UHGV virus genome: UHGV-0090440 | Length of the DNA: 64,000 nucleotides | Strand: one strand, 5' to 3' | Origin: a virus | Shown here: in pieces, positions 1 to 64,000 of the stretch | How positions within the stretch are numbered: position 1 is the first letter of the stretch | Layout of the letters: each line of letters begins with the position of its first letter | Position numbers and translations under genes: made by a program | The notes under the pieces: generated by a model | What the model saw: the letters and a program-made list of their open reading frames with translations, nothing else | Told to the model about the DNA's origin: nothing | Databases searched by the model: none

Positions 1-83
1 CGGCGGAAAAACCGGTATTTAACCGCACCGTTGGGCTGCGTGATACCTGGGCGAAGTTAGGTTAATAGGTATTTCGCCACATA

Positions 84-116
84 AAAAAGTAAACGCCGCT
101 ACTGCGGCGTTTTTTA
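84..116. terminator. rho-independent terminator hairpin 3' of dam
   Basis: Stem aaacgccgc/gcggcgttt (91-112) with tact loop, flanked by A-run and T-run, directly after the dam stop codon at 114-116. Confidence 0.6.
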
Positions 117-1019
117 CTTCATTATTGCAATTATATCGTTAGCAACTACACGTGTTGACGCCTTGCAGGAAACCGACCGTCTGGCTGCCATATGATGTAC
201 TTTAAACCCGTTTCCTTCATATAGTTCACGGATGCTTGGCGCACCACTATTTGTAATCACTACCTTAGCGCCGCGCTGGTGGGCTTCCACCAATAGAGAT
301 ACCAGCCGTTTCTGTTCGTCGAAACGGAAGCTATTTCCTGAATAACTGGTAAACCCTTCTGTATCCGGCAGCGGTTCATACGGCGGATCGCAAAAAATCA
401 CATCGCCTTCACCAGCCGCCTCGATGACGCCAGCAAAGTCACCTGATACAAAGGACGTGTTTTTGAGTACGTCATCAGCCAAAAATGCCTCCATCTCTGC
501 ATGTGGGAAGTAGGGCGCTTTGTATTTGCCATACCCCACGTTGAACTCGCCATTTTGGTTGTACCGCGTTACGCCATTAAAACAGTGCCGATTAAGGTAC
601 AAAAAGGCGGCAGCATGATGTAGCTGGTCATACTTTCCTCTGTTAAATGCCTCACGCACTTCGAGGTAACCGTCAGCGTTGTTGTAATTTTGGAAAAAAC
701 TATATGACAGCGTGACGAGCGAATGTCCTTCTCGCTGCAATGTCTGATAGAAGTTAATCAGGTCACCGTTAATATCATTAAGCAGGTTGTGGCGAAATCC
801 TGCATTCGTAAATACAGAACCGCCACCAACGAACGGTTCTATTAACCGCTTGCCGTGTGGTAGATGCTCAAGCACTGTAGGCAACTCTGAGAATTTACCG
901 CCTACCCATTTGAAGATCGGACGCTCATATTCATCCGGAGTCCGAATGGTGCGCATATAGCTAATTTCAGCCATCGTATCCTGTTTTTCTATGGCTATGC
1001 TTGCTATAGATTTACTCAT
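114..1019 (-). CDS. dam: DNA adenine methyltransferase (Dam family)
   Basis: Translation carries Dam hallmarks (FKWVGGK near the N-terminus, EPFVGGGSVF AdoMet motif, DPPY catalytic motif) and aligns along its length with E. coli Dam as I recall it. Start taken at ATG 1017-1019 (MSKSIAS), which overlaps the upstream gene's stop by 8 nt; the ORF-track N-terminal extension is discarded. Confidence 0.85.
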   Translation of the reverse strand: MSKSIASIAIEKQDTMAEISYMRTIRTPDEYERPIFKWVGGKFSELPTVLEHLPHGKRLIEPFVGGGSVFTNAGFRHNLLNDINGDLINFYQTLQREGHSLVTLSYSFFQNYNNADGYLEVREAFNRGKYDQLHHAAAFLYLNRHCFNGVTRYNQNGEFNVGYGKYKAPYFPHAEMEAFLADDVLKNTSFVSGDFAGVIEAAGEGDVIFCDPPYEPLPDTEGFTSYSGNSFRFDEQKRLVSLLVEAHQRGAKVVITNSGAPSIRELYEGNGFKVHHMAARRSVSCKASTRVVANDIIAIMK

Positions 1020-1764
1020 AGAGCACCCCCTTATTCGCTTCGAAAACTGCCTTTGCGAATCCATGTGGAGTAGCACTTCGAAAATTAGCCCTGTCAGGCC
1101 CTGGTGGCGCGGCATGGATTCTGTTATCTGGCTTGCCTAATGATTCGTCCATTAGGGCATCAGGCATGACAAAGCCCTGGCCGCTCCAGAGGCATGTTTT
1201 TTTGGTGTAGTTATCTTCCTGACAATATGCAGTGAAGAAGTAAGGGTGAAAGATGTGATCTGGCTTACGCCAGAATGTCGATATTTTGCTGACCGGATTT
1301 TCAATCATGTACGGACAACCGATCATCTTTGCAATGTCATAACACTGCCAGACAACCTGCATTGCTTTGAACTGGAAAACCGGATCTTTATTAGCCTTGT
1401 CCGAAAACCAGCGCGCGCCGGAAACAGCCAGGTCAGTACACGGTGGGAACCCGGCCAGAAACACGATGCGCTGCAAATTCTTACGGAGAAAAGCGTATAC
1501 TTCATCGCTATCGATGATCGCACTAATACGCGTCAGAACGGCACCTGATTGCATCCGCTCGTCACTGGTCGATAAGTGCTGTGGATCGACGATAGCGGCA
1601 TCGACACCGTATTCCAGCCAGGGGGCAACCATTGCCCCCGTAAAATCACACAGACTCACAACAAGCGGTCGGTTATTATCGTTCTGCTTCACCGCCAATA
1701 GCCTCCACCAGCGCGTTAAACAGTGCAGATAATTCGCCCGTAAAGAGCACGAAATCAGCATCAA
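1012..1764 (-). CDS. putative DNA (cytosine-5) methyltransferase, short form
   Basis: Motifs resembling C5-MTase motif I (VVSLCDFTGAM), motif IV (GFPPCTDLAVSG) and ENV motif VI (YMIENPVS). Stop is translationally coupled to the dam start. The start codon is uncertain because the 5' end overlaps the rdgC-like ORF. Confidence 0.5.
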   Translation of the reverse strand: MMLISCSLRANYLHCLTRWWRLLAVKQNDNNRPLVVSLCDFTGAMVAPWLEYGVDAAIVDPQHLSTSDERMQSGAVLTRISAIIDSDEVYAFLRKNLQRIVFLAGFPPCTDLAVSGARWFSDKANKDPVFQFKAMQVVWQCYDIAKMIGCPYMIENPVSKISTFWRKPDHIFHPYFFTAYCQEDNYTKKTCLWSGQGFVMPDALMDESLGKPDNRIHAAPPGPDRANFRSATPHGFAKAVFEANKGVLYE

Positions 1765-2581
1765 ATCGTTGTGCTACATCCTCCCGGTCGATATCGTCGT
1801 TCTGGTCATAGAGATCATCACAGAATGTCAGGGCTTTGATACTCATATCATCGTTGACTCTGAACGACGCGCGGTCCATCCAGTTAATTGCAACGGTCGT
1901 AGCTACTTTCCCCGCCTCAATGTGAGACATAATCTCGTCGGACTGTAGATCAACTTTGTTGCAGCGAACGGCACCACCATTATCGAGCAGACCCTTTAAT
2001 GTGGCGTCTTCACCTGCTGTAAATCCGGCAGGGAAGCTGTTTTTAAACCACTCGGTCATTGTAATTTCCAGCGGTTCGCGTGGTGTGAATGGAATGACAG
2101 GCAGGCTGCCGAGCGATTTTCGCAATAAAGCCAGCTGGTCCTCTGCCTTTTTGGCGCTGCTTGCCTCAACGAATACCAGATGGTTGCTGCGGTCGATCAG
2201 GATTTTTGCGAGTGATTTTCTCGTGAAAGCACGAGGAAGAAGAGAGTGAAGCACTTCATCCTTCAGCGAATCTTTTTCGGTCTTCTTCAGCTTTCTGTCT
2301 TGCTCTTCTTCAAGTTTCAGGATTTTTTTCTGTAACTCTTCTTTGAGTACTTGAGAAGGCAGGATTTTTTCCTCTCGTTTATGCTGCATCAGAAGAAAAC
2401 CCTGGTATTCATGGGTGAGGTTGTCGCCAAGAATTGGGGTCCAACCAGCTTTAGCCATATCCTGAGAACCGCATGGGGTAAACACAAACTTGCTAAGGGC
2501 TGCATTTACTACTGCGGTATCCCAGTTAACTTCGCGTGAAAGACGATAGATGAAGATATTTTTGAAAGCGACTGATCTCAT
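1676..2581 (-). CDS. rdgC: RdgC-like recombination-associated protein
   Basis: N-terminus MRSVAFKNIFIYRLSRE...FTPCGSQDMAKAGW resembles E. coli RdgC (MLWFKNLMVYRLSRE...FTPCGSQDMAK) from memory; length about 300 aa as in RdgC. Confidence 0.7.
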   Translation of the reverse strand: MRSVAFKNIFIYRLSREVNWDTAVVNAALSKFVFTPCGSQDMAKAGWTPILGDNLTHEYQGFLLMQHKREEKILPSQVLKEELQKKILKLEEEQDRKLKKTEKDSLKDEVLHSLLPRAFTRKSLAKILIDRSNHLVFVEASSAKKAEDQLALLRKSLGSLPVIPFTPREPLEITMTEWFKNSFPAGFTAGEDATLKGLLDNGGAVRCNKVDLQSDEIMSHIEAGKVATTVAINWMDRASFRVNDDMSIKALTFCDDLYDQNDDIDREDVAQRFDADFVLFTGELSALFNALVEAIGGEAER

Positions 2582-2592
2582 TTCTCACCATT

Positions 2593-2626
2593 TGTGTTAG
2601 AAAATATGCGTTAATTATCTAACACA
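2593..2626. promoter_or_regulatory. paired operator-like motifs (TGTGTTAGAAAAT ... ATCTAACACA) upstream of the rdgC-like gene
   Basis: Inverted pair of the dispersed TGTTAGAAA / TTTCTAACA motif, 10-40 nt upstream of the rdgC start on the minus strand. Confidence 0.45.
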
Positions 2627-2640
2627 AATGGGTGCATTTT

Positions 2641-3294
2641 CTATCCTTTCTTGAAATCGAAGTTGCCAGCAGTGGCCTGAAAGGTTCCCCCTGCCTTGAA
2701 AGCTATGTCCCCGTTAGCGGTGACAGCAATATTTTCCCCATTAACATTGATGTTGTTGGCTGATTTGACGTTAACACTCCCTCCTGCATTCACGATTACA
2801 TCAGCCGGACCAATGATATATATCTGCCCGGACTCATTCATGCCAATCCTTGAGCCTGCTGCCGTATTGGCAATTTCATAGCCGCCACCAGCAGTTCGTA
2901 CTTCAAGAATATTGTTGCGGTGAATAACGAAGTCTTTCGTTGCTGAGATTTGGGGGCGGGGAGGTGCTCCATCTACTTCCGGCGGCGTCCAGCCGCTACC
3001 ATTGCCTGACGCCTCCGGCGCGACGTTTGGAACTCCGCCAGGCGCATCCTGAGCCGCGCCAACTATCATTGGGCGTCTGGTGTCTATTCGACCGTTAACA
3101 TCTAAATAAGGAAACTCTACCCAGACCAGGTCACCTTTGACTGTAGGTACAAAAGCGTTCCCGATGGGTAACAGGTATTCCGCCCAGGGTAGATCGTCAT
3201 CAGGAACGCCATTCCAGTCAGGTAAAACACGGACTTGAGCACGCATAAGCCCTGCCGGGTGCACAGTTCCAACAATTTGCGCTCTACGCTTCAT
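2641..3294 (-). CDS. putative baseplate spike / gpV-like protein
   Basis: N-terminal OB-fold-like pattern (LPW...G..PTVKGDLVWVEF...G) typical of P2 gpV / Mu gp45-family spike proteins, followed by a Gly/Asn-rich repetitive C-terminus (NAGGSVNVKSANNINVNGENIAVTANGD). Confidence 0.4.
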   Translation of the reverse strand: MKRRAQIVGTVHPAGLMRAQVRVLPDWNGVPDDDLPWAEYLLPIGNAFVPTVKGDLVWVEFPYLDVNGRIDTRRPMIVGAAQDAPGGVPNVAPEASGNGSGWTPPEVDGAPPRPQISATKDFVIHRNNILEVRTAGGGYEIANTAAGSRIGMNESGQIYIIGPADVIVNAGGSVNVKSANNINVNGENIAVTANGDIAFKAGGTFQATAGNFDFKKG

Positions 3295-4271
3295 TTGTTA
3301 GGCACTCCCAATATCATTCGTGTTGTGTAGCCTACTCGGTCCTCAAAGTGCGCAACATTTTTTACTATCAGCTTACGGGGCATTGATTCATCAATGCGGT
3401 TTTCCTGGTCATAGCGGTATACGATAATCTCTATTACCATCCCCGGTTTTATATCAGGATTGCCTGCGACTTCTATATCCATTTTGGGGACGAGAGACAG
3501 CTGCATATTGCGAAGAGTTTCCATATCAGAGTCGGATATATAACGCACTGGGAGTGAGCTATCGCCATATTCGACGTAGCCATCGGTCATGGAATACCCA
3601 ACAAAACGATATTGATTCTTTGCTGTTGTCGCATGTTCCTGTTGGAGTAGGCGCATTTTGGACAAAGTGTATTCTGCTTTAGGGTTATTCCCCTCGTAGG
3701 TAAATGATGGCGTTTGCTTCATCAGATCAGCCAGGGTGTAAAAGTTAAATTCCCCCCGACATACCCAACACAATGCACCTTTGTCTCGCGCTATCTCCGA
3801 AAGCATTTTTGACGGTTTGTCACCAGCATTCAGATGATATGTAACTGCGCGTTTTAGCACGCTGCTGGTAATTTTAAGTTTGCCGGAATATGCCTTGAAT
3901 ATAGCGTCTGGTGTTTTGTTGGTATGTAAATTTGTGCGCGGGGAGGGGATCTTAAACCTGCGCACGTCTTCACTGACAGCAATAACGGTAACAACATCAC
4001 CAGCCAGCATTGCAGACGTAACAAAGAAATCTGTTTTAAAAGTGCCAGCATTACCGTTTGGATCGCCCATTTCAGCCACCAGCGATGCACCGTATTTGGC
4101 TTTCCAGTCATCAATTACGGTGCCGGTAGCGTCATGAATTTCCAGTTTTAGCAAAGGGGCTTTGAGGCAGGTTTTTTCTACATATACTGCGGTAAAAATC
4201 CAGTCTCGTGGCACTTTGTTATCGTTAATGAGCACTGACTGTAGAAAATATTGTTGTAACTCCTGGGCCAC
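3291..4271 (-). CDS. hypothetical protein (possible virion/baseplate module)
   Basis: 326-aa ORF, stop overlaps the start of the spike-like gene (translational coupling); no recognisable motif. Confidence 0.35.
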   Translation of the reverse strand: MAQELQQYFLQSVLINDNKVPRDWIFTAVYVEKTCLKAPLLKLEIHDATGTVIDDWKAKYGASLVAEMGDPNGNAGTFKTDFFVTSAMLAGDVVTVIAVSEDVRRFKIPSPRTNLHTNKTPDAIFKAYSGKLKITSSVLKRAVTYHLNAGDKPSKMLSEIARDKGALCWVCRGEFNFYTLADLMKQTPSFTYEGNNPKAEYTLSKMRLLQQEHATTAKNQYRFVGYSMTDGYVEYGDSSLPVRYISDSDMETLRNMQLSLVPKMDIEVAGNPDIKPGMVIEIIVYRYDQENRIDESMPRKLIVKNVAHFEDRVGYTTRMILGVPNK

Positions 4272-4274
4272 TTA

Positions 4275-5042
4275 TCACCCCATAGATATCGAGGTTTCGG
4301 TAATAATACGTTTTGCGTCCAACTCCCATGCTGTGATCACGTCTGCAATCACACTTATCGGCGCTTGTGTGGCATAAATACGCTCTTCTCCAATTGGTGC
4401 TGAAACATCCGTAAAGCCGACTTCTTTGGCATCCTGTATCGAGCAAATCAGCGGGACCGGGACACGAACAAGGTGAGTGGTTGCTTCAAATTGTGTACCT
4501 GTCATCAGGCGAAGCCGTGCGCCCAGCGAATTACACATCAGACTCATGGTCGCTTTATCAGTTGCCATTAACGTAACGTCATACGTCAGAATGGCCTGGG
4601 TGTATTCCAGTTCTGCTAAAGGCGTTCCGCTATCTGGTTCGCAAAAACTGGCTACTTTTTTGCGGTCAATCTGCTGATCATCGTTGATATAATTGATATC
4701 CATAGTGCGTGAGATATTGACCAGGGGGAGAGCATCCCGGTTAATGTTCTGGTTTTCAGGTTTTCTCCCTTGCCCGGCATTTGCGCGACGAACTGCTTTA
4801 AGAAACTCGATCGCATTGTCGAAACGGGCCATATAGACACGCTCTGCTGGTGGACGATTCAGGAATGACGCAAAGCGTTTTTCTTCCGGCGCGGGGGCCA
4901 CCAGTAAGATATCAGAAAAAATGTTGCTGATTAGCGTCGCAAACGCGTTATCCACGTTTTCAAAGCCCGTGGTCTGGAATTTTCCTGTGCGTAAGGTTTG
5001 CCATTCACCGGTTCGCGCCAGGAGGGTTTTATTTGACGTCAT
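4275..5042 (-). CDS. hypothetical protein
   Basis: 255-aa ORF in the same tightly packed minus-strand operon. Confidence 0.35.
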   Translation of the reverse strand: MTSNKTLLARTGEWQTLRTGKFQTTGFENVDNAFATLISNIFSDILLVAPAPEEKRFASFLNRPPAERVYMARFDNAIEFLKAVRRANAGQGRKPENQNINRDALPLVNISRTMDINYINDDQQIDRKKVASFCEPDSGTPLAELEYTQAILTYDVTLMATDKATMSLMCNSLGARLRLMTGTQFEATTHLVRVPVPLICSIQDAKEVGFTDVSAPIGEERIYATQAPISVIADVITAWELDAKRIITETSISMG

Positions 5043-5872
5043 TCGATCACTCCGTTTTGAGTCGTATCAAAATTCCTGGCAGGTATGCAGTAATAAAGCG
5101 AACCAACATGCTGTGTGCCGTAGCTAAAAATACGGTGCACGTACCACCAGCGGCGGGCTACGCCGTTTACCATCTCTTCATTCCATTCAAGAATTGAGCC
5201 GACGGGGACGTTATTTGCTGCAATACGCAGAATCAGAACATCATCGGTTAAGCCATCCTGCTCACCGTCTGCGTCAATTGCATGGAAAGAGTCACGCCCG
5301 TCAGGGTTATCCAGCACATAAACGATTTCAGGTTCCTGGTAAGTCAGTTCGCGTTGGTTGTTATCCAGTTCAGTGAATGACTCTTCTCCTGTTTCGTCGC
5401 TGACTACCCCATATGTGCCAACATCTGGTCGATATAAGAGAGCCTGAAACGCGTCTGGGCTGGATTCAATAATCAGCATCCAGTCTGCGCGGATTTGGTC
5501 ATTAAAGGCTTTATGCCCGTTATAGCGTGCTTTTAACTGTGGAGTCGGTTCTCTGCCAGCCAGGGAAGGTGGAAGTATGGCTATATCTGATTCGCCAGCG
5601 TCCGGAGTAAGGCCACCGTTGCTATCAGCAAAATTATCATGGCTATCAGCTTCGGCGGTGGATTGCTCTTCCAGAATGCTGAATGAATCCGGTCCGGCAT
5701 TGCCATGTTCCGGCGCGCTTCCTGCATCCGCTTCAACCGTCGCTGGCGTTTCTCTCTGCGTGCTGTCATGTTCTGACTCCTTACTTGCCAGGTTTGCATC
5801 GTCAGCAAACCATTCGTCAAAACGGCCCATAAGCATCCTCAAAGGTCGATTTATCAGGTATCGAGGGTGCAT
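5039..5872 (-). CDS. hypothetical protein with acidic low-complexity N-terminal half
   Basis: 277-aa ORF, first gene of the minus-strand block; D/E/S-rich N-terminal region. Confidence 0.3.
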   Translation of the reverse strand: MHPRYLINRPLRMLMGRFDEWFADDANLASKESEHDSTQRETPATVEADAGSAPEHGNAGPDSFSILEEQSTAEADSHDNFADSNGGLTPDAGESDIAILPPSLAGREPTPQLKARYNGHKAFNDQIRADWMLIIESSPDAFQALLYRPDVGTYGVVSDETGEESFTELDNNQRELTYQEPEIVYVLDNPDGRDSFHAIDADGEQDGLTDDVLILRIAANNVPVGSILEWNEEMVNGVARRWWYVHRIFSYGTQHVGSLYYCIPARNFDTTQNGVIE

Positions 5873-5909
5873 TATCTGGAGATTGTGATTTCAATTCATA
5901 TCCCGGCAT

Positions 5910-5945
5910 GGGACTAAAGTGCTTTACATTGTCCCATATTGGGAC
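5910..5945 (+). promoter_or_regulatory. palindromic operator-like sites upstream of higB
   Basis: GGGAC-N16-GTCCC and the perfect palindrome GTCCCATATTGGGAC lie 30-65 nt upstream of higB, consistent with antitoxin autoregulation. Confidence 0.45.
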
Positions 5946-5975
5946 TAGCATACTTTCAGAGAGAAGGAATCTGTG

Positions 5976-6278
5976 ATGAAAATAATTTCGCTAAAAACAC
6001 TAAGGGATTTCTGGGCGAAGAATCCCGATGCAGAACAGCCATTAAAGGCATGGGTTGATGAAGCAACAAAGGCTGACTGGAAAAATCCGGCTGAAATCAA
6101 AGAACAGTACCGGACAGCCAGCATCCTTAAAAACAGGCGCGTGGTGTTCAATATTAAGGGAAATGATTACAGGTTAATTGTCGCAATTGCTTATCAGCGA
6201 GGATGGATGTTCGTTAAGTTTATTGGAACACATAAGGAATACGATGCCATTGAAGCGGATACAATAGAACTGGAGTAA
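5976..6278 (+). CDS. higB: type II toxin HigB (RelE/ParE superfamily)
   Basis: C-terminal VFNIKGNDYRLIVAI...FIGTHKEYDAI matches the HigB pattern (YVFNVGGN..RVV...THKEYD). Toxin gene precedes the antitoxin, as in hig loci. ATG at 5976 has an upstream GAGAAGGA RBS. Confidence 0.75.
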   Translation: MKIISLKTLRDFWAKNPDAEQPLKAWVDEATKADWKNPAEIKEQYRTASILKNRRVVFNIKGNDYRLIVAIAYQRGWMFVKFIGTHKEYDAIEADTIELE

Positions 6279-6281
6279 ATC

Positions 6282-6641
6282 ATGAACATTAAACCTATCC
6301 GTACAGAACAAGATTATGAGGCCGCACTGCGTGCGGTCGAACCGATGTTCGATAACGAACCGGAAATGAACACACCGGAAGGCGATTTCTTTGAAGTAAT
6401 GTGCCTGCTCATTGAAGAGTACGAGAAAAAGCATTACCCAATTGAGCCACCATCACCTATTGAAGCCATTAAATTCCGTATGGAACAGCAAGGGCTGACC
6501 GTGAAGGATCTGGAACCGGCGATTGGTAAGTCAAATCGTGTTTACGAAGTGCTAAATGGGACACGAAATTTAACGTTACCTATGATTCGTCGTTTACATT
6601 CCCAGTTTGGCATTCCTCTTGAAAGCCTGGTTGGTGTATGA
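6282..6641 (+). CDS. higA: HigA-like antitoxin, HTH (XRE family)
   Basis: 119-aa ORF starting 4 nt after the higB stop; C-terminal half has a helix-turn-helix pattern (LTVKDLEPAIGKSNRVYEVLNGTRNLTLPMIRRL). Confidence 0.7.
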   Translation: MNIKPIRTEQDYEAALRAVEPMFDNEPEMNTPEGDFFEVMCLLIEEYEKKHYPIEPPSPIEAIKFRMEQQGLTVKDLEPAIGKSNRVYEVLNGTRNLTLPMIRRLHSQFGIPLESLVGV

Positions 6642-6675
6642 GTTTGGCGGTCTGTATGACCGCCTTTGTTGTCAA

Positions 6676-7872
6676 TCAAGAACCTTTCTTCACGTACTCC
6701 ATAAACATTTTTTCAGCTTGCTCAGGTGACGTTCCTGCCATGACCAGTGCATCAATGAACGCCTGCTTCTTCAGTGCGAACTGATCGGCAAGGCGTTGCT
6801 GAAGTTCCTTATTTTTCTGTTTCTCACGTTGCAAGGCCGCTTCTTTTGCAGCCGCCCGTTTTTTCTGTGCGTCTGACAACTTTCTGGCCCTGGTCAGCTG
6901 GTCACGTAGCTTGTCAATCTTCCCGTTGTCCTTTGCCAGTTTTGTACTTAAAGCGGCCTGGCGCTTCTGATAGAGCCTCCATTCGCGTTTGGCGGCTTCA
7001 ACGTTCGTTTTACTGCTACGATTGCGATTAAACTCCTTCTCGTCTTCTTTTGAGAAGTGTTTAGTTGTACGGCGGCGATCGTCACCAAATGCAATTTGCG
7101 TTGCAGCCTTTTGTAGCGCACGAGCAATACTCATTTGCCAACTGGCGGACTGTAACCGCGTCATTGAGTGGATCACGTGTTTACAGGCGACGCCTTGCAG
7201 CTTCGGGTTGCGAACTTTTGGATAGGCGTATTCTTTTGGCGGTGCCAGGGCAAAGTTACCCGCAGTGGCGATGTAACGATACCAGTATTGATGACGACCA
7301 CAGTCACAATCGAAAGACACTCGCCCGGCGCACAGTGATTTAGTGATTTTGAGAGCTGATTTATCGTCTTCTGCGATGTCATCAACCATCTGATCCCATT
7401 CTTCAAAGCGTATCCGGACGATATGGTGCTGGTGGACGGATATATCCGATGCTTCTACGCGGATATTAATCACATTGTGGCGAAGAGATACGGGGGTAGC
7501 TCTTTTGATACCAGATCCGTCATCCACGGCGTTATTTGCACGCTTAATATCGATTGCCTGGCTGGATGCCACCAGCTGGGCGTATGTGATGCCAGCCGTC
7601 TTGCTGTCATATTTTTCGCGCGTTTTACTCCGTAGCTTTTCGAAACCTTTCAGGTCGTCTCGCGTGAAGAACGTGCCGCCTTTTTTCTTCCCTAACTTGA
7701 GAATATCTTCGGCGGATTTGTTCCTCAGTCTACCTGGCGTCAGCGTCCGGTGAGCTTGTCGGCGCTTACGGGTTTGTTCTTTCCTGATAATCTCGAATAA
7801 ACGCGTGAAGTCCTTAGAGGACAGGCCGTCAGTGATATAGCGCCCGTCCTGGTTTTTCAGGAAATCAGGCAT
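6676..7872 (-). CDS. hypothetical protein with SWIM-type zinc-finger motif and K/R-rich coiled-coil C-terminus
   Basis: CxCx(n)CxH pattern (FDCDCGRHQYW...CKHVIH); C-terminal 120 aa highly charged and coiled-coil-like. Confidence 0.4.
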   Translation of the reverse strand: MPDFLKNQDGRYITDGLSSKDFTRLFEIIRKEQTRKRRQAHRTLTPGRLRNKSAEDILKLGKKKGGTFFTRDDLKGFEKLRSKTREKYDSKTAGITYAQLVASSQAIDIKRANNAVDDGSGIKRATPVSLRHNVINIRVEASDISVHQHHIVRIRFEEWDQMVDDIAEDDKSALKITKSLCAGRVSFDCDCGRHQYWYRYIATAGNFALAPPKEYAYPKVRNPKLQGVACKHVIHSMTRLQSASWQMSIARALQKAATQIAFGDDRRRTTKHFSKEDEKEFNRNRSSKTNVEAAKREWRLYQKRQAALSTKLAKDNGKIDKLRDQLTRARKLSDAQKKRAAAKEAALQREKQKNKELQQRLADQFALKKQAFIDALVMAGTSPEQAEKMFMEYVKKGS

Positions 7873-8194
7873 TTTCTATCTCCGGTTCCGCGCTCGCGTA
7901 ATCACGGATCTTGTTCCTCAGCCATGCCACATCAGGAAGAGTTAACGTGGTCCCGGCGGGCATTTCTTCCATTTCTGACTCATGGCCCACCAGCACCCGG
8001 AATACCCAGCGCAAATCTGCATTGCCATACGCCCTGTAGGCTGCAAGGTCTGAACGATATACTTCATCAATCTTTATCGTGTACTGGAAATTATCAGAGT
8101 GATACTCCGATACCCGCTTAATCATTTCCTGGTGAAACAGCGCACGAAAAATATCGTCTTCAATGTACCTATCGTCGAGTCTGCTATAGCCCAT
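7865..8194 (-). CDS. hypothetical protein
   Basis: 109-aa ORF overlapping the downstream gene's start by 8 nt (operon). Confidence 0.35.
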   Translation of the reverse strand: MGYSRLDDRYIEDDIFRALFHQEMIKRVSEYHSDNFQYTIKIDEVYRSDLAAYRAYGNADLRWVFRVLVGHESEMEEMPAGTTLTLPDVAWLRNKIRDYASAEPEIENA

Positions 8195-8387
8195 AACAAA
8201 GCCTCTCAGTCATAACCTGGGGGAAACTGTATGCAGGGTGTGAAATGCGAGAAACAGACAGGCCACCAGTTCAGGGGGATGTGGTTCATAAATCCCCTCA
8301 CTGGTGACAAGTGACTTTCATTAATCTTTATGCGGGGGCCAGCTTCATTTGCTGGCATTAGATTAAAAATTAAACGGAGTGAATGAC

Positions 8388-8522
8388 ATGGATGTTATCT
8401 TCGAATTATTAATGCTAATTGATCTGTTTATGAACGCCTCATTGACCACGCAAATACTGGCGTCAATATTTTTGTTACTCTTCTACCTGGTATTGAGGGA
8501 GTTAACAAAGCTACTAATGTGA
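8388..8522 (+). CDS. small hydrophobic peptide (44 aa), candidate membrane peptide
   Basis: ATG at 8388 preceded by ACGGAGTG; translation MDVIFELLMLIDLFMNASLTTQILASIFLLLFYLVLRELTKLLM is almost entirely hydrophobic. Not in the supplied ORF track because it is under 60 aa. Confidence 0.25.
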   Translation: MDVIFELLMLIDLFMNASLTTQILASIFLLLFYLVLRELTKLLM

Positions 8523-9176
8523 TCAAAGTATCACGGTATCTTCATCAACTTCTTTCCCAGTCAGTGTCTTTGGCTGGGAGGTGCCTGCTTTAACTTTTTC
8601 ATGCCCAATAATGGACAGGAACGAAGCGAGTATGCCTGTTTTTTGCTCTTTCTCGACTGTACCGGTCATCTGCTCTACGTAATCCGCACTGGCTACATTG
8701 TGGTATACGGTCGCGTAGCAACACAGGATCATCAAAATATGCTCCGGCCTGATATCCTGCCAGTTCACCCGGTAGACTTCTTCTCCGTTACCGTTGTATT
8801 CGGTGTCAACGATGGAGTCAGGGATTTCGAAAGCACCTTTGTTATTTTGCGGCAGGGATAATAGCTTCTGGAGTTTTAACTCTCTGTATCTTTCCATCCC
8901 GACGATGATTGCTGCTCTGCCATCGGCATGACGGGTCTTGAGAGTCACCTGGCTTGCTCCGGTGCCAGCGGAGATCGTTGGCGTAATTTCGTCTACCAGT
9001 ACCTTAAATTTGCTTTTCCGCAGGGCTGCTATAGCTGGAGGAATTTTTTGCTTTTGCTCCAATGCTGACGCGGGAAGGGGTTTTACTTCGTTAATAATGA
9101 GAGCACCGTCTTTCAGTATTGCAGTGAGCATTTGAGGCTTGCTGGTGGTCAGGCTGAATATTGCGATCTTTTCCAT
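8523..9176 (-). CDS. hypothetical protein
   Basis: Start taken at MEKIAIFSL (ATG 9174-9176) with a GGAGGAAGG RBS; the ORF-track extension to 9218 runs into a terminator hairpin. Confidence 0.4.
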   Translation of the reverse strand: MEKIAIFSLTTSKPQMLTAILKDGALIINEVKPLPASALEQKQKIPPAIAALRKSKFKVLVDEITPTISAGTGASQVTLKTRHADGRAAIIVGMERYRELKLQKLLSLPQNNKGAFEIPDSIVDTEYNGNGEEVYRVNWQDIRPEHILMILCCYATVYHNVASADYVEQMTGTVEKEQKTGILASFLSIIGHEKVKAGTSQPKTLTGKEVDEDTVIL

Positions 9177-9202
9177 TGTCCTTCCTCCACGGATGACGGA
9201 TA

Positions 9203-9228
9203 CAAAAAAAGGCCGCACATGGCGGCCT
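9203..9228 (-). terminator. rho-independent terminator (minus-strand orientation)
   Basis: On the minus strand: GGCCGCCATGTGCGGCC hairpin followed by TTTTTTT. Confidence 0.5.
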
Positions 9229-9444
9229 GCTTTGGCGTTATGACTCCCTACCGCGCTTCGGCTGAAAGTTAATCGTCAAAAGAACCTTCAACGGGAGCCG
9301 TTAGCGCGATGGATTATGTGCAGTTTGTGATTTCCAAAATAGTGTCAACCACTTTTGGTGGATTTTATTTTTTAACCGAAATTTGGCCTAAATCATGTTT
9401 ATGTAGTTAATTGTTTTTATAACATAAAAATTCATTTTGTTTGC

Positions 9445-10068
9445 ATGAAGGATGGTGTAGTGAAGTTAAGGGCTTTAGGGGCCGCGCTCGCGGCTATGTT
9501 GGGATGCGTATCTGCTAATACTGCCAATGCAACTGCGTTACCTGCACAATTCAGGGCAGGGCAGCAGGTTATGAATAACGCTGGTGGAGATCATTCACAA
9601 GCGGCCATTATGGACTTTTGCAAGAGGGAGGGCATTCCATTACGGCCTGTTGGAACTCAGTTTATTGGTAAAACTGACTTTTGCGTTTTTGCATATACAG
9701 CATATCTGACGGACAAAGCTATAACAAAAACAGGTTATTCAACCAAAGATACTCTTTCCAGATTAAGTCAGGGATGGCAGCAATTCGAAGTGTATCGCCA
9801 GCAAGGATTAGGTGAGTTATTGCAACCTCTTTTTATGCTTGCGTTGGTGCCAGAGGGGCAGCAATTTTTGGTTAAAAAGGGAATGCTTCGCCAAAGTGAT
9901 ATTGCCGGGTTCGATAGCATGATGGCTTATGAGCGCAAACTAACCGAGCAGCGAAATAAAAAACCATCTGCTTCATGTGTGCAAAGTAAAACAGCAGAAT
10001 ACAGTGCAGTAGCCGGGCCTTTAGCCAAACAAATGGCAGAGCAATGGTGTAAAAAATACGGGCAATAA
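9445..10068 (+). CDS. secreted protein of unknown function
   Basis: N-terminal signal-peptide-like segment (LRALGAALAAMLGCVSANTANA); preceded by an AT-rich intergenic region. Confidence 0.45.
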   Translation: MKDGVVKLRALGAALAAMLGCVSANTANATALPAQFRAGQQVMNNAGGDHSQAAIMDFCKREGIPLRPVGTQFIGKTDFCVFAYTAYLTDKAITKTGYSTKDTLSRLSQGWQQFEVYRQQGLGELLQPLFMLALVPEGQQFLVKKGMLRQSDIAGFDSMMAYERKLTEQRNKKPSASCVQSKTAEYSAVAGPLAKQMAEQWCKKYGQ

Positions 10069-10088
10069 GTTACGCAGCGGAGGCAGAA

Positions 10089-10481
10089 TTGAAAAGATTG
10101 GCTATTGCTTTACTGGCGTCTTTCCCTTTGATCGCGAGCGCCGGAAATTTACAAGTTAAGTGCGGTCGGTTTGATATAAAAATCTATCCAGATGCCATAT
10201 TTCTGAATGGGAATAAGGTTGATAACGCACACCGAAAAACTGAATCTGACGTAATGAGCTATGTGTTCCAGGAGTATGCGGAGATGGGGGGAACTTACAC
10301 GCTGTACTCGCTGGATGTTCCTTCTCGCGGTGATATGACATTATCCCATCAATGGCAGAACGCCGATGGCGAAGCTCTGCGCGAGGTTAAAACAGAAAAA
10401 TGTGGCACTTTCCATTCTTTTAAAGGGAAAGCGCCAAATGTTAAATCTGTGCTTGAAAAACAGCGCGCAGGTGAGCTTTAA
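10089..10481 (+). CDS. secreted protein of unknown function
   Basis: Signal-peptide-like N-terminus MKRLAIALLASFPLIASA; RBS GGAGG 8 nt upstream. Confidence 0.45.
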   Translation: MKRLAIALLASFPLIASAGNLQVKCGRFDIKIYPDAIFLNGNKVDNAHRKTESDVMSYVFQEYAEMGGTYTLYSLDVPSRGDMTLSHQWQNADGEALREVKTEKCGTFHSFKGKAPNVKSVLEKQRAGEL

Positions 10482-11367
10482 ACACCTTTAACCACGGAGA
10501 TGCCGTTCCCTGCACGATAGCGGCGGGGAACGGAATTCTCCATCAGGTCACGAATTACTCCCGCCTCATGTAGTTCCACTGTTTCCCAGTATCTGTTTGT
10601 CGCCAATTACGCCCCGTTCCGCCAGGGGAAGGTATGAACGAGCTTCTGCTTCGGTTGCAGCCATGACGCAGATATACAGGTGTTTTTGGCAGGAATAGAA
10701 ACGCCAGATAAATTCAGAATGAGTTGGGGTGGGGATAGTAGCGATATTGGCAGCCTCCTTTGACTAAGTTAAGGAGCTACCGCGTGAGGTTCCAATCCCG
10801 GCACCCGTTTTTCTAAGGTGCCGTAGAAATATACCCCACGATAAGGCCAGGGCGCAAAAGTCAGTATTTTATGCTTTGGCGGATTTCTTCCGGGCTTGCT
10901 TGCAGGCGTAGGCCATTGCTTTAGCTTTCACTTCATCCAGCTTCCCGGTGATCACTTCTTTTCCGAGAGTGACAAACCAGTCATAGCAACCGCCAGTGAT
11001 GTTCTGGATTTGAAAGTTGAGGTAGCGAACGGTCATTTTGACACCCCCAGCGCGAGTAAAGAATGCAGATTATCGCGTGAGTGGCGGACAACGAGTGACG
11101 GGAAAAGACAGTAGCTGTTCATAGTGTAGTGACTCCTTGCTTTCGGAGCCGCCATCGACTGTTCCACGGTCTGGTGGCGGCGCAATAAAGGCTGGAACAC
11201 CGTGAGTCAACGGGGGCTTTTCAGCCACCTATATTGCACCGCCATAGGTATGGCGGCGGCAATAATACGAAAAACTATACAGTTTGTCTCAAAAAGTTGA
11301 CCGGTGTGCCAATCGGTAGTGAATGTACATCGGAGAAATTTATAATTCAACTTAAAATGTTAGAAAA

Positions 11368-11943
11368 CTAATTCATCAATTCAATCGCCATCTGATACAA
11401 CGTCATTTCATCAGCATTGTGCCGCCTGAAATCTGCTTTACCGCCTATTTTTCCATCAGCATGAACAGGAACCAACCAGGGGTATTGCTCGCGGATCTCT
11501 GCTGGCGCTGCGTGTTGATGGTGCCATTTACACAAAGGGAGGACGTATTTATGCGCGTTCTCTGCTGTTCTTCCGAAGATGTGGTGCAGGGATACCACAG
11601 GGCTATGCTGTCCGTGCATATGGCAGGCAATGCAGGGGAGAGCACCGATGGCAGTTTGTATCCGGCGCTCATCTGCTGTGAGTGTTCTGCCTTTCAGGCC
11701 GCGTGACGCGCGAGTTTTTTTGACAGGAGCAGAAGCGGCCTTCTCTTTTCTTCGCTGTTCATATTGCTTCGCTTTTTCAATTTTCTTTTGACGATATTCA
11801 GGCGATGCGGCTTTTTCTCGCGCACGCTGCTGCTGGCGTTGAGCTTGCTGAAGACGCTTTGCCCTTTGTTCCTCCCGCCATTTCGGATCAGCCAGTTTTT
11901 GCAGGGCTTTTTGTGTCTGTTTCTCCCAATAGCTTTGCTTCAT
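11368..11943 (-). CDS. ref: Ref-like HNH endonuclease
   Basis: Basic, low-complexity N-terminal region followed by an HNH-type core (CIACHMHG...SLHHIFGR...LPLCKWHH), the architecture described for P1 Ref. Start taken at the first ATG (MKQSYWEK). Confidence 0.55.
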   Translation of the reverse strand: MKQSYWEKQTQKALQKLADPKWREEQRAKRLQQAQRQQQRAREKAASPEYRQKKIEKAKQYEQRRKEKAASAPVKKTRASRGLKGRTLTADERRIQTAIGALPCIACHMHGQHSPVVSLHHIFGRTAENAHKYVLPLCKWHHQHAAPAEIREQYPWLVPVHADGKIGGKADFRRHNADEMTLYQMAIELMN

Positions 11944-11987
11944 AGAAATACCCGGTTTGTCTACATAGCCGCTATGGTTGATCAAAC

Positions 11988-12020
11988 ATGTTAGAAAATC
12001 AAAATTGATTTTCTAACACA
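11988..12020. promoter_or_regulatory. perfect inverted pair of operator-like motifs
   Basis: TGTTAGAAAATC-aaaatt-GATTTTCTAACA: 12-bp perfect inverted repeats, in the divergent region between the ref-like gene and the plus-strand gene block. Confidence 0.5.
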
Positions 12021-12214
12021 AAATGAAGATACTTTTTTCAGACGCTATATCAGGAGGTCATGATGCTTGTCGCAATTAGTGCAATCCACCAGCAATCCGG
12101 TACAGAAATTGGGTTGCTATATGTCCTGTTTTTCACTGTCCTGGCGTTGTTTGAGCTGGGCATTGAACTCTTTGCTCTCATCAACTTTTGCGTAACGTTC
12201 CTGGGGAAACTTTG

Positions 12215-12826
12215 ATGTCAAAACGCATTATGAAAATTTACATCGCGGGGCCGATGACTGGTTATCCCGGCTACAACCGCACAGCGTTTTTTTCGAAAGC
12301 AAAAGAGCTGATGGAGGTAGGGCATATTGTTCTGAATCCGGCGCTGTTACCTGCTGGCCTCTGCGAGAGCGAATACATGGATATTTGCCTTGCAATGGTG
12401 CGTTCGGCTAATGCGGTCTATTTGCTCAAGGGGTGGGAGGAATCAGTTGGCGCTCGTGCAGAGCACGAGCTGGCTCAAAAGCTGGGGCTGAATGTAATTT
12501 ATGAGTCACCAACCAACATTGAATGCCAGGTTGCTCCGCATATTTACCGGGAACTGGTCAATGCACTGCGTGATATCGCTGCTGTATATCACGGCACAGA
12601 ACAGCTTCGTGAGCGCTTAGCCCATACCATTTCCTATTACCTTTCTTTATCTCATGAGCACAAGCTCCGCCAGAAGGTAATGATCAAATTTATCATGAGG
12701 TTATCGAAATCCCTGGCAAACGCCGATCCAAAGAATCCATTACCGAAAGAGGCAATGAATTACCTAAAGTCCTGCAACGTTGTTTCTGAAGATGGCGTTC
12801 TTTTGGTTAGAAGGAGTTCTGCGTGA
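12215..12826 (+). CDS. DUF4406-like (nucleoside 2-deoxyribosyltransferase-like fold) protein
   Basis: KIYIAGPMTGYPGYN motif near the N-terminus is the DUF4406 signature as I recall it; ATG 12215 has a GGGGAA RBS. Confidence 0.45.
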   Translation: MSKRIMKIYIAGPMTGYPGYNRTAFFSKAKELMEVGHIVLNPALLPAGLCESEYMDICLAMVRSANAVYLLKGWEESVGARAEHELAQKLGLNVIYESPTNIECQVAPHIYRELVNALRDIAAVYHGTEQLRERLAHTISYYLSLSHEHKLRQKVMIKFIMRLSKSLANADPKNPLPKEAMNYLKSCNVVSEDGVLLVRRSSA

Positions 12827-13140
12827 GCTGGCGGGGATGGGGAAGGGCAGAAATCATGATACTCCGCCAGTGCGCCGGGACTATGACAGTCGAGGGTATT
12901 GGGAGACTGATCGGGCGTACCGGTGGTGCTGTCAGGACTAAAGCGCGGCAACTGCGGATCAGCATGATTCTGAAAGGAGACTTTCATCCGTCAGCCAAAT
13001 ACCGGCAGAGCGATATAGAACTGGCACGGCAGCTTCATCAGTGTGGTGTTCCCCGCCGTGAGATCGCAGAAAAACTCGAAATGCCCCTGGGAATGATTAA
13101 TCAGTACGTTTATTTCGAAAGGAGAGTACATGAAGTCTGA
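12823..13140 (+). CDS. hypothetical small DNA-binding-like protein
   Basis: 105-aa ORF overlapping the neighbouring stop; HTH-like segment VEGIGRLIGRTGGAVRTKARQL. Confidence 0.3.
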   Translation: MSWRGWGRAEIMILRQCAGTMTVEGIGRLIGRTGGAVRTKARQLRISMILKGDFHPSAKYRQSDIELARQLHQCGVPRREIAEKLEMPLGMINQYVYFERRVHEV

Positions 13141-13831
13141 AGGTTTAACGCCAGAGCAACTGGCGGAGATCGAGCTTTACTATCCGTTACGTGAACGTTA
13201 TTCACCGAAACCAGCGCCTAAATGCCCTGTTTGTGGCGAGGAAATGTCAATGCAGCGCATATCTGGATCACATGTTGTTTATGCCTGTTCCGGCATGGAG
13301 GATGACGGATGCTTCAAAACTGGACGAACTTATGCTGACGAGCATTACAAAAATTCGCGCATATCAGTAGTTGATGGTAGCGATCCTGATGTGATTGAAC
13401 TGCTGGACGAGAACGTGGAGAAGGCTCTAACGCTTGAGAATCTGCGTGTTGAGCTGGAGGCCGCTAAAAAGTGTATTGCAGAGCTGGAAAGCAATTGCGG
13501 GGCGCTGGTGGCGGAATGCCAAAACAAAAAAGCAGCACTTGAGGAAATTCTTAGCCATCTCCCAATTAATCATCCAGATATAGACATCGCATGTGTAGCG
13601 AACATAGCTCATAACAAATTAGGCGAGGCGAAAAGCACTACATCTGAAGCTTACCTTGTTGAAATACAGGCTCAGGGATTGGAGGCATTCGCTTTGACGA
13701 TGCGCGATACCGGAGATGATCCATTTTTTGATTCCGTTGCTTCTGCTTGCGCGGATGCGGCTGACAGGTTCGCAGCCCTGCTTCGTAAAGGACAATCCTG
13801 CCTGCGCCCGAACTTTGAAGGGAAAAGATGA
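13130..13831 (+). CDS. Ea22/Ead-like coiled-coil protein (paralogue 1)
   Basis: Coiled-coil segment [23 protein letters not shown] shared with the three paralogues below. Confidence 0.4.
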
Positions 13832-14154
13832 TGCCCACATCGCATTCTGCAATTACCCAGGAAAAAGCCTTCCACATACTCGAACGATTAGAGACGCTCG
13901 CTACGGAGGAGGATATATCCCCGGAGATGCTGGTTGAGTGCAGCCGTGTGATATTGCGTCGCAAGAACGACATCGCGCGGCTGACATCTGGCGCACCATC
14001 CGTATCAGCCAGTCCAACGCTTTATTGCAGCTTCTGCAACAAATCCCAGCACACCGTTAAAAAGTTAATTGCCGGGGACAACGCTTTCATATGCAACGAG
14101 TGCGTGAAAGATTGCAACAACATTATCCAGGAAGATCAAAGGGAATCAGCATGA
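13828..14154 (+). CDS. standalone ClpX N-terminal zinc-binding-domain homologue
   Basis: C-terminal 40 aa ([39 protein letters not shown]) align almost residue-for-residue with the E. coli ClpX N-domain ([40 protein letters not shown]), including all four Zn-ligand cysteines; no AAA+ module follows. Confidence 0.6.
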
Positions 14155-14834
14155 AATTTTCCAAATTTTCTGAGTTGGTGAATCGTATTTTGTCCAACAA
14201 CCACAGCCATCGTCGCGATATGGATGTAACGATCGTTGTTCATTCGCCTGGCAGCATTGGTTCAACACCTTCAGTTGAGGTTCAGTCAATTCACGCTGGT
14301 TTTGATTGGGATTCCGGGAAAGTGCTGATTTTCCCAGCACAGGCACTGACCACGCTAACACCAGAACAGATTACTGATATTACTGATAGTGTGCGCAAAG
14401 GTCAGTCCTGGCACGCATATCAGGAATATAAAAAGCATAAAGAGCAGTTGGAAAAATTGTCGATTGAACTGGATGCTGCAAAACAGCGCGTAGCAGAACT
14501 GGAGGCCAGTCGCGTGACGCTGGCGGAGGAGAACTCGTGGCTGAAGATGCTCATAGAAGATCATGCTGGTTGTACTGCTGTCTGCCCAAATTGCTCTCAT
14601 GAAGAACCCAGTGAAACAGACGACATTGTTTGGTCTTACCGTTCACGGGAAACGCCAGCCACCGATGCTTTCCTGGCTGAAGTACGTGCGCAGGGCGTGG
14701 ATATGGCTCGTAACGCGATGATTGATTTTGTCGATGGTGAAGTTGGGCCAAACAAGAACGTTCCGGGGCTGATTAGAGGCGCAGAGATATGCGTAAGTAT
14801 TGCTGAACAGCTTCGCAAAGGAGGCAGCCAGTGA
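14151..14834 (+). CDS. Ea22/Ead-like coiled-coil protein (paralogue 2)
   Basis: Start ATG overlaps the upstream stop (ATGA). Shares [17 protein letters not shown] and the C-terminal [11 protein letters not shown] with the 17717 paralogue. Confidence 0.4.
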
Positions 14835-15139
14835 ATATCGACACGACAATAACGATCGATACGCTCCTAAATACCGGTCTGGCACTTCTCGGTTGGCTTT
14901 ACATCATGTCCCGTACATGGCGTTGGCTGGGTTCCATTTTCCTGAAACAGTGGAAAAAACGGCGCAAACAGGAACTACGCCAGAAGGCATTAGAAGCGTT
15001 CTATGACGCATTTGAGCTTAGCCGCATTGAACCAGGCACAACAGCGAGGATAGCGACAAAAGGCGACCTGATGATAGTGATGTTCAGACAGGAGAAACCA
15101 AATGACAGAACAGACGATGACAAATCGCGAACTTGTTGA
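14831..15139 (+). CDS. hypothetical protein, N-terminal hydrophobic segment
   Basis: 102-aa ORF, stop/start coupled to neighbours. Confidence 0.3.
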   Translation: MNIDTTITIDTLLNTGLALLGWLYIMSRTWRWLGSIFLKQWKKRRKQELRQKALEAFYDAFELSRIEPGTTARIATKGDLMIVMFRQEKPNDRTDDDKSRTC

Positions 15140-15326
15140 TGCCGCGATTGAACTTGCTGGCGATTTTTATTCCATGATGGGGTACACGCATCGCCCAGGC
15201 TTCAAATATTGGGAGTCTCCGCACCCGCAAGAGCAACGGGTATTTCAAATGGCCTGCCGCGCTTTTGAAGTTATTCGCGGTTCTGATGTGATGGACGCGG
15301 TTGCTGATTTGGAGGATGAAGAGTGA
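15102..15326 (+). CDS. hypothetical protein
   Basis: 74-aa ORF in operon context. Confidence 0.25.
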   Translation: MTEQTMTNRELVDAAIELAGDFYSMMGYTHRPGFKYWESPHPQEQRVFQMACRAFEVIRGSDVMDAVADLEDEE

Positions 15327-15634
15327 ACACAATTAAAGAAATGCCGGTAGAACGTGATGAATATGGCTGCTGGACACATCCGGAGTATGAAAAGTTTTGC
15401 GCAGGTCGTGAATATATATCCACTGAGGAATTTGACGCCTGGATGAAGGAAAATAATCTTCAGTGGACTATTCGCAGTATGGATGAAGATCATTTTAATC
15501 TGGACGCAGATGGTCCCGATATTGCCGCCTGGGAACCAGAGCGACCAGAGGGCGAAGGATGGTTTGTTGGCTCTATTCATGACACTGAAGATGGCCCGGT
15601 TTGTATCTGGCTGCGGGAGAAGGTTGCCGCATGA
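15323..15634 (+). CDS. hypothetical protein
   Basis: 103-aa ORF overlapping the neighbouring stop codon. Confidence 0.3.
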
Positions 15635-16323
15635 ATCAGGCGCTGCATGAAGTGAATTTATATAGCCGTATTGATGGTTCAGGCTACAGAAACATATGGG
15701 TTGTTGGTGATTTGCACGGTTGCTGCACCCTACTTATGAATGAACTCCATCGTGTGGATTTTGACCCGACACAGGATTTACTGATATCGGTTGGCGACCT
15801 TATCGATCGCGGCACCGAAAATGTTGAATGCCTGGAGCTATTGCAGATGCCCTGGTTTCGGTCGGTTATGGGAAACCACGAGCGATTAATGATCGATGCG
15901 TTAAGTCCCGCAGGCAATGTGAATAACTGGCTAATGAATGGCGGTCAATGGTTCTTCATGCTGGACACTGATCAGGAAATATTAGCCAGGGCGCTGGTGG
16001 AGCTGGTAAAGCGTCTGCCCTATATCATTGAGCTGAACACCGGGCATGAAACTATCGTTATAGCCCATGCCGACTATCCAGGTGGAGAGTACCAGTTCGG
16101 TAAGGATGTGTCGCTTTTTGATGTTGTCTGGTCGCGCAGTCGCGTCGGTGATTCGATAGATGGCATTGGTGGAGAAATCACAGGCGCAGATCGCTTTATC
16201 TTTGGGCACACACCGGTACGAAGACCAAAAGCATACTGGAATCAGCACTACATAGACACGGGCGCGGTTTTTTGCGGAAATCTGACGCTAATGCAGGTGA
16301 AGGGAGGGCAGCTTAAAGTCTGA
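15631..16323 (+). CDS. ppp: Ser/Thr protein phosphatase (lambda-PPase / PrpA-like metallophosphoesterase)
   Basis: Metallophosphoesterase motifs GDLHGC, GDLIDRG, GNHE present; start taken at MNQALHEV (ATG 15631). Confidence 0.75.
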
Positions 16324-16349
16324 TCAAATCATTTACGCACTCAAAAAAG

Positions 16350-16380
16350 CGTTAGAACGTTGATTTTAGTTTTCTAACAT
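16350..16380. promoter_or_regulatory. operator-like motif pair
   Basis: GTTAGAACG ... TTTTCTAACAT, 40-70 nt upstream of the 16422 gene. Confidence 0.4.
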
Positions 16381-16421
16381 ATTATTTTACCGCTCGGAAC
16401 AAAACAGAGTCGGTATACATT

Positions 16422-17417
16422 ATGAGTGCAATAATCACACCTCATTTCGTAAACGGAGCTGGTGTGGCTGTCTTTCCGGTAGACAAGCCCACCAGCAACT
16501 ACATTGGCGCAGGTCGCCGTTTCATTATCTCTCCACTTCCGCGCGAACAGGCTGAAAACACGCCAGATGGCGTAGTGGATCTGAACTATTCGCTGGTTGC
16601 CAACCAGTCTCTGAAAGCATTTTTTCAAAGCGAGCGCGTATTTAACGCATTAGGCGGTGAAGATTCGCTTGTTCATTGGGTAAGTTCCAATATCCACGAT
16701 TGCCAGGCGCACGATAAGCGCGATTGCAGCCACCAGCTAACCACTCATTTCTATAACGGCTCTGCCGTTCGCCTGTGCTGGAAGCATGATGCGGAATACA
16801 TGATGAAGGGGTACGGCAAGCTGGATGACCAGTTATCCCTGAATCGTGCCAACTGGGTTATGAACTGGGCTGCGAGCGAGTTAAAACTACCGCCAGAACG
16901 CGATCTGAGCATGGTTGAACTCACTTTTTGGGCCATTCGCCGGAATCTGAAAGACGAGCTGCCAGATGAAGCCGGTCGCATTGCATTTTGTCAGCCAAAA
17001 CAGGAAATCCCTACCGGCACACTGAAAGAATCGGATATCACCTGGGAGCACAGCACCCGTGAGCTGGTGGACATAACCGCAGAGCAGATCGTCAACCTGT
17101 CTGTAGATGAGGATTCCGGCCTGCTGTATATGCGCCGACCAAAAGCAGTCCTCGGTAAAAGCCCGGCTTATCTCCGGTTTGTGGTTTCTCGTCCGTGCAT
17201 CGGATGCGGTGGCAAAGTTAACCACCCGTTCATGTACCGCGCCCGCTCGTTAAACGAACACGATCGCTGGGCCGTTCCTCTTTGCGATGAATGCGCCAGA
17301 AGCGCAGAAAACGATGTCCGGGCATGGGAAAAAGCACATGGCATACGCCTTTACGTAGCCGCCAACCAGCTTTTCGACTTCGCCATCGAGCGCGGAGTGA
17401 TCACGTTCAATAACTGA
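16422..17417 (+). CDS. hypothetical protein with C-terminal Cys-rich region
   Basis: 331-aa ORF; CIGCGG...PLCDEC near the C-terminus. Confidence 0.35.
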   Translation: MSAIITPHFVNGAGVAVFPVDKPTSNYIGAGRRFIISPLPREQAENTPDGVVDLNYSLVANQSLKAFFQSERVFNALGGEDSLVHWVSSNIHDCQAHDKRDCSHQLTTHFYNGSAVRLCWKHDAEYMMKGYGKLDDQLSLNRANWVMNWAASELKLPPERDLSMVELTFWAIRRNLKDELPDEAGRIAFCQPKQEIPTGTLKESDITWEHSTRELVDITAEQIVNLSVDEDSGLLYMRRPKAVLGKSPAYLRFVVSRPCIGCGGKVNHPFMYRARSLNEHDRWAVPLCDECARSAENDVRAWEKAHGIRLYVAANQLFDFAIERGVITFNN

Positions 17418-17430
17418 TGGGAACAATGCA

Positions 17431-17730
17431 ATGAGTCAAGGTAATGGTGACGGAGCTGCAAAGTGCAGAATCTCCACTTGTTTGATTAATGACAAAAAAA
17501 TAGAACCGTGCGCGGCGTTGGCACAATCCCTGGAGCAGGATGCTGAATACACGACGCGGAAAGGTCTGCTGAAATACAAAATCTATAACCATGAATTAAT
17601 TCATTCACAAGACCTGATCATGCTGCGGTCAGGCGAGCTTTCTAAATCGCCGATTCGAATTTCATTTTGCCCGTTCTGTGGTGAAAGTCTGAAAACGTGG
17701 GAAGCGGAGGCAACCAGTGATCAAAATTAA
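17431..17730 (+). CDS. hypothetical protein with Zn-ribbon-like C-terminus
   Basis: 99-aa ORF; C..C ... CPFC spacing. Confidence 0.3.
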   Translation: MSQGNGDGAAKCRISTCLINDKKIEPCAALAQSLEQDAEYTTRKGLLKYKIYNHELIHSQDLIMLRSGELSKSPIRISFCPFCGESLKTWEAEATSDQN

Positions 17731-18415
17731 CTATCAAGAACTGCGCGAGGCGGCGGAACAGGCAACGCAAGATGAATGGGTAGCATATATTTTGCCGGGT
17801 CATAACGGCATTTATCCTGCGCGCACGTCTGAGGGTAGGCATTGCGGATACTTTATTGACTGGCCTGGCATTGATGGACAAAGAAATGCTGGTGCTAATG
17901 CCCGTTATATCGCGGCTATCCCACCAAAAGTTGCGCTGGCACTCCTGGGCGAAATTAAGCGCCTGGAGGACACAAATATTGATGCTATGTGCCGAATAGC
18001 ACCGCTTGAGACTAAGCTCGCGGCTCTGGTGGCAGAGAACGCCGGGCTGAAACTCGCAATGGCTGTAACTCTTAATCATGTGTCGGTCACGGATGCAGGG
18101 CAGGCCGGAGTTGCTGCAATGATAATCAACGATGCTCTGCACCACAGCGAAACCCCAGCCACCGATGCTTTTCTGGCTGAAGGGAAGACTGAAGCACGCA
18201 AGGAAGGCGCTTATTTTGTGGCGAACAGAATGTTGGCAGCCTGGAAAGCTGGTTTTATTGATGATACTGCGAAGAACGCCGCGGATATTGCCCGGATGAT
18301 CCTTACCTCTACTGAGTTTATGGCTAATGCGCCGGAAGGCGATTTTGATCGCTCATTCTCTGATGGCGTTCTCGAAGATATCGCCGAACAGCTTCGTAAA
18401 GGAGTCATCCAATGA
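17717..18415 (+). CDS. Ea22/Ead-like protein (paralogue 3)
   Basis: N-terminus KINYQELREAAEQATQDEW and C-terminal [11 protein letters not shown]...[11 protein letters not shown] shared with paralogues. Confidence 0.4.
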   Translation: MIKINYQELREAAEQATQDEWVAYILPGHNGIYPARTSEGRHCGYFIDWPGIDGQRNAGANARYIAAIPPKVALALLGEIKRLEDTNIDAMCRIAPLETKLAALVAENAGLKLAMAVTLNHVSVTDAGQAGVAAMIINDALHHSETPATDAFLAEGKTEARKEGAYFVANRMLAAWKAGFIDDTAKNAADIARMILTSTEFMANAPEGDFDRSFSDGVLEDIAEQLRKGVIQ

Positions 18416-19122
18416 GCAAGATTGATTATCAAAAGCTTCGTGAAATCGCTGAAAAAACAAAAATTGCTGGTGAAGCACCTGTAATGCCTTTCGATCAGCG
18501 AATTAATGCGCTTAACGATTTTATGAAGCACTTTTCGCCAGATATCGCGCTGGCATTGTTGGATGAATGGGAAAGAAACCAGCAATACATAAAACGCCGC
18601 GATCAGGAGAACGAGGATATTGCGCTAACGGTAGGGAAGCTGCGCGTTGAGCTGGAAGGCAAAGACAGCAAAATAGCCAATCTTACCGCCGAACGCGATG
18701 CTCTTCGTGAAGGTGAGATGGGCGACGCTAGGCATAGCAACACACGGGCCGCAGCTGATATCTACTTCCAACTGGTCGAGGAGTGCGAAATTCCTGCTGG
18801 CGGTTCTCTGGTCGAGTACGTTGACGATATGCGCGAGAAGCTGGAAGCCGCAGAGAAGCGCATTGCAGAACTGGAAAGCAACGAAGTCCGTGAAGTCGGA
18901 AATCAGTTTCTTGTTGTTCGCCATCCTGGGAAAACTCCTGTCATCAAGCACTGCACTGGTGACCTGGAAGAGTTTCTGCGGAAGTTAATCGAACAAGACC
19001 CGTTAGTAACTATCGACATCATTACGCATCGCTATTACGGGATTGGCGGTCAATGGGTTCAGGATGCAGTTGAGTATCTGCATATGATGTCTGACGCTGG
19101 CATTCGCATCAAAGGAGAGTGA
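18412..19122 (+). CDS. Ea22/Ead-like coiled-coil protein (paralogue 4)
   Basis: N-terminus SKIDYQKLREIAEKT and coiled coil LEAAEKRIAELESNE parallel the other paralogues. Confidence 0.4.
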   Translation: MSKIDYQKLREIAEKTKIAGEAPVMPFDQRINALNDFMKHFSPDIALALLDEWERNQQYIKRRDQENEDIALTVGKLRVELEGKDSKIANLTAERDALREGEMGDARHSNTRAAADIYFQLVEECEIPAGGSLVEYVDDMREKLEAAEKRIAELESNEVREVGNQFLVVRHPGKTPVIKHCTGDLEEFLRKLIEQDPLVTIDIITHRYYGIGGQWVQDAVEYLHMMSDAGIRIKGE

Positions 19123-19123
19123 T

Positions 19124-19954
19124 ATGAGCGCTATAACCAAAGATCGACTACTGACAATCAAGCAGTGGCGCGAAACATACGGACCTGGTAGCAACGTTGT
19201 ACTGCCAGCAGAAGAAGCGGAAGAACTGGCGCGGATTGCGCTGACATCGCTGGAAGCAGAGCCTATTGGTGAAGTTTCAGAGAAGCAACATGGCCTTGTT
19301 ATGGATGGGACGGTAGACCTTGGCGGGAAATCAACTTATCGCATCATTAAGGGAGAAAAAGCGATGAAGTTGTTGCCGTTGGGGACGAAGTTTTATACCG
19401 CACCGCCAGCGCCGATAACGCCGGAGGCCATTGAAAACGCAATTGAATACATCCGCAGTATCGCTTTTCACATCGATGAAGACGATTACCACGGCAAACA
19501 TATTGCGTATTTCATGCGACAAGCATTGGCCTGGCTGGAAGGGCATTCATGCAGCGACGACAGACAGGGTAAAGCCGAGAATCAACCAGTACGCGGCAAC
19601 CATGCTGCCGAATCCAATCGCGGTAATGAGTGGACCGGCAATCCTGATATTGATAACGCAATCATCATGCTCGACCGCATAGATACGCTGGAAAATTGCG
19701 ATGATGACCGTATTGAGGCTGTTAAGGCCGTTTTGCGTAGACTGGCTGGCAACCATCCGGATTTTCCGGATAGCTCCCAACAATCGCCCAAGGAAAGCGT
19801 AAAAACCACTCTGGAAAGAGGCTATCTTGAGGCCGCATTAAAGATTAAGCCGGGCCATACGCTAGGCGTCATTGATGCCATGTTGGTTCATGAAATGGCG
19901 AAGGCTTTATTGCCGCTGGTGGCTGATAAAATTCCGAATAAGGCCGATATCTGA
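19124..19954 (+). CDS. hypothetical protein
   Basis: 276-aa ORF, last gene of the plus-strand block, followed by a terminator. Confidence 0.35.
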   Translation: MSAITKDRLLTIKQWRETYGPGSNVVLPAEEAEELARIALTSLEAEPIGEVSEKQHGLVMDGTVDLGGKSTYRIIKGEKAMKLLPLGTKFYTAPPAPITPEAIENAIEYIRSIAFHIDEDDYHGKHIAYFMRQALAWLEGHSCSDDRQGKAENQPVRGNHAAESNRGNEWTGNPDIDNAIIMLDRIDTLENCDDDRIEAVKAVLRRLAGNHPDFPDSSQQSPKESVKTTLERGYLEAALKIKPGHTLGVIDAMLVHEMAKALLPLVADKIPNKADI

Positions 19955-19965
19955 TCACCATGCTA

Positions 19966-19997
19966 AAATCCCCTCAATTCACAGAGGGGATTTTTGT
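19966..19997 (+). terminator. rho-independent terminator
   Basis: Stem atcccctc/gaggggat with 9-nt loop followed by TTTTGT. Confidence 0.55.
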
Positions 19998-19999
19998 AT

Positions 20000-20266
20000 A
20001 TGTTGCATAGAGTTTTATGGAAAAGCGTTATTGTCGGCGCGATCTTGGCTATGTCTGGGTGTGCAATGGTGCAATACAACGACGGTGAAAAGGTAAGCAT
20101 CCAGTCAGATGGCTGGTATGGGCTGGATAGTCTGCAAAAAACCGCAGATAAAGCCTGTCAGCAATATGGGAAGTCTAAAGCCGTATATCAGCATAGCGCG
20201 AACGCTAATCCCCATCTCGCGCCCGGTACGGGCGTTCAGAACACCATTTGGAAATGCGAACCATAA
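20000..20266 (+). CDS. putative small lipoprotein
   Basis: Start at ATG 20000 (MLHRVLWK...); signal-peptide-like segment ending in AMSGC (lipobox-like). Confidence 0.35.
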   Translation: MLHRVLWKSVIVGAILAMSGCAMVQYNDGEKVSIQSDGWYGLDSLQKTADKACQQYGKSKAVYQHSANANPHLAPGTGVQNTIWKCEP

Positions 20267-20305
20267 TGCTGGTGGCATCTTTGTTACAAAGAGGAACACC
20301 TGCTC

Positions 20306-20656
20306 TCAATGCAGGGGATGAGATTTAACGAAATCGATCACCCTATCCTGAACTTCAGAAAGAAGGTCTTTTTCACGCGCCAGGACGTCAGGATATTGAC
20401 GTTCTGGCCTTACCAGATGCCGGAGCTTCCCATTAAGCAGAATGGCCTCAGAAAACACTTTTACGCTGTGCTTTATCCCCTCTGTTTCACTTTTCAGCGT
20501 CAAAATAAAGCGCAATTGCTTATTAGCCTGATTCGGATTCAATACACGAATTTGCAGTTCGGCTATGCTGTTTCGCAATGGGATTGATGCCACCACACTG
20601 GTGCAGTCCCTGATTGTCTGAATTGAACGGCTAACATTGAGAACGTTATTGTGCAT
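20306..20656 (-). CDS. hypothetical protein
   Basis: 116-aa ORF on the opposite strand between the lipoprotein and hot. Confidence 0.25.
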   Translation of the reverse strand: MHNNVLNVSRSIQTIRDCTSVVASIPLRNSIAELQIRVLNPNQANKQLRFILTLKSETEGIKHSVKVFSEAILLNGKLRHLVRPERQYPDVLAREKDLLSEVQDRVIDFVKSHPLH

Positions 20657-20688
20657 GTGCCTGATCCACTAACTCCTGGAGGTTTCTT

Positions 20689-20940
20689 GTGTCAGATCGA
20701 AATATAGCAGCTAAAAGCCAGGAAGAGCGAGACAAGGTGAACGTAGACCTTGCCGCCAGCGGCGTTGCTTACAAAGAACGGCTGAATATACCTGTGATTG
20801 CAGAGCAGGTGGCCCGTGAGCAACCGGAAAACCTGCGCGCCTATTTCATGGAACGGCTACGGCACTACCGGCAGTTAAGCCTCCAGTTGCCAAAAGGGAG
20901 CGATCCGGTGTATCAGAAAGAAGATATAGCCAAAAAATAA
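20689..20940 (+). CDS. hot: homologue of DNA polymerase III theta subunit (Hot)
   Basis: [43 protein letters not shown] aligns closely with E. coli HolE ([44 protein letters not shown]) from memory. Confidence 0.8.
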
Positions 20941-21038
20941 CGCACCACCAGGCGAGCGCAAAGCATCGCGCTATTGCACACTTCAAGCATCTTTAATGTA
21001 TACTGTATGGATAAACAGTATTCTGAGGTGAAAACGCT

Positions 21039-21428
21039 ATGGGCTTCCCTTCTCCTGCGGCGGATTATGCTGAGAGCCGTATTTCTCTTGATCAGCAGAT
21101 AATTAGACATCCTTCAGCGACCTACTTCATGAGGGCAGCTGATAGTCATCATCGTGAGGGAATATTACAGGGTGCTTTGCTGGTGGTTGATTCCTCGCTT
21201 ACTCCGGTTGATGGTTCTCTGCTTGTGTGCGCTATGGAGGGTGAATATCGCATAAAGAGATACAGGAAGTATCCGCGCCAGCACCTGGAGGATTTAAGCA
21301 CCGGGAGGAAAGAGGCGTTACCAGTGGATGACGATGGATGCACGGGGAGTAATGCTGTTTTTGGTGTGATCACTCATGTCATCAATGATGTCCGAAGTGG
21401 GGAATTTGATGATTGTCCGGTGATTTGA
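21039..21428 (+). CDS. humD: UmuD'-like protein (HumD)
   Basis: GFPSPAADYAE..ISLDQQIIRHPSATYF aligns with UmuD (GFPSPAADYVE..IDLNQLLIQHPSATYF); C-terminus VFGVITHVI matches UmuD VFGVVIHVV. The GDSM Ser-nucleophile motif appears replaced (DSHH), as expected for a pre-processed UmuD' analogue. Confidence 0.75.
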   Translation: MGFPSPAADYAESRISLDQQIIRHPSATYFMRAADSHHREGILQGALLVVDSSLTPVDGSLLVCAMEGEYRIKRYRKYPRQHLEDLSTGRKEALPVDDDGCTGSNAVFGVITHVINDVRSGEFDDCPVI

Positions 21429-21500
21429 GCTGCAAAGTGCTGGTGCTTTATACCTGTGAAGTTTATAGTTGTGTACACATAACGAGCACATGAGGTGTTT

Positions 21501-21722
21501 ATGCAATCCATTAACTTCCGTACCGCGCGCGGCAACCTTTCTGAAGTGCTCAACAATGTTGAAGCCGGGGAAGAGGTTGAAATCACCCGCAGAGGCCGAG
21601 AGCCAGCAGTAATTGTCAGCAAGGCTACTTTTGAAGCCTACAAAAAAGCGGCGCTGGATGCTGAATTTGCATCCCTGTTTGACACCCTGGACTCCACCAA
21701 CAAGGAACTGGTTAACCGATAA
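21501..21722 (+). CDS. phd: Phd antitoxin
   Basis: [39 protein letters not shown]... matches P1 Phd as I recall it; immediately followed by doc. Confidence 0.85.
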
Positions 21723-22102
21723 TGAGGCATATATCACCGGAAGAACTTATTGCGCTTCATGATGCGAATATAAGCCGCTACGGCGGCCTGCCGGGAATGT
21801 CAGATCCGGGTAGGGCAGAGGCCATTATCGGGAGAGTTCAGGCCAGAGTTGCCTACGAAGAGATCACCGACCTTTTCGAAGTCTCCGCCACCTACCTGGT
21901 GGCTACGGCGAGAGGGCATATATTCAATGATGCCAATAAGCGTACCGCGCTAAACAGTGCGCTGCTATTTCTACGCCGTAACGGTATACAGGTATATGAT
22001 TCTCCCGTGCTGGTGGAACTTGCGGTGGGGGCCGCAACTGGTGAAATCCCCGTATCTTCAGTAGCGGAAAAACTACGTGAATTATTTGGTTCCAATATTT
22101 GA
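21722..22102 (+). CDS. doc: Doc toxin (Fic-fold kinase)
   Basis: 126 aa; start overlaps the phd stop; [11 protein letters not shown] Fic-like motif. Confidence 0.85.
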
Positions 22103-22107
22103 AAAGA

Positions 22108-22130
22108 AGCCCGCTCAACCAGGCGGGCTT
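22108..22130. terminator. hairpin terminator between doc and the convergent minus-strand operon
   Basis: aagcccgc-tcaaccag-gcgggctt stem-loop; a T-rich tract follows on the minus strand. Confidence 0.45.
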
Positions 22131-22185
22131 CCTACTATCACTCAATGATTTTTTCTGCTGTCAGCCAGCTAATTCGGTGATGTTT

Positions 22186-22986
22186 TTAGGCGTCAGCATC
22201 CTCCGCTACCTCTGCTTCAACATCAGCCACGGCTTCATCGGACGGTTCTTCTTTGGCCTGCTCTGCAATCGCCGCACGGCATTTTGCCCTTGCTGTGGCG
22301 ATTGCTTCAGCACGCACATCATCAGGAATCATTGACGTGATATACATATCCAGTTCTTCGGCGCGGAACACTGTTTGGTCCAGATATTCGCGTAGCATCC
22401 AGGTAAACTCGAAATCACACGCGATAATCTCTGCGCTACCTTCTGCACCATTTGGGAAATGAATAAATGCCTGTTTAGCCAAACCGATAACACGACATGC
22501 GGTTGCCAAAACAGCGGCAACCAGGTTTACATTTTCACACGCTACGGGCTGATTAACGCCGGAGATTACTCCATTTAACTGTCGGTTATATGGAAGGTAG
22601 TTTGAGATGCGTTCTACGCGCCATGTGCCAGTCAGGCTGCCATTCTTAAAGATAATTGGTGTAACGGATAGCCCAAGCTCGCGTATAAGTCGTTGCGCTA
22701 TAGCAGGATCATTAAACATGTCTAATGCTACACATTCGAAAGACTGTGCAAGGGTAAACAGTTCTTCCAGAGAGTAGTCTTTGCCCCTGGCGGTGATGTA
22801 ACGATGAACGCCGCTTTCTGCATCACTCCATATAGCTACGCCATGCTCTTCATTCAGCTCTTCATTAAAGCCGAGATACGTCATGATAGTACGTTCAATC
22901 GTGTCAAACGGCAGTGACATGTCGGCGTTAACAGCCACCAGCAGGCCATTACGCAAGCGGTATTGAATTGCTTTAGTATTTTCCAC
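22186..22986 (-). CDS. hypothetical protein, acidic C-terminus
   Basis: 266-aa ORF. Confidence 0.35.
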   Translation of the reverse strand: MENTKAIQYRLRNGLLVAVNADMSLPFDTIERTIMTYLGFNEELNEEHGVAIWSDAESGVHRYITARGKDYSLEELFTLAQSFECVALDMFNDPAIAQRLIRELGLSVTPIIFKNGSLTGTWRVERISNYLPYNRQLNGVISGVNQPVACENVNLVAAVLATACRVIGLAKQAFIHFPNGAEGSAEIIACDFEFTWMLREYLDQTVFRAEELDMYITSMIPDDVRAEAIATARAKCRAAIAEQAKEEPSDEAVADVEAEVAEDADA

Positions 22987-22992
22987 GTTAAA

Positions 22993-23655
22993 TCACTCCA
23001 CTACAAACCAGTCACATGCCAGTAAGTCGCCTACAGAAGGAACCCACGGAACAACTACACCTTGTGCATTTTTTAAGGCGAAATAAGCACCATACGGAAC
23101 GAGATCGCCGGGGAAATATCCCTTAATGGCTTCCATTCGTGCCGGGTACTGTCCTTCAGGAACCAGCCAGCAGAATTGGTTTTCGCCGTTCCACCCGCGC
23201 CGGGCAACTTTCTTGCCATCCTTCAGCCACATCAGCGCGTCAGAAAAGTCGGCTGCTTCAAGGTCGATTTCTTCTTGTAGAGTAGCGATACCGCCAGCAG
23301 AAATAGTTACGTCCCTGGCTGTAATGAATGTCACCCCATTGTGACCTTCAATGCTGAGCGATACCCCATTTTCGGAGGCGACGTTAACCCGGCTATAGCA
23401 TTTTTCAAATGCTTTCTCTGGCACATAGACCAGATAGCCATTTTCAGCAGTGACGAGATATCCTCCTATTTGCGGTCGGAATTTTTCCAAGAACGCACCA
23501 TCAACACGAAGCGTCATTCCTTTTGGCTCAACGACTTCGATACTGCCAAAAATGGGCGCATAAGCTTTGCCGACAATAACAATATCTTTGATTTTCGATG
23601 CCCGAATGATGCTGTGGCATTTGTATTTGGGGAACACCTGAAAAGTGCTGACCAT
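22993..23655 (-). CDS. hypothetical protein (DUF2829-like C-terminal motif)
   Basis: C-terminal W..KDGKKV.RRGW...VP....GDLLACDW resembles the DUF2829 signature as I recall it. Confidence 0.35.
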   Translation of the reverse strand: MVSTFQVFPKYKCHSIIRASKIKDIVIVGKAYAPIFGSIEVVEPKGMTLRVDGAFLEKFRPQIGGYLVTAENGYLVYVPEKAFEKCYSRVNVASENGVSLSIEGHNGVTFITARDVTISAGGIATLQEEIDLEAADFSDALMWLKDGKKVARRGWNGENQFCWLVPEGQYPARMEAIKGYFPGDLVPYGAYFALKNAQGVVVPWVPSVGDLLACDWFVVE

Positions 23656-23669
23656 AATCCTTCCTCTAC

Positions 23670-24164
23670 TTAAAACTTTGCGTACTGAAGCGGTGTACGC
23701 TTGATTTCAACGCGGTCTTCCGATGTGCTACCAAAGCCACCAGCGCCTCGCTCTGTTTCATCGAGTTCATCAACTTCTACCAGCGATACCGGTTCAACAC
23801 GCTCAAAAATGCCTTGCATGACCGCCATTCCTGGCTTGAGGCAAACGCCTTCACCACCGGGATCTGTAATCAGTTTTGCCATGATTTCACCGCGATAATC
23901 GGAGTCGATAATTCCTACGCAGTTAGCCAGGCGAGTATGTTTTTTGCAGCCCAATCCGGAACGCGGATAGAGTTTCAGACACCAGCCGGGCGGGATCTCC
24001 ATAGCCAGTCCGGTGTACACCCACCAGCTTGAGGAAATTGCACCATTGCTATCGACACATGGTTTTATTTCAACAGCCTCAAAATCCATCGCCGCCGATC
24101 CGGAGGTGGCATAAGCTGGAAGTTTTGCTGCCGGATGTAGGCGTTTCACTTTTACGTAAATCAT
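23670..24164 (-). CDS. dut: dUTPase (trimeric dUTP diphosphatase)
   Basis: Conserved dUTPase motifs: AMDF, RSG, IIDSDYRGEI, and C-terminal ERGAGGFGSTS. Confidence 0.8.
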   Translation of the reverse strand: MIYVKVKRLHPAAKLPAYATSGSAAMDFEAVEIKPCVDSNGAISSSWWVYTGLAMEIPPGWCLKLYPRSGLGCKKHTRLANCVGIIDSDYRGEIMAKLITDPGGEGVCLKPGMAVMQGIFERVEPVSLVEVDELDETERGAGGFGSTSEDRVEIKRTPLQYAKF

Positions 24165-24637
24165 TGTTTTTTAGCTCTCTGCGTGAAGGTGTAAACCCGA
24201 CGTTTGATATGTGGAACGGTAGGAACAGGAATACAGGAACTTTCAATAACTCCTTGCTCCTCCAGCGATCGCACCGCCCGCAAGAACTGCGACGTGTCGC
24301 CGCCAAACTGGCGGGCATAGGTGCTGCCGTTATGAAGTATTTGAGCTATTACCCGGGCTTTTGTCTGGCTGTCACGATATGCGAATAGCCGCACGGCCTC
24401 TTCTGGCGCAATCGATAACTGATAGCCTTTACCGGCACGGTGTCGAATGAATCCATGCGCCAGTAGGTTTTTGAGTTCGTTACGAGTGCGAACAGATCCG
24501 TAATCCAGGAAGTGTGGATTGATAACGACTGGCTTAAACCATTCCGTAGGTGCTTTAGCTAATAGAGCTAACAGCTTCCCGGACAATCCTGGATAGGAAG
24601 ACGGGTAACAATTCAGAGATGGGTAATAAGTTTTCAC
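24161..24637 (-). CDS. hypothetical protein
   Basis: 158-aa ORF overlapping the neighbouring stop. Confidence 0.3.
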   Translation of the reverse strand: MKTYYPSLNCYPSSYPGLSGKLLALLAKAPTEWFKPVVINPHFLDYGSVRTRNELKNLLAHGFIRHRAGKGYQLSIAPEEAVRLFAYRDSQTKARVIAQILHNGSTYARQFGGDTSQFLRAVRSLEEQGVIESSCIPVPTVPHIKRRVYTFTQRAKKQ

Positions 24638-24990
24638 CGACGCCCCCTTGCCGGATATCGACCTGCATTAGTATCCGGTGCAATAAAGCCGGTAGTGGGG
24701 CGAGTGAAAGCGAGATTAATCTTCTCGACCATAGTGCGATAATTTTCCTGATAGTGGGCCAGGAGTTTTTCGGCGGCAATGATGGTTACTTTCCGGACGT
24801 AGCTTTCTGCTTCCTCCAGATTTCGCCAGTTTTTTTCGAGGGTAAACACAGGGACGGCCTCAAGCCCGGTCATGATGCCGAATACAACGACAGCATGACT
24901 GTTCTTAACACCAGCGGCGAAGGTTACGGTGTAACCATCCACCGTGAAGCGTCTTGATTCCGTGATTTGACTCTGCAAAGCACCCTCCAA
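24634..24990 (-). CDS. hypothetical protein
   Basis: 118-aa ORF, first gene of the minus-strand block downstream of dre. Confidence 0.3.
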   Translation of the reverse strand: MEGALQSQITESRRFTVDGYTVTFAAGVKNSHAVVVFGIMTGLEAVPVFTLEKNWRNLEEAESYVRKVTIIAAEKLLAHYQENYRTMVEKINLAFTRPTTGFIAPDTNAGRYPARGRR

Positions 24991-25034
24991 AATAGGCGAG
25001 GGTACTTTACAGCAAAGATAACAATCTAAAAAGA

Positions 25035-25046
25035 TGTGTTAGAAAT
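25035..25046. promoter_or_regulatory. operator-like motif TGTGTTAGAAAT
   Basis: Single copy between the dre stop and the start of the 24990 gene. Confidence 0.4.
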
Positions 25047-25051
25047 TTAAT

Positions 25052-26080
25052 TTACGAATCCATCAAGCGGCTATTAGCCCCCACAGACACACCGCCACGG
25101 CGCAGATACCGCATAAGTGTTTCCGGTTTCTTCCAGGTTCCTTCCTGCATGATCTCCACCATAGACACCTGCTTTTCAGCCATATCAATAGCGGCCCCGA
25201 CGCGTGCACTATGCCCGGTCCACGTCCGGTATCTTCCTTTGTTTGGCGTAGCATCCCTTTTATTCAGCAACCCCCAGGCGTCGCTGAATATTTTCTCCAT
25301 TGCAGGTGCAGTAAGGGGCGTTGTCGTAATCCTGGCCTTATTGCTACGGTGTATCGGCGGGAACAGCACCGCGTCAGGATGTTCACGAAGCCCGGAAACA
25401 TCCAGCCAGTCATTCAGCACAGCAGTAGTGCGACGGGAAAGCACCTTATCAAGCCCGGCGGCGGTCGTTATTGTCTTCGTGTGTGAAATATGTAGCGTGA
25501 CAGTGTCACCTATTTGGTCCAGATCTCCTACACGAATACGCGAGATTTCCGACATACGCATCAGCGTATTGTATGCAACAAAGAGAAAAGCCCGGTTGCG
25601 CTGGTCCACCAGCCGTTCTGACCTGGACAGCAGGACGTCGAGCAGTTTCAGGTCGTCCCACCGCAACGGTATAGCCTGGCCTGTTCGCTCGCCTTTTCCC
25701 GTTGCCGCTTCGCGCCGGATGCGCCGCATGGCCAGAGACACACTTTTATCGTCCGACAGCGGCGGGAGGCCACATTGCGAAAGCAGCATGTTAAGCATGG
25801 CATAGTGCTTATCAATGGTGGTCGAAGCCAGATCGGCATCATGCAACTGAAGAAAATACTCGCGGGCCATTTCTGGTGAGATCGGAAACCAGGCAAGCTG
25901 GCGAGCGTGACACCAGCGCGCCCAGGAATGAAACACCAACCGGAGGTCGCGCAGAGTATTCGGCGCATAAGCCCCCTGGTCATTCATGAACCGCATAAAG
26001 TTTTCTGCGGCTTCCTGGTACTCTTTGCCAATGTTGCGCAGAAAACCACCGGAACTGCCAGAGATAATCAACTCACTCAT
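25052..26080 (-). CDS. dre: Cre-family tyrosine recombinase (Dre-like)
   Basis: 342 aa, collinear with P1 Cre (WFP, NML, MRRIR, AYNTL.R..EI.RIRV.D, WSGHSARVGAA.DMA...EIMQ.G.W), with the catalytic R..H..R..Y arrangement, but only about one third identical to Cre. The sequence matches Dre of phage D6 as I recall it. Confidence 0.85.
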   Translation of the reverse strand: MSELIISGSSGGFLRNIGKEYQEAAENFMRFMNDQGAYAPNTLRDLRLVFHSWARWCHARQLAWFPISPEMAREYFLQLHDADLASTTIDKHYAMLNMLLSQCGLPPLSDDKSVSLAMRRIRREAATGKGERTGQAIPLRWDDLKLLDVLLSRSERLVDQRNRAFLFVAYNTLMRMSEISRIRVGDLDQIGDTVTLHISHTKTITTAAGLDKVLSRRTTAVLNDWLDVSGLREHPDAVLFPPIHRSNKARITTTPLTAPAMEKIFSDAWGLLNKRDATPNKGRYRTWTGHSARVGAAIDMAEKQVSMVEIMQEGTWKKPETLMRYLRRGGVSVGANSRLMDS

Positions 26081-26232
26081 GGAACTATTTCACCTCTATA
26101 TACAGATGACGCTACGCGAAAAATATAAAAATGACAGGGTAGCTATAAGTTAATTTTCAAAATACAAGCCTTTGATTCGAAGCACGTATTTTCAGTGATG
26201 TCAATACTGTTCATCTACACATGATTATAGTC

Positions 26233-26264
26233 TAACTTTAAATAATGCCAATTATTTAAAGTTA
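26233..26264. promoter_or_regulatory. rox-like recombination site (lox analogue)
   Basis: TAACTTTAAATAAT-GCCA-ATTATTTAAAGTTA: perfect 14-bp inverted repeats around a 4-bp spacer, about 150 bp upstream of dre. The arm shares TAACTT with loxP (ATAACTTCGTATA) and the site matches the published rox sequence as I recall it. Confidence 0.8.
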
Positions 26265-26364
26265 TAAAATGCCGATTTTTTTGTAATCCATCATAGATTG
26301 ATGATGGACAGTAACACGTTGCCTTCATGGTCTTTAATTTGCGAAGTGTGGTTTCAACGGTTGG

Positions 26365-26374
26365 TTTTCTAACG
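26365..26374. promoter_or_regulatory. operator-like motif TTTTCTAACG
   Basis: Copy in the dre / 26474 divergent intergenic region. Confidence 0.3.
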
Positions 26375-26447
26375 TTGATGACAAAAAAATCATAGTCCGA
26401 TCCTTTACTCGCTCTGTTATTCGACATAAATTTGTCATAGTAATTTT

Positions 26448-26460
26448 ATGTTAGAAAACT
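26448..26460. promoter_or_regulatory. operator-like motif ATGTTAGAAAACT
   Basis: 14 nt upstream of the 26474 start codon. Confidence 0.4.
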
Positions 26461-26473
26461 AAATCGCGTAGGA

Positions 26474-27514
26474 ATGATGAGTATGAAGTCGATCGAGAAA
26501 GAGTACAAACGGTTCCTGCAAACCGCAGAACGGTGGAAAGAGCTGGTGGTCGCAAACTCTGTTTTCCATGATACCAGTTATGCTGGTGAGGAATTCCGCC
26601 ATGTTGCATTAACGCATGACCAAAACATATTAGAAGAAGCTGAAAAATGTCTTGCTGAATGGAAAGCCTTCGTTGACATGTGCCGCGATGCCGACGGCAA
26701 AGCGTCGAACATTGTTGAGTCCGTATATTCTCCGATCCCATTCATCATTGAGGACACCAATCAAAGCACGCATGTCGTTGTGCAAAGCGCTACAACAACA
26801 CGTGCATTTACACGTGAACAATTGCTAAAAAAATACGACAAAATCATAAAGAAAAGCCTGAAAAATAGGGTTTTTTCTCAAATCGTAGGTGCTCTTGAAG
26901 AAGAACAGCGCTTCTTTGAAGCTGAGCCTGAAGGCGAGATCTACCGGGCGCGTAAAGAGGCATATACAGATGTTGTGCTGACAACAAACATCGAAGGCAG
27001 TAATGCCCTTTCTCGCTTTAGAGTTGGCGCACATGGCGCATTGGTTTTCGCAAGACTACCGAAGACAACGATCCCCGTTGTCAATAATGTTGGTGAACGC
27101 CGGAGCATTACAATTTATTCTGGCGTCGAATCGGTACCTTGCAGCCTTCTCGGCGATTTTAACTTATATCGTGTTCGTGACCTGGAAAAACACCAGCCAA
27201 GCTACGTTGCGAAGTCGTATATCTTAAGGAACATCGATATTCGCAATGAAAGCCTTAAGCAGAAATCCGCTAAGATGCTGGAGGATGCCGATCCGGCTAT
27301 TCGCCATATCATTGAGCGTAAGATACGTACATCACGTGAAGCAATGGCAAGGCTGGATAAAATGGATCTGGAATTGTTAGACGTAATGATGGCCTCTGGA
27401 GACGACCTGACCGGCATTAAACTGAATGAAGCTCGTAAAAAATACGGCAAAGCAATCGAAGAACGTTACGGATACACATTCCCCCAAACGCAGTACGCCG
27501 CGAAGCTCTGGTAA
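26474..27514 (+). CDS. hypothetical protein divergent from dre (possible regulator; function unknown)
   Basis: 346-aa ORF with an operator-like motif directly upstream; no recognisable similarity to P1 C1. Confidence 0.4.
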   Translation: MMSMKSIEKEYKRFLQTAERWKELVVANSVFHDTSYAGEEFRHVALTHDQNILEEAEKCLAEWKAFVDMCRDADGKASNIVESVYSPIPFIIEDTNQSTHVVVQSATTTRAFTREQLLKKYDKIIKKSLKNRVFSQIVGALEEEQRFFEAEPEGEIYRARKEAYTDVVLTTNIEGSNALSRFRVGAHGALVFARLPKTTIPVVNNVGERRSITIYSGVESVPCSLLGDFNLYRVRDLEKHQPSYVAKSYILRNIDIRNESLKQKSAKMLEDADPAIRHIIERKIRTSREAMARLDKMDLELLDVMMASGDDLTGIKLNEARKKYGKAIEERYGYTFPQTQYAAKLW

Positions 27515-27523
27515 TCACAACCG

Positions 27524-27549
27524 GCCCCGCATCGCGGGGCTTTATATAT
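27524..27549 (+). terminator. rho-independent terminator
   Basis: ccccgc-atc-gcgggg hairpin followed by TTTATATAT; overlaps the pacB stop on the other strand. Confidence 0.45.
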
Positions 27550-29050
27550 CCAGATCCGGCATTTCGATATCCGCCAGAACCTGATCTCGGAAAGTTGCCA
27601 TTTCGGCACCAATATCTTCATTAGCAGGCACATAGTCCACCAGCATAGTGAAGCAGTAGGTATCCCATCGGTCAGGCGATTTGATGTTTAGCTTTTGCCG
27701 CATGTGCTCTTTGCGCATCATCGCCATTTTCCCTTCTTCATTCATTAAAAAGGGGATTTTTGACGCTTGCTCTGCCGTTTTAGGGTCACTGTCTATCCGC
27801 ATACGCCCTGACTTTATGGCATCACGCGCCATGATATTTGCGTAGGCACGCTGATTAACAAATCGCTCCCTGTCTTTGTTCGCAAACATGGGTTTTCCCC
27901 ACCGAATACGTACCGGGTTCGCACCACGACGCACCAACTGCGCACACGTATCAGAACCAAAACCATCAGCATCAACCGCGATTGTTATATTCGGGTATTT
28001 TTCCGGCGTACATTCGTTATATATGAAGTCAGCAAAGGCCAATGGGTCCATAGTGCCAGGCATCTCCATTACCTTAAAGTTAACAACGCGCCGCTTATCC
28101 CTGTGACCTGATACCTTGCAGATGTTGAGGACCGACTTATCTCGCCCATTACCAACGTCAGCCGTTGCCACCCATCCCCAGTTTTTCTCCAACAACACCT
28201 TGCGGCGAGCAGAGCGATCGCATTCATCACGACCAAGCAAATAGCCGTTAATTTCTCGTGGGAACTGACCAAGCACCTTGACCATGTACTCAATAGAATC
28301 GCGCCCGCCATATTCCAGAAGCTTCTCCTTGATGAATTGTGGTGTGACGAACGGTGATTCTTCCGAGTTAAGAACAATTGCTGTCCAGATCCCTTTCGGG
28401 TTGTCTGGGGTTTTTGCTCGAGAATGGTGCGAATCGTAGAAATAACCACTTGGCCTTGTTGGCTGGGATAGCATCAACATCCGGTTATCTTCTTCAGTAA
28501 GAGCACCGGTCATTACGCCGATCGCCTTATCAGATATACCAGATGCTTCATCCAGAATTAGAAGCAAATGTGCCGCGTGTTCCCCCGCCAGCGCTTCTTC
28601 GTTGCCGAGTCGATAACCTTTGCAGAGAACTTCCCAAATCCCCTTACGGGAGCGCTCATAAAACATGGTGTCAGAGAGGACAAAATAGGTCTGCAACCAC
28701 CCATGACGCTTAACTGCATTCGCCCAATACTGTTTAACGTATTTGAATACGCCTGTTTTTACCTGGCCTATCTTGTTAGCAACAATGATGACACGGGCAT
28801 CGGGGAACAGGATCATAAAAATCAACAGCAACATCGCGGTAAGGGACGACTTCCCCGTTCCGTGTCCGGACGTGACGGTAGTCCTACTCCCCGTTTCCTG
28901 TACGGACTGAATGATCTGCTGCTGCTGCGGGGAGGGGAACATCCCAAAAATATCGACAACAGCCTGGGTAAAGTTGTAGCGGTATTTGATTACCATATCG
29001 CGCCAGCGTGGATCTCTGGTGACGCATTTAACCTTGCGCCCGCCAGCCAT
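27542..29050 (-). CDS. pacB: terminase large subunit (PacB-like)
   Basis: 502 aa; Walker A-like TSGHGTGKSS and Walker B-like LLLILDEASG in the N-terminal ATPase half; sits directly downstream of a PacA-like gene with start/stop overlap. Confidence 0.7.
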   Translation of the reverse strand: MAGGRKVKCVTRDPRWRDMVIKYRYNFTQAVVDIFGMFPSPQQQQIIQSVQETGSRTTVTSGHGTGKSSLTAMLLLIFMILFPDARVIIVANKIGQVKTGVFKYVKQYWANAVKRHGWLQTYFVLSDTMFYERSRKGIWEVLCKGYRLGNEEALAGEHAAHLLLILDEASGISDKAIGVMTGALTEEDNRMLMLSQPTRPSGYFYDSHHSRAKTPDNPKGIWTAIVLNSEESPFVTPQFIKEKLLEYGGRDSIEYMVKVLGQFPREINGYLLGRDECDRSARRKVLLEKNWGWVATADVGNGRDKSVLNICKVSGHRDKRRVVNFKVMEMPGTMDPLAFADFIYNECTPEKYPNITIAVDADGFGSDTCAQLVRRGANPVRIRWGKPMFANKDRERFVNQRAYANIMARDAIKSGRMRIDSDPKTAEQASKIPFLMNEEGKMAMMRKEHMRQKLNIKSPDRWDTYCFTMLVDYVPANEDIGAEMATFRDQVLADIEMPDLDI

Positions 29051-30414
29051 TAATCATCCTCCGGCGGTTCTATCGCGATATCATCATCTCCGGCGTCATA
29101 CCCTGCATCAGATGCATCATAATCACCGTAAATTTCAGCCGTTGCCGAAGGGTCAATATCCAGCTCTTCGTCGTTGGCCTCGAATTCTCCAGCTTTACGC
29201 TCGCCATTGCGGTCATAATCTCCGCACCCCAATTCTTCAACAATGGTTGCCACATCCGCCCGGCGCTCTGCCAGCCATTGCGGATGGTTAGCCTGAAGCG
29301 TTGCAAACTCCCTTGCCTCTTTGTCCAGCTGTTCATCATCAACATCATTGACGTCAGAAACAGGTGGTTCGAGAAGAGTGATAGCTTTCGCCGCGCGCGC
29401 CGCGAGGATAGCCGGGACGCTGACCCCCTGGCGCTCGATGTATTCAGCAACACCGATATCATCCAGTTCCTCGCGCTCACGCATACGTATAGCGGCGGCG
29501 ATAACTCTGGCTGCGCGTGCGTCAGCGCCAATGCGATATTCAATCTCTTTGCCACGCTGTTCGGCCTGTAGGCGTGCTAATTCGAGTTTTTCTCTGGCCT
29601 CAGCCTCTTTGAATGCTTGCTGGCGAGCGCTCTGACGAAGCTTTTCATCCCCCTGTCGCAGCTTTTGTTCGGACTGATATATAGCTGCCAACCTACTGAT
29701 AAAATCATTCATGTAGTAGGCCGCGTCACTGATTAGACCGAGAAGGCGCTGCCCAGGGTGCATTCCTTCTGGCTCTTTATCGCCCAAGGTGTCTATTTCC
29801 GCCTGTAGACGTTCGGCCTCCTGATCAACAATGCTTTGATACTGAAGTGCGCGCTCTTGCGCCATTTGAATTGCTAACCGCAGGTGTTCTTCTGCGCCGT
29901 TCTTCATCATATCGCGAGCAACATTCGTAGTTGGCAATGTGGCACGCTGCACAGCACCGTCAGGGATCATTGCAGAAGATCCCTCAATTTTTGGGGCGCT
30001 TTTATCTTCTTCGGGGATCATTTTCGCCATTTTTTCGCGCAATGATCTCCTGACGGATTCTTTTATCTCATTGTTATTATTTGAATTATTTTCATGATCC
30101 GAAGTTTTCTTTCTCGGCATACTTCGGAAAGAACCTGCGCCCTGCGAATTGTCAATTTCTGTAAATTTTGTTTTTTCTGCACCCTCTTCCTGCTTTTTTG
30201 TTGCTCTTCCTGCCCGTTTTTTTTCAGGTGATTTGGTGCTTTTTTTTGTTGTCTTTACCTGCGACCGCACCTCATTTTTTTTCATATTGAGATGCTTTCT
30301 GGCTGTATTGAAGCTAAGGCCATGCTCCTCACAGTATTCCTTTACAGTGATCCCTTTTTCTTCACGCAACGCTATAAAGCGGGCGCGGTGCTCCTCCCAA
30401 TTAACCAGACTCAT
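29050..30414 (-). CDS. pacA: terminase small / pac-recognition subunit (PacA-like)
   Basis: N-terminal HTH-like region (ITVKEYCEEHGLSFNTARKHL), then a long charged region; positioned upstream of pacB as in P1. Confidence 0.55.
   Translation of the reverse strand: MSLVNWEEHRARFIALREEKGITVKEYCEEHGLSFNTARKHLNMKKNEVRSQVKTTKKSTKSPEKKRAGRATKKQEEGAEKTKFTEIDNSQGAGSFRSMPRKKTSDHENNSNNNNEIKESVRRSLREKMAKMIPEEDKSAPKIEGSSAMIPDGAVQRATLPTTNVARDMMKNGAEEHLRLAIQMAQERALQYQSIVDQEAERLQAEIDTLGDKEPEGMHPGQRLLGLISDAAYYMNDFISRLAAIYQSEQKLRQGDEKLRQSARQQAFKEAEAREKLELARLQAEQRGKEIEYRIGADARAARVIAAAIRMREREELDDIGVAEYIERQGVSVPAILAARAAKAITLLEPPVSDVNDVDDEQLDKEAREFATLQANHPQWLAERRADVATIVEELGCGDYDRNGERKAGEFEANDEELDIDPSATAEIYGDYDASDAGYDAGDDDIAIEPPEDD
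29964..30099. other. candidate pac site (GATC-hexamer cluster inside pacA)
   Basis: Five GATC sites within 136 bp (29964, 29978, 30016, 30044, 30096) embedded in TGATC/GGATC hexamers inside pacA. Confidence 0.3.
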
Positions 30415-30803
30415 AAAGCAACACCACGCTTTTTAACGGCGGCATTCCACAGCTTATTCGCCATGTCCACCAGCTCTCGTTGCTCTTTTCGCGCCTGTTC
30501 GACTGATTTCCTGCTACAGTTTTTAACCAGTAAACTGCCGTATTCAGGGGTTCGCCCACGCACCTTGAACTGATATCCGTTCAGGCCATGCAACCAGTAT
30601 TTTCGTGGGTAAACGCGATCATCAAGCTCACAGATTGCCCTGCTTGAACGAACAAAATGACGAATGATGTTAGTTACACTTACTCGTGAGACATGGAGAT
30701 GAGGGTATTTTTCTTTGGCGAGAATGGTAATTTCAGTGACTGTCAGATAGCAGTCAGCCCTAATCATGATATCCGCAATTTCTGCGCTGCTGATTTGTTC
30801 CAT
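30411..30803 (-). CDS. hypothetical protein upstream of pacA (position analogous to a late-gene regulator)
   Basis: 130-aa ORF, stop overlaps the pacA start. Confidence 0.3.
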   Translation of the reverse strand: MEQISSAEIADIMIRADCYLTVTEITILAKEKYPHLHVSRVSVTNIIRHFVRSSRAICELDDRVYPRKYWLHGLNGYQFKVRGRTPEYGSLLVKNCSRKSVEQARKEQRELVDMANKLWNAAVKKRGVAL

Positions 30804-30879
30804 TAATCCCCCGGGCAGGAAATGACCGAGGGGATGATAATGAGAATGTTAAAATTGTATAGACTGGCAAAAAGATGAT

Positions 30880-30911
30880 TGTATTAGAAAATTAATACTA
30901 AATATCTAACG
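30880..30911. promoter_or_regulatory. operator-like motif pair
   Basis: GTATTAGAAAATT ... ATATCTAACGC, upstream of the 30803 gene / pacA operon. Confidence 0.4.
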
Positions 30912-31304
30912 CTACCAGCGAGACAAACGAACAACATGTTTCACTTTTGCGATCCACTTTCCGCGACAACTATTGATTACGGCCTGTGCCAGCTTCAAAT
31001 TGGCTTCAAAATCAGCCTTACTACCATCAGACTCCACCAGCATTCCGCCATCTATTTCTGGTAAACATAGATAATCCTGCTCAACCTGCAGCGGCATTGA
31101 TGGCTCTCTGAATGGCGTTACTTGCTCTGCTTTCCAGCGAAAGCTAACCCTCATCCCCCTGGTGGTCATTACCAGATAGCCTGTTATAGTGCTTTTATGG
31201 CCCACATCAGTACGCGTGGCATTGCATGACACGATCTTACAGTTAGCGATAGACCACTCCATATTGGTGGCCTGTTGAGTGCTTAATTTGGTAGTCCCGT
31301 ACAT
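30912..31304 (-). CDS. hypothetical protein
   Basis: 130-aa ORF. Confidence 0.3.
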   Translation of the reverse strand: MYGTTKLSTQQATNMEWSIANCKIVSCNATRTDVGHKSTITGYLVMTTRGMRVSFRWKAEQVTPFREPSMPLQVEQDYLCLPEIDGGMLVESDGSKADFEANLKLAQAVINSCRGKWIAKVKHVVRLSRW

Positions 31305-31879
31305 CAGAAAGCCTCCCAGTCAGTCGCGATAATATCCACACCAGTTGCAAACCAGTCTGTCTGCGCCTGTAAATCACCATTCATCATTACCAGGCGAGGC
31401 ATCACCATCACATCGCACCCTTCCACAATATCGAATGCCTCTTCCGGCAAGAATTCGAAGAGCTTTTCTTTGCTGCCAATGCTGCCACGGAACATCGATA
31501 TATAGCTCCCTTTAGGCCATGATGTCCGCCGGGCATCAAGCCCTTTCATCATCCAGTAAAAAGCCGAGGAAAAAGGGATATTCTTTTTGCCAATGATTAC
31601 ATTATTCGCTTCTGTGTACTTCAGGAACTTAACTAACCTTACCATTGACTCGGATAACGCAACGTATGGCTCATGATTGATTGCTGACACGCTTACACCG
31701 TGCAATCCAACGCTTACCACTGTCATATCGCCGCTCTGTGCGGTTTCGATATTGACGCCTTTGCGAACTAATGAGGCGTAAAGTTCCTCTCGCTTTTGGG
31801 TCCAGCGTTCCCGCCTCCCTATGAAGTCACTCAAAATGAGATCTTCTTCTGCATATGCGTTATCGTTCGCCGTTAACAT
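31304..31879 (-). CDS. hypothetical protein
   Basis: 191-aa ORF; stop overlaps the next start. Confidence 0.35.
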   Translation of the reverse strand: MLTANDNAYAEEDLILSDFIGRRERWTQKREELYASLVRKGVNIETAQSGDMTVVSVGLHGVSVSAINHEPYVALSESMVRLVKFLKYTEANNVIIGKKNIPFSSAFYWMMKGLDARRTSWPKGSYISMFRGSIGSKEKLFEFLPEEAFDIVEGCDVMVMPRLVMMNGDLQAQTDWFATGVDIIATDWEAF

Positions 31880-32098
31880 AACGTCTCCTTTTTACACGCG
31901 CGACCATCTCTCGGTTAAACCGATAGAGATGTCGAAACTTCGTATTAATTAAGGGTTACAGCCTGAGCGGCTATATGATGAATTGAAAGGAGTTGTGGCG
32001 GTGGTGCCTCCACCTGCCAGGTTAGCCACTCCTGGCGACGTCACTTATCAGAACGTAGTGAATGAAAATGGCTTCGTCACGAGCGCATAGCCGCAATT

Positions 32099-32148
32099 AC
32101 CACAACGGAAACGGCGCTCGCGTTAATTAAACGCCTTTTCCTGTTGTG
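32099..32148. repeat. hairpin element U0 (CACAACGG ... CCTGTTGTG family)
   Basis: ccacaacggaaacggcg / cgccttttcctgttgtg arms; shares the conserved stem base of elements U1-U4. Confidence 0.4.
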
Positions 32149-32322
32149 CGCCGTACTCTTCCGGCTGTCACACCGAATCGCCAGGGTGGTGAGTCCTCGG
32201 TCCGACGATATGAACGGGGCTTGCACATTCCGGCTACCTGGTTTGTTGCCTGAGCTAGGGGAAAAGGTAACCCCTTTAACGTCACCAGACCGCTAACGAC
32301 GCATGTGCCATACGCCGTGTTA

Positions 32323-32398
32323 CAACCAAATATGGTGGCCCCTACCGGACTTGAACCGGTGACCGTGCGATTATGAGTCGCCAGCTCTAACCACTGAG
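32323..32398 (-). tRNA. trnI: tRNA-Ile (anticodon CAT, lysidine type) - could alternatively be Met
   Basis: 76-nt cloverleaf ending CCA; anticodon loop CTCATAA; close to E. coli ileX (GGCCCCTTAGCTCAGTGGTTAGAGCAGGCGACTCATAATCGC...) from memory. Confidence 0.7.
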
Positions 32399-32562
32399 CT
32401 AAAGGGCCAGATTACTGTTAATTCCGCTTACGCTTTTTGCCAGGACCGCGTAAGGCTTTTGCTGCTTGCTCGACCCCATATACAACCACCAGCAGAAATA
32501 AAAATGTCCACCAAGGGTTCTTATCGGCAAACGTCCAAAATTCCATCATGTTCTCTATTTGG

Positions 32563-33390
32563 TTATTTCACCGGAACAAACGGAACAGCGGTATTACTGG
32601 TCATATACTGCGGTAGCGTTCCGTTCCATTTGTTGATCGCTTCCAACTCCATAACGCCGGGGTTCTGGCGCAGAGCCTCACCGCGTAAACGAATGGCATC
32701 AGCTTCAGCCTGGGCTTTTGTGCGAATGGCATCGGCCTGTCCGGCAGCTTCTGCGCGCAGCATGTTGGCTTCTGCTTCGCGTTGCTTGACTTCCTGCTCG
32801 CGTTGCAGAGTTTTCTGGTTCGCCGTGACTTTGGCATTAATGCTGTCGATAACGGTTGGCGGGTACTCCGGCTTGCCCACATATGAGAGGCTCATTACCT
32901 GAATACCGATGGGCGTCATTTCTTCCTGGATGTCTTTAAGAGCTGCATCCAGTAGTTCAGACTTGCCACCGTCGATAAATTTGTCGGTGGTCATTTTGCT
33001 GGCCAGTCGGTTAAGTGCGTCGGCAATCTTCTGGCGCAGATCGGTGTCGGTAATGTCATCCACGCCTTTGCGGTAGGTCTGAAATACAGTTGTGACTTTT
33101 GCCGGATCAACCTTGTAAGCTACACCAATGTGGTAACCAATTGTTGTCCCGTCGCTCATTTGGAAGCTGAACGGATCATCATAGGTCTTCATTTGCTTAA
33201 AGGTCGGGAAGATATAAACTTCTGTGTTCCAGCCTGTCCAGTAGCGACCAACGCCAACTACTTCGCCGACACCTTTATCATCCCCCAGCTTATTTACTTT
33301 GATCCCTACATTGCCTGGTTCTACCCGGTCGCATCCGGTCAGACATAAAGAACCAAAAATAATCGCTGCACTAATCAACGTTTTTTTCAT
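32563..33390 (-). CDS. plp: SPFH/band-7 domain lipoprotein (Plp-like)
   Basis: Signal peptide with lipobox LTGC; SPFH-like core; coiled-coil C-terminal region (QREQEVKQREAEANMLRAEAAGQADA). Confidence 0.6.
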   Translation of the reverse strand: MKKTLISAAIIFGSLCLTGCDRVEPGNVGIKVNKLGDDKGVGEVVGVGRYWTGWNTEVYIFPTFKQMKTYDDPFSFQMSDGTTIGYHIGVAYKVDPAKVTTVFQTYRKGVDDITDTDLRQKIADALNRLASKMTTDKFIDGGKSELLDAALKDIQEEMTPIGIQVMSLSYVGKPEYPPTVIDSINAKVTANQKTLQREQEVKQREAEANMLRAEAAGQADAIRTKAQAEADAIRLRGEALRQNPGVMELEAINKWNGTLPQYMTSNTAVPFVPVK

Positions 33391-33607
33391 TAATCAATTT
33401 CCTGGTTTTTTCACGAAAAAAGACTACTGCAAAAGCCGGGTAAATGAGCGCGAGAAGGACTCCCAACAATACAAGTATTGTGCTGTCAGATGAGATCATA
33501 TTTGGCAAAAGCCAAACATACAGAACCAGTGACACAATCAAACAGAGGACGGCATAAATATATAGCCGCACCCATAGCGTTCGACATTTGTTCGGATTGT
33601 TCTGCAT
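33371..33607 (-). CDS. upl: small membrane protein upstream of plp (Upl-like)
   Basis: 78 aa with two hydrophobic helices; overlaps the plp start. Confidence 0.45.
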   Translation of the reverse strand: MQNNPNKCRTLWVRLYIYAVLCLIVSLVLYVWLLPNMISSDSTILVLLGVLLALIYPAFAVVFFREKTRKLINEKNVD

Positions 33608-33754
33608 CCTCTCACTCCATTATTCAACGAATAAAAAAGCTGCGGTGCCTGGTGCCTCCAGGTGACGTTAACCAGTTAACAATTAACGCCGGGATGTTTG
33701 ATTTAACCACTACGGAGGATTGTTTTAACTGTTCCGCGTGCGCTTAGCCGCATT

Positions 33755-33869
33755 CACCGCAATGGTAAGAGCACTTGGCTGGCTGGGCGGCGATGACGCC
33801 TGTACGCATTTGGTGATCCGGTTCTGCTTCCGGCATTCGCTTAATTAGCCAAATACTCTTAACGTTGCG
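33755..33869. repeat. long imperfect hairpin element U1
   Basis: Arms ccgcaatggtaagagcacttgg / ccaaatactcttaacgttgcg; abuts the 3' end of the tRNA-Ser-like gene. Confidence 0.4.
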
Positions 33870-33956
33870 CTGGCGGAGAGTAATGGAATCGAACCATCAT
33901 CGCTTGCGCAATGGGACGGTTTTCAAGACCGCTTGAGCACCATGCTCCCTACTCTC
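33870..33956 (-). tRNA. tRNA-Ser-like (anticodon TGA), class II, atypical D-arm
   Basis: Acceptor GGAGAGT/ACTCTCC with discriminator G and CCA; anticodon arm GCGGT-CTTGAAA-ACCGT nearly identical to E. coli tRNA-Ser(UGA); long variable arm; T-loop TTCGATT. The D-arm is short and irregular, so it may be a tRNA-like RNA or pseudogene. Confidence 0.4.
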
Positions 33957-34081
33957 CAATTGTTGTGGTTACCGGTACTGATCTCCGGCTTAGCGACCCC
34001 GGCTACTGACTGCATTGCAGTGTGTGAACTCGCCTCGTGTGTCGCTGGGGCATTTCTTTCCGCGCATCAGTCTGCGCATCA

Positions 34082-34158
34082 ACCACAACGGAAAGAGCAT
34101 TGGCTAACCAGGCTCGCCGACTCTTCACGATTATCGGCCCAATGCTCTTACCTGTTGT
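34082..34158. repeat. long imperfect hairpin element U2
   Basis: Arms ccacaacggaaagagcattgg / ccaatgctcttacctgttgtg (about 20 bp stem) around a 34-nt loop. Confidence 0.4.
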
Positions 34159-34340
34159 GCGCTCCGTTTCGTGGAGCTAACGGCGGGTGATCGGGCCGCA
34201 CCAGACTGGACTTATTTCAGCGTTATGCTCATGCCAGAGAATCAAACTGTGATGGTCGGTGCTGAACTCCGACACAGGGTTGTAGCAAGCCCCGCAAAGC
34301 GCGCACTACTGTAGTTGCGGCACATCAGCCTGTGCATTCA

Positions 34341-34435
34341 CCACAATGTTGAGAACACTGGTTGTCACGCTGCCTCGCGACCTTTATTCATAGATTGGGA
34401 TATGACCCCGTTACGCCAATGTTCTCAACGTTGTA
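34341..34435. repeat. long imperfect hairpin element U3
   Basis: Arms ccacaatgttgagaacactgg / ccaatgttctcaacgttgtag; stem differs from U2/U4 by compensatory changes. Confidence 0.4.
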
Positions 34436-34574
34436 GTGCCGGTTACGGTTCCGGCCAGGCTTCTTCCTCAACGGGGTGTTCTCCATACGGACTACCGTTT
34501 ATTGGTCGTTCCTGCGGTTTATGTTGTGAAGCCAGATGCTTATCTTCTGGTTGCTTCAAAGAGCTGCACTTCAT

Positions 34575-34661
34575 CACAACGGTAAGGGTACTTCGTAGGG
34601 ATTCGAACCCTCTGCCAAGCTCGGCGATCTCCGACGTCGCAAAATACCCTTACCTGTTGTG
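34575..34661 (-). ncRNA. hairpin element U4: long stem enclosing a tRNA-like T-arm (candidate small stable RNA)
   Basis: Arms cacaacggtaagggta / tacccttacctgttgtg; the loop on the minus strand contains AGGG-TTCGAAT-CCCT, a canonical T-arm. Lies directly 3' of tRNA-Thr on the same strand. Confidence 0.35.
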
Positions 34662-34662
34662 T

Positions 34663-34738
34663 TGGTGCCGGTTAACGGACTCGAACCGCTGACATCCTGC
34701 TTACAAGGCAGGCGCTCTACCAACTGAGCTAAACCGGC
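34663..34738 (-). tRNA. trnT: tRNA-Thr (anticodon TGT)
   Basis: 76-nt cloverleaf: acceptor GCCGGTT/AACCGGC, D-arm GCTC-AGTTGGTA-GAGC, anticodon loop CTTGTAA, T-loop TTCGAGT, 3' CCA. Confidence 0.75.
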
Positions 34739-34742
34739 AATT

Positions 34743-34829
34743 TGGTGGGGAGTGATGGAGTCGAACCACCCGAGTCGCAATGACAGTAGATTTACAGTCT
34801 ACCCCGCTGCCCCTACGGACTAACTCCCC
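34743..34829 (-). tRNA. tRNA-Tyr (anticodon GTA), class II
   Basis: Acceptor GGGGAGT/ACTCCCC, anticodon arm GTAGA-CTGTAAA-TCTAC (identical loop to E. coli tRNA-Tyr), long variable arm, T-loop TTCGACT, CCA end. Confidence 0.55.
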
Positions 34830-34834
34830 TAAAT

Positions 34835-34909
34835 TGGCGATGGTGGGTGGATTCGAACCACCGACCAGTTGGTTAACAGCCAACTGCTCTACCGCTGAGC
34901 TACACCATC
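34835..34909 (-). tRNA. trnA: tRNA-Asn (anticodon GTT)
   Basis: 75-nt cloverleaf: acceptor GATGGTG/CACCATC, D-arm GCTC-AGCGGTA-GAGC, anticodon arm GTTGG-CTGTTAA-CCAAC, T-arm GGTGG-TTCGAAT-CCACC, CCA. Confidence 0.75.
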
Positions 34910-35106
34910 ACTTGCCGGGTACGTCTCCGGCGAGGGCTTCCACCTCCGTATGCTTTTCGGCGCACCGCGCCCTGGCTGCAATTCGGTAACAGGGGATGCA
35001 TAACCCTGGCTTCCAGCGTGATTAGCGCCTTCAGCATGACGGGATATACCCGTTGCAAGACATTATCCCAGAAAGCCATTAACCAATGGCTGTTACGCGG
35101 GAGGGA

Positions 35107-35189
35107 CGTAACAGGTAAGGGCGCTGACCAGAAAGACCTGACCCTTCTCATTCATCTGGTTAATCACACCAGCGCCCTTGCCTGTTATG
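35107..35189. repeat. long hairpin element U5
   Basis: Arms cgtaacaggtaagggcgctg / cagcgcccttgcctgttatg (about 19 bp) around a 43-nt loop; shares the AACAGGTAAGGG core with U4. Confidence 0.35.
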
Positions 35190-35415
35190 CCTCCCCGTTC
35201 CCTAATACACAGACGGGGACACTCTGCGGTCGATTTTTTGACGGGGGACGACTCATACCCCGTGGCGTCAGGCTTCTTAGGCCGCTACCATCATCAGATC
35301 ATCGTTTGCATTTACTTTAATGGTCGGTTTCTAAACCGCCGCAAAGTCGCTAACCATGACGAAAACCCTAAAAAAGCCCACCCGAAGATGGGCAAATACG
35401 CTACGTATCACACAA

Positions 35416-35488
35416 GAAAGAAGCCGACTGCCTGAACTGGATTCACTTTCAAATGCCCGCTGAAAGGGATCACAAGTCGGCTTCTTTC
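35416..35488. repeat. long perfect hairpin (14-bp stem, 45-nt loop)
   Basis: gaaagaagccgact ... agtcggcttctttc. Confidence 0.35.
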
Positions 35489-35708
35489 TTGATGCGGCAC
35501 TCTCTCCGCCCGTCACCGCTCTGTCTCGGTTGTCGCGTTTGCCACGCCAGCCATAACGAGGTTTAAAGTCTTTGCACGTTCCCATCACTCGACTGCCGTC
35601 TGAGGCTGTTCGTTGCAGCGGGGGTGCCTCCCCCTGGGGATATCCCCGGCCTTACCCCATTCTTTCAAGACACAATGCAAGGCCACATCCGCATAGGTGC
35701 ATTACCGC

Positions 35709-35762
35709 AACATTAAGGAGGCATAGGGCGGTTACCTTTTGCCCTGAGTCTCCTTAATGTTG
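35709..35762. repeat. long perfect hairpin (13-bp stem with nested hairpin in loop)
   Basis: caacattaaggag ... ctccttaatgttg; the loop contains agggc...gccct. Confidence 0.35.
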
Positions 35763-35966
35763 AAGATGTGCATTGATGATTAGATGCAGCATGTACCGTT
35801 ACTCTCTGCCGGACCATCATCAATGAACACCTTAAAAAGACCTTCCGTGGCTCAACATGGACTGTCGTTTACTCCGCAAAGTGCTCTCTCTGAAACCACT
35901 TTCCGCACTAAACCTGCTGAATTTTGGCCTGCACGGTGCCAAAGCGTGCTCTTGCGTTACCATACT

Positions 35967-35977
35967 TTTCTAACGCT
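35967..35977. promoter_or_regulatory. operator-like motif TTTTCTAACGC
   Basis: Copy of the dispersed motif inside the ORF-free region. Confidence 0.3.
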
Positions 35978-35990
35978 TTAATTTGTTAAA

Positions 35991-36062
35991 TGCTGGTGGG
36001 CGAACAATAACCAATAAGTGACTATCAAGCCCAGCAAGCGAAACGTGGGTGCCGCCCACCAG
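35991..36062. repeat. long hairpin (10-bp stem, about 50-nt loop)
   Basis: ctggtgggcg ... cgcccaccag. Confidence 0.3.
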
Positions 36063-36121
36063 CAAGGAAAATTCTATGTTAAGTTACCTTCACAATCAAT
36101 ACATTCGAATCGTAATTTTAG

Positions 36122-36133
36122 ATTTCTAACACA
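36122..36133. promoter_or_regulatory. operator-like motif ATTTCTAACACA
   Basis: Immediately 3' of the stop codon of the 36134-37342 gene, at the edge of the ORF-free structured region. Confidence 0.4.
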
Positions 36134-37342
36134 TTATTTCCCGTAAAGATCTTCTACACCCCCATTCTTCTTATCCCATTCGTTCGCCCATACCCGGCAA
36201 GCGTCAATGATTTCCTGACGACGATCTCCTTGCATGAACGGAATGCTTTCATGGAAACAGCTTGGAATGCAGGCCACACTGAATACAGTATCAAACTCCG
36301 TCTGCTTGATTGCCTCCAGCGTCTCCGGACGCATTTTTAATTCATCGATTGGCGCATCCTTAGAGTCCATAATCCGGCGATATAAGCGCGGAAAATCCGT
36401 CTCCAGGTACGCCATAATTTTATCTGCGAGACATTCGTCTATGTCGGTATTCCAGTCCTTTTCGAAGCCCGGCAGGCGATAGTAAAGCGGCGTTCCCCAT
36501 ACCGATGGGATCACATCCATCGTTAACAGGCGATTGGTTCTGATTTGTTGATGGTAATTAGCCGTCAGCAGTGCTTCGCCACGCTGCCCAGTTTCCGCAA
36601 CCAGGCCGTGCGGATACTCATGGATGTAGGCAATGGCATCCCGCCCATCATACATAAGTGGAAATGTCTCTGGTCTTTGTCCCATGCCACAAGCACGGTT
36701 CAGATCGTGACCAAGCTGTGAGCACTCTCGCTTTAATGTTTCGATAATGCTCTGTGCTGTAGCCAACTTTTTACGCAGTGTGACGCCTTCGCCTTGATAA
36801 TCAATGCATTGCTGATTGAGCTTGGTTAAACGCTCTTTTAGTTCCCGGCGCTCTCTTTTCAGCGTGCGGTTATCCTTCTCCGCAACATCCAGCCGCTTTG
36901 TCAGGCTGGGCGGATAGTCTTTTTTGTAACGGTTCAAATCGGCTTCGGCAGATTTACGCAGTGTATTTGCCTGTTCAAGACGCGCTTCCAGATTGCCGAT
37001 CTCATTACGCATATTCACGGCAAATTGATTAACTGCATCACCCAGGCTTTCAACTGTCGCTGATACGCCTGTGACTTGTGAAAAACGGATCAAGCCATCA
37101 TTAACGGCTTGTTGGTATTCCTCAAACTGATCCACCAGCTTATTGTAATCAACTGCCCCATCATCAAGCAGCTTGTTGATTTCCGCCACCAGGTTATCTG
37201 TAGTGGCAATGACACTCTCGTGCAGTCGCTTTGACAGGTCATCACCCGGATTCCGTTTCTGTATAAGAGCGATTTGTGTGCGCAGCGTTTCAATTGCTGT
37301 CGAGATAATTTCCAGATTAGAAGCATCAGTGTGTTGACTCAT
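36134..37342 (-). CDS. hypothetical protein, coiled-coil N-terminal half
   Basis: 402-aa ORF with an operator-like motif about 25 nt upstream of its ATG. Confidence 0.4.
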   Translation of the reverse strand: MSQHTDASNLEIISTAIETLRTQIALIQKRNPGDDLSKRLHESVIATTDNLVAEINKLLDDGAVDYNKLVDQFEEYQQAVNDGLIRFSQVTGVSATVESLGDAVNQFAVNMRNEIGNLEARLEQANTLRKSAEADLNRYKKDYPPSLTKRLDVAEKDNRTLKRERRELKERLTKLNQQCIDYQGEGVTLRKKLATAQSIIETLKRECSQLGHDLNRACGMGQRPETFPLMYDGRDAIAYIHEYPHGLVAETGQRGEALLTANYHQQIRTNRLLTMDVIPSVWGTPLYYRLPGFEKDWNTDIDECLADKIMAYLETDFPRLYRRIMDSKDAPIDELKMRPETLEAIKQTEFDTVFSVACIPSCFHESIPFMQGDRRQEIIDACRVWANEWDKKNGGVEDLYGK

Positions 37343-37370
37343 TGCTGTTCCCGTTACCTTGTTAAATTAG

Positions 37371-37380
37371 TTTTCTAACA
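37371..37380. promoter_or_regulatory. operator-like motif TTTTCTAACA
   Basis: About 25-35 nt upstream of the 37342 start (reads ATGTTAGAAAACTAA on the coding strand, the same as upstream of the 26474 gene). Confidence 0.4.
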
Positions 37381-37422
37381 TATTTTATTAGTTTGATGAC
37401 GGTAGCGAAAGATGCAATAAAC

Positions 37423-37450
37423 AAAAAACCCGCCAATTGGCGGGTTTTTA
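37423..37450. terminator. bidirectional rho-independent terminator
   Basis: AAAAAACCCGCCAATTGGCGGGTTTTTA: perfect GC-rich hairpin with A- and T-tracts on both sides. Confidence 0.7.
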
Positions 37451-37455
37451 TGCAA

Positions 37456-37770
37456 TTACTGTGTTGCAGCCTGATAAATAAGATACGAGATAAATACAGG
37501 TACGATGGCCCATTCCAGCAATGAAAGTAGCCTCATTACTGTTATTGGGGTAACTCCATCCACGTATTGTTTCTCTGACATTTTCCCTAACCAACTAACC
37601 GACAACAGTGCCGAGTTTTCACCCAATTCCAGCTCTCTGAGCGCTTCACGGATTAACGGCGCTGTCACAGCCTTAACCGGTGTGCTCAACGTGATACTCC
37701 GCGTCCTCCCCGCATCGTCAGCGAACGCCAGACTCACATAATATTTTTTGCTCAATGTACAAACTCCCAA
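37456..37770 (-). CDS. hypothetical protein, C-terminal membrane helix
   Basis: 104-aa ORF ending in a hydrophobic segment (LLSLLEWAIVPVFISYLIY). Confidence 0.3.
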   Translation of the reverse strand: MGVCTLSKKYYVSLAFADDAGRTRSITLSTPVKAVTAPLIREALRELELGENSALLSVSWLGKMSEKQYVDGVTPITVMRLLSLLEWAIVPVFISYLIYQAATQ

Positions 37771-37952
37771 TCATCAGCGCTTGCACTTTCCGGGGTTATG
37801 TGAACCTTATCGCCAGTAACAATATTGCGAGCTTCAAAACTTCCATTGATACGTTTCGAGATCTCAATACATAGAGCCTGCTGCCATGAGCGACGACGAG
37901 CAATAGCATTAGTTCCTGCAGGGATAAGTTCTGCCACGTTAAGTAAACGCAA
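37752..37952 (-). CDS. hypothetical small protein
   Basis: 66-aa ORF coupled to neighbours. Confidence 0.2.
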   Translation of the reverse strand: MRLLNVAELIPAGTNAIARRRSWQQALCIEISKRINGSFEARNIVTGDKVHITPESASADDWEFVH

Positions 37953-37966
37953 AACGATTTCTCCGT

Positions 37967-38275
37967 TTAATCAAGACAAACATACTCCGTGATAGCTTTT
38001 ATGGCTTCAGCGGCACTGCGCGCCTCAAAGCAGTAGTAACCGGCTTCTGTGAGGCGCGTCATCCAGACGAGTTGTTCGGGAGTCAGGCGATTTCTCCCAT
38101 GTTTCATCTCAATGCGCATTCCGTGGTATCCCCCGCAAGCAAGGTCTATAGAAAGATCGGGATATCCCTTCTTTTGGCCCTCTGCCACCATTTTTATTGC
38201 CGTCCTTATGCCTCGCAGGCCACCGTTTGGAGTGGCGTGAGTATGCTCATACACATAACGCATATTGCGATACAT
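37967..38275 (-). CDS. VRR-NUC domain nuclease-like protein
   Basis: KKGYPDLSIDLACGGYHGMRIEMKHG fits the VRR-NUC (PD-(D/E)xK-like) signature. Confidence 0.5.
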   Translation of the reverse strand: MYRNMRYVYEHTHATPNGGLRGIRTAIKMVAEGQKKGYPDLSIDLACGGYHGMRIEMKHGRNRLTPEQLVWMTRLTEAGYYCFEARSAAEAIKAITEYVCLD

Positions 38276-38402
38276 CCAGTCCAGGACGCGAACCTGCTCG
38301 TAATGCTCATGGTTCCTTTTGATTAGATCTGGGTTTTTCTCCAGTTCTCTAAGAGCTGCGGCATGTGGGGATGTTTCAGAATATTCACTGCGACGCCTTC
38401 TC

Positions 38403-38414
38403 TTTCGCTCTATT
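38403..38414. promoter_or_regulatory. operator-like motif TTTTCTAACACA
   Basis: In the intergenic region upstream of the VRR-NUC gene. Confidence 0.35.
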
Positions 38415-38604
38415 TTCTAACACACCCATTGATAGTAAATATGCAAAATAATAACAACAACGTTAGGTTTGTAGAATAAGAGAGATACTACTCAAGGATC
38501 ATCTATATGCAACAGGTCGGATGTCCTTTTAAGGTAAAGCGTGACCTTAATCAACAAGGAGGGTAAATCGCATGGCATTTACCCAACCTGTTATTTTTAA
38601 AGGG

Positions 38605-38859
38605 TTATATTTTATCCTGTTCGGATAATTCTTTGATTGTCTTGTCGATTGCGATCAACCAACCTTCATAGGTTAAATCATCAACAAGTTCTACCAACTT
38701 ATCATCGGTGTGAGGAAAGTATATCCAGCTCCAGTTCGCCGGGTTTTCTGCTTTTCGCAGCGTAAAAACCTTCTTGTATCGGTGGAACTCAAGGACATAC
38801 CCCTTCGATATGGAATATCCCTTTAGGTCTTCGACCGTAAACCTACGATTCTTTCGCAT
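38605..38859 (-). CDS. hypothetical protein
   Basis: 84-aa ORF. Confidence 0.3.
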   Translation of the reverse strand: MRKNRRFTVEDLKGYSISKGYVLEFHRYKKVFTLRKAENPANWSWIYFPHTDDKLVELVDDLTYEGWLIAIDKTIKELSEQDKI

Positions 38860-38861
38860 GG

Positions 38862-39296
38862 CTACCCCATGATTCGATATTTCTCTACAGACTCGTCGTA
38901 ACTTGTGTACACGTATGGCTCTGTATCATCGGCATAAGGTGCGACTTCCAGAGCATGAACAGGATTGTATACCGCGTCATTTTCCAGGCGATCGCTCGAA
39001 TACAGATGCCCAGCCAAAACCGTAAGCGCCGGGCGACTCATTTTGTAGATCTCTGCCACATCACTATCTACAACTTGTCCAAATGATATGTCGCCGCGCT
39101 CCAGCAATAACGTTTTAAGCGCAGGCCACCACGGCCCATAAAGGTGATAAAGCTGTGGATCTCGTTTCAGCCTTTCCACCATGCCATTCAGATATGCATC
39201 CAGAAATGCCTCTTCACTCCTGCCATTGAGCGCCTGCGGCAAAATGTCCTCAAGGTAGGATTCCGTTGGTTTTACTGTGTCGATCAATGTTGTCAT
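38862..39296 (-). CDS. hypothetical protein
   Basis: 144-aa ORF downstream of darB. Confidence 0.35.
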   Translation of the reverse strand: MTTLIDTVKPTESYLEDILPQALNGRSEEAFLDAYLNGMVERLKRDPQLYHLYGPWWPALKTLLLERGDISFGQVVDSDVAEIYKMSRPALTVLAGHLYSSDRLENDAVYNPVHALEVAPYADDTEPYVYTSYDESVEKYRIMG

Positions 39297-39332
39297 TTTA
39301 ATTCGGCCTCTTTCGAGGCCGCTCCATATCTG

Positions 39333-42300
39333 TTAAGCCGCCGCTTCAATGATTTTACGCACTTCATCAATTGAATAGCGCGTCGATACCATCCAGGCCG
39401 GACGGTCAAAGTCCACATCGGCAACCGGGTTAACTTCGAAGTTCCAGAAACGCCCACCGATTTTCTTGATGGCATCTTTTGCGTTGCGAATAGATGAAGA
39501 TCCGGGCATATCTGCAATGAGATAAACAGCACCAGCGTCTTCACTTACGCTCCACCAGCGACCGCGGACACGTGCTTTGGCGCGAATAGGCTTATCGTTT
39601 ACCACGATAATGTAATCATCATTTGCTGCCTCGTCAGCCTTGTTCTCAGCAGCATCAGCCTGTTCTTCCCGTTCAGTCTTAGCCGCCGCAAGACGTTCAG
39701 CAATCTCTGACTCCGTAGCGCCACTATTTTTAAGCGACACAAAGTCATCCCACGTTGCAGATTTCAGAGCATCAGGCAACTCTTCCACATACCCGCCCGC
39801 TTTTAAGGCGTTAGCATGGCGTATAGCCATCCCGACAAGACGATTCAAGCTATCTGCATCTGCGAAATCATCACGGGTAATGCTTTTATCCTCAAATGCA
39901 TGAATTAACGCCCCCGCTTTAATCCAGACTGTTGCAGATGTTTCAAGCGGATTATCGGCATTAGAAATGCTTAGTTGCGCACTGTAAACTGACTGACCTG
40001 CCAACGAGGCAAGTGACGCCCAACCATCTGCATCACTTTGCATTTTGTACTGATCAAACAGCGCATCACGCCATGCATTTAGCGCCATGCGTGTTTTCTC
40101 AATTTTGGTTGTGATTTTGGACGTTCGCAGTTGTTCGAACATCTGCGAAATCTCTGAACCATTGGTGAAGGCTTTCATGCGCCCCTGGAAATCGCGGAAA
40201 GAAAGCACGCCTCGCCAGTACGTTTCCAGGCCTTCTCCATTTGGCTTGCGGAACAAGCTGCGGACATCTTCCTGAGTCACTTTTTCAAGTGAACGCCCGG
40301 AGAGATCGCGCCCTGCCATCCAGCCATCGAACGCCTTGACCACATCATCCATAGTGGCCTGAGCGCCCCATGCCTCCATACCTTGCTCATAATCGAAGCC
40401 AAACAATGCACGGAGAAAACCTTCTGCCTCTGAAATACGAAGTGGGTTATCACCTGTCTGGATTTTCGCGACTTCGCGTTTTAATGCTTCGTCGTTTACA
40501 TCAGGATAAATCCATTGTTCAGGTGCTATCTCGTCACTTCCAGATGCGCTAATTTTTTGACCAATCATCCCGCCATAGGTAAAGGCCATTTGAATCTGAC
40601 CATTGGCGTTACGATAAGCCCAATAGTTTACATCCGGTGCTCCTTGCCAACCGCCACGATCTCTCCCAGTTACCCGCATAACACCGCTACGAATAGCGTC
40701 ATAGAATTGATCGCGAGAAAGAGAGGTTGAAAGCTGGTGGCTTTGAACACCACGTGCCGCTATTTCTCGTGATTCAGCCACCCCCTCTTCAAATGTTACC
40801 GCTTCAACCACTGAGTCAAACGGTAATGTCATGGTTGAGCCAGGAGAACGAGAGTGGCGACTTGCTCTATCCAGCCAGGCGACGCGGCAGGTGTATTGCG
40901 CTTTTTCGCCCTCAATTTGTGTCACGCGTACAATCGCCGTTGTCTCGTATTCAGCATCAATGACTGCACGGTAGTAACTACCTTTATGCAACAGGATGTT
41001 CTTGCCAGTGCGCATATACTCCTGCGGGTTCTGAATAACATCGATACTGATATCCAGCACACCAGACTTAATAGCACGCTCCACATCACCACGAGAGCGT
41101 TTCATAACAGTATCCGCGTCCTTCGCCCTGGTGATTGCAAATCGCAATTCACGCACTCTTTTTTTAGCTTTGCTTAGTGCTGAAAGCGTATATTTCTGTC
41201 CGTTTTTGTTGGTGCCGCTCTTAATCAGTCCATCCAGATCACTCTGGTATCGTTGCGCCTGCTCCATCGCGCTTTTCAGTTCTGCCTCCATCATGCCGAT
41301 ATCCTTCCCGGCAGCATTCGCCGCTTTCAGGTAGTTATCGAGAGCATTATTGGCTTCGCGTTGCGCTTTAAGTCGCAGGCGTTCCTCACGTTCTTTCGAC
41401 TGACGAGCCATAATTGCGCGTCGTTCTTCCGGATTTGCCGCCAGCATAATGGCGCGTTCATCAGCGTCATCCGCATCACCATTGGCGATCTCTGACATAT
41501 CGGAGGTCATCACCATCTTGATCCAGTCTTTCTTACGTTTAAGCGTATCCAGACGGAAGTCATCGAATGTGCCTTTGCCACAATAATAGTGAACATTAAC
41601 CTTCTCTTGCGGAGAACCTACGCGCGCACCGCGCCCATTTCGTTGGTCGATACTGGCAGGAGTCCAGGGTAGTGTCAGGTGGTGAATATCGGTCGTTCCA
41701 ATATGCAGGTTGATACCTACTTCGGCTTTCTTGTTACAGATAATGATCCGCGTGCGCCCTTCGTTATAGTCGGCAGCAATACCTTCCATCCCCTCAAGGC
41801 CAGCATCATTTTTAGCAGAGAGATAATCCTCATATTGGGCCAGTTTACTGTAGTAGGTTTCCCATGCGCCTTCTTTGTATTCACCGTCTTTGTTTGGCGT
41901 CGGTTCGGTCGGTTTTTTGACCTTTTTCAGCTTAACACCACCAGCCTGGCTAACAGTCGTAGCATTGATAATGCCTATCTCCTGCTCTGACATTTGCAAC
42001 GCACTGGCAATGATGCGACGTAGTTTCTGGTGCTGGGCTTTCTCGTCGATAAAGATAATTTGCTTACCGTTCTTAAGCCCTTCACGAAGGTTCTCGATAA
42101 GTGCGGCATACTTAGGCGGGATCGGGTGTGACACCTGTTTCATGTCGATGCCTGCATCAGCAATTGCCTTGAGTATTTCAGCCTCCAGGTCAATGCTGGC
42201 ACGCAATTCGACGTGATTTGGATGCTCACTAAATGTTGTAGCTACAACCTTGCTGGTACGGGTACTGACCAGGCCTCCGGTCGCATCCTCCTCTGCTTCT

Positions 42301-45300
42301 TCTGCATCGTCTGCCGCTTTCCCACCAGCCACTTTTGGTAGGTTATTAGCTATAGACTTCACCTGTTCAGTAAGCTCTACAGGGAACTGGAATGTGATAG
42401 CGCTGGCGTAAAGATCCGGGTCGATAGCGACCTTATCCATGTCGCGAATGATAGAGAAAATGAAATCATCCGGTTTCTCGCGAGTGATATTGCCTTCATC
42501 ATCGACAGTGACGTCATCACCACGACTTAACTCCTGCGCGCGTTTACGAAGCTCTTCATAAGCTGCTTGCTGCTCTGGAGTCATTGGGATCTGCAAGGTG
42601 TTTTCGACGATATCCGGGATTTTTACCGTTGCACCAACATCGGAAGCCGTTTTAAGCGTTGTCCAGCGGTGGAAAATGCCACGCAGACCATCAAGGTTCT
42701 GGAAGCCCACCAGCCCCTGTTTCTCTTCCACTTCGCCAGAAATTTTCTGGACCTGAACAGTGGCTGTTTTACCGAACACTCGCACAAAGTCGTCAGGGGT
42801 AATAATCCCCATGTGCATCCACTCGTGCTGAGGGATCACCGTTGACAGCATGTTGAAGGCGTCAATAGGGCTATTAACCAGCGGAGTTGCTGTCAGCATT
42901 ACGACGCCGCGCCCATTGTGACGTTTCATCATGTACGCAGCTTTTACAGCCATGTCACGGGCCATTTTGGATACCGCCGGATTAGGTAAATATGCCAGTT
43001 GCCCCGCTTCACGCCCGGCACCAAAGGAGTTGCGGTAGTTGTGCCCTTCGTCGGCAATTACGCTATCGAAGTTCATATCCTCAAAGTACGGGATATTCTG
43101 CTTCTTCGCTGTACCGGTATTCGCGGCCTGGTCCTTAATCTTGTTCTTCTTCTGCGCATCACGGTGCTTGCCTGACGCCAGGTCAAGACGCCCCATTTCG
43201 GCGGCATTAAAGACAGCCTGCTGTGAGTTTTCTCCGATGGTTTCATCGCGCAACGGGATAGATGCGAACTGCTCTTTTGTCATGATGACCGTTCGCCAGT
43301 TCGACGATGGGATCATGTTCATGCGTTGAGCGATAACGGCACTGGCGGATTCTTTAACAACATTACGGGTGATCGGATTGCCGTCGTTATCAAGTCGCGG
43401 GGTGCCGTCCTGGTCGAGCACTGGGGCAGTCTGAATATTTCCGTCACCATCGCGCACTTCGTCCAGACCGATAAACATCATATTGGCGAAGGCATCTGCA
43501 CTGTAGAAGCTCTGTGCCTCGTGATACCAGTTCTGGTATACGGCCTTTGGAACAACGATACAGGTACGTTTGGTTCGCCCGGTTTCAAAGTTATAGGCTT
43601 CCAGTGCCAGCGCGGTCGTCGTTTTACCCAAACCAGTTCCGAATCCCATAATCCCGCGCCCATCTTCCGACAGACGACGAACTTCTTCGTTCTGGTAAGA
43701 AAGCGGTATACGTTTCCCGCTGATGCCTTCAAGCCCCAGGGGTGCGTCTGAATGGGTAAATGGAATATAACCGTTAAAGGCGTCGTTATAATCGCGGGCG
43801 ATCTGGTCTGCCTGCGGGTGAGTTCTTAACCAGTCGTTAAAACTCGTCTCAAGCTGGGCGATTTTGTCCAGGTACTCGTTAGCGTTCTGTCCGCGCGGTT
43901 TAACACCGTTCAGGTAGTTCTCAAGCTGATTCAGGAAGCCATCTTTGTTATTCGCTTTCTTGAACTCGTTCCCGTTTTTGCCGTTTACGGTTCGTAGTTG
44001 ATAGCCAGTAAATACCCCGTCCTTACCTTCGTAATCGTCCGGGGATACCAGAATGCCGTTCTCAACCTTAAGGTCGGGTTCTGTATACTTAAACTCGTCA
44101 TAGCCCTGCTCTGCCAGGAACTCTTTTATCAGGCGGCGATCCAACCACCGTGCGTTAAGGTTTACCGTGACTTTGTTCAGCGGTGTAAACGTGCGTTTCT
44201 CTTCGATTTTTGAAAGCTGGCGCTCAAAGTTGGCCTTCCGCTCTCCTGTGGACGCGTCTCGCCAGCCCACCAGCAGTGCCACTTTTGATTTAATATCACC
44301 GCTGGTGGCACGGCCCATCGGTAGCAGGCAACCATATCCATCAATAGCGATATCGTCGAATTTCGCCAGGTATTCCAGTGCTTGATCGTCGTCTTCTGGC
44401 AGTTCGCCTTTAAACGCCTCGCGGAAGTCATCAAGATTGATAGGATTAAGGGCAACATCGCTGAAAAGGTGTGTCACAACCTGTTCCGGACGAGTGAAAT
44501 CAATACCAGCAGCCCCTTTGCTAACATCAAGCCGTCCGGACAGCAGATCGGATGCTTCACCGTCCTGATTGACGTTCCCGGTAAATGTCAGCCAGTTCTT
44601 CGCGCCCGCTTCGGTAATGTCGTTTAGCTTAATGGCGTGTGGTGGGCCATATTTAGCAACTTCGGCAGCCGTCAGACGTGCGGCATCAGCCAGTTCATCA
44701 TCGACGTTTTCACCAAGGTTACGCTTATCCAGCGCTTTATTGATAAGTTGCCCGATCAGCGCACCGCGCATAATGCGCTCACGGTCTTTTTCGCGTTGTT
44801 TCCCAGCAAAGCGAATCATTGCCGCTACTTCATCACTGATAACCGATGGATAGTCGGAAGCGATCGCGGATATCTGCCCCCATGACAGAGCCAGAATGCC
44901 GTTTGTTGATTGGAACGTTGTTTGCAGATCACCGAATGTCGAAACACCATATCGGCTTACATCAAGTACGGAGGATTTGGTTGTCGCATCTTTAACCCAT
45001 TGCAGGCCATCAAACTCGTGCCAGATGCCACCTACAAGGCGCTTGTCTCCTACTTTGGCGCCCTGCCATGCCTGAGTAGTTACGCCAAGCAAATCCCAAT
45101 TAATGCGGCTTTCAAAGCGGCGTGATAGCGCGGTTTTCATCGACTCATTGGATACACGACCGTCCTTTTTCACCACCAGAGTATTGCGGAAGCTGGTACG
45201 TTCCATGTCGCCGTAAACAAATCGCTTCCCTTCGGTTGTAAACCATTTTCCTTTGAGGAAGGTATCCCAAAGGACGTTTGCCGATTTGAGTGTTGAATCA

Positions 45301-46250
45301 TCCGTGTCGGGGATCATCTCCAGGAAGGTTTCCGGGTGTTTACGCAATACCCATACGTCCACCACGGTATCTGTACCGGATTCGCTGAACGTACCGGAAG
45401 GCATACGATGTGCGCCCAAAAATTCCGCTTTACGGCTGACTTTATCGCGCAATTTTTTATATTTCGTACCATCGGTCATGCCATTCGGCACCACCAATAC
45501 GATAAGCCCACCAGGCTTAACCTTGTCGATCGTGCGCAGCACAAAGTAATTGCCAACGTTCTTCTCGTTTGCATATGCCGGATCAAGCCCGGCGACACCG
45601 GAACGCCCTTCACCAAACGGTACGTTACCAACAGCGTGATCATACATTGCGTCTTTCGCCGCCAGCGCCTCAAACGCCCCGATATTCACATCGTCTTCCG
45701 GGTGCAAAAGCTGGTTTATTCGACCGGAAATCGGAGACAGTTCGGCGCTGGTCATTATCATGCCCTGTCGTTTTGTCTCCTGGAAAATACCTGTGCCCGC
45801 TGATGGTTCCAGTACGTGCCCGCCATCAATACCGTAGTCAGCAAACAGATCCCATATACCTTCAGCCATAAACTGTGGCGTGTAGTATTCGTATTGGCTG
45901 CCCTCACCATCTGTCAGGCCGCCTTCACCGGTATACCCGGCAAGAATCTGACGCTGTTCGTCAGTTAATTTCGCCCCATCGAAGCCGGGCGGAAGGGAAT
46001 TAAGAAGCTCTACTGCGGCGTTGTTTGCTGCCCGCCGTGTTTTTTGAATACTGACACCATCGACTTTCTTAACGCCAAAGGTCGCAACAGCACGTAATTT
46101 ATGCAACCGGCTAACAATCTCAATCAGTTCGCCTAAGCTGGAGGCTTCACTGATTGAATGAAGTAGTTTATCCAAAGGATTACCCCCTCTAAACCGTAAA
46201 AAATCCGCTATGCGGTACGGTTGAGAGGGTATGGAGAATGTTATTTTCAC
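39333..46250 (-). CDS. darB: DarB-like giant antirestriction protein (N6-adenine MTase + SF2 helicase fusion)
   Basis: 2305 aa. N-terminus has MTase motif I (VLEPSAGTGIF) and motif IV (NVPFGE); the middle has helicase Walker A (GTGLGKTTTALA) and DEGH box (VIADEGHNYRN) plus later helicase motifs. Architecture and size match P1 DarB (about 2255 aa). Apparent GTG start at 46250. Confidence 0.75.
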   Translation of the reverse strand: MKITFSIPSQPYRIADFLRFRGGNPLDKLLHSISEASSLGELIEIVSRLHKLRAVATFGVKKVDGVSIQKTRRAANNAAVELLNSLPPGFDGAKLTDEQRQILAGYTGEGGLTDGEGSQYEYYTPQFMAEGIWDLFADYGIDGGHVLEPSAGTGIFQETKRQGMIMTSAELSPISGRINQLLHPEDDVNIGAFEALAAKDAMYDHAVGNVPFGEGRSGVAGLDPAYANEKNVGNYFVLRTIDKVKPGGLIVLVVPNGMTDGTKYKKLRDKVSRKAEFLGAHRMPSGTFSESGTDTVVDVWVLRKHPETFLEMIPDTDDSTLKSANVLWDTFLKGKWFTTEGKRFVYGDMERTSFRNTLVVKKDGRVSNESMKTALSRRFESRINWDLLGVTTQAWQGAKVGDKRLVGGIWHEFDGLQWVKDATTKSSVLDVSRYGVSTFGDLQTTFQSTNGILALSWGQISAIASDYPSVISDEVAAMIRFAGKQREKDRERIMRGALIGQLINKALDKRNLGENVDDELADAARLTAAEVAKYGPPHAIKLNDITEAGAKNWLTFTGNVNQDGEASDLLSGRLDVSKGAAGIDFTRPEQVVTHLFSDVALNPINLDDFREAFKGELPEDDDQALEYLAKFDDIAIDGYGCLLPMGRATSGDIKSKVALLVGWRDASTGERKANFERQLSKIEEKRTFTPLNKVTVNLNARWLDRRLIKEFLAEQGYDEFKYTEPDLKVENGILVSPDDYEGKDGVFTGYQLRTVNGKNGNEFKKANNKDGFLNQLENYLNGVKPRGQNANEYLDKIAQLETSFNDWLRTHPQADQIARDYNDAFNGYIPFTHSDAPLGLEGISGKRIPLSYQNEEVRRLSEDGRGIMGFGTGLGKTTTALALEAYNFETGRTKRTCIVVPKAVYQNWYHEAQSFYSADAFANMMFIGLDEVRDGDGNIQTAPVLDQDGTPRLDNDGNPITRNVVKESASAVIAQRMNMIPSSNWRTVIMTKEQFASIPLRDETIGENSQQAVFNAAEMGRLDLASGKHRDAQKKNKIKDQAANTGTAKKQNIPYFEDMNFDSVIADEGHNYRNSFGAGREAGQLAYLPNPAVSKMARDMAVKAAYMMKRHNGRGVVMLTATPLVNSPIDAFNMLSTVIPQHEWMHMGIITPDDFVRVFGKTATVQVQKISGEVEEKQGLVGFQNLDGLRGIFHRWTTLKTASDVGATVKIPDIVENTLQIPMTPEQQAAYEELRKRAQELSRGDDVTVDDEGNITREKPDDFIFSIIRDMDKVAIDPDLYASAITFQFPVELTEQVKSIANNLPKVAGGKAADDAEEAEEDATGGLVSTRTSKVVATTFSEHPNHVELRASIDLEAEILKAIADAGIDMKQVSHPIPPKYAALIENLREGLKNGKQIIFIDEKAQHQKLRRIIASALQMSEQEIGIINATTVSQAGGVKLKKVKKPTEPTPNKDGEYKEGAWETYYSKLAQYEDYLSAKNDAGLEGMEGIAADYNEGRTRIIICNKKAEVGINLHIGTTDIHHLTLPWTPASIDQRNGRGARVGSPQEKVNVHYYCGKGTFDDFRLDTLKRKKDWIKMVMTSDMSEIANGDADDADERAIMLAANPEERRAIMARQSKEREERLRLKAQREANNALDNYLKAANAAGKDIGMMEAELKSAMEQAQRYQSDLDGLIKSGTNKNGQKYTLSALSKAKKRVRELRFAITRAKDADTVMKRSRGDVERAIKSGVLDISIDVIQNPQEYMRTGKNILLHKGSYYRAVIDAEYETTAIVRVTQIEGEKAQYTCRVAWLDRASRHSRSPGSTMTLPFDSVVEAVTFEEGVAESREIAARGVQSHQLSTSLSRDQFYDAIRSGVMRVTGRDRGGWQGAPDVNYWAYRNANGQIQMAFTYGGMIGQKISASGSDEIAPEQWIYPDVNDEALKREVAKIQTGDNPLRISEAEGFLRALFGFDYEQGMEAWGAQATMDDVVKAFDGWMAGRDLSGRSLEKVTQEDVRSLFRKPNGEGLETYWRGVLSFRDFQGRMKAFTNGSEISQMFEQLRTSKITTKIEKTRMALNAWRDALFDQYKMQSDADGWASLASLAGQSVYSAQLSISNADNPLETSATVWIKAGALIHAFEDKSITRDDFADADSLNRLVGMAIRHANALKAGGYVEELPDALKSATWDDFVSLKNSGATESEIAERLAAAKTEREEQADAAENKADEAANDDYIIVVNDKPIRAKARVRGRWWSVSEDAGAVYLIADMPGSSSIRNAKDAIKKIGGRFWNFEVNPVADVDFDRPAWMVSTRYSIDEVRKIIEAAA

Positions 46251-46325
46251 GGGGACGATACTACCGTCAAAATCACATACTCCCCATAGTTTGCCTACTT
46301 ATTAACCAATGACCGGAAAAAAAAT

Positions 46326-46811
46326 ATGGCAAACATTGAACCTCGCTGGCTAATTGAAGCACGTAAGCACATTGGCCTGACTGAAATAAAAGGCGCTAAA
46401 CACAACCCTGAAATCGTTCAGTTTTGGCGCGACATCAAGCGCAGCGGAATTAAAGACGATGAAACGCCGTGGTGCGCAGCATTTGTCGGTGCAATGCTGG
46501 AACGTGTAGGCATCCGCTCAACAAGATTTGAGTCGGCAAAATCCTATCTGGATTGGGGCGAGAAATTAGATACACCGGCATACGGATGTATCGTTGTATT
46601 TACCCGCGTAGGCGGTGGGCACGTAGGCTTCGTTGTCGGACGCCGCGCCAATGGCGATCTGCTTGTCCTGGGTGGGAACCAGGGGGATGCGGTTAATATT
46701 CGCGCATTCCCAACATCAAGAGTGTCTGGCTATCGCTGGCCTGCTGGCGAACCACGCAATACCGCTCTGTTACCAGTCGGAGACGCAGCAACCTCAACTA
46801 ATGAGGCATGA
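46326..46811 (+). CDS. putative peptidoglycan hydrolase (TIGR02594/CHAP-like Cys-His protein)
   Basis: 161 aa; conserved-looking Cys (TPWCAAFVG) and His (GGGHVGFVV) spaced as in small phage cell-wall amidase/peptidase families. Assignment from memory. Confidence 0.35.
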   Translation: MANIEPRWLIEARKHIGLTEIKGAKHNPEIVQFWRDIKRSGIKDDETPWCAAFVGAMLERVGIRSTRFESAKSYLDWGEKLDTPAYGCIVVFTRVGGGHVGFVVGRRANGDLLVLGGNQGDAVNIRAFPTSRVSGYRWPAGEPRNTALLPVGDAATSTNEA

Positions 46812-47467
46812 AAAAAGCCCCGACCAGGCCGGGGCATCACGCTTCAAGTCACGATCCAATCATTACCGACTATATCAGCCGTCGATAAATCAACTTCCCG
46901 GATCTGGAGTCCATCAGTGTGCCTCCGCAATGCTGGGATTGGTAATATTGCGATACCAGGGATTAGTGTTTGGTTGTGGGGAAGTAGAGAAACGACCAGT
47001 AAGAACACCATACTGATCAGGGATCAGAGAACGGGCTTCTTTTTCGGTTGCGGCAATTGCGAAGTGATCGCAGTGTTTTTGCAGGGAGTGGAAACGCCAG
47101 ATGAATTCTGGACGTGAGCAAGGATTGGCATTAACCATAGTTACGGCCTCACTAACAGGTTTAACAACCTGCTACCCGCTGTCAAACAGGTGGCAGGACG
47201 TGACAGGGTTGACAGACTGGCGTTAGTGAAACCAGCAGGCCGAAGCCTCCCCATCACGCCCCACCATAATTCGGGCGTAACGCGATTTACGGACACAAAA
47301 ATACCGCAATATCGGAAATCTGCGGTTGTCCGCACTAACATTCAGGCTGTCAAACCTGGTCGCAGAATTTGCTACGACGGCATTAATATAAGCCTGAAAA
47401 CATGGAAGATCAACTAAAAATTTCAGCAATGGATGACTTCAGTCGATGATGCAGATCATACATTCCG

Positions 47468-47498
47468 ATTTAGAAACAGGAAATTAATTTTCTAATAC
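47468..47498. promoter_or_regulatory. operator-like motif pair
   Basis: TTTAGAAACA ... TTTTCTAATACA. Confidence 0.35.
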
Positions 47499-47551
47499 AA
47501 ATCATCGAGCGAGCATTTGCCGATCATTGGGAAGTTTTGTAGGCACACAGG

Positions 47552-48514
47552 TCATCCCCTAAATCCCGCAGGGATTGACCAATCCTCCCGGTCAAATTCA
47601 GACCGATAGCCACGCTGTTTCATCAGGTCAAAGGCTTCACCAATGGTTGCACACCCCTGGGAGCCAGAATAATCCATTGAGAAATCCAGGACACTGGATT
47701 GTTTAGGCTTATTCACTGCGGTAGCGGCACTACGTATCCATGCAAATTTTTTTGCCAGCTTTTCAGCGGTACGATACAGAGCCTGCCGTTTTGCGTGCCC
47801 CTCGTCTGAACGACGCTTTGCAGCTCTCGCTTTTGCCGCCGCCAGGCAGCGGTTGGTATGTTCTTCCCTGATTACTGGTTTTTTATCCAGCGCCCCATTA
47901 TCCGCTTGAGAACTATCTGCTGGTGAAGCCTTTGGCTGAACCGCGCATGATCTTTCTCTTCTTTTTGCTATAGAGTGACTCTTATTTTCTATTGGCTGTT
48001 CATTTTGAACATGGGGGGACTTGTTCAAAATGAACAGGGGGTTCCCAGTTTCAAAAAAATAACGAACCTTTGAAATCAACTGCTTAACCAGTTTTGTGGC
48101 GTTGGCAAATTTGATGCCCTGCTTACCCCCTATCTCCATTGCTGCATGAATGAAGTGGAGAAATTGTGTCGTAAACCGATATACGTTACACACCTGGGCA
48201 TTGTTATTCGCTACCTGATGTTGCCTAACAAGCATTCCGCACTTCGTCGCTTCAGCAAATGCCCGGCGTACAGTAGAAATACTGCGTCCTGTAATCTCGG
48301 ACATATCAGCATATGAGCGACGGATCATGTATTCATCGGTAGCCCCTGCCAGGTTGGCGAACTCGGCAATAATAGCGCTATGTGAAGGGGAAAGAAGACC
48401 GCTATGACGAGCAAAAAAACTCAACTGATGACCTTTGATTTTTTTGTGGTATTCAGTGTTGTTTTTATACTCAGAAGTGTTGAAAGTTACTGAAACTGAA
48501 TTTAAAATATTCAT
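47552..48514 (-). CDS. hypothetical HTH-containing protein (possible replication or regulatory protein)
   Basis: HTH-like segment MSEITGRSISTVRRAFAEATKCGML; basic C-terminal half. Confidence 0.35.
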   Translation of the reverse strand: MNILNSVSVTFNTSEYKNNTEYHKKIKGHQLSFFARHSGLLSPSHSAIIAEFANLAGATDEYMIRRSYADMSEITGRSISTVRRAFAEATKCGMLVRQHQVANNNAQVCNVYRFTTQFLHFIHAAMEIGGKQGIKFANATKLVKQLISKVRYFFETGNPLFILNKSPHVQNEQPIENKSHSIAKRRERSCAVQPKASPADSSQADNGALDKKPVIREEHTNRCLAAAKARAAKRRSDEGHAKRQALYRTAEKLAKKFAWIRSAATAVNKPKQSSVLDFSMDYSGSQGCATIGEAFDLMKQRGYRSEFDREDWSIPAGFRG

Positions 48515-48575
48515 CAGATAGTTCCGTGAAAAAATCTATCTACCGTATAAATCTATGCCAGTGGATTTATACACC

Positions 48576-48609
48576 CAAAAGCCGCTTCTCAGCGGCTTTT
48601 GCTTTTTTT
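48576..48609. terminator. bidirectional rho-independent terminator
   Basis: aaagccgct-tctc-agcggcttt hairpin followed by TTTTGCTTTTTTT. Confidence 0.6.
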
Positions 48610-48686
48610 GGCAGTCGCTACCGGAGCAGTGACCGCGATCCTACTCGATCACATCGGACAGAATCAACAGTGTATATAAATACACT

Positions 48687-48699
48687 ATGTTAGAAATTT
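48687..48699. promoter_or_regulatory. operator-like motif ATGTTAGAAATTT
   Basis: 15 nt 3' of the stop of the protease-like gene; nearly identical 20-mer to the copy at 25035. Confidence 0.4.
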
Positions 48700-48714
48700 A
48701 ATTTCATTCTGCGG

Positions 48715-49713
48715 TTATGCCCGTCGTGAAACGAAGAGTAATGGGGTAGTATTTTTGCTCTCCTTCGGCGATAACTCCGGCTCTTTCTTGCCTGATATCG
48801 GCAAGCCATAAGTCGCATTTGCCCCCAGTGATTCAAGCATCGCAGCCACTATGCGAGCATCATCTTCAGACTGCATACGGCAGAGCGCCCGGCGCTGTTC
48901 TGCGCTAATAAAAACAGGCATTTCCTGGATAGCGTCACGCAAAATCCGGCGGCATTGCTTTGCATTTTCCCCCTGGCTTTCCATCATCGCTGTTTGAGTG
49001 CGCAGCTTATCTCGAAGCTGTATGTTTTCCACTTCAAGGAGCATCAATTCTGACTCAAGGGCTTCACGCTGTGCTGACTCGAAAATAGCCTGCTGATTCT
49101 TCATTGCTGAAAAGTGGTGAACAAGATCCGTAGCCGCGTTATCGGTAAAACCTTGTTCGATAAGTGCCGCATGAATAGCCGCGTCGCGCTCTTCTGCTGA
49201 TTCCAGCATCAGGCTTTTCTTGTCCAGACTGATATAGTTAGGCACAGTTACGTAATCAAAGCCGTGAAAAGACTTTACCAGGGATACAGATGAATCTGGG
49301 CCAGATGTAGCCCATGACCAACCACCAGCACCTGAATTAATCATTCCCTGTACAATACGCCCGGTGTCTGTATCCAGTATTTCCTGCGTATGGGTAACAA
49401 TGCCGTTGTCGTCAATCGAAATGTCGATAGTCCTGTTTGATGGCACGTTCTCCAATACAACAGGTTTCCCATCAACCATCACAACAGAGACTTCCGGCAG
49501 GTTCAGGCTTTTCGTTTTGTTATAGTGCATCGCCCGGCGACCATGACCGTAATAGCCATACATCTCACCAAGTGCGATACGCTCTTTTGTTTCTGGCGAG
49601 TTGAATGTGTCTCGCACCGACTGAATAACGTAATTTCGGTTGTTCTGCGGTGTGTGTTTGCGGATTTTCTCTACCAGGGAGAAGCGATCCGTAACAGTGT
49701 TCAGTGATTGCAT
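48715..49713 (-). CDS. putative head maturation protease / scaffold-like protein (Pro-like)
   Basis: 332 aa directly downstream of the portal-like gene; C-terminal coiled-coil region. Assignment by position and composition only. Confidence 0.35.
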   Translation of the reverse strand: MQSLNTVTDRFSLVEKIRKHTPQNNRNYVIQSVRDTFNSPETKERIALGEMYGYYGHGRRAMHYNKTKSLNLPEVSVVMVDGKPVVLENVPSNRTIDISIDDNGIVTHTQEILDTDTGRIVQGMINSGAGGWSWATSGPDSSVSLVKSFHGFDYVTVPNYISLDKKSLMLESAEERDAAIHAALIEQGFTDNAATDLVHHFSAMKNQQAIFESAQREALESELMLLEVENIQLRDKLRTQTAMMESQGENAKQCRRILRDAIQEMPVFISAEQRRALCRMQSEDDARIVAAMLESLGANATYGLPISGKKEPELSPKESKNTTPLLFVSRRA

Positions 49714-49726
49714 TATTTCCCTCCGG

Positions 49727-51409
49727 TTAATTGCTCATCACAAATTTTGCAAAGTTTATTAACTGTTCTGGCGTCCAGTTTTCCGGATCGTCACCGGACG
49801 ACAACGGCGCGGATTCGTACATACCATGCTCGTTGTTTTGCTCTGATTCATTCGCCTTAAACTCTTTGATCATGGTGTTGAGAGTGTCATCGTCGATGTG
49901 CAACTGCTCGGTGAACAGATAACGCATAAACGCGTCACTACCAGCCAGTTTCGGGTTGTTCTGGATCTGGTCCATAATTTGGGAGATGACAGCAACAAAG
50001 TTGGCGCGTGCATCCAGTTCCCGGTTTTCCTCTTCCTGAATAGCAGTGTTCATTGAGTTGAATTGCACGTCATAAGGGCGGTTTTTTTCGGTGTAAACCT
50101 TGCCGTATTTATAAGCGAGGTGAATGTCCAGAAGCCGATAAATAGTTCGCTGGGCGGCCTGTCTGATCCAGTTCGCGCGTAAGGCGGCCTGGATAGCTGT
50201 TTGCTGCCAACCGCCTTCTCCAAGTCCACCACTCATCTGATCAGCCCAGCCAAGCATTGTTGCGTCAATACCGAGGCTTGCCGCGAGCTGTCGGAGATGA
50301 AACATAACGTCTTCGATACCACTGATATCTGCGGGTATAGATTGCGTATCAATGGTGATCCCGTTCTTCCCATCCCCCATGACGGGTATCAGATGGTTAA
50401 GCACAGTTGGAATAGCGTTGGCATTAATCGACCTTTGCGCCACCAGGTCACTATGACGCTTCAATGCCTGGCTGACGCCACGCGTATAGTTCGCCGCATT
50501 AACCGGGTCAAGTGTGTTCGTCGTAAGAGCAATCAGGCGGTCAATTTTGGCTGCATTATTTCGCGTTGATTTCAGCGCGGCGAGCGAAGCACATAAATTA
50601 AGGTAAGGTTCATAGCTGTATTCCAGGAATGAAGTTCCGTAATTCTGCGTCTCCATTAACGGCTTATCAGCTTGATCACTTAACAGTGAGTACCCTTTTG
50701 TGCCGTAGCTAACCGGAATAACTTTATGCTGTGGCGTCCAATAGGGATTTTTCATGGAAACCAGATTCCACGGTTCGGTTATTACTCTGCGCAAACTATG
50801 CGTATCCAGGATGTAATCACCACTGAATCCAACCAGCTGGCTGCCGCGATAAAATTCCTGGACGAAATGTGGCAGAGTGTAATAACTGGACTCAATGCCT
50901 GTTATCCCCCTGCCCTGTTCAGCATAAGGTCGGACATAAGACACCCCAAAGATCGCCATGATCATGGCCCATGAAGGAAGTCCGTCATTAATCATCGCCC
51001 CCAAATCAGCGGTTAACTCTTCACATCTACTTACTGCCTCGGCATCGGAACCATCCTTTGGCGAAAGGATGAATGCCTGTCCGTTTTTTTTTGAAGGCGC
51101 AAGCGCATGTGCAATGTGAATGTTTAAAGCCGTCGAGATAGTCGGGCTTTTAGCCATCGTTTCCAGGATGTTGTACTTTTGCAGGCGCTCGCCGGGCAGT
51201 TCAGCGGATAAAGAAATTGAATCTGCCTCACTCGTCATGCCATCGCTATTGCTCCCCAGGATGCCTGGACGTAAAGCAGACAGGCCGGAACGAGCAACGA
51301 CACTATGTCCGCTCGTAAAAACGACCGGATCGGCGGGCGTAACATCACCACCGTTGAAGGCTTTCTTCAATGCTGACAGAAAGCCTTTGTTTTTGTCTTT
51401 CGTTGCCAT
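49727..51409 (-). CDS. putative portal protein
   Basis: 560 aa, acidic C-terminal tail, located in the head-gene block between the DarA-operon genes and the protease-like gene. Assignment by size and position. Confidence 0.4.
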   Translation of the reverse strand: MATKDKNKGFLSALKKAFNGGDVTPADPVVFTSGHSVVARSGLSALRPGILGSNSDGMTSEADSISLSAELPGERLQKYNILETMAKSPTISTALNIHIAHALAPSKKNGQAFILSPKDGSDAEAVSRCEELTADLGAMINDGLPSWAMIMAIFGVSYVRPYAEQGRGITGIESSYYTLPHFVQEFYRGSQLVGFSGDYILDTHSLRRVITEPWNLVSMKNPYWTPQHKVIPVSYGTKGYSLLSDQADKPLMETQNYGTSFLEYSYEPYLNLCASLAALKSTRNNAAKIDRLIALTTNTLDPVNAANYTRGVSQALKRHSDLVAQRSINANAIPTVLNHLIPVMGDGKNGITIDTQSIPADISGIEDVMFHLRQLAASLGIDATMLGWADQMSGGLGEGGWQQTAIQAALRANWIRQAAQRTIYRLLDIHLAYKYGKVYTEKNRPYDVQFNSMNTAIQEEENRELDARANFVAVISQIMDQIQNNPKLAGSDAFMRYLFTEQLHIDDDTLNTMIKEFKANESEQNNEHGMYESAPLSSGDDPENWTPEQLINFAKFVMSN

Positions 51410-51473
51410 GAATCACCGCAAATTGTTTCCAGTTTTGCGGCAGCATAATCAGTATGTGATTTCAGCGGTTGGT

Positions 51474-52859
51474 TTAGTTTTCTGTACGGCAATTATTTGG
51501 AACTGTAGAATTTTCAAACATAGCAAAGTTCAGACCTTTCCCTTCGCCAAATTCACCCTCAATCTCATCGGAAACGGCAGACAAAATGCTACGCAGATCG
51601 ACATCTCCGCCGCCGAACATATCGCCTAACGCTTGTTGCTGGTGAATAAGCTCATCGTTAATTTTTTGCGCCAGTTTCTTGAAAGCGGCCCCCATACGCT
51701 TAGCGCTTCTGTTGTTGGCAACAATAAACAGAGCAAGCGCTTCCGCTTCCGGAGTGCTATCTCCAAACAATCCACGCTGTGCGATCACCTCTTCTACTGC
51801 CTGACCGTTATCTTTTGCTTCACGAACAAGGTTAATTGCTTCCTGTAGCGCGGCAATAGCCTGTTTATCCAGACCATTCAATTGCTCTATGCCGTCTACC
51901 AGTCCGGTTACCGTGTCATGGTGAACATCGCCTGAAAGTGACTGCATTTGCGCAAAATCGCTGGCTGCCGTATTTAATGCGGTAAGGATGTTACGCATTT
52001 CCGGATCTGGCTCTTCCGCCACCAGCCGAACAAGCCTTTCATCCTTGTACGCTTTGGCAAAAATTGCATTCTGGATGCGGTCGATAAGTTGTTTCGTTGG
52101 ACGCCCATCGGCAGTAAGCAAACCTGCCGTCGCCGTATCACCTATTTCGCGCAAAAACGCACGAATAAACGCATCATTGGACCGCGCCAGTAGATTTCCA
52201 TCATCTGAAGGATTAAATAGCGCCATGACGCTCTCAGTGAGAAATTGCGCATCCGCATACGCTTTTTCACTTGCAGCCATCTCTTGCAGATCGCTGATGT
52301 TTGAATCGCGGGCAAATTGAGCGCGGTCTACATCTGTGAGTCTTTCTCGCACCAGTACGGGCATAGACATTTGCGAAATTTCGTCAGGATTCAGACCAAA
52401 CTCTTTCGCATGGTCGATCAGGTACTGGCGATATTCATCCGCCTGCCCTTGCTCATAGGCACGCCAGATACCCATGCTCCTTCCGTTGCCGGATTCAACA
52501 ACGTTGTCCGGACCAACTATCGGCGCTCCGTGGCTGCTCATGCCGGAATCCGTTAATTGTGCCGGGCGTAAATTGGAGGCAATACGGTTAACCTGGAGTT
52601 TGCTTGATAGCCGTGTACGGTCACGTGGCTGGAGTTCTTCCGGGAAGGCCGGATTAATCGTACCGTCAAGGTTGTTCGAAATGATCAGACTGCTGGCATC
52701 AACGACCTTAAAAGCCGTCTTTACCTCTGCCCCTTTACTGGTGACTACGTAACTACTGCGCCCCTGGCGTGTTTCTCGCCTCTCTAATGAAGAAACCAGC
52801 GCAATAACACTGTTAATGTCTGCTGCTTCGGATAGCGCGGAAGTAACTGACTTGTTCAA
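51474..52859 (-). CDS. virion-associated protein of the DarA operon (Ddr-like)
   Basis: 461-aa ORF downstream of darA in the same operon. Confidence 0.35.
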   Translation of the reverse strand: MNKSVTSALSEAADINSVIALVSSLERRETRQGRSSYVVTSKGAEVKTAFKVVDASSLIISNNLDGTINPAFPEELQPRDRTRLSSKLQVNRIASNLRPAQLTDSGMSSHGAPIVGPDNVVESGNGRSMGIWRAYEQGQADEYRQYLIDHAKEFGLNPDEISQMSMPVLVRERLTDVDRAQFARDSNISDLQEMAASEKAYADAQFLTESVMALFNPSDDGNLLARSNDAFIRAFLREIGDTATAGLLTADGRPTKQLIDRIQNAIFAKAYKDERLVRLVAEEPDPEMRNILTALNTAASDFAQMQSLSGDVHHDTVTGLVDGIEQLNGLDKQAIAALQEAINLVREAKDNGQAVEEVIAQRGLFGDSTPEAEALALFIVANNRSAKRMGAAFKKLAQKINDELIHQQQALGDMFGGGDVDLRSILSAVSDEIEGEFGEGKGLNFAMFENSTVPNNCRTEN

Positions 52860-52952
52860 AATACACTCCCCTTACATAGAAAGCAGGAAGTGTAAAAAGT
52901 GTGTGATTTATGGACTTGCAGGAAAGTGAAAGGGGCATTTCAGCCCCTTTGA

Positions 52953-53321
52953 TTAGCCTGCATAACCGTTGGCTTTCACCCAGCTTATGGTCTGCTCTTT
53001 AGCCTGTTCCAACGTAAGGAACTCGCCTACATAGTTTGAGATCCCACGTAGCGCATCAATAAATTCCATTTGTGTGGACTTTGTGAACACACCGCCCAGG
53101 AAGTCAGTCACTATCTTAGGGACTTCATCTACAACAGGATCAGTCTGTTGTTGCGGTTCCGCTGCCGGTTGCGCGGCAGTCCCCAGGCCCAATTTCAGCA
53201 TCACATCAACAATCTGCTTACCAATGGTGACGCGTTGCAATACTGGCGCAGTTTTCTGCGCCTGCATTAGATCTGATAGCTCTTTACCTAATTTCAGGCG
53301 GTCTAAAACAGAGATGGTCAT
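52953..53321 (-). CDS. small DarA-operon protein
   Basis: 122-aa ORF whose start overlaps the darA stop. Confidence 0.35.
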   Translation of the reverse strand: MTISVLDRLKLGKELSDLMQAQKTAPVLQRVTIGKQIVDVMLKLGLGTAAQPAAEPQQQTDPVVDEVPKIVTDFLGGVFTKSTQMEFIDALRGISNYVGEFLTLEQAKEQTISWVKANGYAG

Positions 53322-55252
53322 TAAGCACCTCCCTGCTGAATTTCAGCCAGAATGTTGATCAGGTAGTCAACTGCTGCACCCACAGTGGCTTCGTTCTCGT
53401 CGTATCGACCTGCACTGATTAGAGCATTTGCTGCTTCCTGTACATGATCAAGTTCAGTACTGATGACCGTCAGATCGCGGGATGTAAACTGCTCCGGCAC
53501 GGATTTCAGGTACTCCAGCGCTTTATCTGCCTCCTGATCAGCTTCACTTGCTGATTCACCCGCTTCTTCTGGCTCCGGCTCCTGTTCTGGTGCTGGTTGT
53601 GGTTGTGATTCTGGCTCAACCACATGCTCTGTTTTTACTTCGCTTGAATAATTTTGAAGGGCGTTATACACGTCCATAATGAAAAGGTTCTCCCCATCAC
53701 CAAGTGGATACGCCACGTTTGGAAACGCTTTGCGGAAAAGAATTTTCACTTGCGCCTTGAATGTTTTCAGGTCACTGCCAAACAGGTCCACATAGCCATC
53801 AATATGTTTAGACATGCTGGACACAACCAATTGGCCTGCAAAATCTTTCAGCTCATCTTCATCAGGAAGATAGAGCAACTCGTACTGGCTGACTTCTTTA
53901 TCTGTCAGTTTACGGTCATACGTAATGATACCGTGACGAGCATATCCGTAATACTGATCAGCCTGGTCAGGACGATCAAGCACGGCTTTATTTCCATCCG
54001 GCACAGCACCAACACCAGCCGGGCGAGATTGAAGTGCATAGTGGTATTTACCTACATCTTGGCTCTCTGGTTGTGATACTGGGTTCGTCTCGGGGGCTGT
54101 CTGTGGTGGTTCGGAGTCTTCCTGCTGGCCTGGTAACACATCAACTTTATATTTATCTGCGTTATGCTCTCGGTAGGCTTTAAGTAATTTGGTTGCAGCA
54201 TCTGCCAAACTGCCTCCTTTGACAGCACTGGCATCAATACTGAATTTACCTTCAGGTGCTACTATCGTAACGAAATTGTCACTGCCGGACGTGACATAAT
54301 TAACTTCAGCGCCATTATCCAGCACTGTTTTTCCGTCAATGGCAAGATTATGTTTTACATGTCGCAGCTGGTCACTAAACGCTCGCTCCTTCGTTTTTTC
54401 ACCTTTAGCAGACAACAATTTATCGCGTTTTTCTTGTAATTCCTCGTTGATGGCTTTCTGGGCATCAAGTTTTTTTTGCATCTCCGTAAGAGCAGCACGC
54501 TTTTCAGTCAGCCCACGTTGCGCAACGTCCACCTGATCAATTGTTATTGACCGTTCTTCTGCCAGTTTATCTGCTTCATTGAGATAACTCTCAATATCTG
54601 CCTTCATTTTGTCCTGGCGCTCTTTTGCTTTCTTAAATTTTTCGCTGTTACGCTCAATCAAATTAGATAGCGCCTGGCATACCTGGCTTAAAGAAACATC
54701 TCTCCCACCAATCGGGGCGACAACGTGAGTTACGTTACGCTTATTAAGTAAAAACTGAAATGCAACAAGCTCGTCGTTACTCTTTATTTTTGCCCCGTCA
54801 GCTGTTGGAGAGTGGAAAATTATGCTTGTACTCTGCCCGTCAGTAAGCGGTATCTGCGCGGTCAAAACAGGGATATTAGCTACCCGACGTACACGACCGA
54901 TAATCGCACCACCAATACAATTACGTCCATTTTCATCGGTCCCGGCTTCATCAGTCCCTGCCATAATATTCGTACCATTCAGGCCACGATTCAGCGCACG
55001 GACGAAAGCTCGCATTGTTTGAGCTAACCGAATTCTGGTTGTAGTTATGGACTCAAACATAGCTTCGTCAGACACAACCAGAATTTCATTGCCCATATAG
55101 GCAAGCTCAATATCTTCTAAGGTCGCCGCCTCAAAAATCAGGTCATCTTCGCTTAATTCTTCTGAAGACCAGCGACCTGGCATATAGCCGGGGATCGTAT
55201 CAGCAAAAGTAGACTGAATATTAATTCGTAAAGGATTGTTAATCATGCTCAT
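53321..55252 (-). CDS. darA: DarA-like internal head / antirestriction protein
   Basis: About 643 aa from the MSMINNPL start (P1 DarA is about 639 aa); central coiled coil; acidic P/E/Q-rich C-terminal region; located between an Hdf-like gene and Ddr-like genes. Confidence 0.55.
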   Translation of the reverse strand: MSMINNPLRINIQSTFADTIPGYMPGRWSSEELSEDDLIFEAATLEDIELAYMGNEILVVSDEAMFESITTTRIRLAQTMRAFVRALNRGLNGTNIMAGTDEAGTDENGRNCIGGAIIGRVRRVANIPVLTAQIPLTDGQSTSIIFHSPTADGAKIKSNDELVAFQFLLNKRNVTHVVAPIGGRDVSLSQVCQALSNLIERNSEKFKKAKERQDKMKADIESYLNEADKLAEERSITIDQVDVAQRGLTEKRAALTEMQKKLDAQKAINEELQEKRDKLLSAKGEKTKERAFSDQLRHVKHNLAIDGKTVLDNGAEVNYVTSGSDNFVTIVAPEGKFSIDASAVKGGSLADAATKLLKAYREHNADKYKVDVLPGQQEDSEPPQTAPETNPVSQPESQDVGKYHYALQSRPAGVGAVPDGNKAVLDRPDQADQYYGYARHGIITYDRKLTDKEVSQYELLYLPDEDELKDFAGQLVVSSMSKHIDGYVDLFGSDLKTFKAQVKILFRKAFPNVAYPLGDGENLFIMDVYNALQNYSSEVKTEHVVEPESQPQPAPEQEPEPEEAGESASEADQEADKALEYLKSVPEQFTSRDLTVISTELDHVQEAANALISAGRYDENEATVGAAVDYLINILAEIQQGGA

Positions 55253-55874
55253 CCTCCAGGCGCGCGATTTCTTCTTTAAGAGCACGTGTCTTAGCTACTT
55301 CCTGAGACAAGGCAGCTTTAACGTTACCCGTATCTTGCATTACTTTGTCTGACTTGCTCTGGAGTTTAGACAGTTTGTCGTTAGCATTAGCGATATCTTC
55401 ACGGAGTGCATCACGTGATTCTTTCGCTTCAGCTAATCTCTGAGCGTTGGATTTAACTCCCTGCCGCTTCTTATTTTCGTCATCAATATTTTTTGCTGCA
55501 CGAGCAAGTTTTCGAGCTAATGACTTCTGGAAAGAAGTTGCTCCGCGATTAAATAAAGCCGCAAGAGATTGCCCCAAAGCCGACATTGTTTTTACTGGCT
55601 TGAACGGTACTGTTTTACCATTCAGTTTGATCCCAGATATATCACCGGTATCGTTAACCTGAACTTCCATTGTCTGTTCATCAAGACCAATAAGGGTAAA
55701 CGTGCGCGTCATGATCCCATCTTTCTTCCTGCCATTACTTGCAGGGACCACCCTCGCTATCTTGTAACCACCTTTGCTGATTTCTTTGACGAGTTTTGCC
55801 AGCCCCTTTTCGTTTAACTCATCATAATTAAGAAGAACATAATTATTCTTATTTGACATCCCAGTCTCCTTCAC
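55239..55874 (-). CDS. hdf: Hdf-like protein (DarA-operon coiled-coil protein)
   Basis: 211 aa with a C-terminal coiled coil resembling the DarA central region; stop overlaps the darA start. Confidence 0.4.
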   Translation of the reverse strand: MKETGMSNKNNYVLLNYDELNEKGLAKLVKEISKGGYKIARVVPASNGRKKDGIMTRTFTLIGLDEQTMEVQVNDTGDISGIKLNGKTVPFKPVKTMSALGQSLAALFNRGATSFQKSLARKLARAAKNIDDENKKRQGVKSNAQRLAEAKESRDALREDIANANDKLSKLQSKSDKVMQDTGNVKAALSQEVAKTRALKEEIARLEDEHD

Positions 55875-56295
55875 GCTTTTCGATCGTAAACTGGCGCTCT
55901 ATGCAGTCATTGATAGGGAAAATGCGATAAAGCGGATTCAGTCGGCAGTTACCGTTAGTCAATGTGACTTTCAGATCCCACTTCGTTGGCTCAAGATATT
56001 TCGTATCGATGAGCAAATACTCTTCTCTCTCACCGCGTTTTGAGGCGTCAACTGGTCGCGTTTTCCCTGAAATAACCACAGATGGATTTTTCAGGTCTTG
56101 CAACCAATATTCGATTTGAGCATTGCTGACCCAGCTTCGCTTAACACGTAGCGAAACAGGAAATGCTATAGCGGATTCTTTCACTACAGCGTCACCAATA
56201 CTCAAAATCTCAACACTCTTGCGACGAAAAATGAAACGGTCAATGATGGCAACAAATGCCATGATAAAAATGAAATAATTCCCAAAGTTACCCAT
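55849..56295 (-). CDS. lydB: LydB-like antiholin / lysis regulator
   Basis: 148 aa with one N-terminal TM helix, immediately downstream of the holin-like gene (P1 LydB is about 147 aa). Confidence 0.5.
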   Translation of the reverse strand: MGNFGNYFIFIMAFVAIIDRFIFRRKSVEILSIGDAVVKESAIAFPVSLRVKRSWVSNAQIEYWLQDLKNPSVVISGKTRPVDASKRGEREEYLLIDTKYLEPTKWDLKVTLTNGNCRLNPLYRIFPINDCIERQFTIEKREGDWDVK

Positions 56296-56621
56296 TATTT
56301 CTCTCCACCTTTTCCCCCATTCGCTATTACGCTTAAGAGATTCAAGACGTTACTAGCTCTGGACTTCAAGCCCTGTAAAATTTCTCTTCCGTTGTTACTG
56401 GCAATCAGAACAACGCAGAAAATGATACCTTCAGGCCATTCCTGGCTAACCGCCACCCCATACCCCGCAAGCCCGGCTGTTACCGCAGTAAACAATTCAC
56501 TCGCAAGATTGAGCAGGGACGCAGAAATGCGCCCGTCTCTAACTCCGAGAAGGAATACGCCGGTTCCACTTAGTAGGGATGTTATGACTACTACAGCCAG
56601 ATTTTCATAATCTGCAAACAT
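56295..56621 (-). CDS. lydA: LydA-like holin
   Basis: 108 aa with hydrophobic helices and a charged C-terminus (P1 LydA is about 109 aa); stop overlaps the lydB start. Confidence 0.55.
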   Translation of the reverse strand: MFADYENLAVVVITSLLSGTGVFLLGVRDGRISASLLNLASELFTAVTAGLAGYGVAVSQEWPEGIIFCVVLIASNNGREILQGLKSRASNVLNLLSVIANGGKGGEK

Positions 56622-56726
56622 ACCCCTCCAGAAATAACATCTAATGCGCCACTAACTTAGTCAGTTTGTTATTTCCTTACAGGACATCTTCTAAAATCTC
56701 CCTCCTTAACATACAAGGGGGAACAT

Positions 56727-57287
56727 ATGCTTATTGGATACATTCGCGTATCAACTAATGACCAAAACACAGCTTTACAACGAAACGCCCTTGAAAGCGC
56801 AGGATGTGAGCTAATTTTTGAGGATAAGGCGAGCGGCAAAAAGGCTGAACGCCCTGGGTTAAAAAAGGTTCTCCGTATGCTTTCCAGAGGTGACACCCTA
56901 GTCGTATGGAAGTTAGATCGTCTTGGGCGCAGTATGCGTCACTTGGTTGTGCTGGTGGAAGAGCTTCGTGACATAGGCATTAACTTCCGGAGTCTCACTG
57001 ACTCCATCGACACCAGTACACCAATGGGGCGCTTTTTCTTTCACGTAATGGGGGCGCTGGCAGAAATGGAACGTGAACTTATTGTTGAACGTACACGAGC
57101 TGGACTTGATGCAGCTCGCGCAGAAGGTCGAATAGGTGGGCGTCGGCCTAAATACCAGGAAGAAACATGGCAGCAAATGCGGCGATTGCTGGAGAAGGGC
57201 ATCCCCCGTAAGCAGGTTGCAATCATCTATGATGTGGCTGTTTCCACTCTTTATAAGAAGTTTCCGGCGTCATCATTTCAATCCTAA
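56727..57287 (+). CDS. cin: serine DNA invertase (Cin/Gin/Hin family)
   Basis: MLIGYIRVSTNDQNT...LVVWKLDRLGRSM...SPMGRFFFHVMGALAEMERELI...GRIGGR is near-identical in pattern to Gin/Cin, with the catalytic Ser in RVST; lies adjacent to the invertible segment. Confidence 0.9.
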   Translation: MLIGYIRVSTNDQNTALQRNALESAGCELIFEDKASGKKAERPGLKKVLRMLSRGDTLVVWKLDRLGRSMRHLVVLVEELRDIGINFRSLTDSIDTSTPMGRFFFHVMGALAEMERELIVERTRAGLDAARAEGRIGGRRPKYQEETWQQMRRLLEKGIPRKQVAIIYDVAVSTLYKKFPASSFQS

Positions 57288-57304
57288 ACCTTGGTTTAAG
57301 AGAA
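57279..57304. promoter_or_regulatory. cixL crossover site
   Basis: CAATCCTAAACC-TT-GGTTTAAGAGAA: 26-bp site with the TAAACC/GGTTT half-sites of gix/hix/cix around a 2-bp core; overlaps the cin stop. Confidence 0.75.
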
Positions 57305-59740
57305 CTCGGTACCAGCGGTGAAAAGATCCCCCTGTTGAGCACGGCTAACACATGGAGTGCGCGCCAGACTTTCAACGGCGGGATCACCGGGGCGCTGACA
57401 GGGAACGCCGACACCGCGACGAAACTTGCGACGGCAAGAAACATCAACGGTGTTAAATTTGATGGTTCTGTGGACATTTCGATACCAACAATTACGTCCA
57501 GAGGGCGTGTTACTGCGCTCACCGGTACAACACAAGGTGCTGCTACTGGATTGCAAATGTATGAGGCGTACAACAACGGCTATCCTTCTGCTTACGGGAA
57601 TGTGCTTCATCTTAAGGGCGCAACGGCAGTTGGTGAAGGTGAGTTGTTCATAGGTTGGAGCGGTACAAGTGGCGCTCATGCACCTGTACATGTACGTTCG
57701 CGACGAGATACTGATACAGCCAGTTGGTCAGAGTGGGCGCAGGTCTACACATCGAAGGATTCCATCCCTGGTGTAAATACCACGGGCAACCAGAACACAA
57801 CCGGAAACGCGGCGTCTGCAACGAAATTACAAACGGCAAGAACTATTGGTGGTGTTTCATTTAATGGCACCGCAAACATCGACCTGCCGGGCGTGAATAA
57901 AACAGGCAATCAGAGCACTACCGGCAATGCAGCTACAGCCACAAAACTGCAAACAGCACGCACCATTAATGGGGTTTCATTTGACGGAACGGCTAATATT
58001 TCTCTGTCACCGGCAAATATTGGTTGCCCGGCATCTCCTACTGGTTGGCTTGAAACAGGTGATAATGGAGCATCAATAACAACAGAGCAATTAGTGACTC
58101 TGCTACGAGATAATGGTGCTTTTAATGCAAAGGTATGGATAGCGCGTTGTGCCTGGGCGTATGCAAATAGTGCATCCATACCAGACAGCGAAACAGGATG
58201 CGGCATTATTCCACTGGCTGGCGCAGTTATAGAGGTATTTAATAATAGCAGTAGCACGAGTTATTTTACCATTCGTATAACAACGGCAACGACGACAAGT
58301 GTATCTGGCGCACTCACTAATGCTGAATTTATCTATGTGTCTAATGGCACAAGTTATTCACCAGGATGGCGCAGAGCGTATAACACTAAAAACAAACCTA
58401 CTGCGGCTGATGTCGGAGCTTTACCACTATCTGGAGGAGCGTTAACTGGCGGATTAACTGCTGCTGGCGAGATTATTTCCAAATCGGCGAATGGTCTGCG
58501 CATTGCCTATGGCAACTATGGATTCTTTATCCGTAATGACGGCGGCAGCACATATTTCATGCTAACAGCATCAGGAGATACGTTAGGTTCATGGAACAGT
58601 TTGCGACCGATTACAATTAATAATACCAGCGGTGTTGTGTCTATTGGTAATGGACTAAATGTTACTGGTGGCGTTAATGGTAGTTTGAACGGTAATGCAG
58701 CGACAGCGACCAAGTTACAAACCGCTAGAACTATAAATGGGGTGTCGTTTGATGGTTCTAAAAATATTGAGCTAACGGCGGAAGATTTAAATCTTGAGCA
58801 AACTGTAGAATTAGCCGCAGGAGCATTGCAGAAAAACCAGAACGGCGCAGATATTCCGGGAAAAGATACCTTCACTAAAAATATTGGTGCATGTCGCGCT
58901 TTTCACAGTTCTATTAGTACAGGTGCAGGGAACTGGACAACGGCACAATTGATTGAATGGCTGGATTCTCAAGGGGCATTCAATCACCCATACTGGATGT
59001 GCAAATGTTCATGGTCATACGGCAGTAATAAAATTATTACTGACACCGGATGTGGACTTATTCACCTTGCGGGTTGCGTTATTGAAGTTATGGGCTATAA
59101 AGGCGCCATGACCATTCGTATAACCACACCGAGTACCTCTAACGGTGGTGGCACTACGAATGCGCAATTTATATATATTAACCACGGTTCAGAGTATTTA
59201 CCTGGCTGGCGACGTGACTACAACACGAAAAACCAGCAGCCTGCATTTGCTTTAGGGCAGACAGGAAGCATAGTTGGAAATGACAAAGCTGTTGGATGGA
59301 ACTCGATTAGCGGGGTTTATAACGCTAATATTGGTGGATCATCTACGTTGATTCTCCATTTTTATATGGGAGCTGGTAGTTGTCCGGCTGTTCAGTTCCG
59401 CGTGAATTATAAGAACGGCGGTATTTATTATCGTTCTGCGCGTGACGGTTATGGTTTTGAAGCCGACTGGTCGGAATTTTATACTACAACACGTAAACCA
59501 TCTGCGGGAGATGTTGGGGCATATACCAAAGCAGAATGTGATTCACGATTTATTACAGGTATTCGATTAGGTACAAAATCGTCTGTGCAAACATGGAATG
59601 GTCCTGGATGGAACGATAAATCTGGTTATGTTGTTACTGCCTCAATTAACTCAAATAAGGACGAACTTATTGATACAACTCAGGCAAGGCCGCTGCAGTA
59701 TTGTATCAATGGTACATGGTATAACGCGGGAAGTATTTAA
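57290..59740 (+). CDS. alternative tail-fibre variable part (Sv'), currently promoterless and silent
   Basis: Reading frame opens at cixL; the first about 45 aa ([46 protein letters not shown]) are identical to an internal stretch of the minus-strand S gene; repeated [23 protein letters not shown] units follow. Confidence 0.7.
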
Positions 59741-59742
59741 TT

Positions 59743-60276
59743 ATGCAGCATTTAAAAAACATCAGATCAGGTAATCCAAAAACTGTTAAACAATATGAAT
59801 TGACGCGACAATTTGGTGTTGTCTGGTTGTATTCTGAAGACGGTAAAAACTGGTATGAGGAACAAAAGAACTTCCAGGATGACACTATAAAAATTGCTTA
59901 CACATCAGATGGAGTTATTGTGGCTATAAATAAAGACGTATCTACAATAAATCCAGAAGGTTTAAGTGTGGTTGAGGTTGCTGACATTACCGCAAATCGC
60001 CGTGCTGACATTTCTGGTAAATGGATGTTCAAAGATGGCGTAGTGATAAAGCGAACTTATACCGAGGAAGAACAGAGGCAACAAGCTGAAAATGAAAAGC
60101 AAAGCCTATTGCAACTTGTCAGGGATAAAACCCAACTGTGGGACTCACAGCTACGGCTGGGCATCATTTCCGATGAGAATAAACAGAAATTAACCGCGTG
60201 GATGCTATATGCGCAGAAAGTAGAATCTACAGATACCTCCATCCTGCCAGTAACGTTTCCCGAACAACCAGAATGA
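59743..60276 (+). CDS. alternative tail-fibre assembly chaperone (U')
   Basis: 177 aa; paralogue of the minus-strand U gene (shared GNPKTV.QY.LT..F...W...[19 protein letters not shown]). Confidence 0.7.
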
Positions 60277-60303
60277 GAAAAGGCCCGTTATCGGGCCTTA
60301 TTT

Positions 60304-60831
60304 TTACTCAGGTTTTTGTGGCCATTCTGGCTTTGACGTATCCACGCGGCTTACAAGAACGCTGTAGCGTTCCCATGCTTCCAGTCGGCTGTGGTCCTCA
60401 TCCGTTGCCATATTCAGCCTTACTGCACGCTCTAGTAGTTGAATGACTGATTCAGCATCAGCAAGAAGTCTGGCTTTCTGATTTTCTACCTGCTGCTGTA
60501 ATTCCTCTGCCGTATAAATACGTTTAATAACTGCGCCATCCTTAAACATCCAGTTACCAGAAATGTCGGCACGTCGGTTAGCAGTAATATCCGGCACTTC
60601 AACAACACTTAATCCATCCGGTCTGATAGCTGTTACATCCTTTTCCACATAGCGGATGATGTTATCTTTGTCATACGCTAATTTTATCGTGTCATCCTGG
60701 AAGTTCTTTTGTTCCTCATACCAGTTTTTACCGTCTTCTGTAAAAAACCAGATGACATCAAAATGTTTCGTCAGCTGGTATTGCTCAACTGTTTTTGGAT
60801 TACCCGCTGTTATATTGATCAAATGCTGCAT
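60304..60831 (-). CDS. U: tail-fibre assembly chaperone U (expressed orientation)
   Basis: Start taken at [18 protein letters not shown], 4 nt after the S stop; homologous to U'. Confidence 0.7.
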
Positions 60832-60835
60832 AAAT

Positions 60836-63800
60836 TTAAACCTGTGCCACGTTATACCATGTTCCATTAATCTGTTTCTGAACCGGCCTGTAATATACAC
60901 CTCCAATATTATCGGCAGAATTCGAGCCGGTATCCTGGACTATAATGCCAGTATAAACGCAGCCTGATGGTGCCTGATGCGTCCATGTCGAGGTGTTATT
61001 TGCTGGTTTATATGTAGATGCTCCACCAAGTCGCATGTCTCTTACATAACGAGAATCAAAGTTACCGTAATCCGAGGGGTTAACACGCCCTGTAATATTT
61101 ATGGTTTTATTACTTTGAATGCTGCCGGAGACAAAGCGCATAACATGAACGTTATTAGCATAAACGTCCAGATTACCGTCGCCATTTTGTTTAAAGCCCG
61201 TGTCATTATCACCCAAAACAATCGAGTTACCGCCAAGAGCACTGGATGTTCCGATGCCCAGTGCACCATTCAATTGACCGCCAGATAATGACAACGCCCC
61301 AACCTCAGCAGCAGTCGGTTTAATGTGCGAACTGTAAATTACATATACAGTTCCATCTGTCAGGCCTGTTGGTTTATTCGCTGTATAAGTTGGTGATGTA
61401 TGAATCGTTACGCTGGCGTTACTGGTATAATCCCACTGAATATTAACACCTGTGGCGTAATTACCTATTTCAACATAAACATCATAGGTATCACCGGATG
61501 TATTCACCCATGCAAAATTAGTAAATCCAACCGAGGTCCGTCGCCATAATGCACCAGTAATACCTTTTGGATTTCCATTTCCTGCACGCAGAACCAGCTC
61601 AGAGATGCCTGCTTGCTGCGGGGAGCCAACGTTAAACCCTGCACCACCAATCAGGCTTATGTAAACCACGGAACTGGCCTGTGGCATGGTTACAGTTGCC
61701 AGTTTGAACCATCCAGCACCACCACTAAAAGACATTGTTGTGGAGTTGATCGTGCCTATAGACCGTGGGTTAAGTTCAATATCTTTAGAACCATCAAACG
61801 AGACGCCGTTGATAGTACATGCTGTCTGCAACTTGGTCGCTGTCGCTGCATTACCGGTAGTGTTCTGATTACCTGTTTTATTCACACCTGGCAGGTCGAT
61901 ATTGGCACTACCATCGAATGACACTCCGCCTATTGTGCGTGCTGTTTGCAGTTTTGTTGCAGTTGCAGCATTACCGTTCAAACTACCATTGATGCCGCCA
62001 GTAACATCCAGACCATGCCCCATGCTTATCCGACCAGTTCTAAGATTAAGCGTAAAGGGACGTAGTGGCCCTATATCACCATTTTCCCCCTCATTCTCTC
62101 GTGTAGGGATGATATGCAGGCATTCTTCAGAACGACGAAAAATAGCACCAAAAGATGAATTAAATATCCTTAGTGCATTGACTGTCGATATTTTTACTTC
62201 ACTGCTGAAAAGGGCTTTAACAAGGACAGACAAAGCATCCCATTTAAGATTCATCAGGTCTTTTGTTGTGGTGCTCTGGCGACTTCTCCATTTGAAATAT
62301 TCATTGCCGTTGTCGCCTGTTTCAAACCACATGTATGAATCAGTATCGCTGTCGGCATCATTTTTAAAACCAATCTTCGCCCAGTCAGTATTCCGAATCC
62401 AGGCAAGGATTGAGTCGTTTTCAAAAGTAAGTCCACCGGACAAGGTATCGCCTGTCTTTTGAACCGCGTTATCAGCCTTGTTTACCGTTTCCTGTAGATT
62501 TAAATCTTCCGCCGTTAGCTCAATATTTTTAGAACCATCAAACGACACCCCATTTATAGTTCTAGCGGTTTGTAACTTGGTCGCTGTCGCTGCATTACCG
62601 GTTGTGTTCTGATTACCTGTTTTATTCACACCTGGCAGGTCGATATTGGCACTACCATCGAATGACACTCCGCCTATTGTGCGTGCTGTTTGCAGTTTTG
62701 TTGCAGTTGCAGCATTTCCTGAAAGGCTTGAAACAAACTGATGTGAGCAGTAATAACCACGTCCATTTTTAAAATCCAGAATGGTTTGAGTATTTGTACT
62801 TTCTGCTACTGGATCTGTGGCCCCCCACTTATAGGTGGCTTGACCAACGGTATAGTCAGTAGTAGGAACAATTACGTTCAAGCCCTCCTCAGCAAATATC
62901 TTGATAGGAAATGCTCTGGCTTCAACGTAAAATACACTACACAAATCGTCATCTTTCACACTTGAAATAATCGAGTGTATAGCTCGCTCAGTAGTAGAAT
63001 ATATTGAGAAAAAACCAGCTGCATATGAACCGCGATCAGACCAACCGCCAGGCATAACAAAACCATTAAATTCACAATTATTCATGGCGTATCCGCCAGC
63101 TGAGGAATAAGTAGTTATCACAACTCGTGAGGCTAATTCATCGGTACTGCCTCCAGATCGGCGAAAGACTATAGGATACCACTTACCGCTTACTGCATTT
63201 GCAGGCGCTGAAAAAGTGTATTTTCTCATCCCTTTTTTATTGTCTATTTCGCTTTTGCTGTAAACGTCCAGATCTTTAGGAGTCAACGTAATGTCAGCCG
63301 AACCATCGAACCTGACGCCATTAATGTTTATGGCTGTTTTCAATTTCGTCGCGGTGTCGGCGTTCCCTGTCAGCGCCCCGGTGATCCCGCCGTTGAAAGT
63401 CTGGCGCGCACTCCATGTGTTAGCCGTGCTCAACAGGGGGATCTTTTCACCGCTGGTACCGAGTTCTCTTAAACCAAGGTATTGGATAACGGCCAGTGTG
63501 CTTGTTTTAGCCAGAATATCTCGACCGACTGACGTTAAATCAGTCTGCGCTACCGTATCCTTACCAGTGAAATAAGGCAGTTTGTTTGCGCCTGTCGCAA
63601 GACCAGCAAGCGCGGTTAAAGTTGCATCAAGTGGCTGTTTCCCTGCCAGCGCATTTGTCATTGTTGTCGCAAAGTTCGGGTCATTGCCCAGTGCTGCTGC
63701 AAGCTCATTCAGGGTATCAAGAGCTTCAGGTGATGAGCCGACCAATGCAGAGATAGCAGCCCGTACGTAAGCAGTCGTAGCGATCTGCGTATTGTTTGTG

Positions 63801-64000
63801 CCCTGTGCAGCCGTAGGCGCAGTAGGGACACCCGTTAATGCAGGGCTTGCCAAAGGCGCTTTGAGAGCCAAGGCATTGTTGATAGTTGTGCTGTAATTCG
63901 GGTCGTTATTGATCGCAGCCGCTATTTCTTTCAGCGTATCCAGTGTGCCAGGCGCACCGTTGATAAGTGCAGTTATAGCTGCCTTAACAAAGGCTGTATT
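60836..64000 (-). CDS. S: tail-fibre protein S (5' end lies beyond the window)
   Basis: The frame stays open to the window edge; the ORF-track TTG start at 63871 is internal. It crosses cixR at 63464-63489, so the constant N-terminal part joins the variable part (60836-63463) in the current orientation. Contains [15 protein letters not shown](G/N)GVSFDGS repeats. Confidence 0.8.
63464..63489. promoter_or_regulatory. cixR crossover site
   Basis: TTCTCTTAAACC-AA-GGTATTGGATAA: differs from the Mu gix site (TTCCTGTAAACC-GA-GGTTTTGGATAA) as I recall it at only about 3 positions outside the core; in inverted orientation to cixL, with about 130-bp inverted repeats (57293-57423 and 63344-63475) inside it. 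Confidence 0.75.

Follow-up and report, generated by a model that had tools for sequence, protein, structure and literature searches.

An orphan ClpX-type zinc-binding domain with an N-terminal hairpin in the early operon of a D6/P1-like phage-plasmid: a candidate docking-domain mimic

Introduction

ClpXP governs replication initiators, antitoxins, SOS proteins, sigma-S and Mu transposition, and many of its clients are chosen through ClpX's zinc-binding domain (ZBD). The substrates lambda O and MuA and the adaptors SspB and RssB dock on this domain, and without it, lambda O escapes ClpXP degradation (PMC7804408). Residues F16 and I46 mark a hydrophobic patch that is used by lambda O, SspB and RssB, and also by trigger factor, likewise an adaptor (PMC7804408). 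The isolated E. coli ZBD, supplied in trans, inhibited RssB-mediated sigma-S breakdown by ClpXP in a dose-dependent manner, and it was cross-linked to RssB as a dimer (PMC7226468). That recombinant fragment, used as a competitor in vitro, carries no motor and inhibits adaptor-mediated degradation by sequestering the adaptor; it is a laboratory piece of ClpX, whereas the phage protein described here is a natural, diverged, two-domain product with a putative activity. A comparable principle is found in the anti-adaptors IraD, IraM and IraP, which stabilise sigma-S by binding the adaptor RssB and not the protease, and IraD and the ZBD have been proposed to share a site on RssB. The anti-adaptors differ from the phage protein in being host-encoded, RssB-specific and unrelated in fold.

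That phages inhibit host AAA+ proteases is well established, with lambda RexB (PMC11077077), PinA and gp4.5 as examples. RexB reportedly shields lambda O, Phd and MazE from degradation that depends on ClpX/ClpA (PMC11077077, PMC10286901), which is the same physiological outcome as that predicted for the phage ZBD protein; however, RexB is an unrelated membrane protein that is expressed in lysogens and has no ZBD. The Lon inhibitors T4 PinA and T7 Gp4.5 are likewise small phage proteins, and they dampen a host AAA+ protease, as the phage ZBD protein may do. Lambda CIII, another small phage protein of this sort, is an inhibitor of FtsH. PinA, Gp4.5 and CIII are nevertheless directed at other proteases; they have no sequence relationship to the phage ZBD protein, and their action is on the protease itself, without copying of its docking domain. 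Because Pfam finds only the ZBD in the phage protein, no sequence relationship to RexB, PinA, Gp4.5 or CIII is implied.

A full-text literature search found no study characterising a phage orphan ZBD; the 'ZBD' of the NetFlax paper is an unrelated MqsA domain. To this extent, the search agrees with the initial annotation of the locus, which knew of no characterised phage protein of this kind, but that statement needs qualification: the family is annotated by domain and fairly common, orphan ZBDs are widespread in phages, and RexB is a known inhibitor of ClpX-dependent lambda O and Phd degradation (PMC11077077). The description of the ClpX ZBD as the docking site for adaptors, lambda O and MuA, also part of that annotation, is supported by the literature (PMC7804408).

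The gene and its operon

The gene lies in a 64-kb window, i.e., the whole stretch of viral DNA that was analysed (UHGV-0090440), as an open reading frame (ORF) of 108 aa at 13828..14154 on the + strand (ORF list, PGAP and PHROG 6797), with a TGA stop at 14152-14154. The second ATG, at 13831, is an alternative start giving 107 aa, and it is the one called by PGAP in a 99.7%-identical plasmid copy. Both ends of the gene are embedded in ATGA overlaps on the + strand: its start overlaps the stop of the upstream Ea22-like gene (13130-13831) at 13828..13831 (GGGAAAAGATGATGCCC; ORF ends), and its stop overlaps the start of the downstream Ea22-like gene (14151-14834) at 14151..14154 (CAGCATGAAA). In the plasmid copy, PGAP likewise places the downstream gene (16324-17019) in overlap with the ZBD gene (16004-16327).

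These overlaps belong to a co-directional, tightly packed run of early/accessory genes (12063..19954, + strand), delimited with ORF lists, the annotation of D6 and of plasmid NZ_CP076307, and Pfam. The run comprises, in order, a small ORF, DUF4406, HTH, Ea22-like, ZBD and Ea22-like genes, followed by DUF4752, metallophosphoesterase, DUF968/HNH and more Ea22-like genes. PGAP annotates both immediate neighbours of the ZBD gene as ead/Ea22-like. The upstream one matches Pfam Ead_Ea22 (PF13935, E=2.2e-10), and in Pfam searches neither the downstream neighbour nor the ZBD protein itself matched that profile. The arrangement indicates that the ZBD gene is translationally coupled inside a long early operon of a D6/P1-like phage-plasmid, and its product is presumably made early.

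Between the divergent ref gene and the first gene of the run lies a perfect 30-bp palindrome (TGTTAGAAAATCAA AA TTGATTTTCTAACA; 11989..12018), which is overlapped by a candidate promoter (-35 TTGATT at 12005-12010, -10 GATACT at 12028-12033). The palindrome half-site occurs 14 times in the window versus 0.59 expected, and no further promoter-like site was found on the + strand between 12188 and 19500. The palindrome may thus be a putative immunity-repressor operator controlling the ZBD operon. Control by a P1 C1 operator was considered and rejected: the P1 consensus had no match at ≤3 mismatches, and the dispersed motif found was another one.

A ClpX-type zinc-binding domain without a motor

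Pfam, PDB and Foldseek matches place the ZBD at residues 65-107 (14020..14148, + strand). The Pfam profile zf-C4_ClpX (PF06689) scored 63.3 bits against a gathering score of 27 (E=1.8e-17), with residues 66-102 aligned to positions 2-39 of the 39 profile positions, and a phmmer search of PDB sequences returned the E. coli ClpX ZBD entries 1OVX (E=9.8e-15) and 2DS5 (E=3.1e-14). Identity to the E. coli ClpX ZBD amounts to 26/41 residues (63%) over L65-R105 and 25/37 (68%) over Y66-E102. The zinc ligands C67, C70, C89 and C92 (codons 14026-14028, 14035-14037, 14092-14094 and 14101-14103, + strand) follow the C-x2-C-x18-C-x2-C spacing, and none of the four varies across 24 family members. The initial annotation had described the last 40 residues as about two-thirds identical to the ClpX ZBD, with its C4 ligands; identity and ligands stand, and the extent is corrected to residues ~65-107.

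In the AlphaFold2 model, a predicted structure, pLDDT within the ZBD was 80-88. The eight best Foldseek matches of this model were all E. coli ZBD structures (2DS5/6/7/8 and 1OVX) or a ClpX model, aligned over 36-42 columns with identities of 62-69% for the E. coli ZBD structures, and with 40% identity for the CLPX-CLPP model 9a5x; the target-normalised TM scores versus 2DS5/6/7/8 and 1OVX were 0.68-0.75, with an rmsd of ~2 Å. The domain is predicted to adopt the zinc-ribbon fold with a C-terminal helix seen in 1OVX/2DS5. A generic zinc ribbon was rejected: the Pfam score exceeds the cut-off by over twofold, and the structural matches that follow, to LIM and RING fingers, have E>0.4. The profile search (63 bits vs 27) and the AlphaFold model (fold matching 2DS5/2DS8/1OVX), both suggested in the initial annotation as checks, therefore agree on a specific ClpX-type domain, and residues 65-107 are, as judged from sequence, a genuine ClpX-type ZBD.

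F69 and I99 of the phage protein align with ClpX F16 and I46, respectively. F69 does not vary among the 24 family members, and at position 99, 12 of them have I, 10 have V, one has L and one has G. The alignment indicates that residues of the hydrophobic adaptor/substrate patch are retained in the phage ZBD; the domain is so small that its conserved residues may be mostly structural, and hence conservation of F16/I46 is no proof of ligand binding. About a dozen surface positions that are near-invariant in real ClpX are changed (G18N, E23T, P31D, S32N, V33A, Y34F, D41K, L42D, D45N and R48Q), a divergence that was counted against a decoy function. Identity of the ZBD to proteobacterial ClpX ranges from 63 to 74% across the hairpin-ZBD family.

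No AAA+ module was found in the 64-kb window, in which tblastn with full-length ClpX matched through ClpX residues 13-56 only. The cut-offs of the NCBIfam ClpX equivalogs NF003745 and TIGR00382 (359 and 371 bits) were not reached, the scores being 45.9 and 41.2 bits over residues 64-106 only. The earlier remark that an AAA+ ATPase is missing is thereby confirmed, both searches having found only the ZBD part. A split or truncated clpX or a pseudogene was rejected on the basis of the missing AAA+ module, the invariant cysteines, a dN/dS of 0.17-0.44 (long-range comparison with a P88-type homologue) and the occurrence in 110-195 E. coli genomes; these features indicate a gene that is real and maintained. 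Recent capture from E. coli clpX was rejected as well: in blastn (distant mode), the 129 nt coding for the ZBD matched only 195 genomes, although clpX is expected in almost all 5,426, and among the matches listed, 12/12 were orphan genes. In summary, the phage domain shares with the E. coli ClpX ZBD the fold and family, ligand spacing, patch residues and 63-68% identity, but it is phage-encoded and carries, instead of the AAA+ motor, an N-terminal hairpin and linker of 60 residues.

An N-terminal hairpin and a recombining linker

The AlphaFold2 model contains a helical hairpin at residues 10-53 (helices 11-27 and 32-53; 13855..13986, + strand; pLDDT ~67-78), joined to the ZBD by a low-confidence linker at residues 54-64 (13987..14019, + strand; pLDDT ~57). 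The hairpin turn is acidic and conserved (A-T-E-E-D/E-I-S-P), and the hairpin is kept in the distant family members P0037, P0040, P0138, P0168 and L080. No significant relative was found in a profile search of PDB sequences or in Pfam at E≤10; a word-indexed search with residues 1-62 returned only the same family or truncated fragments, and in near relatives the hairpin was seen only alongside the ZBD. Such strong conservation implies a function beyond that of a simple decoy. The term 'free domain copy' used initially is thus apt for a standalone ZBD without an ATPase but overlooks the conserved hairpin. The linker is the recombination junction in mosaic variants: P0023 and P0024 have different N-termini at this point, and natural recombinants join Ea22-like N-termini to the ZBD (P0001, P0003, P0023 and P0024).

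Family and distribution

The protein matched PHROG 6797 over its full length (E=2.5e-55; residues 2-107 to positions 1-106 of 107), and in the 99.7%-identical plasmid, PGAP gives the copy the name 'ClpX C4-type zinc finger protein'. The family is therefore already annotated, by domain only and without an assigned function. It includes D6 orf93 and P88 gp19, formerly labelled 'carboxylate--amine ligase', a name that no profile supports. Searches of 5,426 complete E. coli genomes found the gene in 110-195 of them (~2-3.6%). It resides on four temperate-phage backbones, namely, the D6/P1-like phage-plasmid, P2-like prophages, an SSU5-like plasmid and a lambdoid prophage, and in all four it sits in an early or replication-proximal co-directional operon. 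This recurrence, together with the operator-like palindrome heading the operon, was counted in favour of a decoy function. In the P2-like prophages, the gene is found between gene A and the portal gene, the variable locus that contains old and tin in P2. No client gene was found to be conserved with the family across phage types. The phd (21501-21722) and doc (21722-22102) genes do lie ~7.3 kb downstream of the ZBD gene, in line with the 7 kb given initially; however, the specific link to Phd drawn from this proximity is not general and appears incidental, because the P2-like, SSU5-like and lambdoid relatives have no phd/doc within the 5-9 kb examined on either side. No family of the PADLOC-DB defence models was matched at E≤0.01, and a known defence component was ruled out on this ground.

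A profile search at E≤1e-3 matched the ZBD in 16,749 protein clusters, among which are many non-ClpX proteins that are short or have the domain in tandem; the best 150 matches were mostly tandem-ZBD proteins, with ~8 full-length hairpin-ZBD family clusters. Comparable positions in Pseudomonas, Caulobacter and metagenomic phages are taken by short, unrelated orphan ZBD genes, and these independent orphans show 56-87% identity to proteobacterial ClpX ZBDs. In Pseudomonas D3-like phages, they encode proteins of 65 aa and follow replication genes, and in Pseudomonas phage PP9W2, a DksA/TraR-like gene lies directly upstream. Orphan ZBD genes also occur in ~25 metagenomic viral contigs. Across the D3-like phages and these contigs, the neighbours are replication or regulatory genes and almost never structural ones (one terminase match). 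In the neighbourhoods of 24 diverse orphan ZBD loci, no one gene recurred as a partner, only a general early/replication/regulatory flavour.

Proposed mechanism and alternatives

Docking-domain mimicry, in which the phage ZBD acts as a decoy against ClpXP, is tentatively put forward as the best-supported mechanism, because, in vitro, the E. coli ZBD on its own inhibits ClpXP degradation mediated by adaptors; the inhibition of RssB-mediated sigma-S turnover in trans makes it biochemically plausible (PMC7226468). Derepression of the operon upon induction or infection would lead to production of the free ZBD protein. This protein, probably dimeric, would bind ZBD-dependent adaptors and substrates and keep them off ClpXP, so that a subset of ClpXP clients would be selectively stabilised while ZBD-independent degradation goes on. 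The hairpin may add avidity, oligomerisation or client specificity. The phage ZBD presumably binds the same ligands as the ClpX ZBD, and the clients that matter may be sought among the replication initiators of phages or plasmids, unstable antitoxins (e.g., Phd), proteins of the HumD/UmuD' type and sigma-S. Since contacts of the ZBD with its ligands amount to weak tethering, a decoy would need high expression.

ZBD modules are present in thousands of non-ClpX proteins, and hence other roles of the domain are possible. It may be a zinc-stabilised dimerisation or interaction unit unconnected with ClpXP, with the function residing in the hairpin or exerted with the Ead/Ea22-like neighbours, e.g., in lysis-lysogeny or replication control as proposed for genes of the exo-xis/ea region. 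The short and tandem proteins among the 16,749 clusters, the Ea22-like genes that repeatedly flank the ZBD gene, the natural Ea22-like/ZBD recombinants and the diverged surface positions are all consistent with such a unit, and zf-C4_ClpX is mentioned once in a paper on cyanobacterial sigma-factor domain architecture (PMC11119718). We consider this rather unlikely, however: high identity to proteobacterial ClpX (63-74% in the family and up to 87% in other phage orphans), combined with the lack of a DNA-level trace of recent capture from E. coli clpX, points to maintained constraint and not drift, and phage regions of the same kind repeatedly harbour orphans whose added domains differ markedly or are missing altogether, which suggests that the ZBD itself is the functional unit. 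It is less probable still that the phage ZBD serves as a handle on ClpX, pairing with its ZBD or docking on the AAA+ ring and so placing the hairpin on the unfoldase, as an adaptor for new cargo (e.g., a host defence protein or a repressor) or as a pore-blocking cap. The ZBD is a dimerisation domain whose dimer was seen by cross-linking (PMC7226468), ZBD2 units are mobile on the ring (PMC7804408), and S. aureus prophages reportedly need ClpX-dependent clearance of repressor fragments for induction to run to completion (preprint 10.1101/2022.09.18.507959). Cargo binding would also supply the role that the conserved hairpin needs. Yet ZBDs are at very high local concentration in the ClpX hexamer and their dimer is reportedly very stable, so that subunit exchange is unlikely; moreover, no cargo candidate is conserved beside the gene, and AlphaFold2 gives no confident inter-domain arrangement (pTM 0.37).

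Two further possibilities have little to recommend them. A free ZBD expressed in the lysogen could exclude other phages by blocking ClpX functions that they need, such as remodelling of the MuA transpososome, for which ClpX and its ZBD are needed; as a substrate, MuA binds the ZBD (PMC7804408), and the variable gene A-portal locus of the P2-like prophages would suit such a factor. The operator-like palindrome ahead of the early operon in the window suggests instead repression in the lysogen, in lambdoid and P2-like contexts the gene points the same way as the replication genes, and no PADLOC model was matched, making an exclusion factor very improbable. In DksA and TraR, a helical hairpin whose tip is acidic is paired with a C4 zinc finger, and the phage protein bears a superficial likeness in architecture (a hairpin with an acidic turn, TEED/E, a C4 domain and a C-terminal helix), to which the DksA/TraR-like gene beside the PP9W2 orphan may be added. 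A secondary-channel factor of RNA polymerase is nonetheless hardly credible: zf-dskA_traR was not matched in Pfam at E≤0.1, the zinc domain is unambiguously ClpX-type, and the DksA coiled coil is far longer than the two helices, of 17 and 22 residues.

Significance

Beyond this locus, orphan ClpX ZBDs may perhaps constitute a widespread and previously unrecognised class of phage early proteins that reprogram host ClpXP substrate choice by docking-domain mimicry, a possibility on which we place somewhat less weight than on a coin toss. Its lineages would be the hairpin-ZBD family, found in enterobacterial phage-plasmids and in P2-like and lambdoid prophages; the 65-aa D3-like proteins; and many metagenomic variants, with appended domains such as the hairpin tuning adaptor or client capture. 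If docking-domain mimicry is correct, the protein would be the first viral factor to edit ClpXP specificity, rather than block the protease, via a copied adaptor-docking platform, and it would provide a ready-made tool with which ZBD-dependent and ZBD-independent proteolysis could be told apart genetically in vivo. It would also help to make sense of the thousands of non-ClpX ZBD proteins recorded in databases, and offer a rationale for how phage-plasmids protect labile replication and addiction proteins at the lytic switch.

Domain identity and family architecture

The gene encoding the protein with a zinc-binding docking domain (ZBD) of the ClpX type is an intact ORF of 108 codons in the ORF list (window 13828-14154, + strand). 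In the 99.7% identical copy on plasmid NZ_CP076307, PGAP places the start at the second ATG (13831) and names the product "ClpX C4-type zinc finger protein". Pfam PF06689 (zf-C4_ClpX) matched residues 66-102 over nearly the entire profile at 63.3 bits (gathering score, 27), and a phmmer search of PDB sequences placed E. coli ClpX ZBD entries at the top (1OVX, E=9.8e-15; 2DS5, E=3.1e-14), followed by full-length ClpX chains. Identity to E. coli ClpX was 26/41 (L65-R105) or 25/37 (Y66-E102) by direct count, and the ligands C67, C70, C89 and C92 can be read from the sequence with the spacing C-x2-C-x18-C-x2-C. The AlphaFold2 model, for which a 24-sequence family alignment was the input, contains two helices (residues 11-27 and 32-53), a low-confidence linker (54-64) and a zinc ribbon plus helix (65-107, pLDDT 80-88). 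When this model was compared with the PDB by Foldseek, only E. coli ZBD structures (62-69% identity) and one ClpX model stood above noise, with LIM and RING fingers next at E>0.4. The initial annotation had named a generic zinc ribbon beforehand as the outcome that would count against a ClpX-type domain; the Pfam score and the PDB and Foldseek matches gave no such outcome. Its view that an AAA+ ATPase is lacking was also borne out: residues 13-56 were the sole match of full-length ClpX in a tblastn search of the 64-kb window. NCBIfam ClpX equivalogs scored ~46 bits on the protein, against cut-offs near 360.

A word-indexed search yielded 24 cluster representatives of 77-121 aa, throughout from Escherichia or Salmonella sources, and a further four full-length clusters, more distant ones (P0037, P0040, P0138 and P0168), came from an exhaustive profile search. 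In all members, a helical hairpin is joined by a variable linker to the ZBD. Invariant residues in the family alignment are the four Cys, F69, K72, G83, I88, E91 and V93, and the hairpin has the conserved core EKAxxILERLExLAxEExIS…LVECxRIxLRRxxDI. As a sole query, the hairpin region matched only the same family or truncated fragments, and neither Pfam families nor PDB sequences resembled it significantly. The protein had been described as a free domain copy, which holds insofar as the ZBD comes without the ATPase but overlooks the conserved hairpin.

Six mosaic alleles occur in the family alignment (P0001, P0003, P0006, P0013, P0023 and P0024). Four variants open with the first residues encoded by the upstream Ea22-like gene, joined to the ZBD protein at its residue 9, and two carry unrelated coiled-coil N-termini joined at an SGAPSVSAS linker. 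These junctions, as read from the alignment, show that the Ea22-like genes and the ZBD gene have recombined, so that the ZBD acts as a module that can be exchanged. In comparison with the phage P88 homologue (48% identical), dN/dS was ~0.2-0.35 for the ZBD and 0.17-0.44 overall, values indicative of purifying selection. For close relatives (window 14020-14148 versus L001, L003 and the SSU5-size plasmid locus L007), pairwise values were 0.5-2.0 in the ZBD and 0.3-0.8 in the hairpin, all from tiny counts, and the variable ZBD sites lie at surface positions 71, 75, 76, 84-85, 94-95 and 98. This hints at surface diversification of the ZBD, on counts too small to call positive selection.

Genomic context and a putative operator

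The window element is a D6-like relative of phage P1, a phage-plasmid. According to ORF lists, annotation and Pfam, the ZBD gene lies in a tightly packed + strand run (~12063 to 19954) that begins with a small ORF, DUF4406, an HTH protein, an Ead/Ea22-like gene, the ZBD gene and a second Ea22-like gene. The run continues with DUF4752, two small ORFs, a metallophosphoesterase (P1 ppp-like), a DUF968/HNH gene (pdcB-like) and more Ea22-like genes; beyond it lie hot, humD (S24 peptidase), phd and doc. ATGA overlaps on the + strand join the ATG of the ZBD gene to the TGA of the upstream gene (13828-13831) and its TGA to the ATG of the downstream gene (14151-14154), the usual mark of translational coupling within a single operon. 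No sigma-70-like + strand promoter was predicted inside the run.

A perfect 30-bp palindrome (11989-12018) stands at the head of the run, in the gap that separates the first + strand ORF from the divergent ref, and shares sequence with a plausible -35/-10 pair. Of its 14-nt half-site, TGTTAGAAAAyyAA, the window contains 14 copies where 0.59 would be expected, with those beyond the palindrome at 2611, 9411, 11358, 16366, 25037, 26361, 26449, 30882, 37367, 38409, 47484 and 48688. The P1 C1 operator consensus was absent from the window. The palindrome and half-sites look like a dispersed, putative operator set of a D6-type immunity repressor. In that case, the operon with the ZBD gene would be silent in the plasmid prophage and switched on early after induction or infection.

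The upstream Ea22-like protein (13130-13831, +) has an N-terminal Cys-rich, zinc-ribbon-like segment starting CPVCGEEM, with weak matches to Lar restriction-alleviation, YdjO and TFIIB-type ribbons (E ~0.01-0.1, all below cut-off). A humD-like S24 peptidase gene (21039-21428) lies downstream of the ZBD gene in the shared orientation, and an S24-family (UmuD'/HumD-like) gene is likewise downstream and co-oriented in L007 (10529-10918), an SSU5-size plasmid unrelated to the window. UmuD/UmuD', a client of ClpXP, is tethered at the ClpX N-domain; the pairing may be a coincidence.

Distribution of the gene and of orphan ZBDs

Among 5,426 complete E. coli genomes, 110 have the gene at ≥80% nucleotide identity; 104 of the copies are plasmid-borne. 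In distant mode, the ZBD-coding part matched 195 genomes, with 100 chromosomal places, and host clpX was not among the 12 matches listed. Since clpX is expected in essentially all genomes and only 195 were matched, the gene is not a recent DNA capture. Four backbones were examined: D6/P1-like phage-plasmids such as the window; a ~110-kb SSU5-size plasmid (L007), which has the gene in common with many other plasmids and phage genomes of ~106-114 kb; P2-like prophages and phage P88, with the gene placed after gene A, parM and stbB and before the portal gene; and a lambdoid prophage, in whose nin-type region it lies downstream of O/P-like replication genes. In all four, the gene points the same way as early, replication or accessory genes, and an Ea22-like gene is adjacent or nearby in three (P88 is the exception). 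In the P2-like carriers (L003-L006 and L008), a ParM/StbA-like and StbB-like partition pair lies directly upstream within the gene A-portal interval, which is unusual cargo for a P2-like phage that integrates.

ZBDs without an ATPase recur elsewhere. The Pseudomonas D3-like phages phi1 and PP9W2 encode a ZBD-only protein of 65 aa between replication genes and ninB/ninG. In PP9W2 (L010 2289-2686), this gene shares bases with the stop codon of a DksA/TraR-type zinc-finger gene that lies upstream, so that two different putative C4 zinc-finger host-factor mimics adjoin after the replication genes. In Cr30, a virulent phage of Caulobacter, a complete ClpX-type ZBD is encoded by a 72-aa ORF (L011 1507-1725; record 81491-81709), which overlaps the end of gp169 by 41 nt; the record annotates only the C-terminal 41 codons (gp170), with a start inside the ZBD. 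An IMG/VR scan returned 78 loci, comprising ~42 of the hairpin-ZBD family, ~10 full-length ClpX and ~25 further short proteins (60-183 aa) in which the ZBD is variously extended at the N- or C-terminus; in several of these, an N-terminal helix precedes a C-terminal ZBD. Orphan phage ZBDs are 56-87% identical to proteobacterial ClpX ZBDs (67-69% for the window protein). Across 24 orphan loci, same-strand neighbours with a Pfam match were replication, recombination, methylase, HNH or regulatory genes, plus one terminase, and no partner gene was recurrent.

The exhaustive profile search detected the ZBD at E≤1e-3 in 16,749 50%-identity clusters, and many of the best-scoring ones, bacterial and metagenomic, were tandem arrays of 2-6 ZBDs without an ATPase. 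Examples are P0029 (221 aa, four ZBDs) and P0046 (98 aa, two ZBDs); P0030-P0035, P0053, P0083, P0089 and others are further cases. We know of no assigned function for these proteins, which could be covalent mimics of the ZBD dimer.

Proposed docking-domain mimicry and its alternatives

As the initial annotation stated, the ClpX ZBD is a docking platform for adaptors and for substrates such as lambda O and MuA. SspB, RssB and trigger factor dock there too, a hydrophobic region including F16 and I46 is the site in common, and ClpX without its ZBD does not degrade lambda O (PMC7804408). Isolated ZBD added to wild-type ClpXP inhibited RssB-mediated sigma-S degradation in a dose-dependent manner, and the ZBD dimer cross-links to RssB (PMC7226468). 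In the phage family, F69 (ClpX F16) is invariant and I99 (ClpX I46) is I or V in 22/24 members. The same trans-inhibition was reportedly shown for lambda O by Wojtyra et al. in 2003. Together, the docking role, the trans-inhibition precedent and the retained F69 and I99 make mimicry of the ClpX docking domain the best-supported mechanism, one that we propose tentatively. Free ZBD, made early, would titrate ZBD-dependent adaptors or substrates and thereby protect a subset of ClpXP clients, leaving ZBD-independent degradation intact. Plausible clients may include phage or plasmid replication initiators, which are suggested by the place of the gene behind the replication genes of lambdoid, D3-like and P2-like phages, as well as labile antitoxins, UmuD'-like HumD and sigma-S. 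The annotation had singled out Phd. Although phd (21501-21722) and doc (21722-22102) are indeed near, with phd 7.3 kb downstream of the ZBD gene, neither occurred in the stretches examined around the P2-like, SSU5-like and lambdoid homologues; a link to Phd does not characterise the family.

There are grounds for caution: the ZBD is so small that its conservation may be purely structural, ~ten surface positions nearly fixed in true ClpX are changed in the window variant, and the strongly conserved hairpin implies a role for the protein beyond displaying a ZBD. The numerous non-ClpX ZBD proteins and the Ea22 fusions would also fit a generic dimerising zinc module, unrelated to ClpXP and partnered with Ea22-like proteins; the sustained likeness to ClpX, and the fact that genes for a ZBD alone turn up repeatedly in the same kind of phage region, weaken this reading, which we rate as rather unlikely, if a serious contender. 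The hairpin would gain a role as a cargo binder if the ZBD were a handle on ClpX and the protein an adaptor or cap, but a free subunit should lose out to the ZBD dimers of the hexamer, and we consider this doubtful. Exclusion of ClpX-dependent phages such as Mu by the prophage is improbable, given no PADLOC match and a gene that is probably repressed in lysogens. Least credible is a DksA/TraR-like RNAP factor, which shares an architectural resemblance and nothing beyond, and which profiles do not support.

There are precedents for phages that interfere with AAA+ proteases of the host, although docking-domain mimicry would differ from them. RexB interferes with degradation of ClpX/ClpA clients, including lambda O and Phd (PMC11077077, PMC10286901), and PinA and Gp4.5 interfere with Lon (PMC10286901); none of them uses a ZBD, unlike the window protein. 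We found no characterised phage protein of this kind in the literature, in agreement with the initial annotation, whose interpretation as a whole is partly supported.

Significance

The hairpin-ZBD family is moderately common and already catalogued by domain (PGAP name, PHROG 6797); with gene and domain in databases, the observation itself is not new. What appears unrecognised is that orphan ZBD genes recur in phage early regions across hosts, and that the trans-inhibition precedent makes a specific mechanism immediately testable. Testability and breadth are the strengths of the proposal, tempered by credible ClpX-independent alternatives. If the decoy reading is right, the protein would be a phage modulator of a host AAA+ protease and would illustrate a new principle, in which a docking domain is copied to edit specificity.

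Follow-up and report, generated by a model that had tools for sequence, protein, structure and literature searches.

Four intact genes of P1 type

Between positions 20689 and 22102 of the DNA that we analysed (64,000 nucleotides of virus genome UHGV-0090440, hereafter the window), four short genes follow one another on the plus strand in the order hot, humD, phd and doc. The question that they raise is whether they form a single machine directed against the host or a set of neighbouring, separable parts. The first-pass annotation had placed four reading frames here, had assigned them to the Hot, HumD, Phd and Doc proteins of phage P1 and, together with a ClpX zinc-finger mimic, had read them as a sign of extensive manipulation of host replication, SOS and proteolysis functions. 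Our results confirm the four frames at exactly these positions: hot (20689-20940, 83 aa, GTG start), humD (21039-21428, 129 aa), phd (21501-21722, 73 aa, ATG start) and doc (21722-22102, 126 aa), the start of the last sharing one base with the phd stop (TAATG).

Comparison with the P1 proteins by BLASTP yielded 76 of 83 identical residues for Hot (92%, E 2e-56), 123 of 129 for HumD (95%, E 3e-94), all 73 for Phd (100%, E 2e-53) and 113 of 124 for Doc (91%, E 5e-85). Pfam and NCBIfam models exceed their curated cut-offs for all four products. Hot is matched by PF06440 DNA_pol3_theta (113.9 bits, cut-off 34.6) and by the theta subfamily NF008207 (105.1 bits, cut-off 97), and Phd by PF02604 PhdYeFM_antitox (49.8 bits, cut-off 29.8) and TIGR01552 phd_fam (48.1 bits, cut-off 20.8). 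Doc is matched by PF02661 Fic (38 bits, cut-off 24) and TIGR01550 DOC_P1 (120.8 bits, cut-off 38.65). For HumD, the equivalog model NF051876 'HumD family' is matched along its full length (positions 1-129 of 129) with 214.3 bits, against a cut-off of 120, and Pfam Peptidase_S24 lies above its gathering score. The closest PDB sequences are likewise those of the solved P1 HOT (1se7/2ido, E 1.5e-45), UmuD', Phd (3hry/3k33, E 1.6e-42) and Doc (3k33, E 2e-70) structures. On these alignments the identification of the four genes is real, far beyond what chance would give. The low identity or broken frame that had been named as the weak point of the assignment was not found, with identities of 91-100% and every frame intact.

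We consider it very probable that the stretch is a P1-type accessory set of hot, humD and phd-doc in a D6-like E. coli phage-plasmid, with three independent units made adjacent by shared descent and recombination. This reading stands on the observed identities, motifs and operators, and on intact frames under purifying selection. Both the genes and their order are known, the lineage of phage-plasmids that carries them is common, and the shared humD-phd-doc cluster has been published.

The four genes could instead be decaying remnants from a P1-like ancestor, nonfunctional in this lineage. Phage D6 lends itself to such a reading, since its hot is reduced to 48 aa by a deletion and a 140-aa ORF (orf109) is inserted between its humD and phd; moreover, hot-lxr-humD has been listed as a region of high variability in P1-like phage-plasmids (PMC9603915). 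However, the window lacks the insertion, its hot is full length, and all four frames are complete with good ribosome-binding sites, as judged from the ORF list and from reading the sequence. The catalytic and operator motifs are also intact. Codon comparison with P1 gives a dN/dS of 0.04 for hot despite saturating synonymous change (dS 1.13, 83% nucleotide identity), and of 0.09 for humD (dS 0.26, 93% nucleotide identity), with no replacements in phd. The complete frames and the low dN/dS thus go most of the way to refuting decay, which we regard as extremely improbable. A 139-aa antisense ORF (21318-21737) was rejected as a gene: it runs antisense to humD and phd, on which purifying selection is strong, and no relative has it annotated.

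A D6-like element with a P1-type gene order

When positions 19500-23500 were compared with phage records by megablast, D6 (95.7%), RCS47 and P1 were matched. The E. coli plasmid pIso00270_02 (NZ_CP095127.1) shares 99.2% identity with these 4 kb and has the same gene calls. Matches to the flanks come from D6 and from many non-mobilisable E. coli plasmids of roughly 90 kb. At a larger scale, identity to E. coli plasmids is 97-98%, and to D6 93%, for positions 1-25000 and 25001-50000 of the window. Rfam models found the antisense immunity RNA C4 together with its targets, as well as a cluster of tRNAs, all outside 20689-22102; inside these positions the gathering scan returned no structured RNA. 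Because of the flank and whole-region matches to D6 and to plasmids, the C4 RNA and the tRNA cluster, the window is, on sequence grounds, a D6-like phage-plasmid of E. coli. Phage D6 (orf107-orf111) and pIso00270_02 share its flanks, namely a DUF551 protein, a 116-aa minus-strand ORF, an isaA-like gene, a DUF2829/Tad2-like gene and dut. The direct hot-humD junction is found in 69 PLSDB plasmids.

In P1 (NC_005856, 86567-88831) these four genes likewise follow one another in this order on a single strand. P1 also shares the LexA box, which lies about 20 bp ahead of humD, as well as the promoter/operator Pphd and the overlap between the phd stop and the doc start. A published survey describes the humD-phd-doc cluster as one that P1 has in common with a second group within the P1-like phage-plasmids (PMC9603915). 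In P1, however, hot and humD are separated by lxr, which is on the opposite strand, where the window has a 98-bp spacer (20941-21038), and pdcA/pdcB follow doc, where the window has a hairpin and a converging 266-aa gene. Upstream of hot, P1 has upfM/N/O and the late promoter LPhot, whereas the window has the divergent 116-aa ORF. The likeness to the P1 gene order therefore stands for hot-humD-phd-doc, and does not extend to the six-gene synteny hot-lxr-humD-phd-doc-pdcA: the window has neither lxr nor pdcA, and its upstream flank is of D6 type. In D6 itself the 3' end of doc is of P1 type and a pdcA-like gene is present; the window has neither.

The 116-aa minus-strand ORF (20306-20656) was considered as a relocated lxr and rejected, as it shows no similarity to Lxr (E 21). 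It matches no Pfam or NCBIfam family.

Hot as a putative theta substitute

The GTG start of hot is preceded at 7 nt by a Shine-Dalgarno sequence, GGAGG (20677-20681), and matches the RefSeq start in pIso00270_02. In the folded core of the protein, T51A is the sole difference from P1 HOT, and residues 4-68 match E. coli theta (1du2) at E 9e-20. Judged by these matches, the hot product is a homologue of DNA polymerase III's theta subunit, of the P1 HOT type. The holE-encoded theta of E. coli (PDB 1du2, 2axd) belongs to the same family and has a folded core of equal length; Hot differs from it in being phage-borne, in its longer C-terminal tail and in lying nearer to P1 HOT.

P1 HOT stabilises epsilon, can substitute for theta and is expressed both in lysogens and during lytic growth (PMC2528190; PMC7556043). 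As for all biochemical activities discussed here, we infer from work on P1 and E. coli that Hot would act as a substitute for theta or as a supplement to it, binding and stabilising the epsilon proofreading subunit of the host DNA polymerase III. As to its expression, no hot promoter passed a promoter scan of 20250-22400. The late-promoter box of P1, AAGTTACTT, has no exact copy in the 64-kb window; its one-mismatch matches number 11 against 12.5 expected, which is the chance level, and none lies near hot. Since the box is absent and its near matches occur as often as chance predicts, late control of hot in the manner of P1 is unsupported.

HumD keeps the catalytic dyad and lacks the cleavable arm

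HumD had been described as a UmuD'-like protein without the nucleophile for self-cleavage. Our alignments show this to be wrong. Using HMMER with 1umu and 8gmt, Ser36 (codon 21144-21146) and Lys73 (codon 21255-21257) align with UmuD Ser60 and Lys97, the active-site residues that cut off the N-terminal 24 residues of UmuD (PMC5342242). The G-D-S-M of UmuD has become A-D-S-H and one residue has been deleted, with the Ser-Lys dyad kept. The protein is instead without the N-terminal arm of 24 residues and, with it, the Cys24-Gly25 cleavage site. Indeed, Gly2 of HumD aligns with UmuD Gly25 (8gmt_B), which is residue 1 of UmuD' (1umu_A). Because this arm and its Cys24-Gly25 bond are missing, HumD counts as a ready-made UmuD', which has neither a self-cleavage step nor the ClpX-tethering signal that the arm bears. 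With E. coli UmuD' (PDB 1umu, 8gmt) it has in common the S24 fold, a start of G-F-P-S-P-A-A-D-Y and the dyad. On the other hand, its acidic C-terminal tail is longer than that of UmuD/UmuD', and it has no adjacent umuC. In D6, the annotation of the matching segment names no umuC-like gene, so HumD would have to depend on a UmuC supplied by the host or by a plasmid.

Upstream of humD lies a sigma-70 promoter-like site, TGCACA-18-TATACT (20975-21004, plus strand), the sole promoter-like match in 20250-22400. Its -35 element, TTGCAC, and the flanking bases are kept in P1. The -10 element is overlapped by a perfect LexA (SOS) box, TACTGTATGGATAAACAGTA (21001-21020), which aligns with the annotated LexA site of P1 and is the sole TACTGT-N8-ACAGTA match in the 64-kb window, where 0.07 would be expected by chance. 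From this predicted operator we infer that humD is SOS-controlled. Host LexA, bound at the box that overlaps the promoter, would keep transcription off, and DNA damage would lead to expression. Being already in the UmuD' form, HumD could then join host UmuC in an active polymerase for lesion bypass, and the slow cleavage step that RecA mediates would not be needed. McLenigan and colleagues are said to have reported in 1999 that P1 HumD complements UmuD' in SOS mutagenesis with UmuC. The element may thus give its host a LexA-controlled, cleavage-independent UmuD' and a theta substitute, an addition that would bear on the mutation rates of strains with resistance-bearing P1/D6-like plasmids.

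An addiction pair with a chimeric toxin

The mechanically opened ORF of phd begins at GTG 21495. This start was rejected in favour of ATG 21501, which yields the 73-aa length of P1 Phd and was set by alignment to that protein. The 72-bp spacer between humD and phd aligns with the annotated P1 Pphd. It contains a -10 element, TATAGT (21464-21469), that differs by one base from the TATAAT of P1. A left operator palindrome, TGTGTACACA (21470-21479), is identical to that of P1. In the right operator site, CGAGCACATG (21483-21492), two of the ten bases differ from the P1 site CGAGTACACG, a change that includes the central GTAC. All of these elements are on the plus strand, and the promoter/operator region 21464-21493 is identical to that of pIso00270. 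The gene thus has the arrangement of an antitoxin: it lies directly upstream of doc and overlaps it, with a palindromic operator at its own promoter.

The Fic motif of Doc, HIFNDANKR (residues 66-74, 21917-21943, plus strand), is intact and fits the pattern H-x-F-x-[DN]-[AG]-N-K-R. By homology, which is also the ground for its kinase activity, Doc is a Fic-fold kinase toxin. Doc of P1 phosphorylates EF-Tu at Thr382, while Phd shows conditional cooperativity and is a substrate of ClpXP (PMC4803016). By analogy, Phd would repress its own promoter and block Doc. Doc in turn would act as co-repressor or de-repressor, depending on the Phd-to-Doc ratio. On loss of the plasmid, host ClpXP would degrade Phd and the stable Doc would phosphorylate EF-Tu (Thr382), halting translation and removing plasmid-free cells. 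Phd/Doc would in this way explain the stable upkeep of D6-like phage-plasmids, although the value of this beyond annotation is small.

The doc gene is not uniformly close to that of P1. Nucleotide identity is 99% over codons 1-87 and drops abruptly, at about 21984/21985, to 66% over codons 88-126 (21985-22102, plus strand). We read Doc as a chimera whose last 39 codons come from another allele, with a sharp recombination breakpoint at about 21985. The divergent 3' end and the hairpin and other DNA downstream of it are an allele of this lineage, present in 76 PLSDB plasmids. That the P1-identical Phd neutralises the chimeric Doc is assumed here from the P1 pair. The new C-terminus might alter the cooperation of Phd and Doc at the altered right operator site. 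The hairpin itself, GAAGCCCGC-N8-GCGGGCTTC (22106-22131), is a perfect 9-bp inverted repeat between doc and the converging 266-aa gene, and in a terminator scan the T-run beside it was found on the minus strand only.

A use of phd-doc other than the killing of plasmid-free cells is suggested by its distribution. At least 80% of the four-gene stretch is present in about 275 of 5,426 complete E. coli genomes, against 1,399 that carry some part of it, and phd-doc is by far the most widespread part. The partial matches that were sampled mostly hold phd-doc alone, one of them chromosomal, and 97 chromosomal places were found overall. The pair also adjoins a Tad2-like anti-defence gene and other accessory genes, and phage defence is among the roles given to toxin-antitoxin systems in reviews (PMC10532202). 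Phd-doc could hence be mainly a device for defence or competition, through abortive infection or exclusion of rival plasmids. Yet the P1 pair is defined by death on curing (PMC4803016) and Phd is here 100% identical to that of P1, while the sequence itself cannot tell defence from plasmid-loss killing. We consider a mainly defensive role unlikely, and it would be compatible with the P1-type accessory set proposed above.

Three separable units

The four genes differ strongly in their distance from P1. Phd and doc codons 1-87 show 99% nucleotide identity, a dS of 0.03 and no replacements, while in doc codons 88-126 dS is saturated at about 2 and dN reaches 0.25; hot and humD have the intermediate values given above. 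Across these comparisons dN/dS ranges from 0.04 to 0.22. Some E. coli genomes carry hot alone, others humD alone, the pair hot-humD, the trio humD-phd-doc or just phd-doc, which also occurs by itself on chromosomes. Because of this mosaic divergence, the breakpoint in doc, the rearrangement in D6, the separate occurrence of the parts and the separate operators of humD and phd, our conclusion is that recombination has made this stretch a mosaic, composed of three units that can be separated (hot; the LexA box with humD; and phd-doc), and that it is not a single functional machine. Each of these units is under purifying selection. The concerted manipulation of host functions suggested by the first-pass annotation therefore finds no support: its components are separable and lie apart in many genomes, P1 does without the ClpX zinc-finger ORF, and the nucleophile of HumD had been misdescribed. 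The useful outcome is a corrected description of HumD, the recognition of the 'cluster' as a three-unit mosaic with a breakpoint in doc, and a pointer to the uncharacterised ClpX-finger ORF.

A stand-alone ClpX zinc finger upstream

The ClpX zinc-finger mimic is real. It is encoded at 13828-14154 (108 aa), on the same strand as hot-humD-phd-doc, with a score of 63 bits for the Pfam model zf-C4_ClpX. The 45 residues at its C-terminus can be aligned with residues 16-61 of E. coli ClpX, including the four zinc-binding cysteines (positions from PMC8808172).

This ORF, 6.5 kb upstream of hot, allows a reading in which it forms, with hot, humD and phd-doc, one coordinated module for taking over the host. 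The free zinc finger would compete for docking at the N-domain of ClpX and so tune ClpXP turnover of Phd and of HumD/UmuD heterodimers. The encoded domain is a good ClpX N-domain with all four cysteines, and this N-domain is where UmuD/UmuD', lambda O, MuA and SspB dock (PMC8808172). Phd, as noted, is a ClpXP substrate (PMC4803016), and all the genes lie on one strand in a single long accessory block. Against such a module, P1 carries hot-humD-phd-doc without the ClpX-finger ORF. Indeed, 31 phage records hold an ORF of this kind and no P1 record is among them. The carriers are D6, CMS-2020a, PhiR41_1, PhiR44_2 and P88 and, more distantly, Caulobacter phage Cr30 and others; P88 and Cr30, compared for that ORF alone, are not D6-like. 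The four genes moreover differ in evolutionary history and occur separately, humD and phd are each served by a promoter and operator of their own, and our literature search found no paper on a phage-encoded free ClpX N-domain. A coordinated module is for these reasons improbable, and we prefer the mosaic of three independent units.

Just as doubtful is the narrower proposal that the stand-alone zinc-finger protein is a decoy of the ClpX N-domain that sets the lifetime of Phd and of UmuD-paired HumD. Were it true, addiction and SOS mutagenesis in D6-like elements would depend on a phage-encoded protease modulator. The homologue of the ORF in D6, orf93, is 83% identical and has been mis-named 'carboxylate--amine ligase'.

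Organization of the hot-humD-phd-doc region

Comparison with P1 showed that doc is a chimera: at the DNA level it is 99% identical as far as codon 87, but 66% identical in the 3′ part that starts with codon 88 (21985-22102, +). In contrast to chimeric doc, Phd is 100% identical to its P1 counterpart. The divergent doc 3′ allele is also carried by 76 PLSDB plasmids from E. coli, Salmonella and Shigella. Relative to P1, the phd operator carries two base changes in its right half (21483-21492, +), one of them in the central GTAC (GCAC in the window), and the dyad symmetry of this half-site is reduced as a result. The same half-operator sequence is found in the near-identical E. coli plasmid pIso00270.

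In the reference genome of phage D6 (L002), a deletion has shortened hot to only 48 aa (3246-3392 of that sequence) and joins it to the humD promoter region, while humD and phd are separated by an insertion, orf109 (3928-4350; 140 aa, function unknown).

Flanking genes and phage-plasmid background

Upstream, a 116-aa ORF (20306-20656, -) diverges from hot, with 32 bp between the two start codons. It matched no family in Pfam or NCBIfam, and is kept in D6 (orf106), RCS47 and many plasmids. It is unrelated to Lxr, which P1 encodes between hot and humD. A small ORF (19994-20266, +) encodes a lipoprotein-like signal terminating in a lipobox-like L-A-M-S-G-C; its RefSeq version in pIso00270_02 is shorter (71 aa).

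The stand-alone ClpX zinc-finger ORF (13828-14154, +) has homologues in CMS-2020a, PhiR41_1, P88, Caulobacter phage Cr30 and D6 (orf93, wrongly labelled carboxylate--amine ligase); among phage records holding such an ORF, none was from P1, and our literature search found no paper on it. Its product is possibly a decoy for ClpX adaptors or substrates.

Downstream, a gene at 22993-23655 (-), flanked by dut (23670-24164, -) and an isaA-like gene, encodes a protein of 220 aa whose C-terminal domain is Tad2-like (Thoeris anti-defence 2, DUF2829; Pfam, 80 bits). D6 orf114 (146 aa) lacks the N-terminal extension of ~135 residues seen in this protein.

Finally, the P1/D6-type phage-plasmid background is confirmed by a C4 antisense RNA and the a1b1 element that it targets (47186-47391, -; immI immunity of the P1 type), together with four clustered tRNA genes (32336-34909, -).

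Follow-up and report, generated by a model that had tools for sequence, protein, structure and literature searches.

Dre/rox serves alongside Cre/loxP as a standard genome-engineering tool. The pair was reportedly described from phage D6 by Sauer and McDermott in 2004 (as cited in PMC3553980), and its characterisation dates from that year. In published assays Dre recombines rox efficiently in E. coli (PMC4957104, PMC3553980, PMC4777119), and the system works in mammalian cells too. Wild-type rox consists of 14-bp inverted repeats around an asymmetric 4-bp spacer (PMC4777119), and Dre needs no more than these 32 bp as its substrate when they are placed in heterologous plasmids (PMC4777119, PMC4957104). 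Dre of D6 acts on rox and not on loxP, and Cre does not act on rox (PMC4957104, PMC3553980); nor does Dre cross-react on vox (PMC3553980) or nox (PMC4957104). Replacement of three Cre residues by those of Dre (K43R, R259P and G263K) turned Cre towards rox (Karimova et al., PMC4957104). A described relative is the Panto/pox pair of Pantoea sp. aB, in which the recombinase is 52% identical to Dre and the site is one base per arm off rox; pox is recombined by Dre, but not by Cre, Vika, VCre or Nigri (PMC4957104).

We analysed a 64-kb stretch of virus genome UHGV-0090440 (here called the window). A recombinase gene and a short inverted repeat upstream of it almost certainly constitute the Dre/rox site-specific recombination module of a D6-like plasmid prophage (Table 1). 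The initial annotation had described the recombinase as collinear with Cre yet strongly diverged from it and had attributed the pair to Dre/rox of phage D6. Comparison with both proteins bore this out. In BLASTP the predicted protein was identical to D6 Dre (AAV84949, the dre product of AY753669) at 337 of 342 positions (98.5%) without a gap, D6 Dre being of the same length, whereas identity to P1 Cre was 41% over some 320 aligned residues. In a search of solved structures all 17 matches were Cre or Cre-derived variants, the engineered Tre included; the best of them (E=1.5e-67) joined Cre residues 21-340 to residues 22-341 of the window protein in one collinear alignment. Pfam assigned the protein to Phage_integrase, with a weaker, sub-threshold match to the N-terminal SAM-like domain.

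The residues on which catalysis and specificity depend are those expected of Dre. R175, E178, K202, H290, R293, W316 and Y325 make up the catalytic set, and each is identical to its aligned counterpart in Cre (R173, E176, K201, H289, R292, W315 and Y324). R44, P259 and K263 stand where Cre has K43, R259 and G263, the three positions at which Dre residues redirect Cre. The window protein differs from D6 Dre by Q102, G128, Q160, I190 and G270, and all five lie outside the catalytic and known specificity positions. Judged by its sequence, the open reading frame is a natural allele of D6 Dre. An identical protein has an NCBI entry already, for example EFZ0029328.1 ('MULTISPECIES: tyrosine-type recombinase/integrase [Enterobacteriaceae]'), and its 90%-identity cluster has 845 members.

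Between dre and c1 lies a site that reads TAACTTTAAATAAT-GCCA-ATTATTTAAAGTTA on the + strand. It had been annotated as a perfect 14-4-14 palindrome about 150 bp upstream of the recombinase. The measured distance, from the near edge of the site to the dre start codon, is 152 nt, and the two 14-nt arms, 4 nt apart, are 100% complementary. The spacer GCCA is asymmetric, however, so that only the arms are palindromic and the site has a direction; on the dre strand the spacer is TGGC. Alignment with published rox, which the annotation had proposed as a check, gave identity at 32 of 32 positions, both with the D6 misc_recomb feature 'region of crossover (rox) site for Dre recombinase' (AY753669) and with wild-type rox, TAACTTTAAATAATGCCAATTATTTAAAGTTA (PMC4777119). 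The 32-mer occurs once in the window, the chance expectation from dinucleotide-preserving shuffles being 0 even with 3 mismatches allowed, and no second copy of a single 14-mer arm with fewer than 3 mismatches was found in the window. The site is 209 nt from c1; the layout is the same in AY753669, and the whole dre-c1 intergenic region is 97% identical to that of D6. The TAACTT core that the annotation had seen in common between these arms and loxP is present in the P1 record, where the lox sequence ...TATACGAAGTTAT contains AAGTTA. Neither loxP nor a loxP arm was found within 2-3 mismatches anywhere in the 64-kb window.

Table 1. Features of the dre-rox region and other sequence elements of the window (positions refer to the window).
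Feature	Position	Strand	Remarks
dre	25052-26080	-	ORF for Cre-like tyrosine recombinase; 342 aa, ATG start, no interruption
dre leader	26081-26223	-	Ribosome-binding site AGAGGTGAAA, 8 nt before ATG
Putative sigma-70 promoter of dre	26224-26251	-	-35 TTGGCA, 26251-26246; -10 TATAAT, 26229-26224
rox	26233-26264	none	32-bp Dre target; arms 26233-26246 and 26251-26264, spacer GCCA 26247-26250
Operator-like motif TGTTAGAAAAC	26449-26459		Just upstream of c1
c1	26474-27514	+	Prophage repressor gene; divergent from dre; collinear with c1 annotated in both D6 records
pacB	27542-29050	-	Terminase gene; context
pacA	29050-30414	-	Terminase gene; context
Tad2-like ORF	22993-23655	-	220 aa, three genes downstream of dre
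tRNA genes (Met, Ser, Thr, Tyr, Asn)	32333-34909	-	Five genes
tRNA-Tyr	34743-34829		Extra relative to D6; between Thr and Asn
C4 antisense RNA and a1/b1 targets	47186-47271, 47339-47391	-	P1-type immI region
Inverted repeat CTGTTCATTTTGAACA / TGTTCAAAATGAACAG	47996-48037		Perfect, 16 nt, 10 nt apart
TGTTAGAAAAT motif	2595-2624, 11358, 11989-12018, 16369, 25037-25047, 26449-26459, 30882, 37370, 38412, 47487, 48688, 51510		At most 1 mismatch
Stretches with no blastn counterpart in D6	9503-10625, 14136-14648, 18659-19406, 32551-33640, 57886-58464, 60891-61772		Last two in invertible tail-fibre region

The surroundings of the module are those of D6. The gene order pacA-pacB-c1-rox-dre-orf2-orf3-dut is the same in the window and in D6, and in local blastn 55.3 of the 64 kb aligned to the complete D6 genome in order. 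On D6 coordinates the window extends from 61.5 kb through the record end and then from position 1 to about 37 kb. The opening point of the D6 record, in the middle of rox, is therefore spanned by the window. The annotated plasmid replication and partition genes of D6, at 45-59 kb in D6, lie beyond the stretch that the window covers. Also in the window are a dUTPase gene, a Tad2-like ORF, a C4 antisense RNA with its targets, a tRNA cluster and counterparts of the D6 late genes, as well as an ORF for a Fic/Doc-family toxin within the stretch that aligns with D6 phd-doc.

Relatives of this region are found on plasmids. The 1.6 kb around dre and rox had matches in 144 PLSDB plasmids (from Escherichia, Salmonella and Shigella, with one from Enterobacter); the matches listed are 87-97 kb long, most are non-mobilizable and they come mainly from E. 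coli or Salmonella. Most of the 12-kb neighbourhood was also recovered from 92 complete E. coli genomes, with identity reaching 98.9%, and there it was nearly always plasmid-borne. The D6 record describes a circular plasmid prophage. The alignments thus place the window as a D6-like, P1-related plasmid prophage of E. coli, a relative of D6 and not D6 itself, and the confirmed rox anchors this placement with a site of canonical sequence. The annotated term 'P1-family phage-plasmid' is a fair description in that the element is P1-related, but the D6 record carries no P1 genus and gives its taxonomy as Caudoviricetes only.

Since the pair is identical to the experimentally characterised one (but for the five substitutions in Dre), the recombination that it would carry out is a matter of record. 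One Dre monomer would bind each 14-bp arm, and two rox sites with four Dre monomers would form a synapse, by analogy with Cre. Tyr325 would cleave the DNA, and the strands would be exchanged in two steps through a Holliday junction, inside or beside the asymmetric spacer; accessory factors should not be needed. We infer this chemistry (a tetramer, a Tyr nucleophile and two sequential exchanges) from Cre and from the conserved catalytic residues.

With its single copy of rox, a plasmid prophage of this kind could have its dimers resolved to monomers by Dre, which would make its inheritance stable. Dre could likewise circularise linear DNA after infection, provided that both terminally redundant ends contain rox. 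Both roles are proposed by analogy with P1 Cre/lox and from the conserved order pacA-pacB-c1-site-recombinase. Multimer resolution has likewise been assigned to the 'Cre/lox' module of D6-like Salmonella plasmids (PMC6799933). The module would be orthogonal to its P1 counterpart, since Dre acts on rox and not on loxP. No P1-style clustering of TGATCA/G hexamers was found in pacA, which contains one such hexamer, with a second nearby. The argument for cyclisation depends on the pac site and the direction of packaging, neither of which could be placed in this way, and the geometry of cyclisation is one that we infer.

Rox is overlapped by a putative promoter of dre that agrees with the sigma-70 consensus at 11 of 12 positions and has a 16-nt spacer. 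Its -35 hexamer is formed by the rox spacer and one base of each arm, and its -10 hexamer lies 3 nt outside the dre-side arm. One 11/12 site was observed in the 64 kb, against about 1.2 in shuffled sequence, so the count carries no weight and the support for the promoter comes from its position and conservation. The TATAAT is retained at every locus at which Dre is at least 70% identical, and the bases adjacent to it vary. On these features dre may be transcribed from the rox-overlapping promoter. A genuine promoter here would be blocked whenever Dre occupies rox.

The leader downstream shares the block TTTCGCGTAGCG ... AGAGGTGAAA with the leader of P1 cra in an alignment with P1, in which cra is a small gene between lox and cre; the D6 type is without cra. 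The P1 cre control region has Dam (GATC) sites, whereas none occurs between rox and dre in the window, and one or two occur there in some lineages. Two further candidates in this region were set aside. A LexA box (CTGT-N8-ACAT, 26207-26222), placed like the annotated LexA site by lox in P1, has a core mismatch and is not conserved in D6-like lineages. A 70-aa ORF that runs across rox (26215-26427, - strand) contains two 1-nt indels relative to D6, so its frame is not conserved and it is unlikely to be a gene.

Natural variation of rox was surveyed in a scan of viral contigs (IMG/VR) with the window Dre, which returned 36 loci (L079-L114) with recombinases 56-99% identical. The expectation that the palindrome should recur in related genomes was confirmed: wherever the contig covers the upstream sequence (35 of 35 loci), a rox or rox-like site is found with unchanged spacing from the start codon, between about 184 and 153 nt ahead of the recombinase gene. 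The site is canonical at 21 loci. At nine otherwise canonical loci an A is changed to G at position 9 of the c1-side arm only (in the sense of dre). The same change is found in L108, where it is combined with a TGGA spacer and an altered base in the other arm (three mismatches). In the sense of dre, the spacer is GGGG in L099 and TAGC in L111, whose Dre is 70% identical. In L113 and L114, whose Dre is 56% identical, both arms are altered alike, A to T (TAACTTTATATAA...), and the spacer is inverted relative to the gene. A scan of species-representative genomes gave no close Dre orthologues and only relatives at 41-47% identity; these 74 loci belong mostly to Pantoea, Mixta, Rahnella, Erwinia and related genera.

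The two sides of rox appear not always to have travelled together. At nine loci (L082, L086-L088, L092, L096-L098 and L106) identity to the window is 93-97% on the dre side (26081-26232) and drops to 77-78% across the 300 nt on the c1 side (~26265-26565). Left-flank and right-flank types of rox combine differently among lineages, and the A-to-G arm variant is found mainly together with certain c1-side flanks. Such a distribution suggests a mosaic junction at rox, formed by crossing-over between co-resident D6-like plasmids. A more far-reaching reading, which we put forward tentatively and consider somewhat doubtful, is that the rox spacer serves as the -35 element of the main dre promoter and that Dre would thereby repress its own synthesis. 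A change of spacer would then affect compatibility and expression together; the GGGG, TAGC and A-to-G variants would mark partly heterospecific plasmid lineages, and the drop in identity at rox would record Dre-mediated exchange.

Three other readings of the locus were weighed against a functional Dre/rox module. The overlap with a near-consensus promoter, and the location of the palindrome within the divergent dre-c1 control region, could be taken to mean that the palindrome is mainly regulatory (an operator or promoter of dre or c1, or a terminator) and not a recombination site. The identical 32 bp are experimentally sufficient as a Dre substrate (PMC4777119, PMC4957104), however, and regulation would add to a role in recombination and not displace it. 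The palindrome also has neither a G+C-rich stem nor a T-run and so is not a terminator. We regard a mainly regulatory palindrome as very improbable. Still fainter are the prospects of an integrase that acts on a chromosomal attachment site, with the palindrome as its attP. Dre does belong to the phage integrase family, and 107 of the 1722 matches to the 12-kb neighbourhood are chromosomal, although these may reflect other genes shared with integrated prophages. Against this, the site is short, symmetric, of lox type and identical to rox, with none of the arm-binding sites of a long attP; no sign was seen of integration host factor or of an excisionase-type partner; and the relatives are overwhelmingly plasmids of 88-96 kb, as D6, by its record, is a circular plasmid prophage.

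The five substitutions relative to D6 Dre raise a different question, namely, whether the window allele is inactive or shifted in specificity. G128 is present in none of the 36 other alleles compared, and I190 recurs among them only in L111. On the other hand, the frame is intact, the catalytic and specificity residues are unchanged, the adjoining rox is canonical, and Q102, Q160 and G270 are found in other natural alleles that adjoin a canonical rox. The exact allele occurs on 26 independent contigs of up to 90 kb, which suggests that it is maintained. An impaired or redirected Dre is accordingly improbable in our view, and we retain the reading of a presumably active Dre paired with its canonical rox.

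Several other elements of the window were noted in the same analysis. The motif TGTTAGAAAAT, with at most 1 mismatch, was observed 14 times against 1.9 expected, and two form palindromic pairs. One copy is the operator-like motif just upstream of c1; others lie just past the dre stop codon, upstream of the lpa-like and repL-like genes and beside the C4 RNA. P1 has C1 operators at these positions, and TGTTAGAAAAT probably represents the C1 operator that goes with D6-type immunity; it differs from the sequence that we take to be the P1 C1 operator. The C4 antisense RNA and its a1/b1 targets scored above the Rfam gathering thresholds. A perfect inverted repeat (Table 1) lies inside the stretch that aligns with D6 repL.

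Differences from D6 were seen in the tRNA cluster and in the Tad2-like ORF. ARAGORN found four tRNA genes in D6, including a tRNA-Met that is without annotation in the D6 record; the extra tRNA-Tyr of the window stands between the Thr and Asn genes, which are nearly adjacent in D6. The Tad2-like ORF ends in a C-terminal Thoeris anti-defence domain (PF11195, E=1.5e-22), and its N-terminal part (~23316-23652) is without a D6 counterpart, the D6 ORF being shorter. In the invertible tail-fibre region the remaining D6 matches are 71-81% identical.

For Dre/rox in this window, the system, the phage family and even the exact protein allele are all known already. What the analysis may offer beyond this is a small catalogue of natural rox variants, each paired with its Dre allele, and the possible overlap of rox with the dre promoter. 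Both bear on the design of orthogonal rox sites, and both bear on the upkeep of monomers and the exchange of modules in common E. coli and Salmonella phage-plasmids.

Compared with the described systems, the locus is closest to Dre/rox of D6 (AY753669, MF356679), with the same 152-nt spacing between dre and rox, an identical rox and the 337/342 match in Dre. It is set apart from D6 by the five Dre substitutions, by nucleotide identity of about 97% locally and 77-98% elsewhere, and by about 8.7 kb of the window that are without a D6 counterpart. L113 and L114, with their TAACTTTATATAA arms, and the 74 loci at 41-47% identity look like members of the Panto/pox branch; the window pair, in contrast, is of the Dre/rox type proper.

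P1 Cre/loxP resembles the module in the fold family and catalytic residues of the recombinase and in the position of the site between c1 and the recombinase gene. The arms of loxP and rox share TAACTT...ATAATG, and, as we read the start of the P1 record, the loxP spacer has the same orientation relative to cre as the rox spacer has relative to dre. The architecture differs, rox being a 32-bp site of 14-4-14 (PMC4777119) and P1 loxP a 34-bp site of 13-8-13. The annotated cre promoters of P1 lie beyond lox and are separated from cre by cra, whereas the putative dre promoter lies over rox. On the c1 side of lox P1 presumably has the gene coi. Neither cra nor coi has a counterpart in the window. 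In every feature that sequence can test, the pair is Dre/rox and not Cre/loxP.

Follow-up and report, generated by a model that had tools for sequence, protein, structure and literature searches.

A cluster of five GATC-centred elements within pacA is a candidate packaging site of D6-type phage-plasmids

The pacA locus and its GATC elements

The region described here shares 98.7% identity with the P1-related plasmid prophage Escherichia phage D6, and BLAST comparison of the whole 64,000-nucleotide stretch of DNA that was analysed (the window) to D6 shows mosaic collinearity. The gene order is lpa-pacA-pacB-c1-rox, as in P1, with lpa located upstream of pacA (Table 1). At the nucleotide level pacA is 98.7% identical to the pacA of phage D6, and its predicted product has only 21% identity to P1 PacA (E = 4e-11). 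PacA consists of an N-terminal helix-turn-helix, to which a weak HTH_23 match at residues 7-42 corresponds, a Lys/Asn-rich linker at residues ~45-160 and a C-terminal domain; judged by the conservation pattern, the linker is poorly conserved and the C-terminal domain is conserved. PacB is 56% identical to P1 PacB over 488 aa, has a weak Terminase_6N match, and is presumed to be the nuclease and ATPase partner of PacA. The window also encodes a Dam-family DNA methyltransferase that is 99.3% identical to D6_63 and matches Pfam PF02086 (E = 2e-56), TIGR00571 dam (E = 1.6e-73), E. coli Dam (2g1p, E = 7e-58) and DpnM (2dpm, E = 2.8e-46).

The first-pass annotation of this DNA had reported five GATC sites within 136 bp of pacA, each within a TGATC or GGATC hexamer, and had put these forward as a candidate methylation-sensitive pac site. 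The sequence confirms the five sites and their extent, with TGATC or GGATC on one strand at every site, and the open reading frame that contains them is indeed a PacA homologue, adjoining the gene for the PacB homologue described above. The sites fall in codons 106-150, in the linker-coding part of the gene, and the array that they form is ~135-137 bp long (pacA nt 316-450). Using 22 oriented sites from four lineages, we derived the consensus A/G followed by GGGATCATT, with per-position counts out of 22 of G17 and G21 ahead of the GATC and A21, T19 and T17 after it. Read on the pacA sense strand, the orientation of sites 1-5 is forward, forward, reverse, forward, reverse. Four of the five sites keep a TGATC pentamer core (TGATCC at three sites and TGATCT at one; the remaining site is AGATCC). 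Element 3 reads AATGATCCC on the sense strand, where it encodes Met-Ile-Pro, and the two exact copies of AATGATCCC in the 64-kb window both lie within the array.

D6-like pacA genes were gathered from plasmids, IMG/VR and metagenomes. They form three deep sublineages, namely the D6/window type, an Escherichia marmotae plasmid type (Emarm) and the L048/L069/L071 type, which are 62-64% identical to one another over pacA nt 130-480. Among 30 distinct D6-like pacA genes, a set that includes one contig stopping after site 1, all five sites are present except in two genes, each of which is minus one site. In D6-type genes, sites 2 and 4 are always written with a rare GGA or AGA codon and then TCN. 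Element 4 is the weakest copy in the sublineage of the window; at the same position Emarm and L069 have GGGATCATT, and L048 and L071 have GAGATCATC. A possible distal sixth element, in the part of pacA that encodes the helix-turn-helix, has a GATC at nt 63 that is retained in every D6-type gene and missing from the Enterobacter hormaechei (Ehorm) type described below. Constraint on the protein (Gly-Ile-Thr) may explain its retention.

Table 1. Features of the window, with positions in window coordinates. For elements 1-5 the position of the GATC, its pacA nucleotide and the hexamer on the + strand are given.
Feature	Position	Strand	GATC; pacA nt; + strand hexamer	Sequence, description and basis
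pacA	30414..29050	-		Small terminase / pacase A subunit, 454 aa; ORF list and translation
pacB	29050..27542	-		Large terminase / pacase B subunit, 502 aa; adjoins pacA
Dam-family (D12 class) N6-adenine DNA methyltransferase gene	1019..117	-		Profile and sequence matches
rox, Dre recombinase target	26233..26264			Sequence read; D6 annotation of rox halves
Proposed pac recognition array	29957..30105			Five GATC-centred elements, consensus GGGATCATT, and immediate conserved flanks
Element 1	30093..30101	-	30096-99; nt 316; TGATCC	CGGATCATG on pacA sense strand
Element 2	30041..30049	-	30044-47; nt 368; TGATCT	GAGATCATT; outer 5' arm of nested dyad, pairs with element 5
Element 3	30014..30022	+	30016-19; nt 396; GGATCA	GGGATCATT on + strand; inner dyad arm
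Element 4	29975..29983	-	29978-81; nt 434; AGATCC	GGGATCTTC; inner dyad arm
Element 5	29963..29971	+	29965-68; nt 447; GGATCA	GGGATCATT on + strand; outer 3' dyad arm
Possible distal sixth element	30346..30354	-	nt 63	GGGATCACT; HTH-coding part, Gly-Ile-Thr
Inverted-repeat arm, 17/18 nt	29957..29973			CCGTCAGGGATCATTGC; partner 30039-30056; repeat search
Inverted-repeat second arm	30039..30056			GCAATGATCTCCTGACGG; partner 29957-29973; repeat search

The window as a whole has no excess of GATC (231 observed vs 243 expected, one per 277 bp). The array is its tightest GATC cluster for k = 3, 4, 5 and 6 sites. When 231 sites were placed at random, an equally tight cluster of five arose somewhere in the 64 kb in 24% of trials, so that over the whole window density by itself lacks significance (P = 0.24) and is weak evidence. 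Composition does not account for the cluster either, since the AT-rich sequence at the array (37.5% G+C vs 48% in the window) predicts ~0.5 GATC where five are present; the density therefore does not match the local AT-rich background, a match that had been named at the outset as a reason to discard the candidate. The heptamer ATGATCY occurs 27 times in the window, counting both strands, and four of these occurrences are inside the 137-bp array stretch. We consider that the strong and convincing case for the array lies in the comparison of its sequence with those of relatives, and not in density.

Comparison with P1 pac and the P1-like family

We re-read P1 pac from NC_005856 as a reference. 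Four hexamers start at pacA nt 195, 202, 214 and 229 and three more at nt 325, 337 and 348; all are TGATCA or TGATCG, and the record's annotation places the cuts at nt 276-285 and an IHF site immediately ahead of these. The first-pass description of the P1 packaging site as clustered TGATC(A/G) hexamers inside pacA, in a 4+3 arrangement, is borne out by this record. The literature describes P1 pac as a 161-bp site inside pacA whose seven TGATCA/G repeats contain Dam sites; the hemimethylated site is believed to be bound, and cleavage to be promoted by full methylation, packaging involves PacA, PacB, IHF and HU, and synonymous recoding of the hexamers lowered the titre ~9-fold (PMC10028697, which also summarises the P1 pac work of Sternberg and Coulby 1987, 1990 and of Skorupski et al. 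1994).

The D6-type array is similar to P1 pac insofar as it occupies the linker-coding 5' third of pacA, upstream of pacB, c1 and a recombinase site, and is made of clustered short elements that each contain a Dam GATC with the core TGATC/GATCA. As in P1, the element encodes its own Dam-type methylase. The distance to the recombinase site is also alike: the array lies 3.7 kb from rox, and P1 pac (90.8 kb) lies 4.0 kb from lox (94.8 kb), in both cases going from pacA through pacB towards c1, the way in which pacA is transcribed. The D6 type differs from P1 in its motif, GGGATCATT (hexamer TGATCC/T), and none of its five sites is TGATCA/G. It differs further in having one ~135-bp array of five sites and no left block, rather than four and three hexamers flanking a ~95 bp spacer with the cut site, and the earlier caution that the arrangement is not that of P1 was well placed. 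The D6-type elements are asymmetric, occur in both orientations and form nested dyads (sites 2-5), and the array sits ~120 nt deeper in the gene than P1 pac (nt 316-450 vs 195-351). Judged from the sequences, the kind of system is the one known from P1 and the D6-type architecture is different.

The IHF consensus WATCAANNNNTTR, allowing at most one mismatch, has no match in 29850-30420, a consensus scan that by itself leaves IHF binding possible; it likewise has none in pacA nt 1-560 of three relatives, and the same search recovered the annotated P1 site. A-tracts are abundant upstream of the array. The position of the D6-type cut is not predictable from sequence. The location of the proposed signal inside the small-terminase gene has parallels in P22, SPP1 and Sf6, headful-packaging phages in which the pac site is embedded in the small-terminase coding sequence. 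The pac sites of these three phages are not GATC arrays, their terminases are unrelated to PacA, and the sites are not known to be Dam-gated.

A tblastn search of the phage collection with D6-type PacA matched D6 itself only. PacA is thus too diverged to reach P1, and PacB was used as the anchor, by which 22 loci were retrieved from one-genome-per-species contigs. Within pacA nt 100-480 of 17 P1-like lineages, the linker-coding segment that also holds the D6-type array, there are 121 GATC sites, compared with 27 expected, and the TGATC/GATCA core is present in nearly all. Enrichment is seen in every lineage having a PacB at least 57% identical; these come from Enterobacter, Pantoea, Citrobacter, Serratia, Erwinia, Xenorhabdus, Buttiauxella and one Vibrio. 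The pac-like arrays identified in other P1-like plasmid prophages are those of Enterobacter sp. BRE11 (L007), Pantoea (L008-L010), Xenorhabdus (L011, L013 and L014), Serratia (L015), Erwinia (L016), Citrobacter (L017), Buttiauxella (L028) and Enterobacter hormaechei p60214CZ_1 (L006). The experimentally mapped P1 pac agrees with this family pattern; for the other P1-like prophage arrays we found no experimental test in the literature.

The usual layout in the family is that of P1, with a left block at nt 145-255 and a right block at nt 315-380. The left block often consists of TGATCA at an exact 12-bp period, which encodes xxDH peptide repeats. Most P1-like prophage arrays have a left block of 3-7 TGATCA and a small right block, and the D6 type differs from them in having no left block. 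The Buttiauxella array (L028) resembles the D6 type in using TGATCC, and the Vibrio diabolicus cluster (L018) is of mixed hexamers. We rejected an extension of the pattern to marine relatives with a PacB at most 50% identical (Shewanella, Colwellia and Vibrio), which have a short upstream ORF and no GATC cluster except for a modest one in L020; the architecture is thus limited to systems with a PacB at least 57% identical, that is, to Enterobacterales and Vibrio diabolicus L018.

The nearest outgroup of the D6 type is the Enterobacter hormaechei plasmid type (L006), with PacB 86% and PacA 58% identical. It has a left block at nt 157, 169 and 181 and a downstream array at nt 380, 397, 408, 435 and 471, and it shares with the D6 type the GGGATCATT 9-mer and the downstream block. 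By its sequence, the Enterobacter hormaechei type carries all three blocks. In a protein alignment, D6 element 1 falls roughly opposite the hexamer that opens the right block in P1, L015 and L016 (SDH vs NDR/RDH), and D6 sites 3-5 fall beyond the right-block position of the family.

A probable pac array and the competing explanations

On the basis of the pacA and pacB homologues, conservation at the DNA level, the common motif, the family pattern, the Dam-family gene, the distance to rox and the biology of P1 pac, we think it likely that D6-type phage-plasmids use the five GATC-centred elements as their pac recognition array, and that this array is a rearranged variant of P1 pac.

Clustered GATC is also typical of sites controlled by SeqA and Dam. 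The array could in principle be a Dam/SeqA-responsive element that has nothing to do with packaging, such as a promoter or operator that responds to methylation and serves pacB or the late genes, a SeqA sequestration patch or a cluster like that of a replication origin; the Dam-family enzyme encoded in the window would suit such an element, as would the spacing of same-orientation copies, which by their coordinates are 51-52 bp apart, close to five helical turns. What speaks against it is that no sigma-70-like promoter is present on either strand of 29700-30830, the sole promoter-like match in 29700-30900 being at 30861-30834 on the minus strand, just upstream of the lpa start. There are also no DnaA boxes in 29900-30150 (at most one mismatch) and no iterons, the direct repeats being the GATC elements and one 9-mer pair only. 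These negative scans make an origin or a simple promoter unlikely, and a Dam/SeqA-controlled replication origin of the oriC or P1 oriR type was rejected because it would have DnaA boxes or iterons. Moreover, the homologous location and motif core in P1 are those of the experimentally defined pac. We give an element of this kind a low probability.

The dyad symmetry of the array raises a second alternative. The 17/18-nt inverted repeat surrounds sites 5 and 2, and an RNA fold of 29940-30120 (minus strand) has an energy of -45.8 kcal/mol (z = -2.98). The consensus structure of seven D6-type sequences contains 23 pairs, in which site 2 is matched to site 5 and site 3 to site 4; of its cells, 95.7% are paired, and six pairs are changed on both sides in a compensatory manner across sublineages. 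Its covariation score was reached by 0 of 500 shuffles and was far lower in slid controls. Taken alone, the inverted repeat, the fold and a covarying structure that beats both kinds of control could indicate a conserved hairpin or cruciform, either in the pacA mRNA, where it would control translation or stability, or in the DNA, with the GATC cores relevant only as palindromes. However, the independent sublineages number only three, the arms repeat a single motif in opposite orientations, which makes their pairing automatic, and the copies in the nearest outgroup pair in a different topology. For these reasons we attribute the dyads to the array itself, be it a symmetric site for a multimer or possibly a cruciform, and not to a separate RNA element; a single conserved hairpin as the main explanation was rejected on the outgroup pairing. 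A hairpin also leaves unexplained element 1 and the family-wide TGATC clusters, with their many direct 12-bp repeats. A multimeric DNA-binding protein predicts a dyad equally well, and a cruciform could itself belong to pac recognition, in which case the two readings are compatible. As an explanation that replaces pac recognition, the hairpin is in our judgement improbable.

The comparison of relatives bears most directly on whether the elements are DNA signals. GATCs elsewhere in pacA vary between clades and come and go. In seven D6-type genes from the three sublineages, the GATC columns of the array are invariant in 20 of 20 cases vs 55 of 151 other columns over nt 300-470 (Fisher P = 1.4e-8), and the spacing between sites is fixed across sublineages, with zero indels. 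Around the fixed GATCs the encoded residues shift (RRSL/KGSF, GSS/GSL/RSS, MIP/MIH). When codons were redrawn with the element's own usage and the PacA protein held fixed, five or more GATC appeared in nt 300-460 in ~0.8-1% of trials; in each of four lineages P(>=5 GATC) was 0.003-0.014, and for the protein as it stands all five sites together have a probability of ~1e-3. From the invariant GATCs, the changing residues, the rare GGA/AGA codons and the codon redrawing, we conclude at the level of sequence comparison that the DNA is under constraint as well as the protein. Some of the conservation may be at the protein level, as Met-Ile-Pro at two of the sites is also conserved as protein. Conservation of the sites in the DNA of lineages whose protein has diverged lends support to the pac-site proposal of the first-pass annotation.

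It is accordingly disfavoured by the sequences, and in our estimate very improbable, that the array is a coding by-product in which repeated peptides (two Met-Ile-Pro, Asp-His and Gly-Ser) happen to be written with GATC codons and the DNA has no function: the protein conservation of Met-Ile-Pro, the position of its two copies 51 nt (17 codons) apart as an in-frame direct repeat, and the 63% probability with which Asp-His yields GATC under the element's codon usage are outweighed by the low probabilities just given, obtained in four lineages with different linkers, by GATCs that stay while residues change (Arg/Gly through AGA/GGA, and Pro/His), by antisense-oriented copies in the array, which cannot be peptide repeats, and by the family-wide enrichment of GATC.

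Packaging model, origin and distribution of the array

If the array is the pac site, the PacA/PacB pacase would assemble on it, make the first cut and start headful packaging. By analogy with P1, the N-terminal helix-turn-helix of PacA would bind the elements together with PacB, and cleavage would be gated by the state of Dam methylation at the GATC cores. Methylation would be supplied by host Dam and by the element's own Dam-family enzyme, which is presumed, on the same analogy, to modify the GATC cores of the array; gating by methylation is plausible on this footing. On the P1 model, packaging would be expected to proceed along pacA transcription, leftward in the window. This would place rox in the terminal redundancy of the first headfuls, where Dre could circularise the DNA. 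With contig ends taken as a proxy for packaging ends, 0 of 14 metagenome loci end in pacA. A single contig from a draft genome stops at pacA nt 329, which is an anecdote.

The simplest history for the downstream shift of the array in the D6 type would be loss of the ancestral left hexamer block and gain of a new block. The D6 type would then combine the old right-block position (elements 1-2) with a newer downstream block (elements 3-5). A bolder form of this idea, which we offer as speculation and hold to be rather doubtful, is that the pac site has turned over within the gene: the 12-bp-periodic TGATCA left block was lost, downstream asymmetric 9-13-mers were recruited, and the resulting nested-dyad array, possibly cruciform-forming, works without an IHF-bent spacer. 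Were this so, Dam-gated recognition by the pacase would tolerate a complete change of site geometry, the three-block Enterobacter hormaechei type would be a living intermediate, and the sequence of the PacA linker would, family-wide, be dictated mainly by the DNA signal (xxDH and Met-Ile-Pro repeats) and not by protein function.

The GenBank records of D6 have no annotated pac feature. A full-text literature search, which key D6 papers lay outside of, turned up no mention of a pac site in D6, and an earlier description is possible. A known pac site would make it possible to build from D6 phagemids and transduction tools that are orthogonal to P1, and would help to predict which DNA is mobilised by D6-like elements. 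The array would also be a second, differently built case for Dam methylation gating a terminase, and the family survey provides a comparative data set on a DNA signal and a protein linker co-evolving in one reading frame. D6-like phage-plasmids are common: the array is present in 81 of 5426 complete E. coli genomes, in single copy and always on a ~90 kb plasmid, and it is found as well in plasmids of Salmonella, Shigella and Enterobacter.

Possible additional signals in pacA of the D6 and P1 types

The AT-rich spacer between elements 1 and 2 of the GATC array (the first two copies of the candidate pac site, at pacA nt 316 and nt 368) contains ATAACA, which is unchanged in all three D6-type sublineages (D6 and the window, the Escherichia marmotae plasmid, and L048/L069/L071), and the codons at this position differ between them (Asn-Asn versus Asp-Asn). 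ATAACA is a possible additional signal.

Two side observations concern pacA itself. One draft-genome contig (L056, IMGVR_UViG_2537562191_000026) ends at pacA nt 329, 10 nt past element 1; as a single case, this end could be an artefact of assembly. In P1 (L003), an eighth TGATCA/G-type hexamer, TGATCG, is present at pacA nt 376 (L003 4905-4908), 28 bp past the third right-hand hexamer and not among the seven usually counted.

Hexamer architecture in other lineages

In other P1-like lineages the left-block hexamer is TGATCA, with GGATCA instead in most copies of Enterobacter hormaechei p60214CZ_1. The period is exactly 12 bp in that plasmid (pacA nt 157-181) and in Enterobacter sp. BRE11 and the three Pantoea loci (pacA nt 154-214); the intervals are 12 to 24 bp in the Serratia and Erwinia loci. 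These repeats encode xxDH tetrapeptide repeats in PacA, for example GDHNHDHSGDHASDHQNDH. The sequence of the PacA linker seems to be dictated by the DNA signal. GATC-based architecture is not universal among PacB-type terminases, because four distantly related loci from Shewanella, Colwellia and Vibrio (L021, L023, L024 and L025; PacB identity 47-50%) lack a GATC cluster; the ORF upstream of their pacB is short, at about 234-259 aa.

Genomic setting of the array

Among solved structures, the methyltransferase encoded in the window is closest to those of E. coli Dam and DpnM, two enzymes specific for GATC. The array lies 3.7 kb from rox, a distance that mirrors the pac-lox distance of P1. Of 5426 complete E. 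coli genomes, 81 carry the 261-bp region of the array; each has a single copy, in every case on a plasmid of roughly 90 kb and in none on the chromosome.

Coordinates of features in the window
Feature	Position	Strand	Remarks
Dam-family (D12 class) N6-adenine methyltransferase gene	117-1019	minus	99.3% identity with D6_63
rox	26233-26264		32 bp, exact: TAACTTTAAATAATGCCAATTATTTAAAGTTA
ATAACA in element 1-2 spacer	30070-30083		pacA nt 332-345
Second-densest GATC cluster	46853-47069		5 GATC in 217 bp

The second-densest GATC cluster adjoins the icd homologue, at the junction where D6_17 and the anti-repressor D6_18 (19860-20688 in D6) are missing from the window. No BLAST match to phage D6 of at least 300 bp covers 9497-10792, 17738-19406, 32415-33640 and other gaps, and identity is only 78% in the tail-fibre region (58.7-60.9 kb). 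These unmatched and diverged segments are the usual mosaicism of D6-like phage-plasmids.
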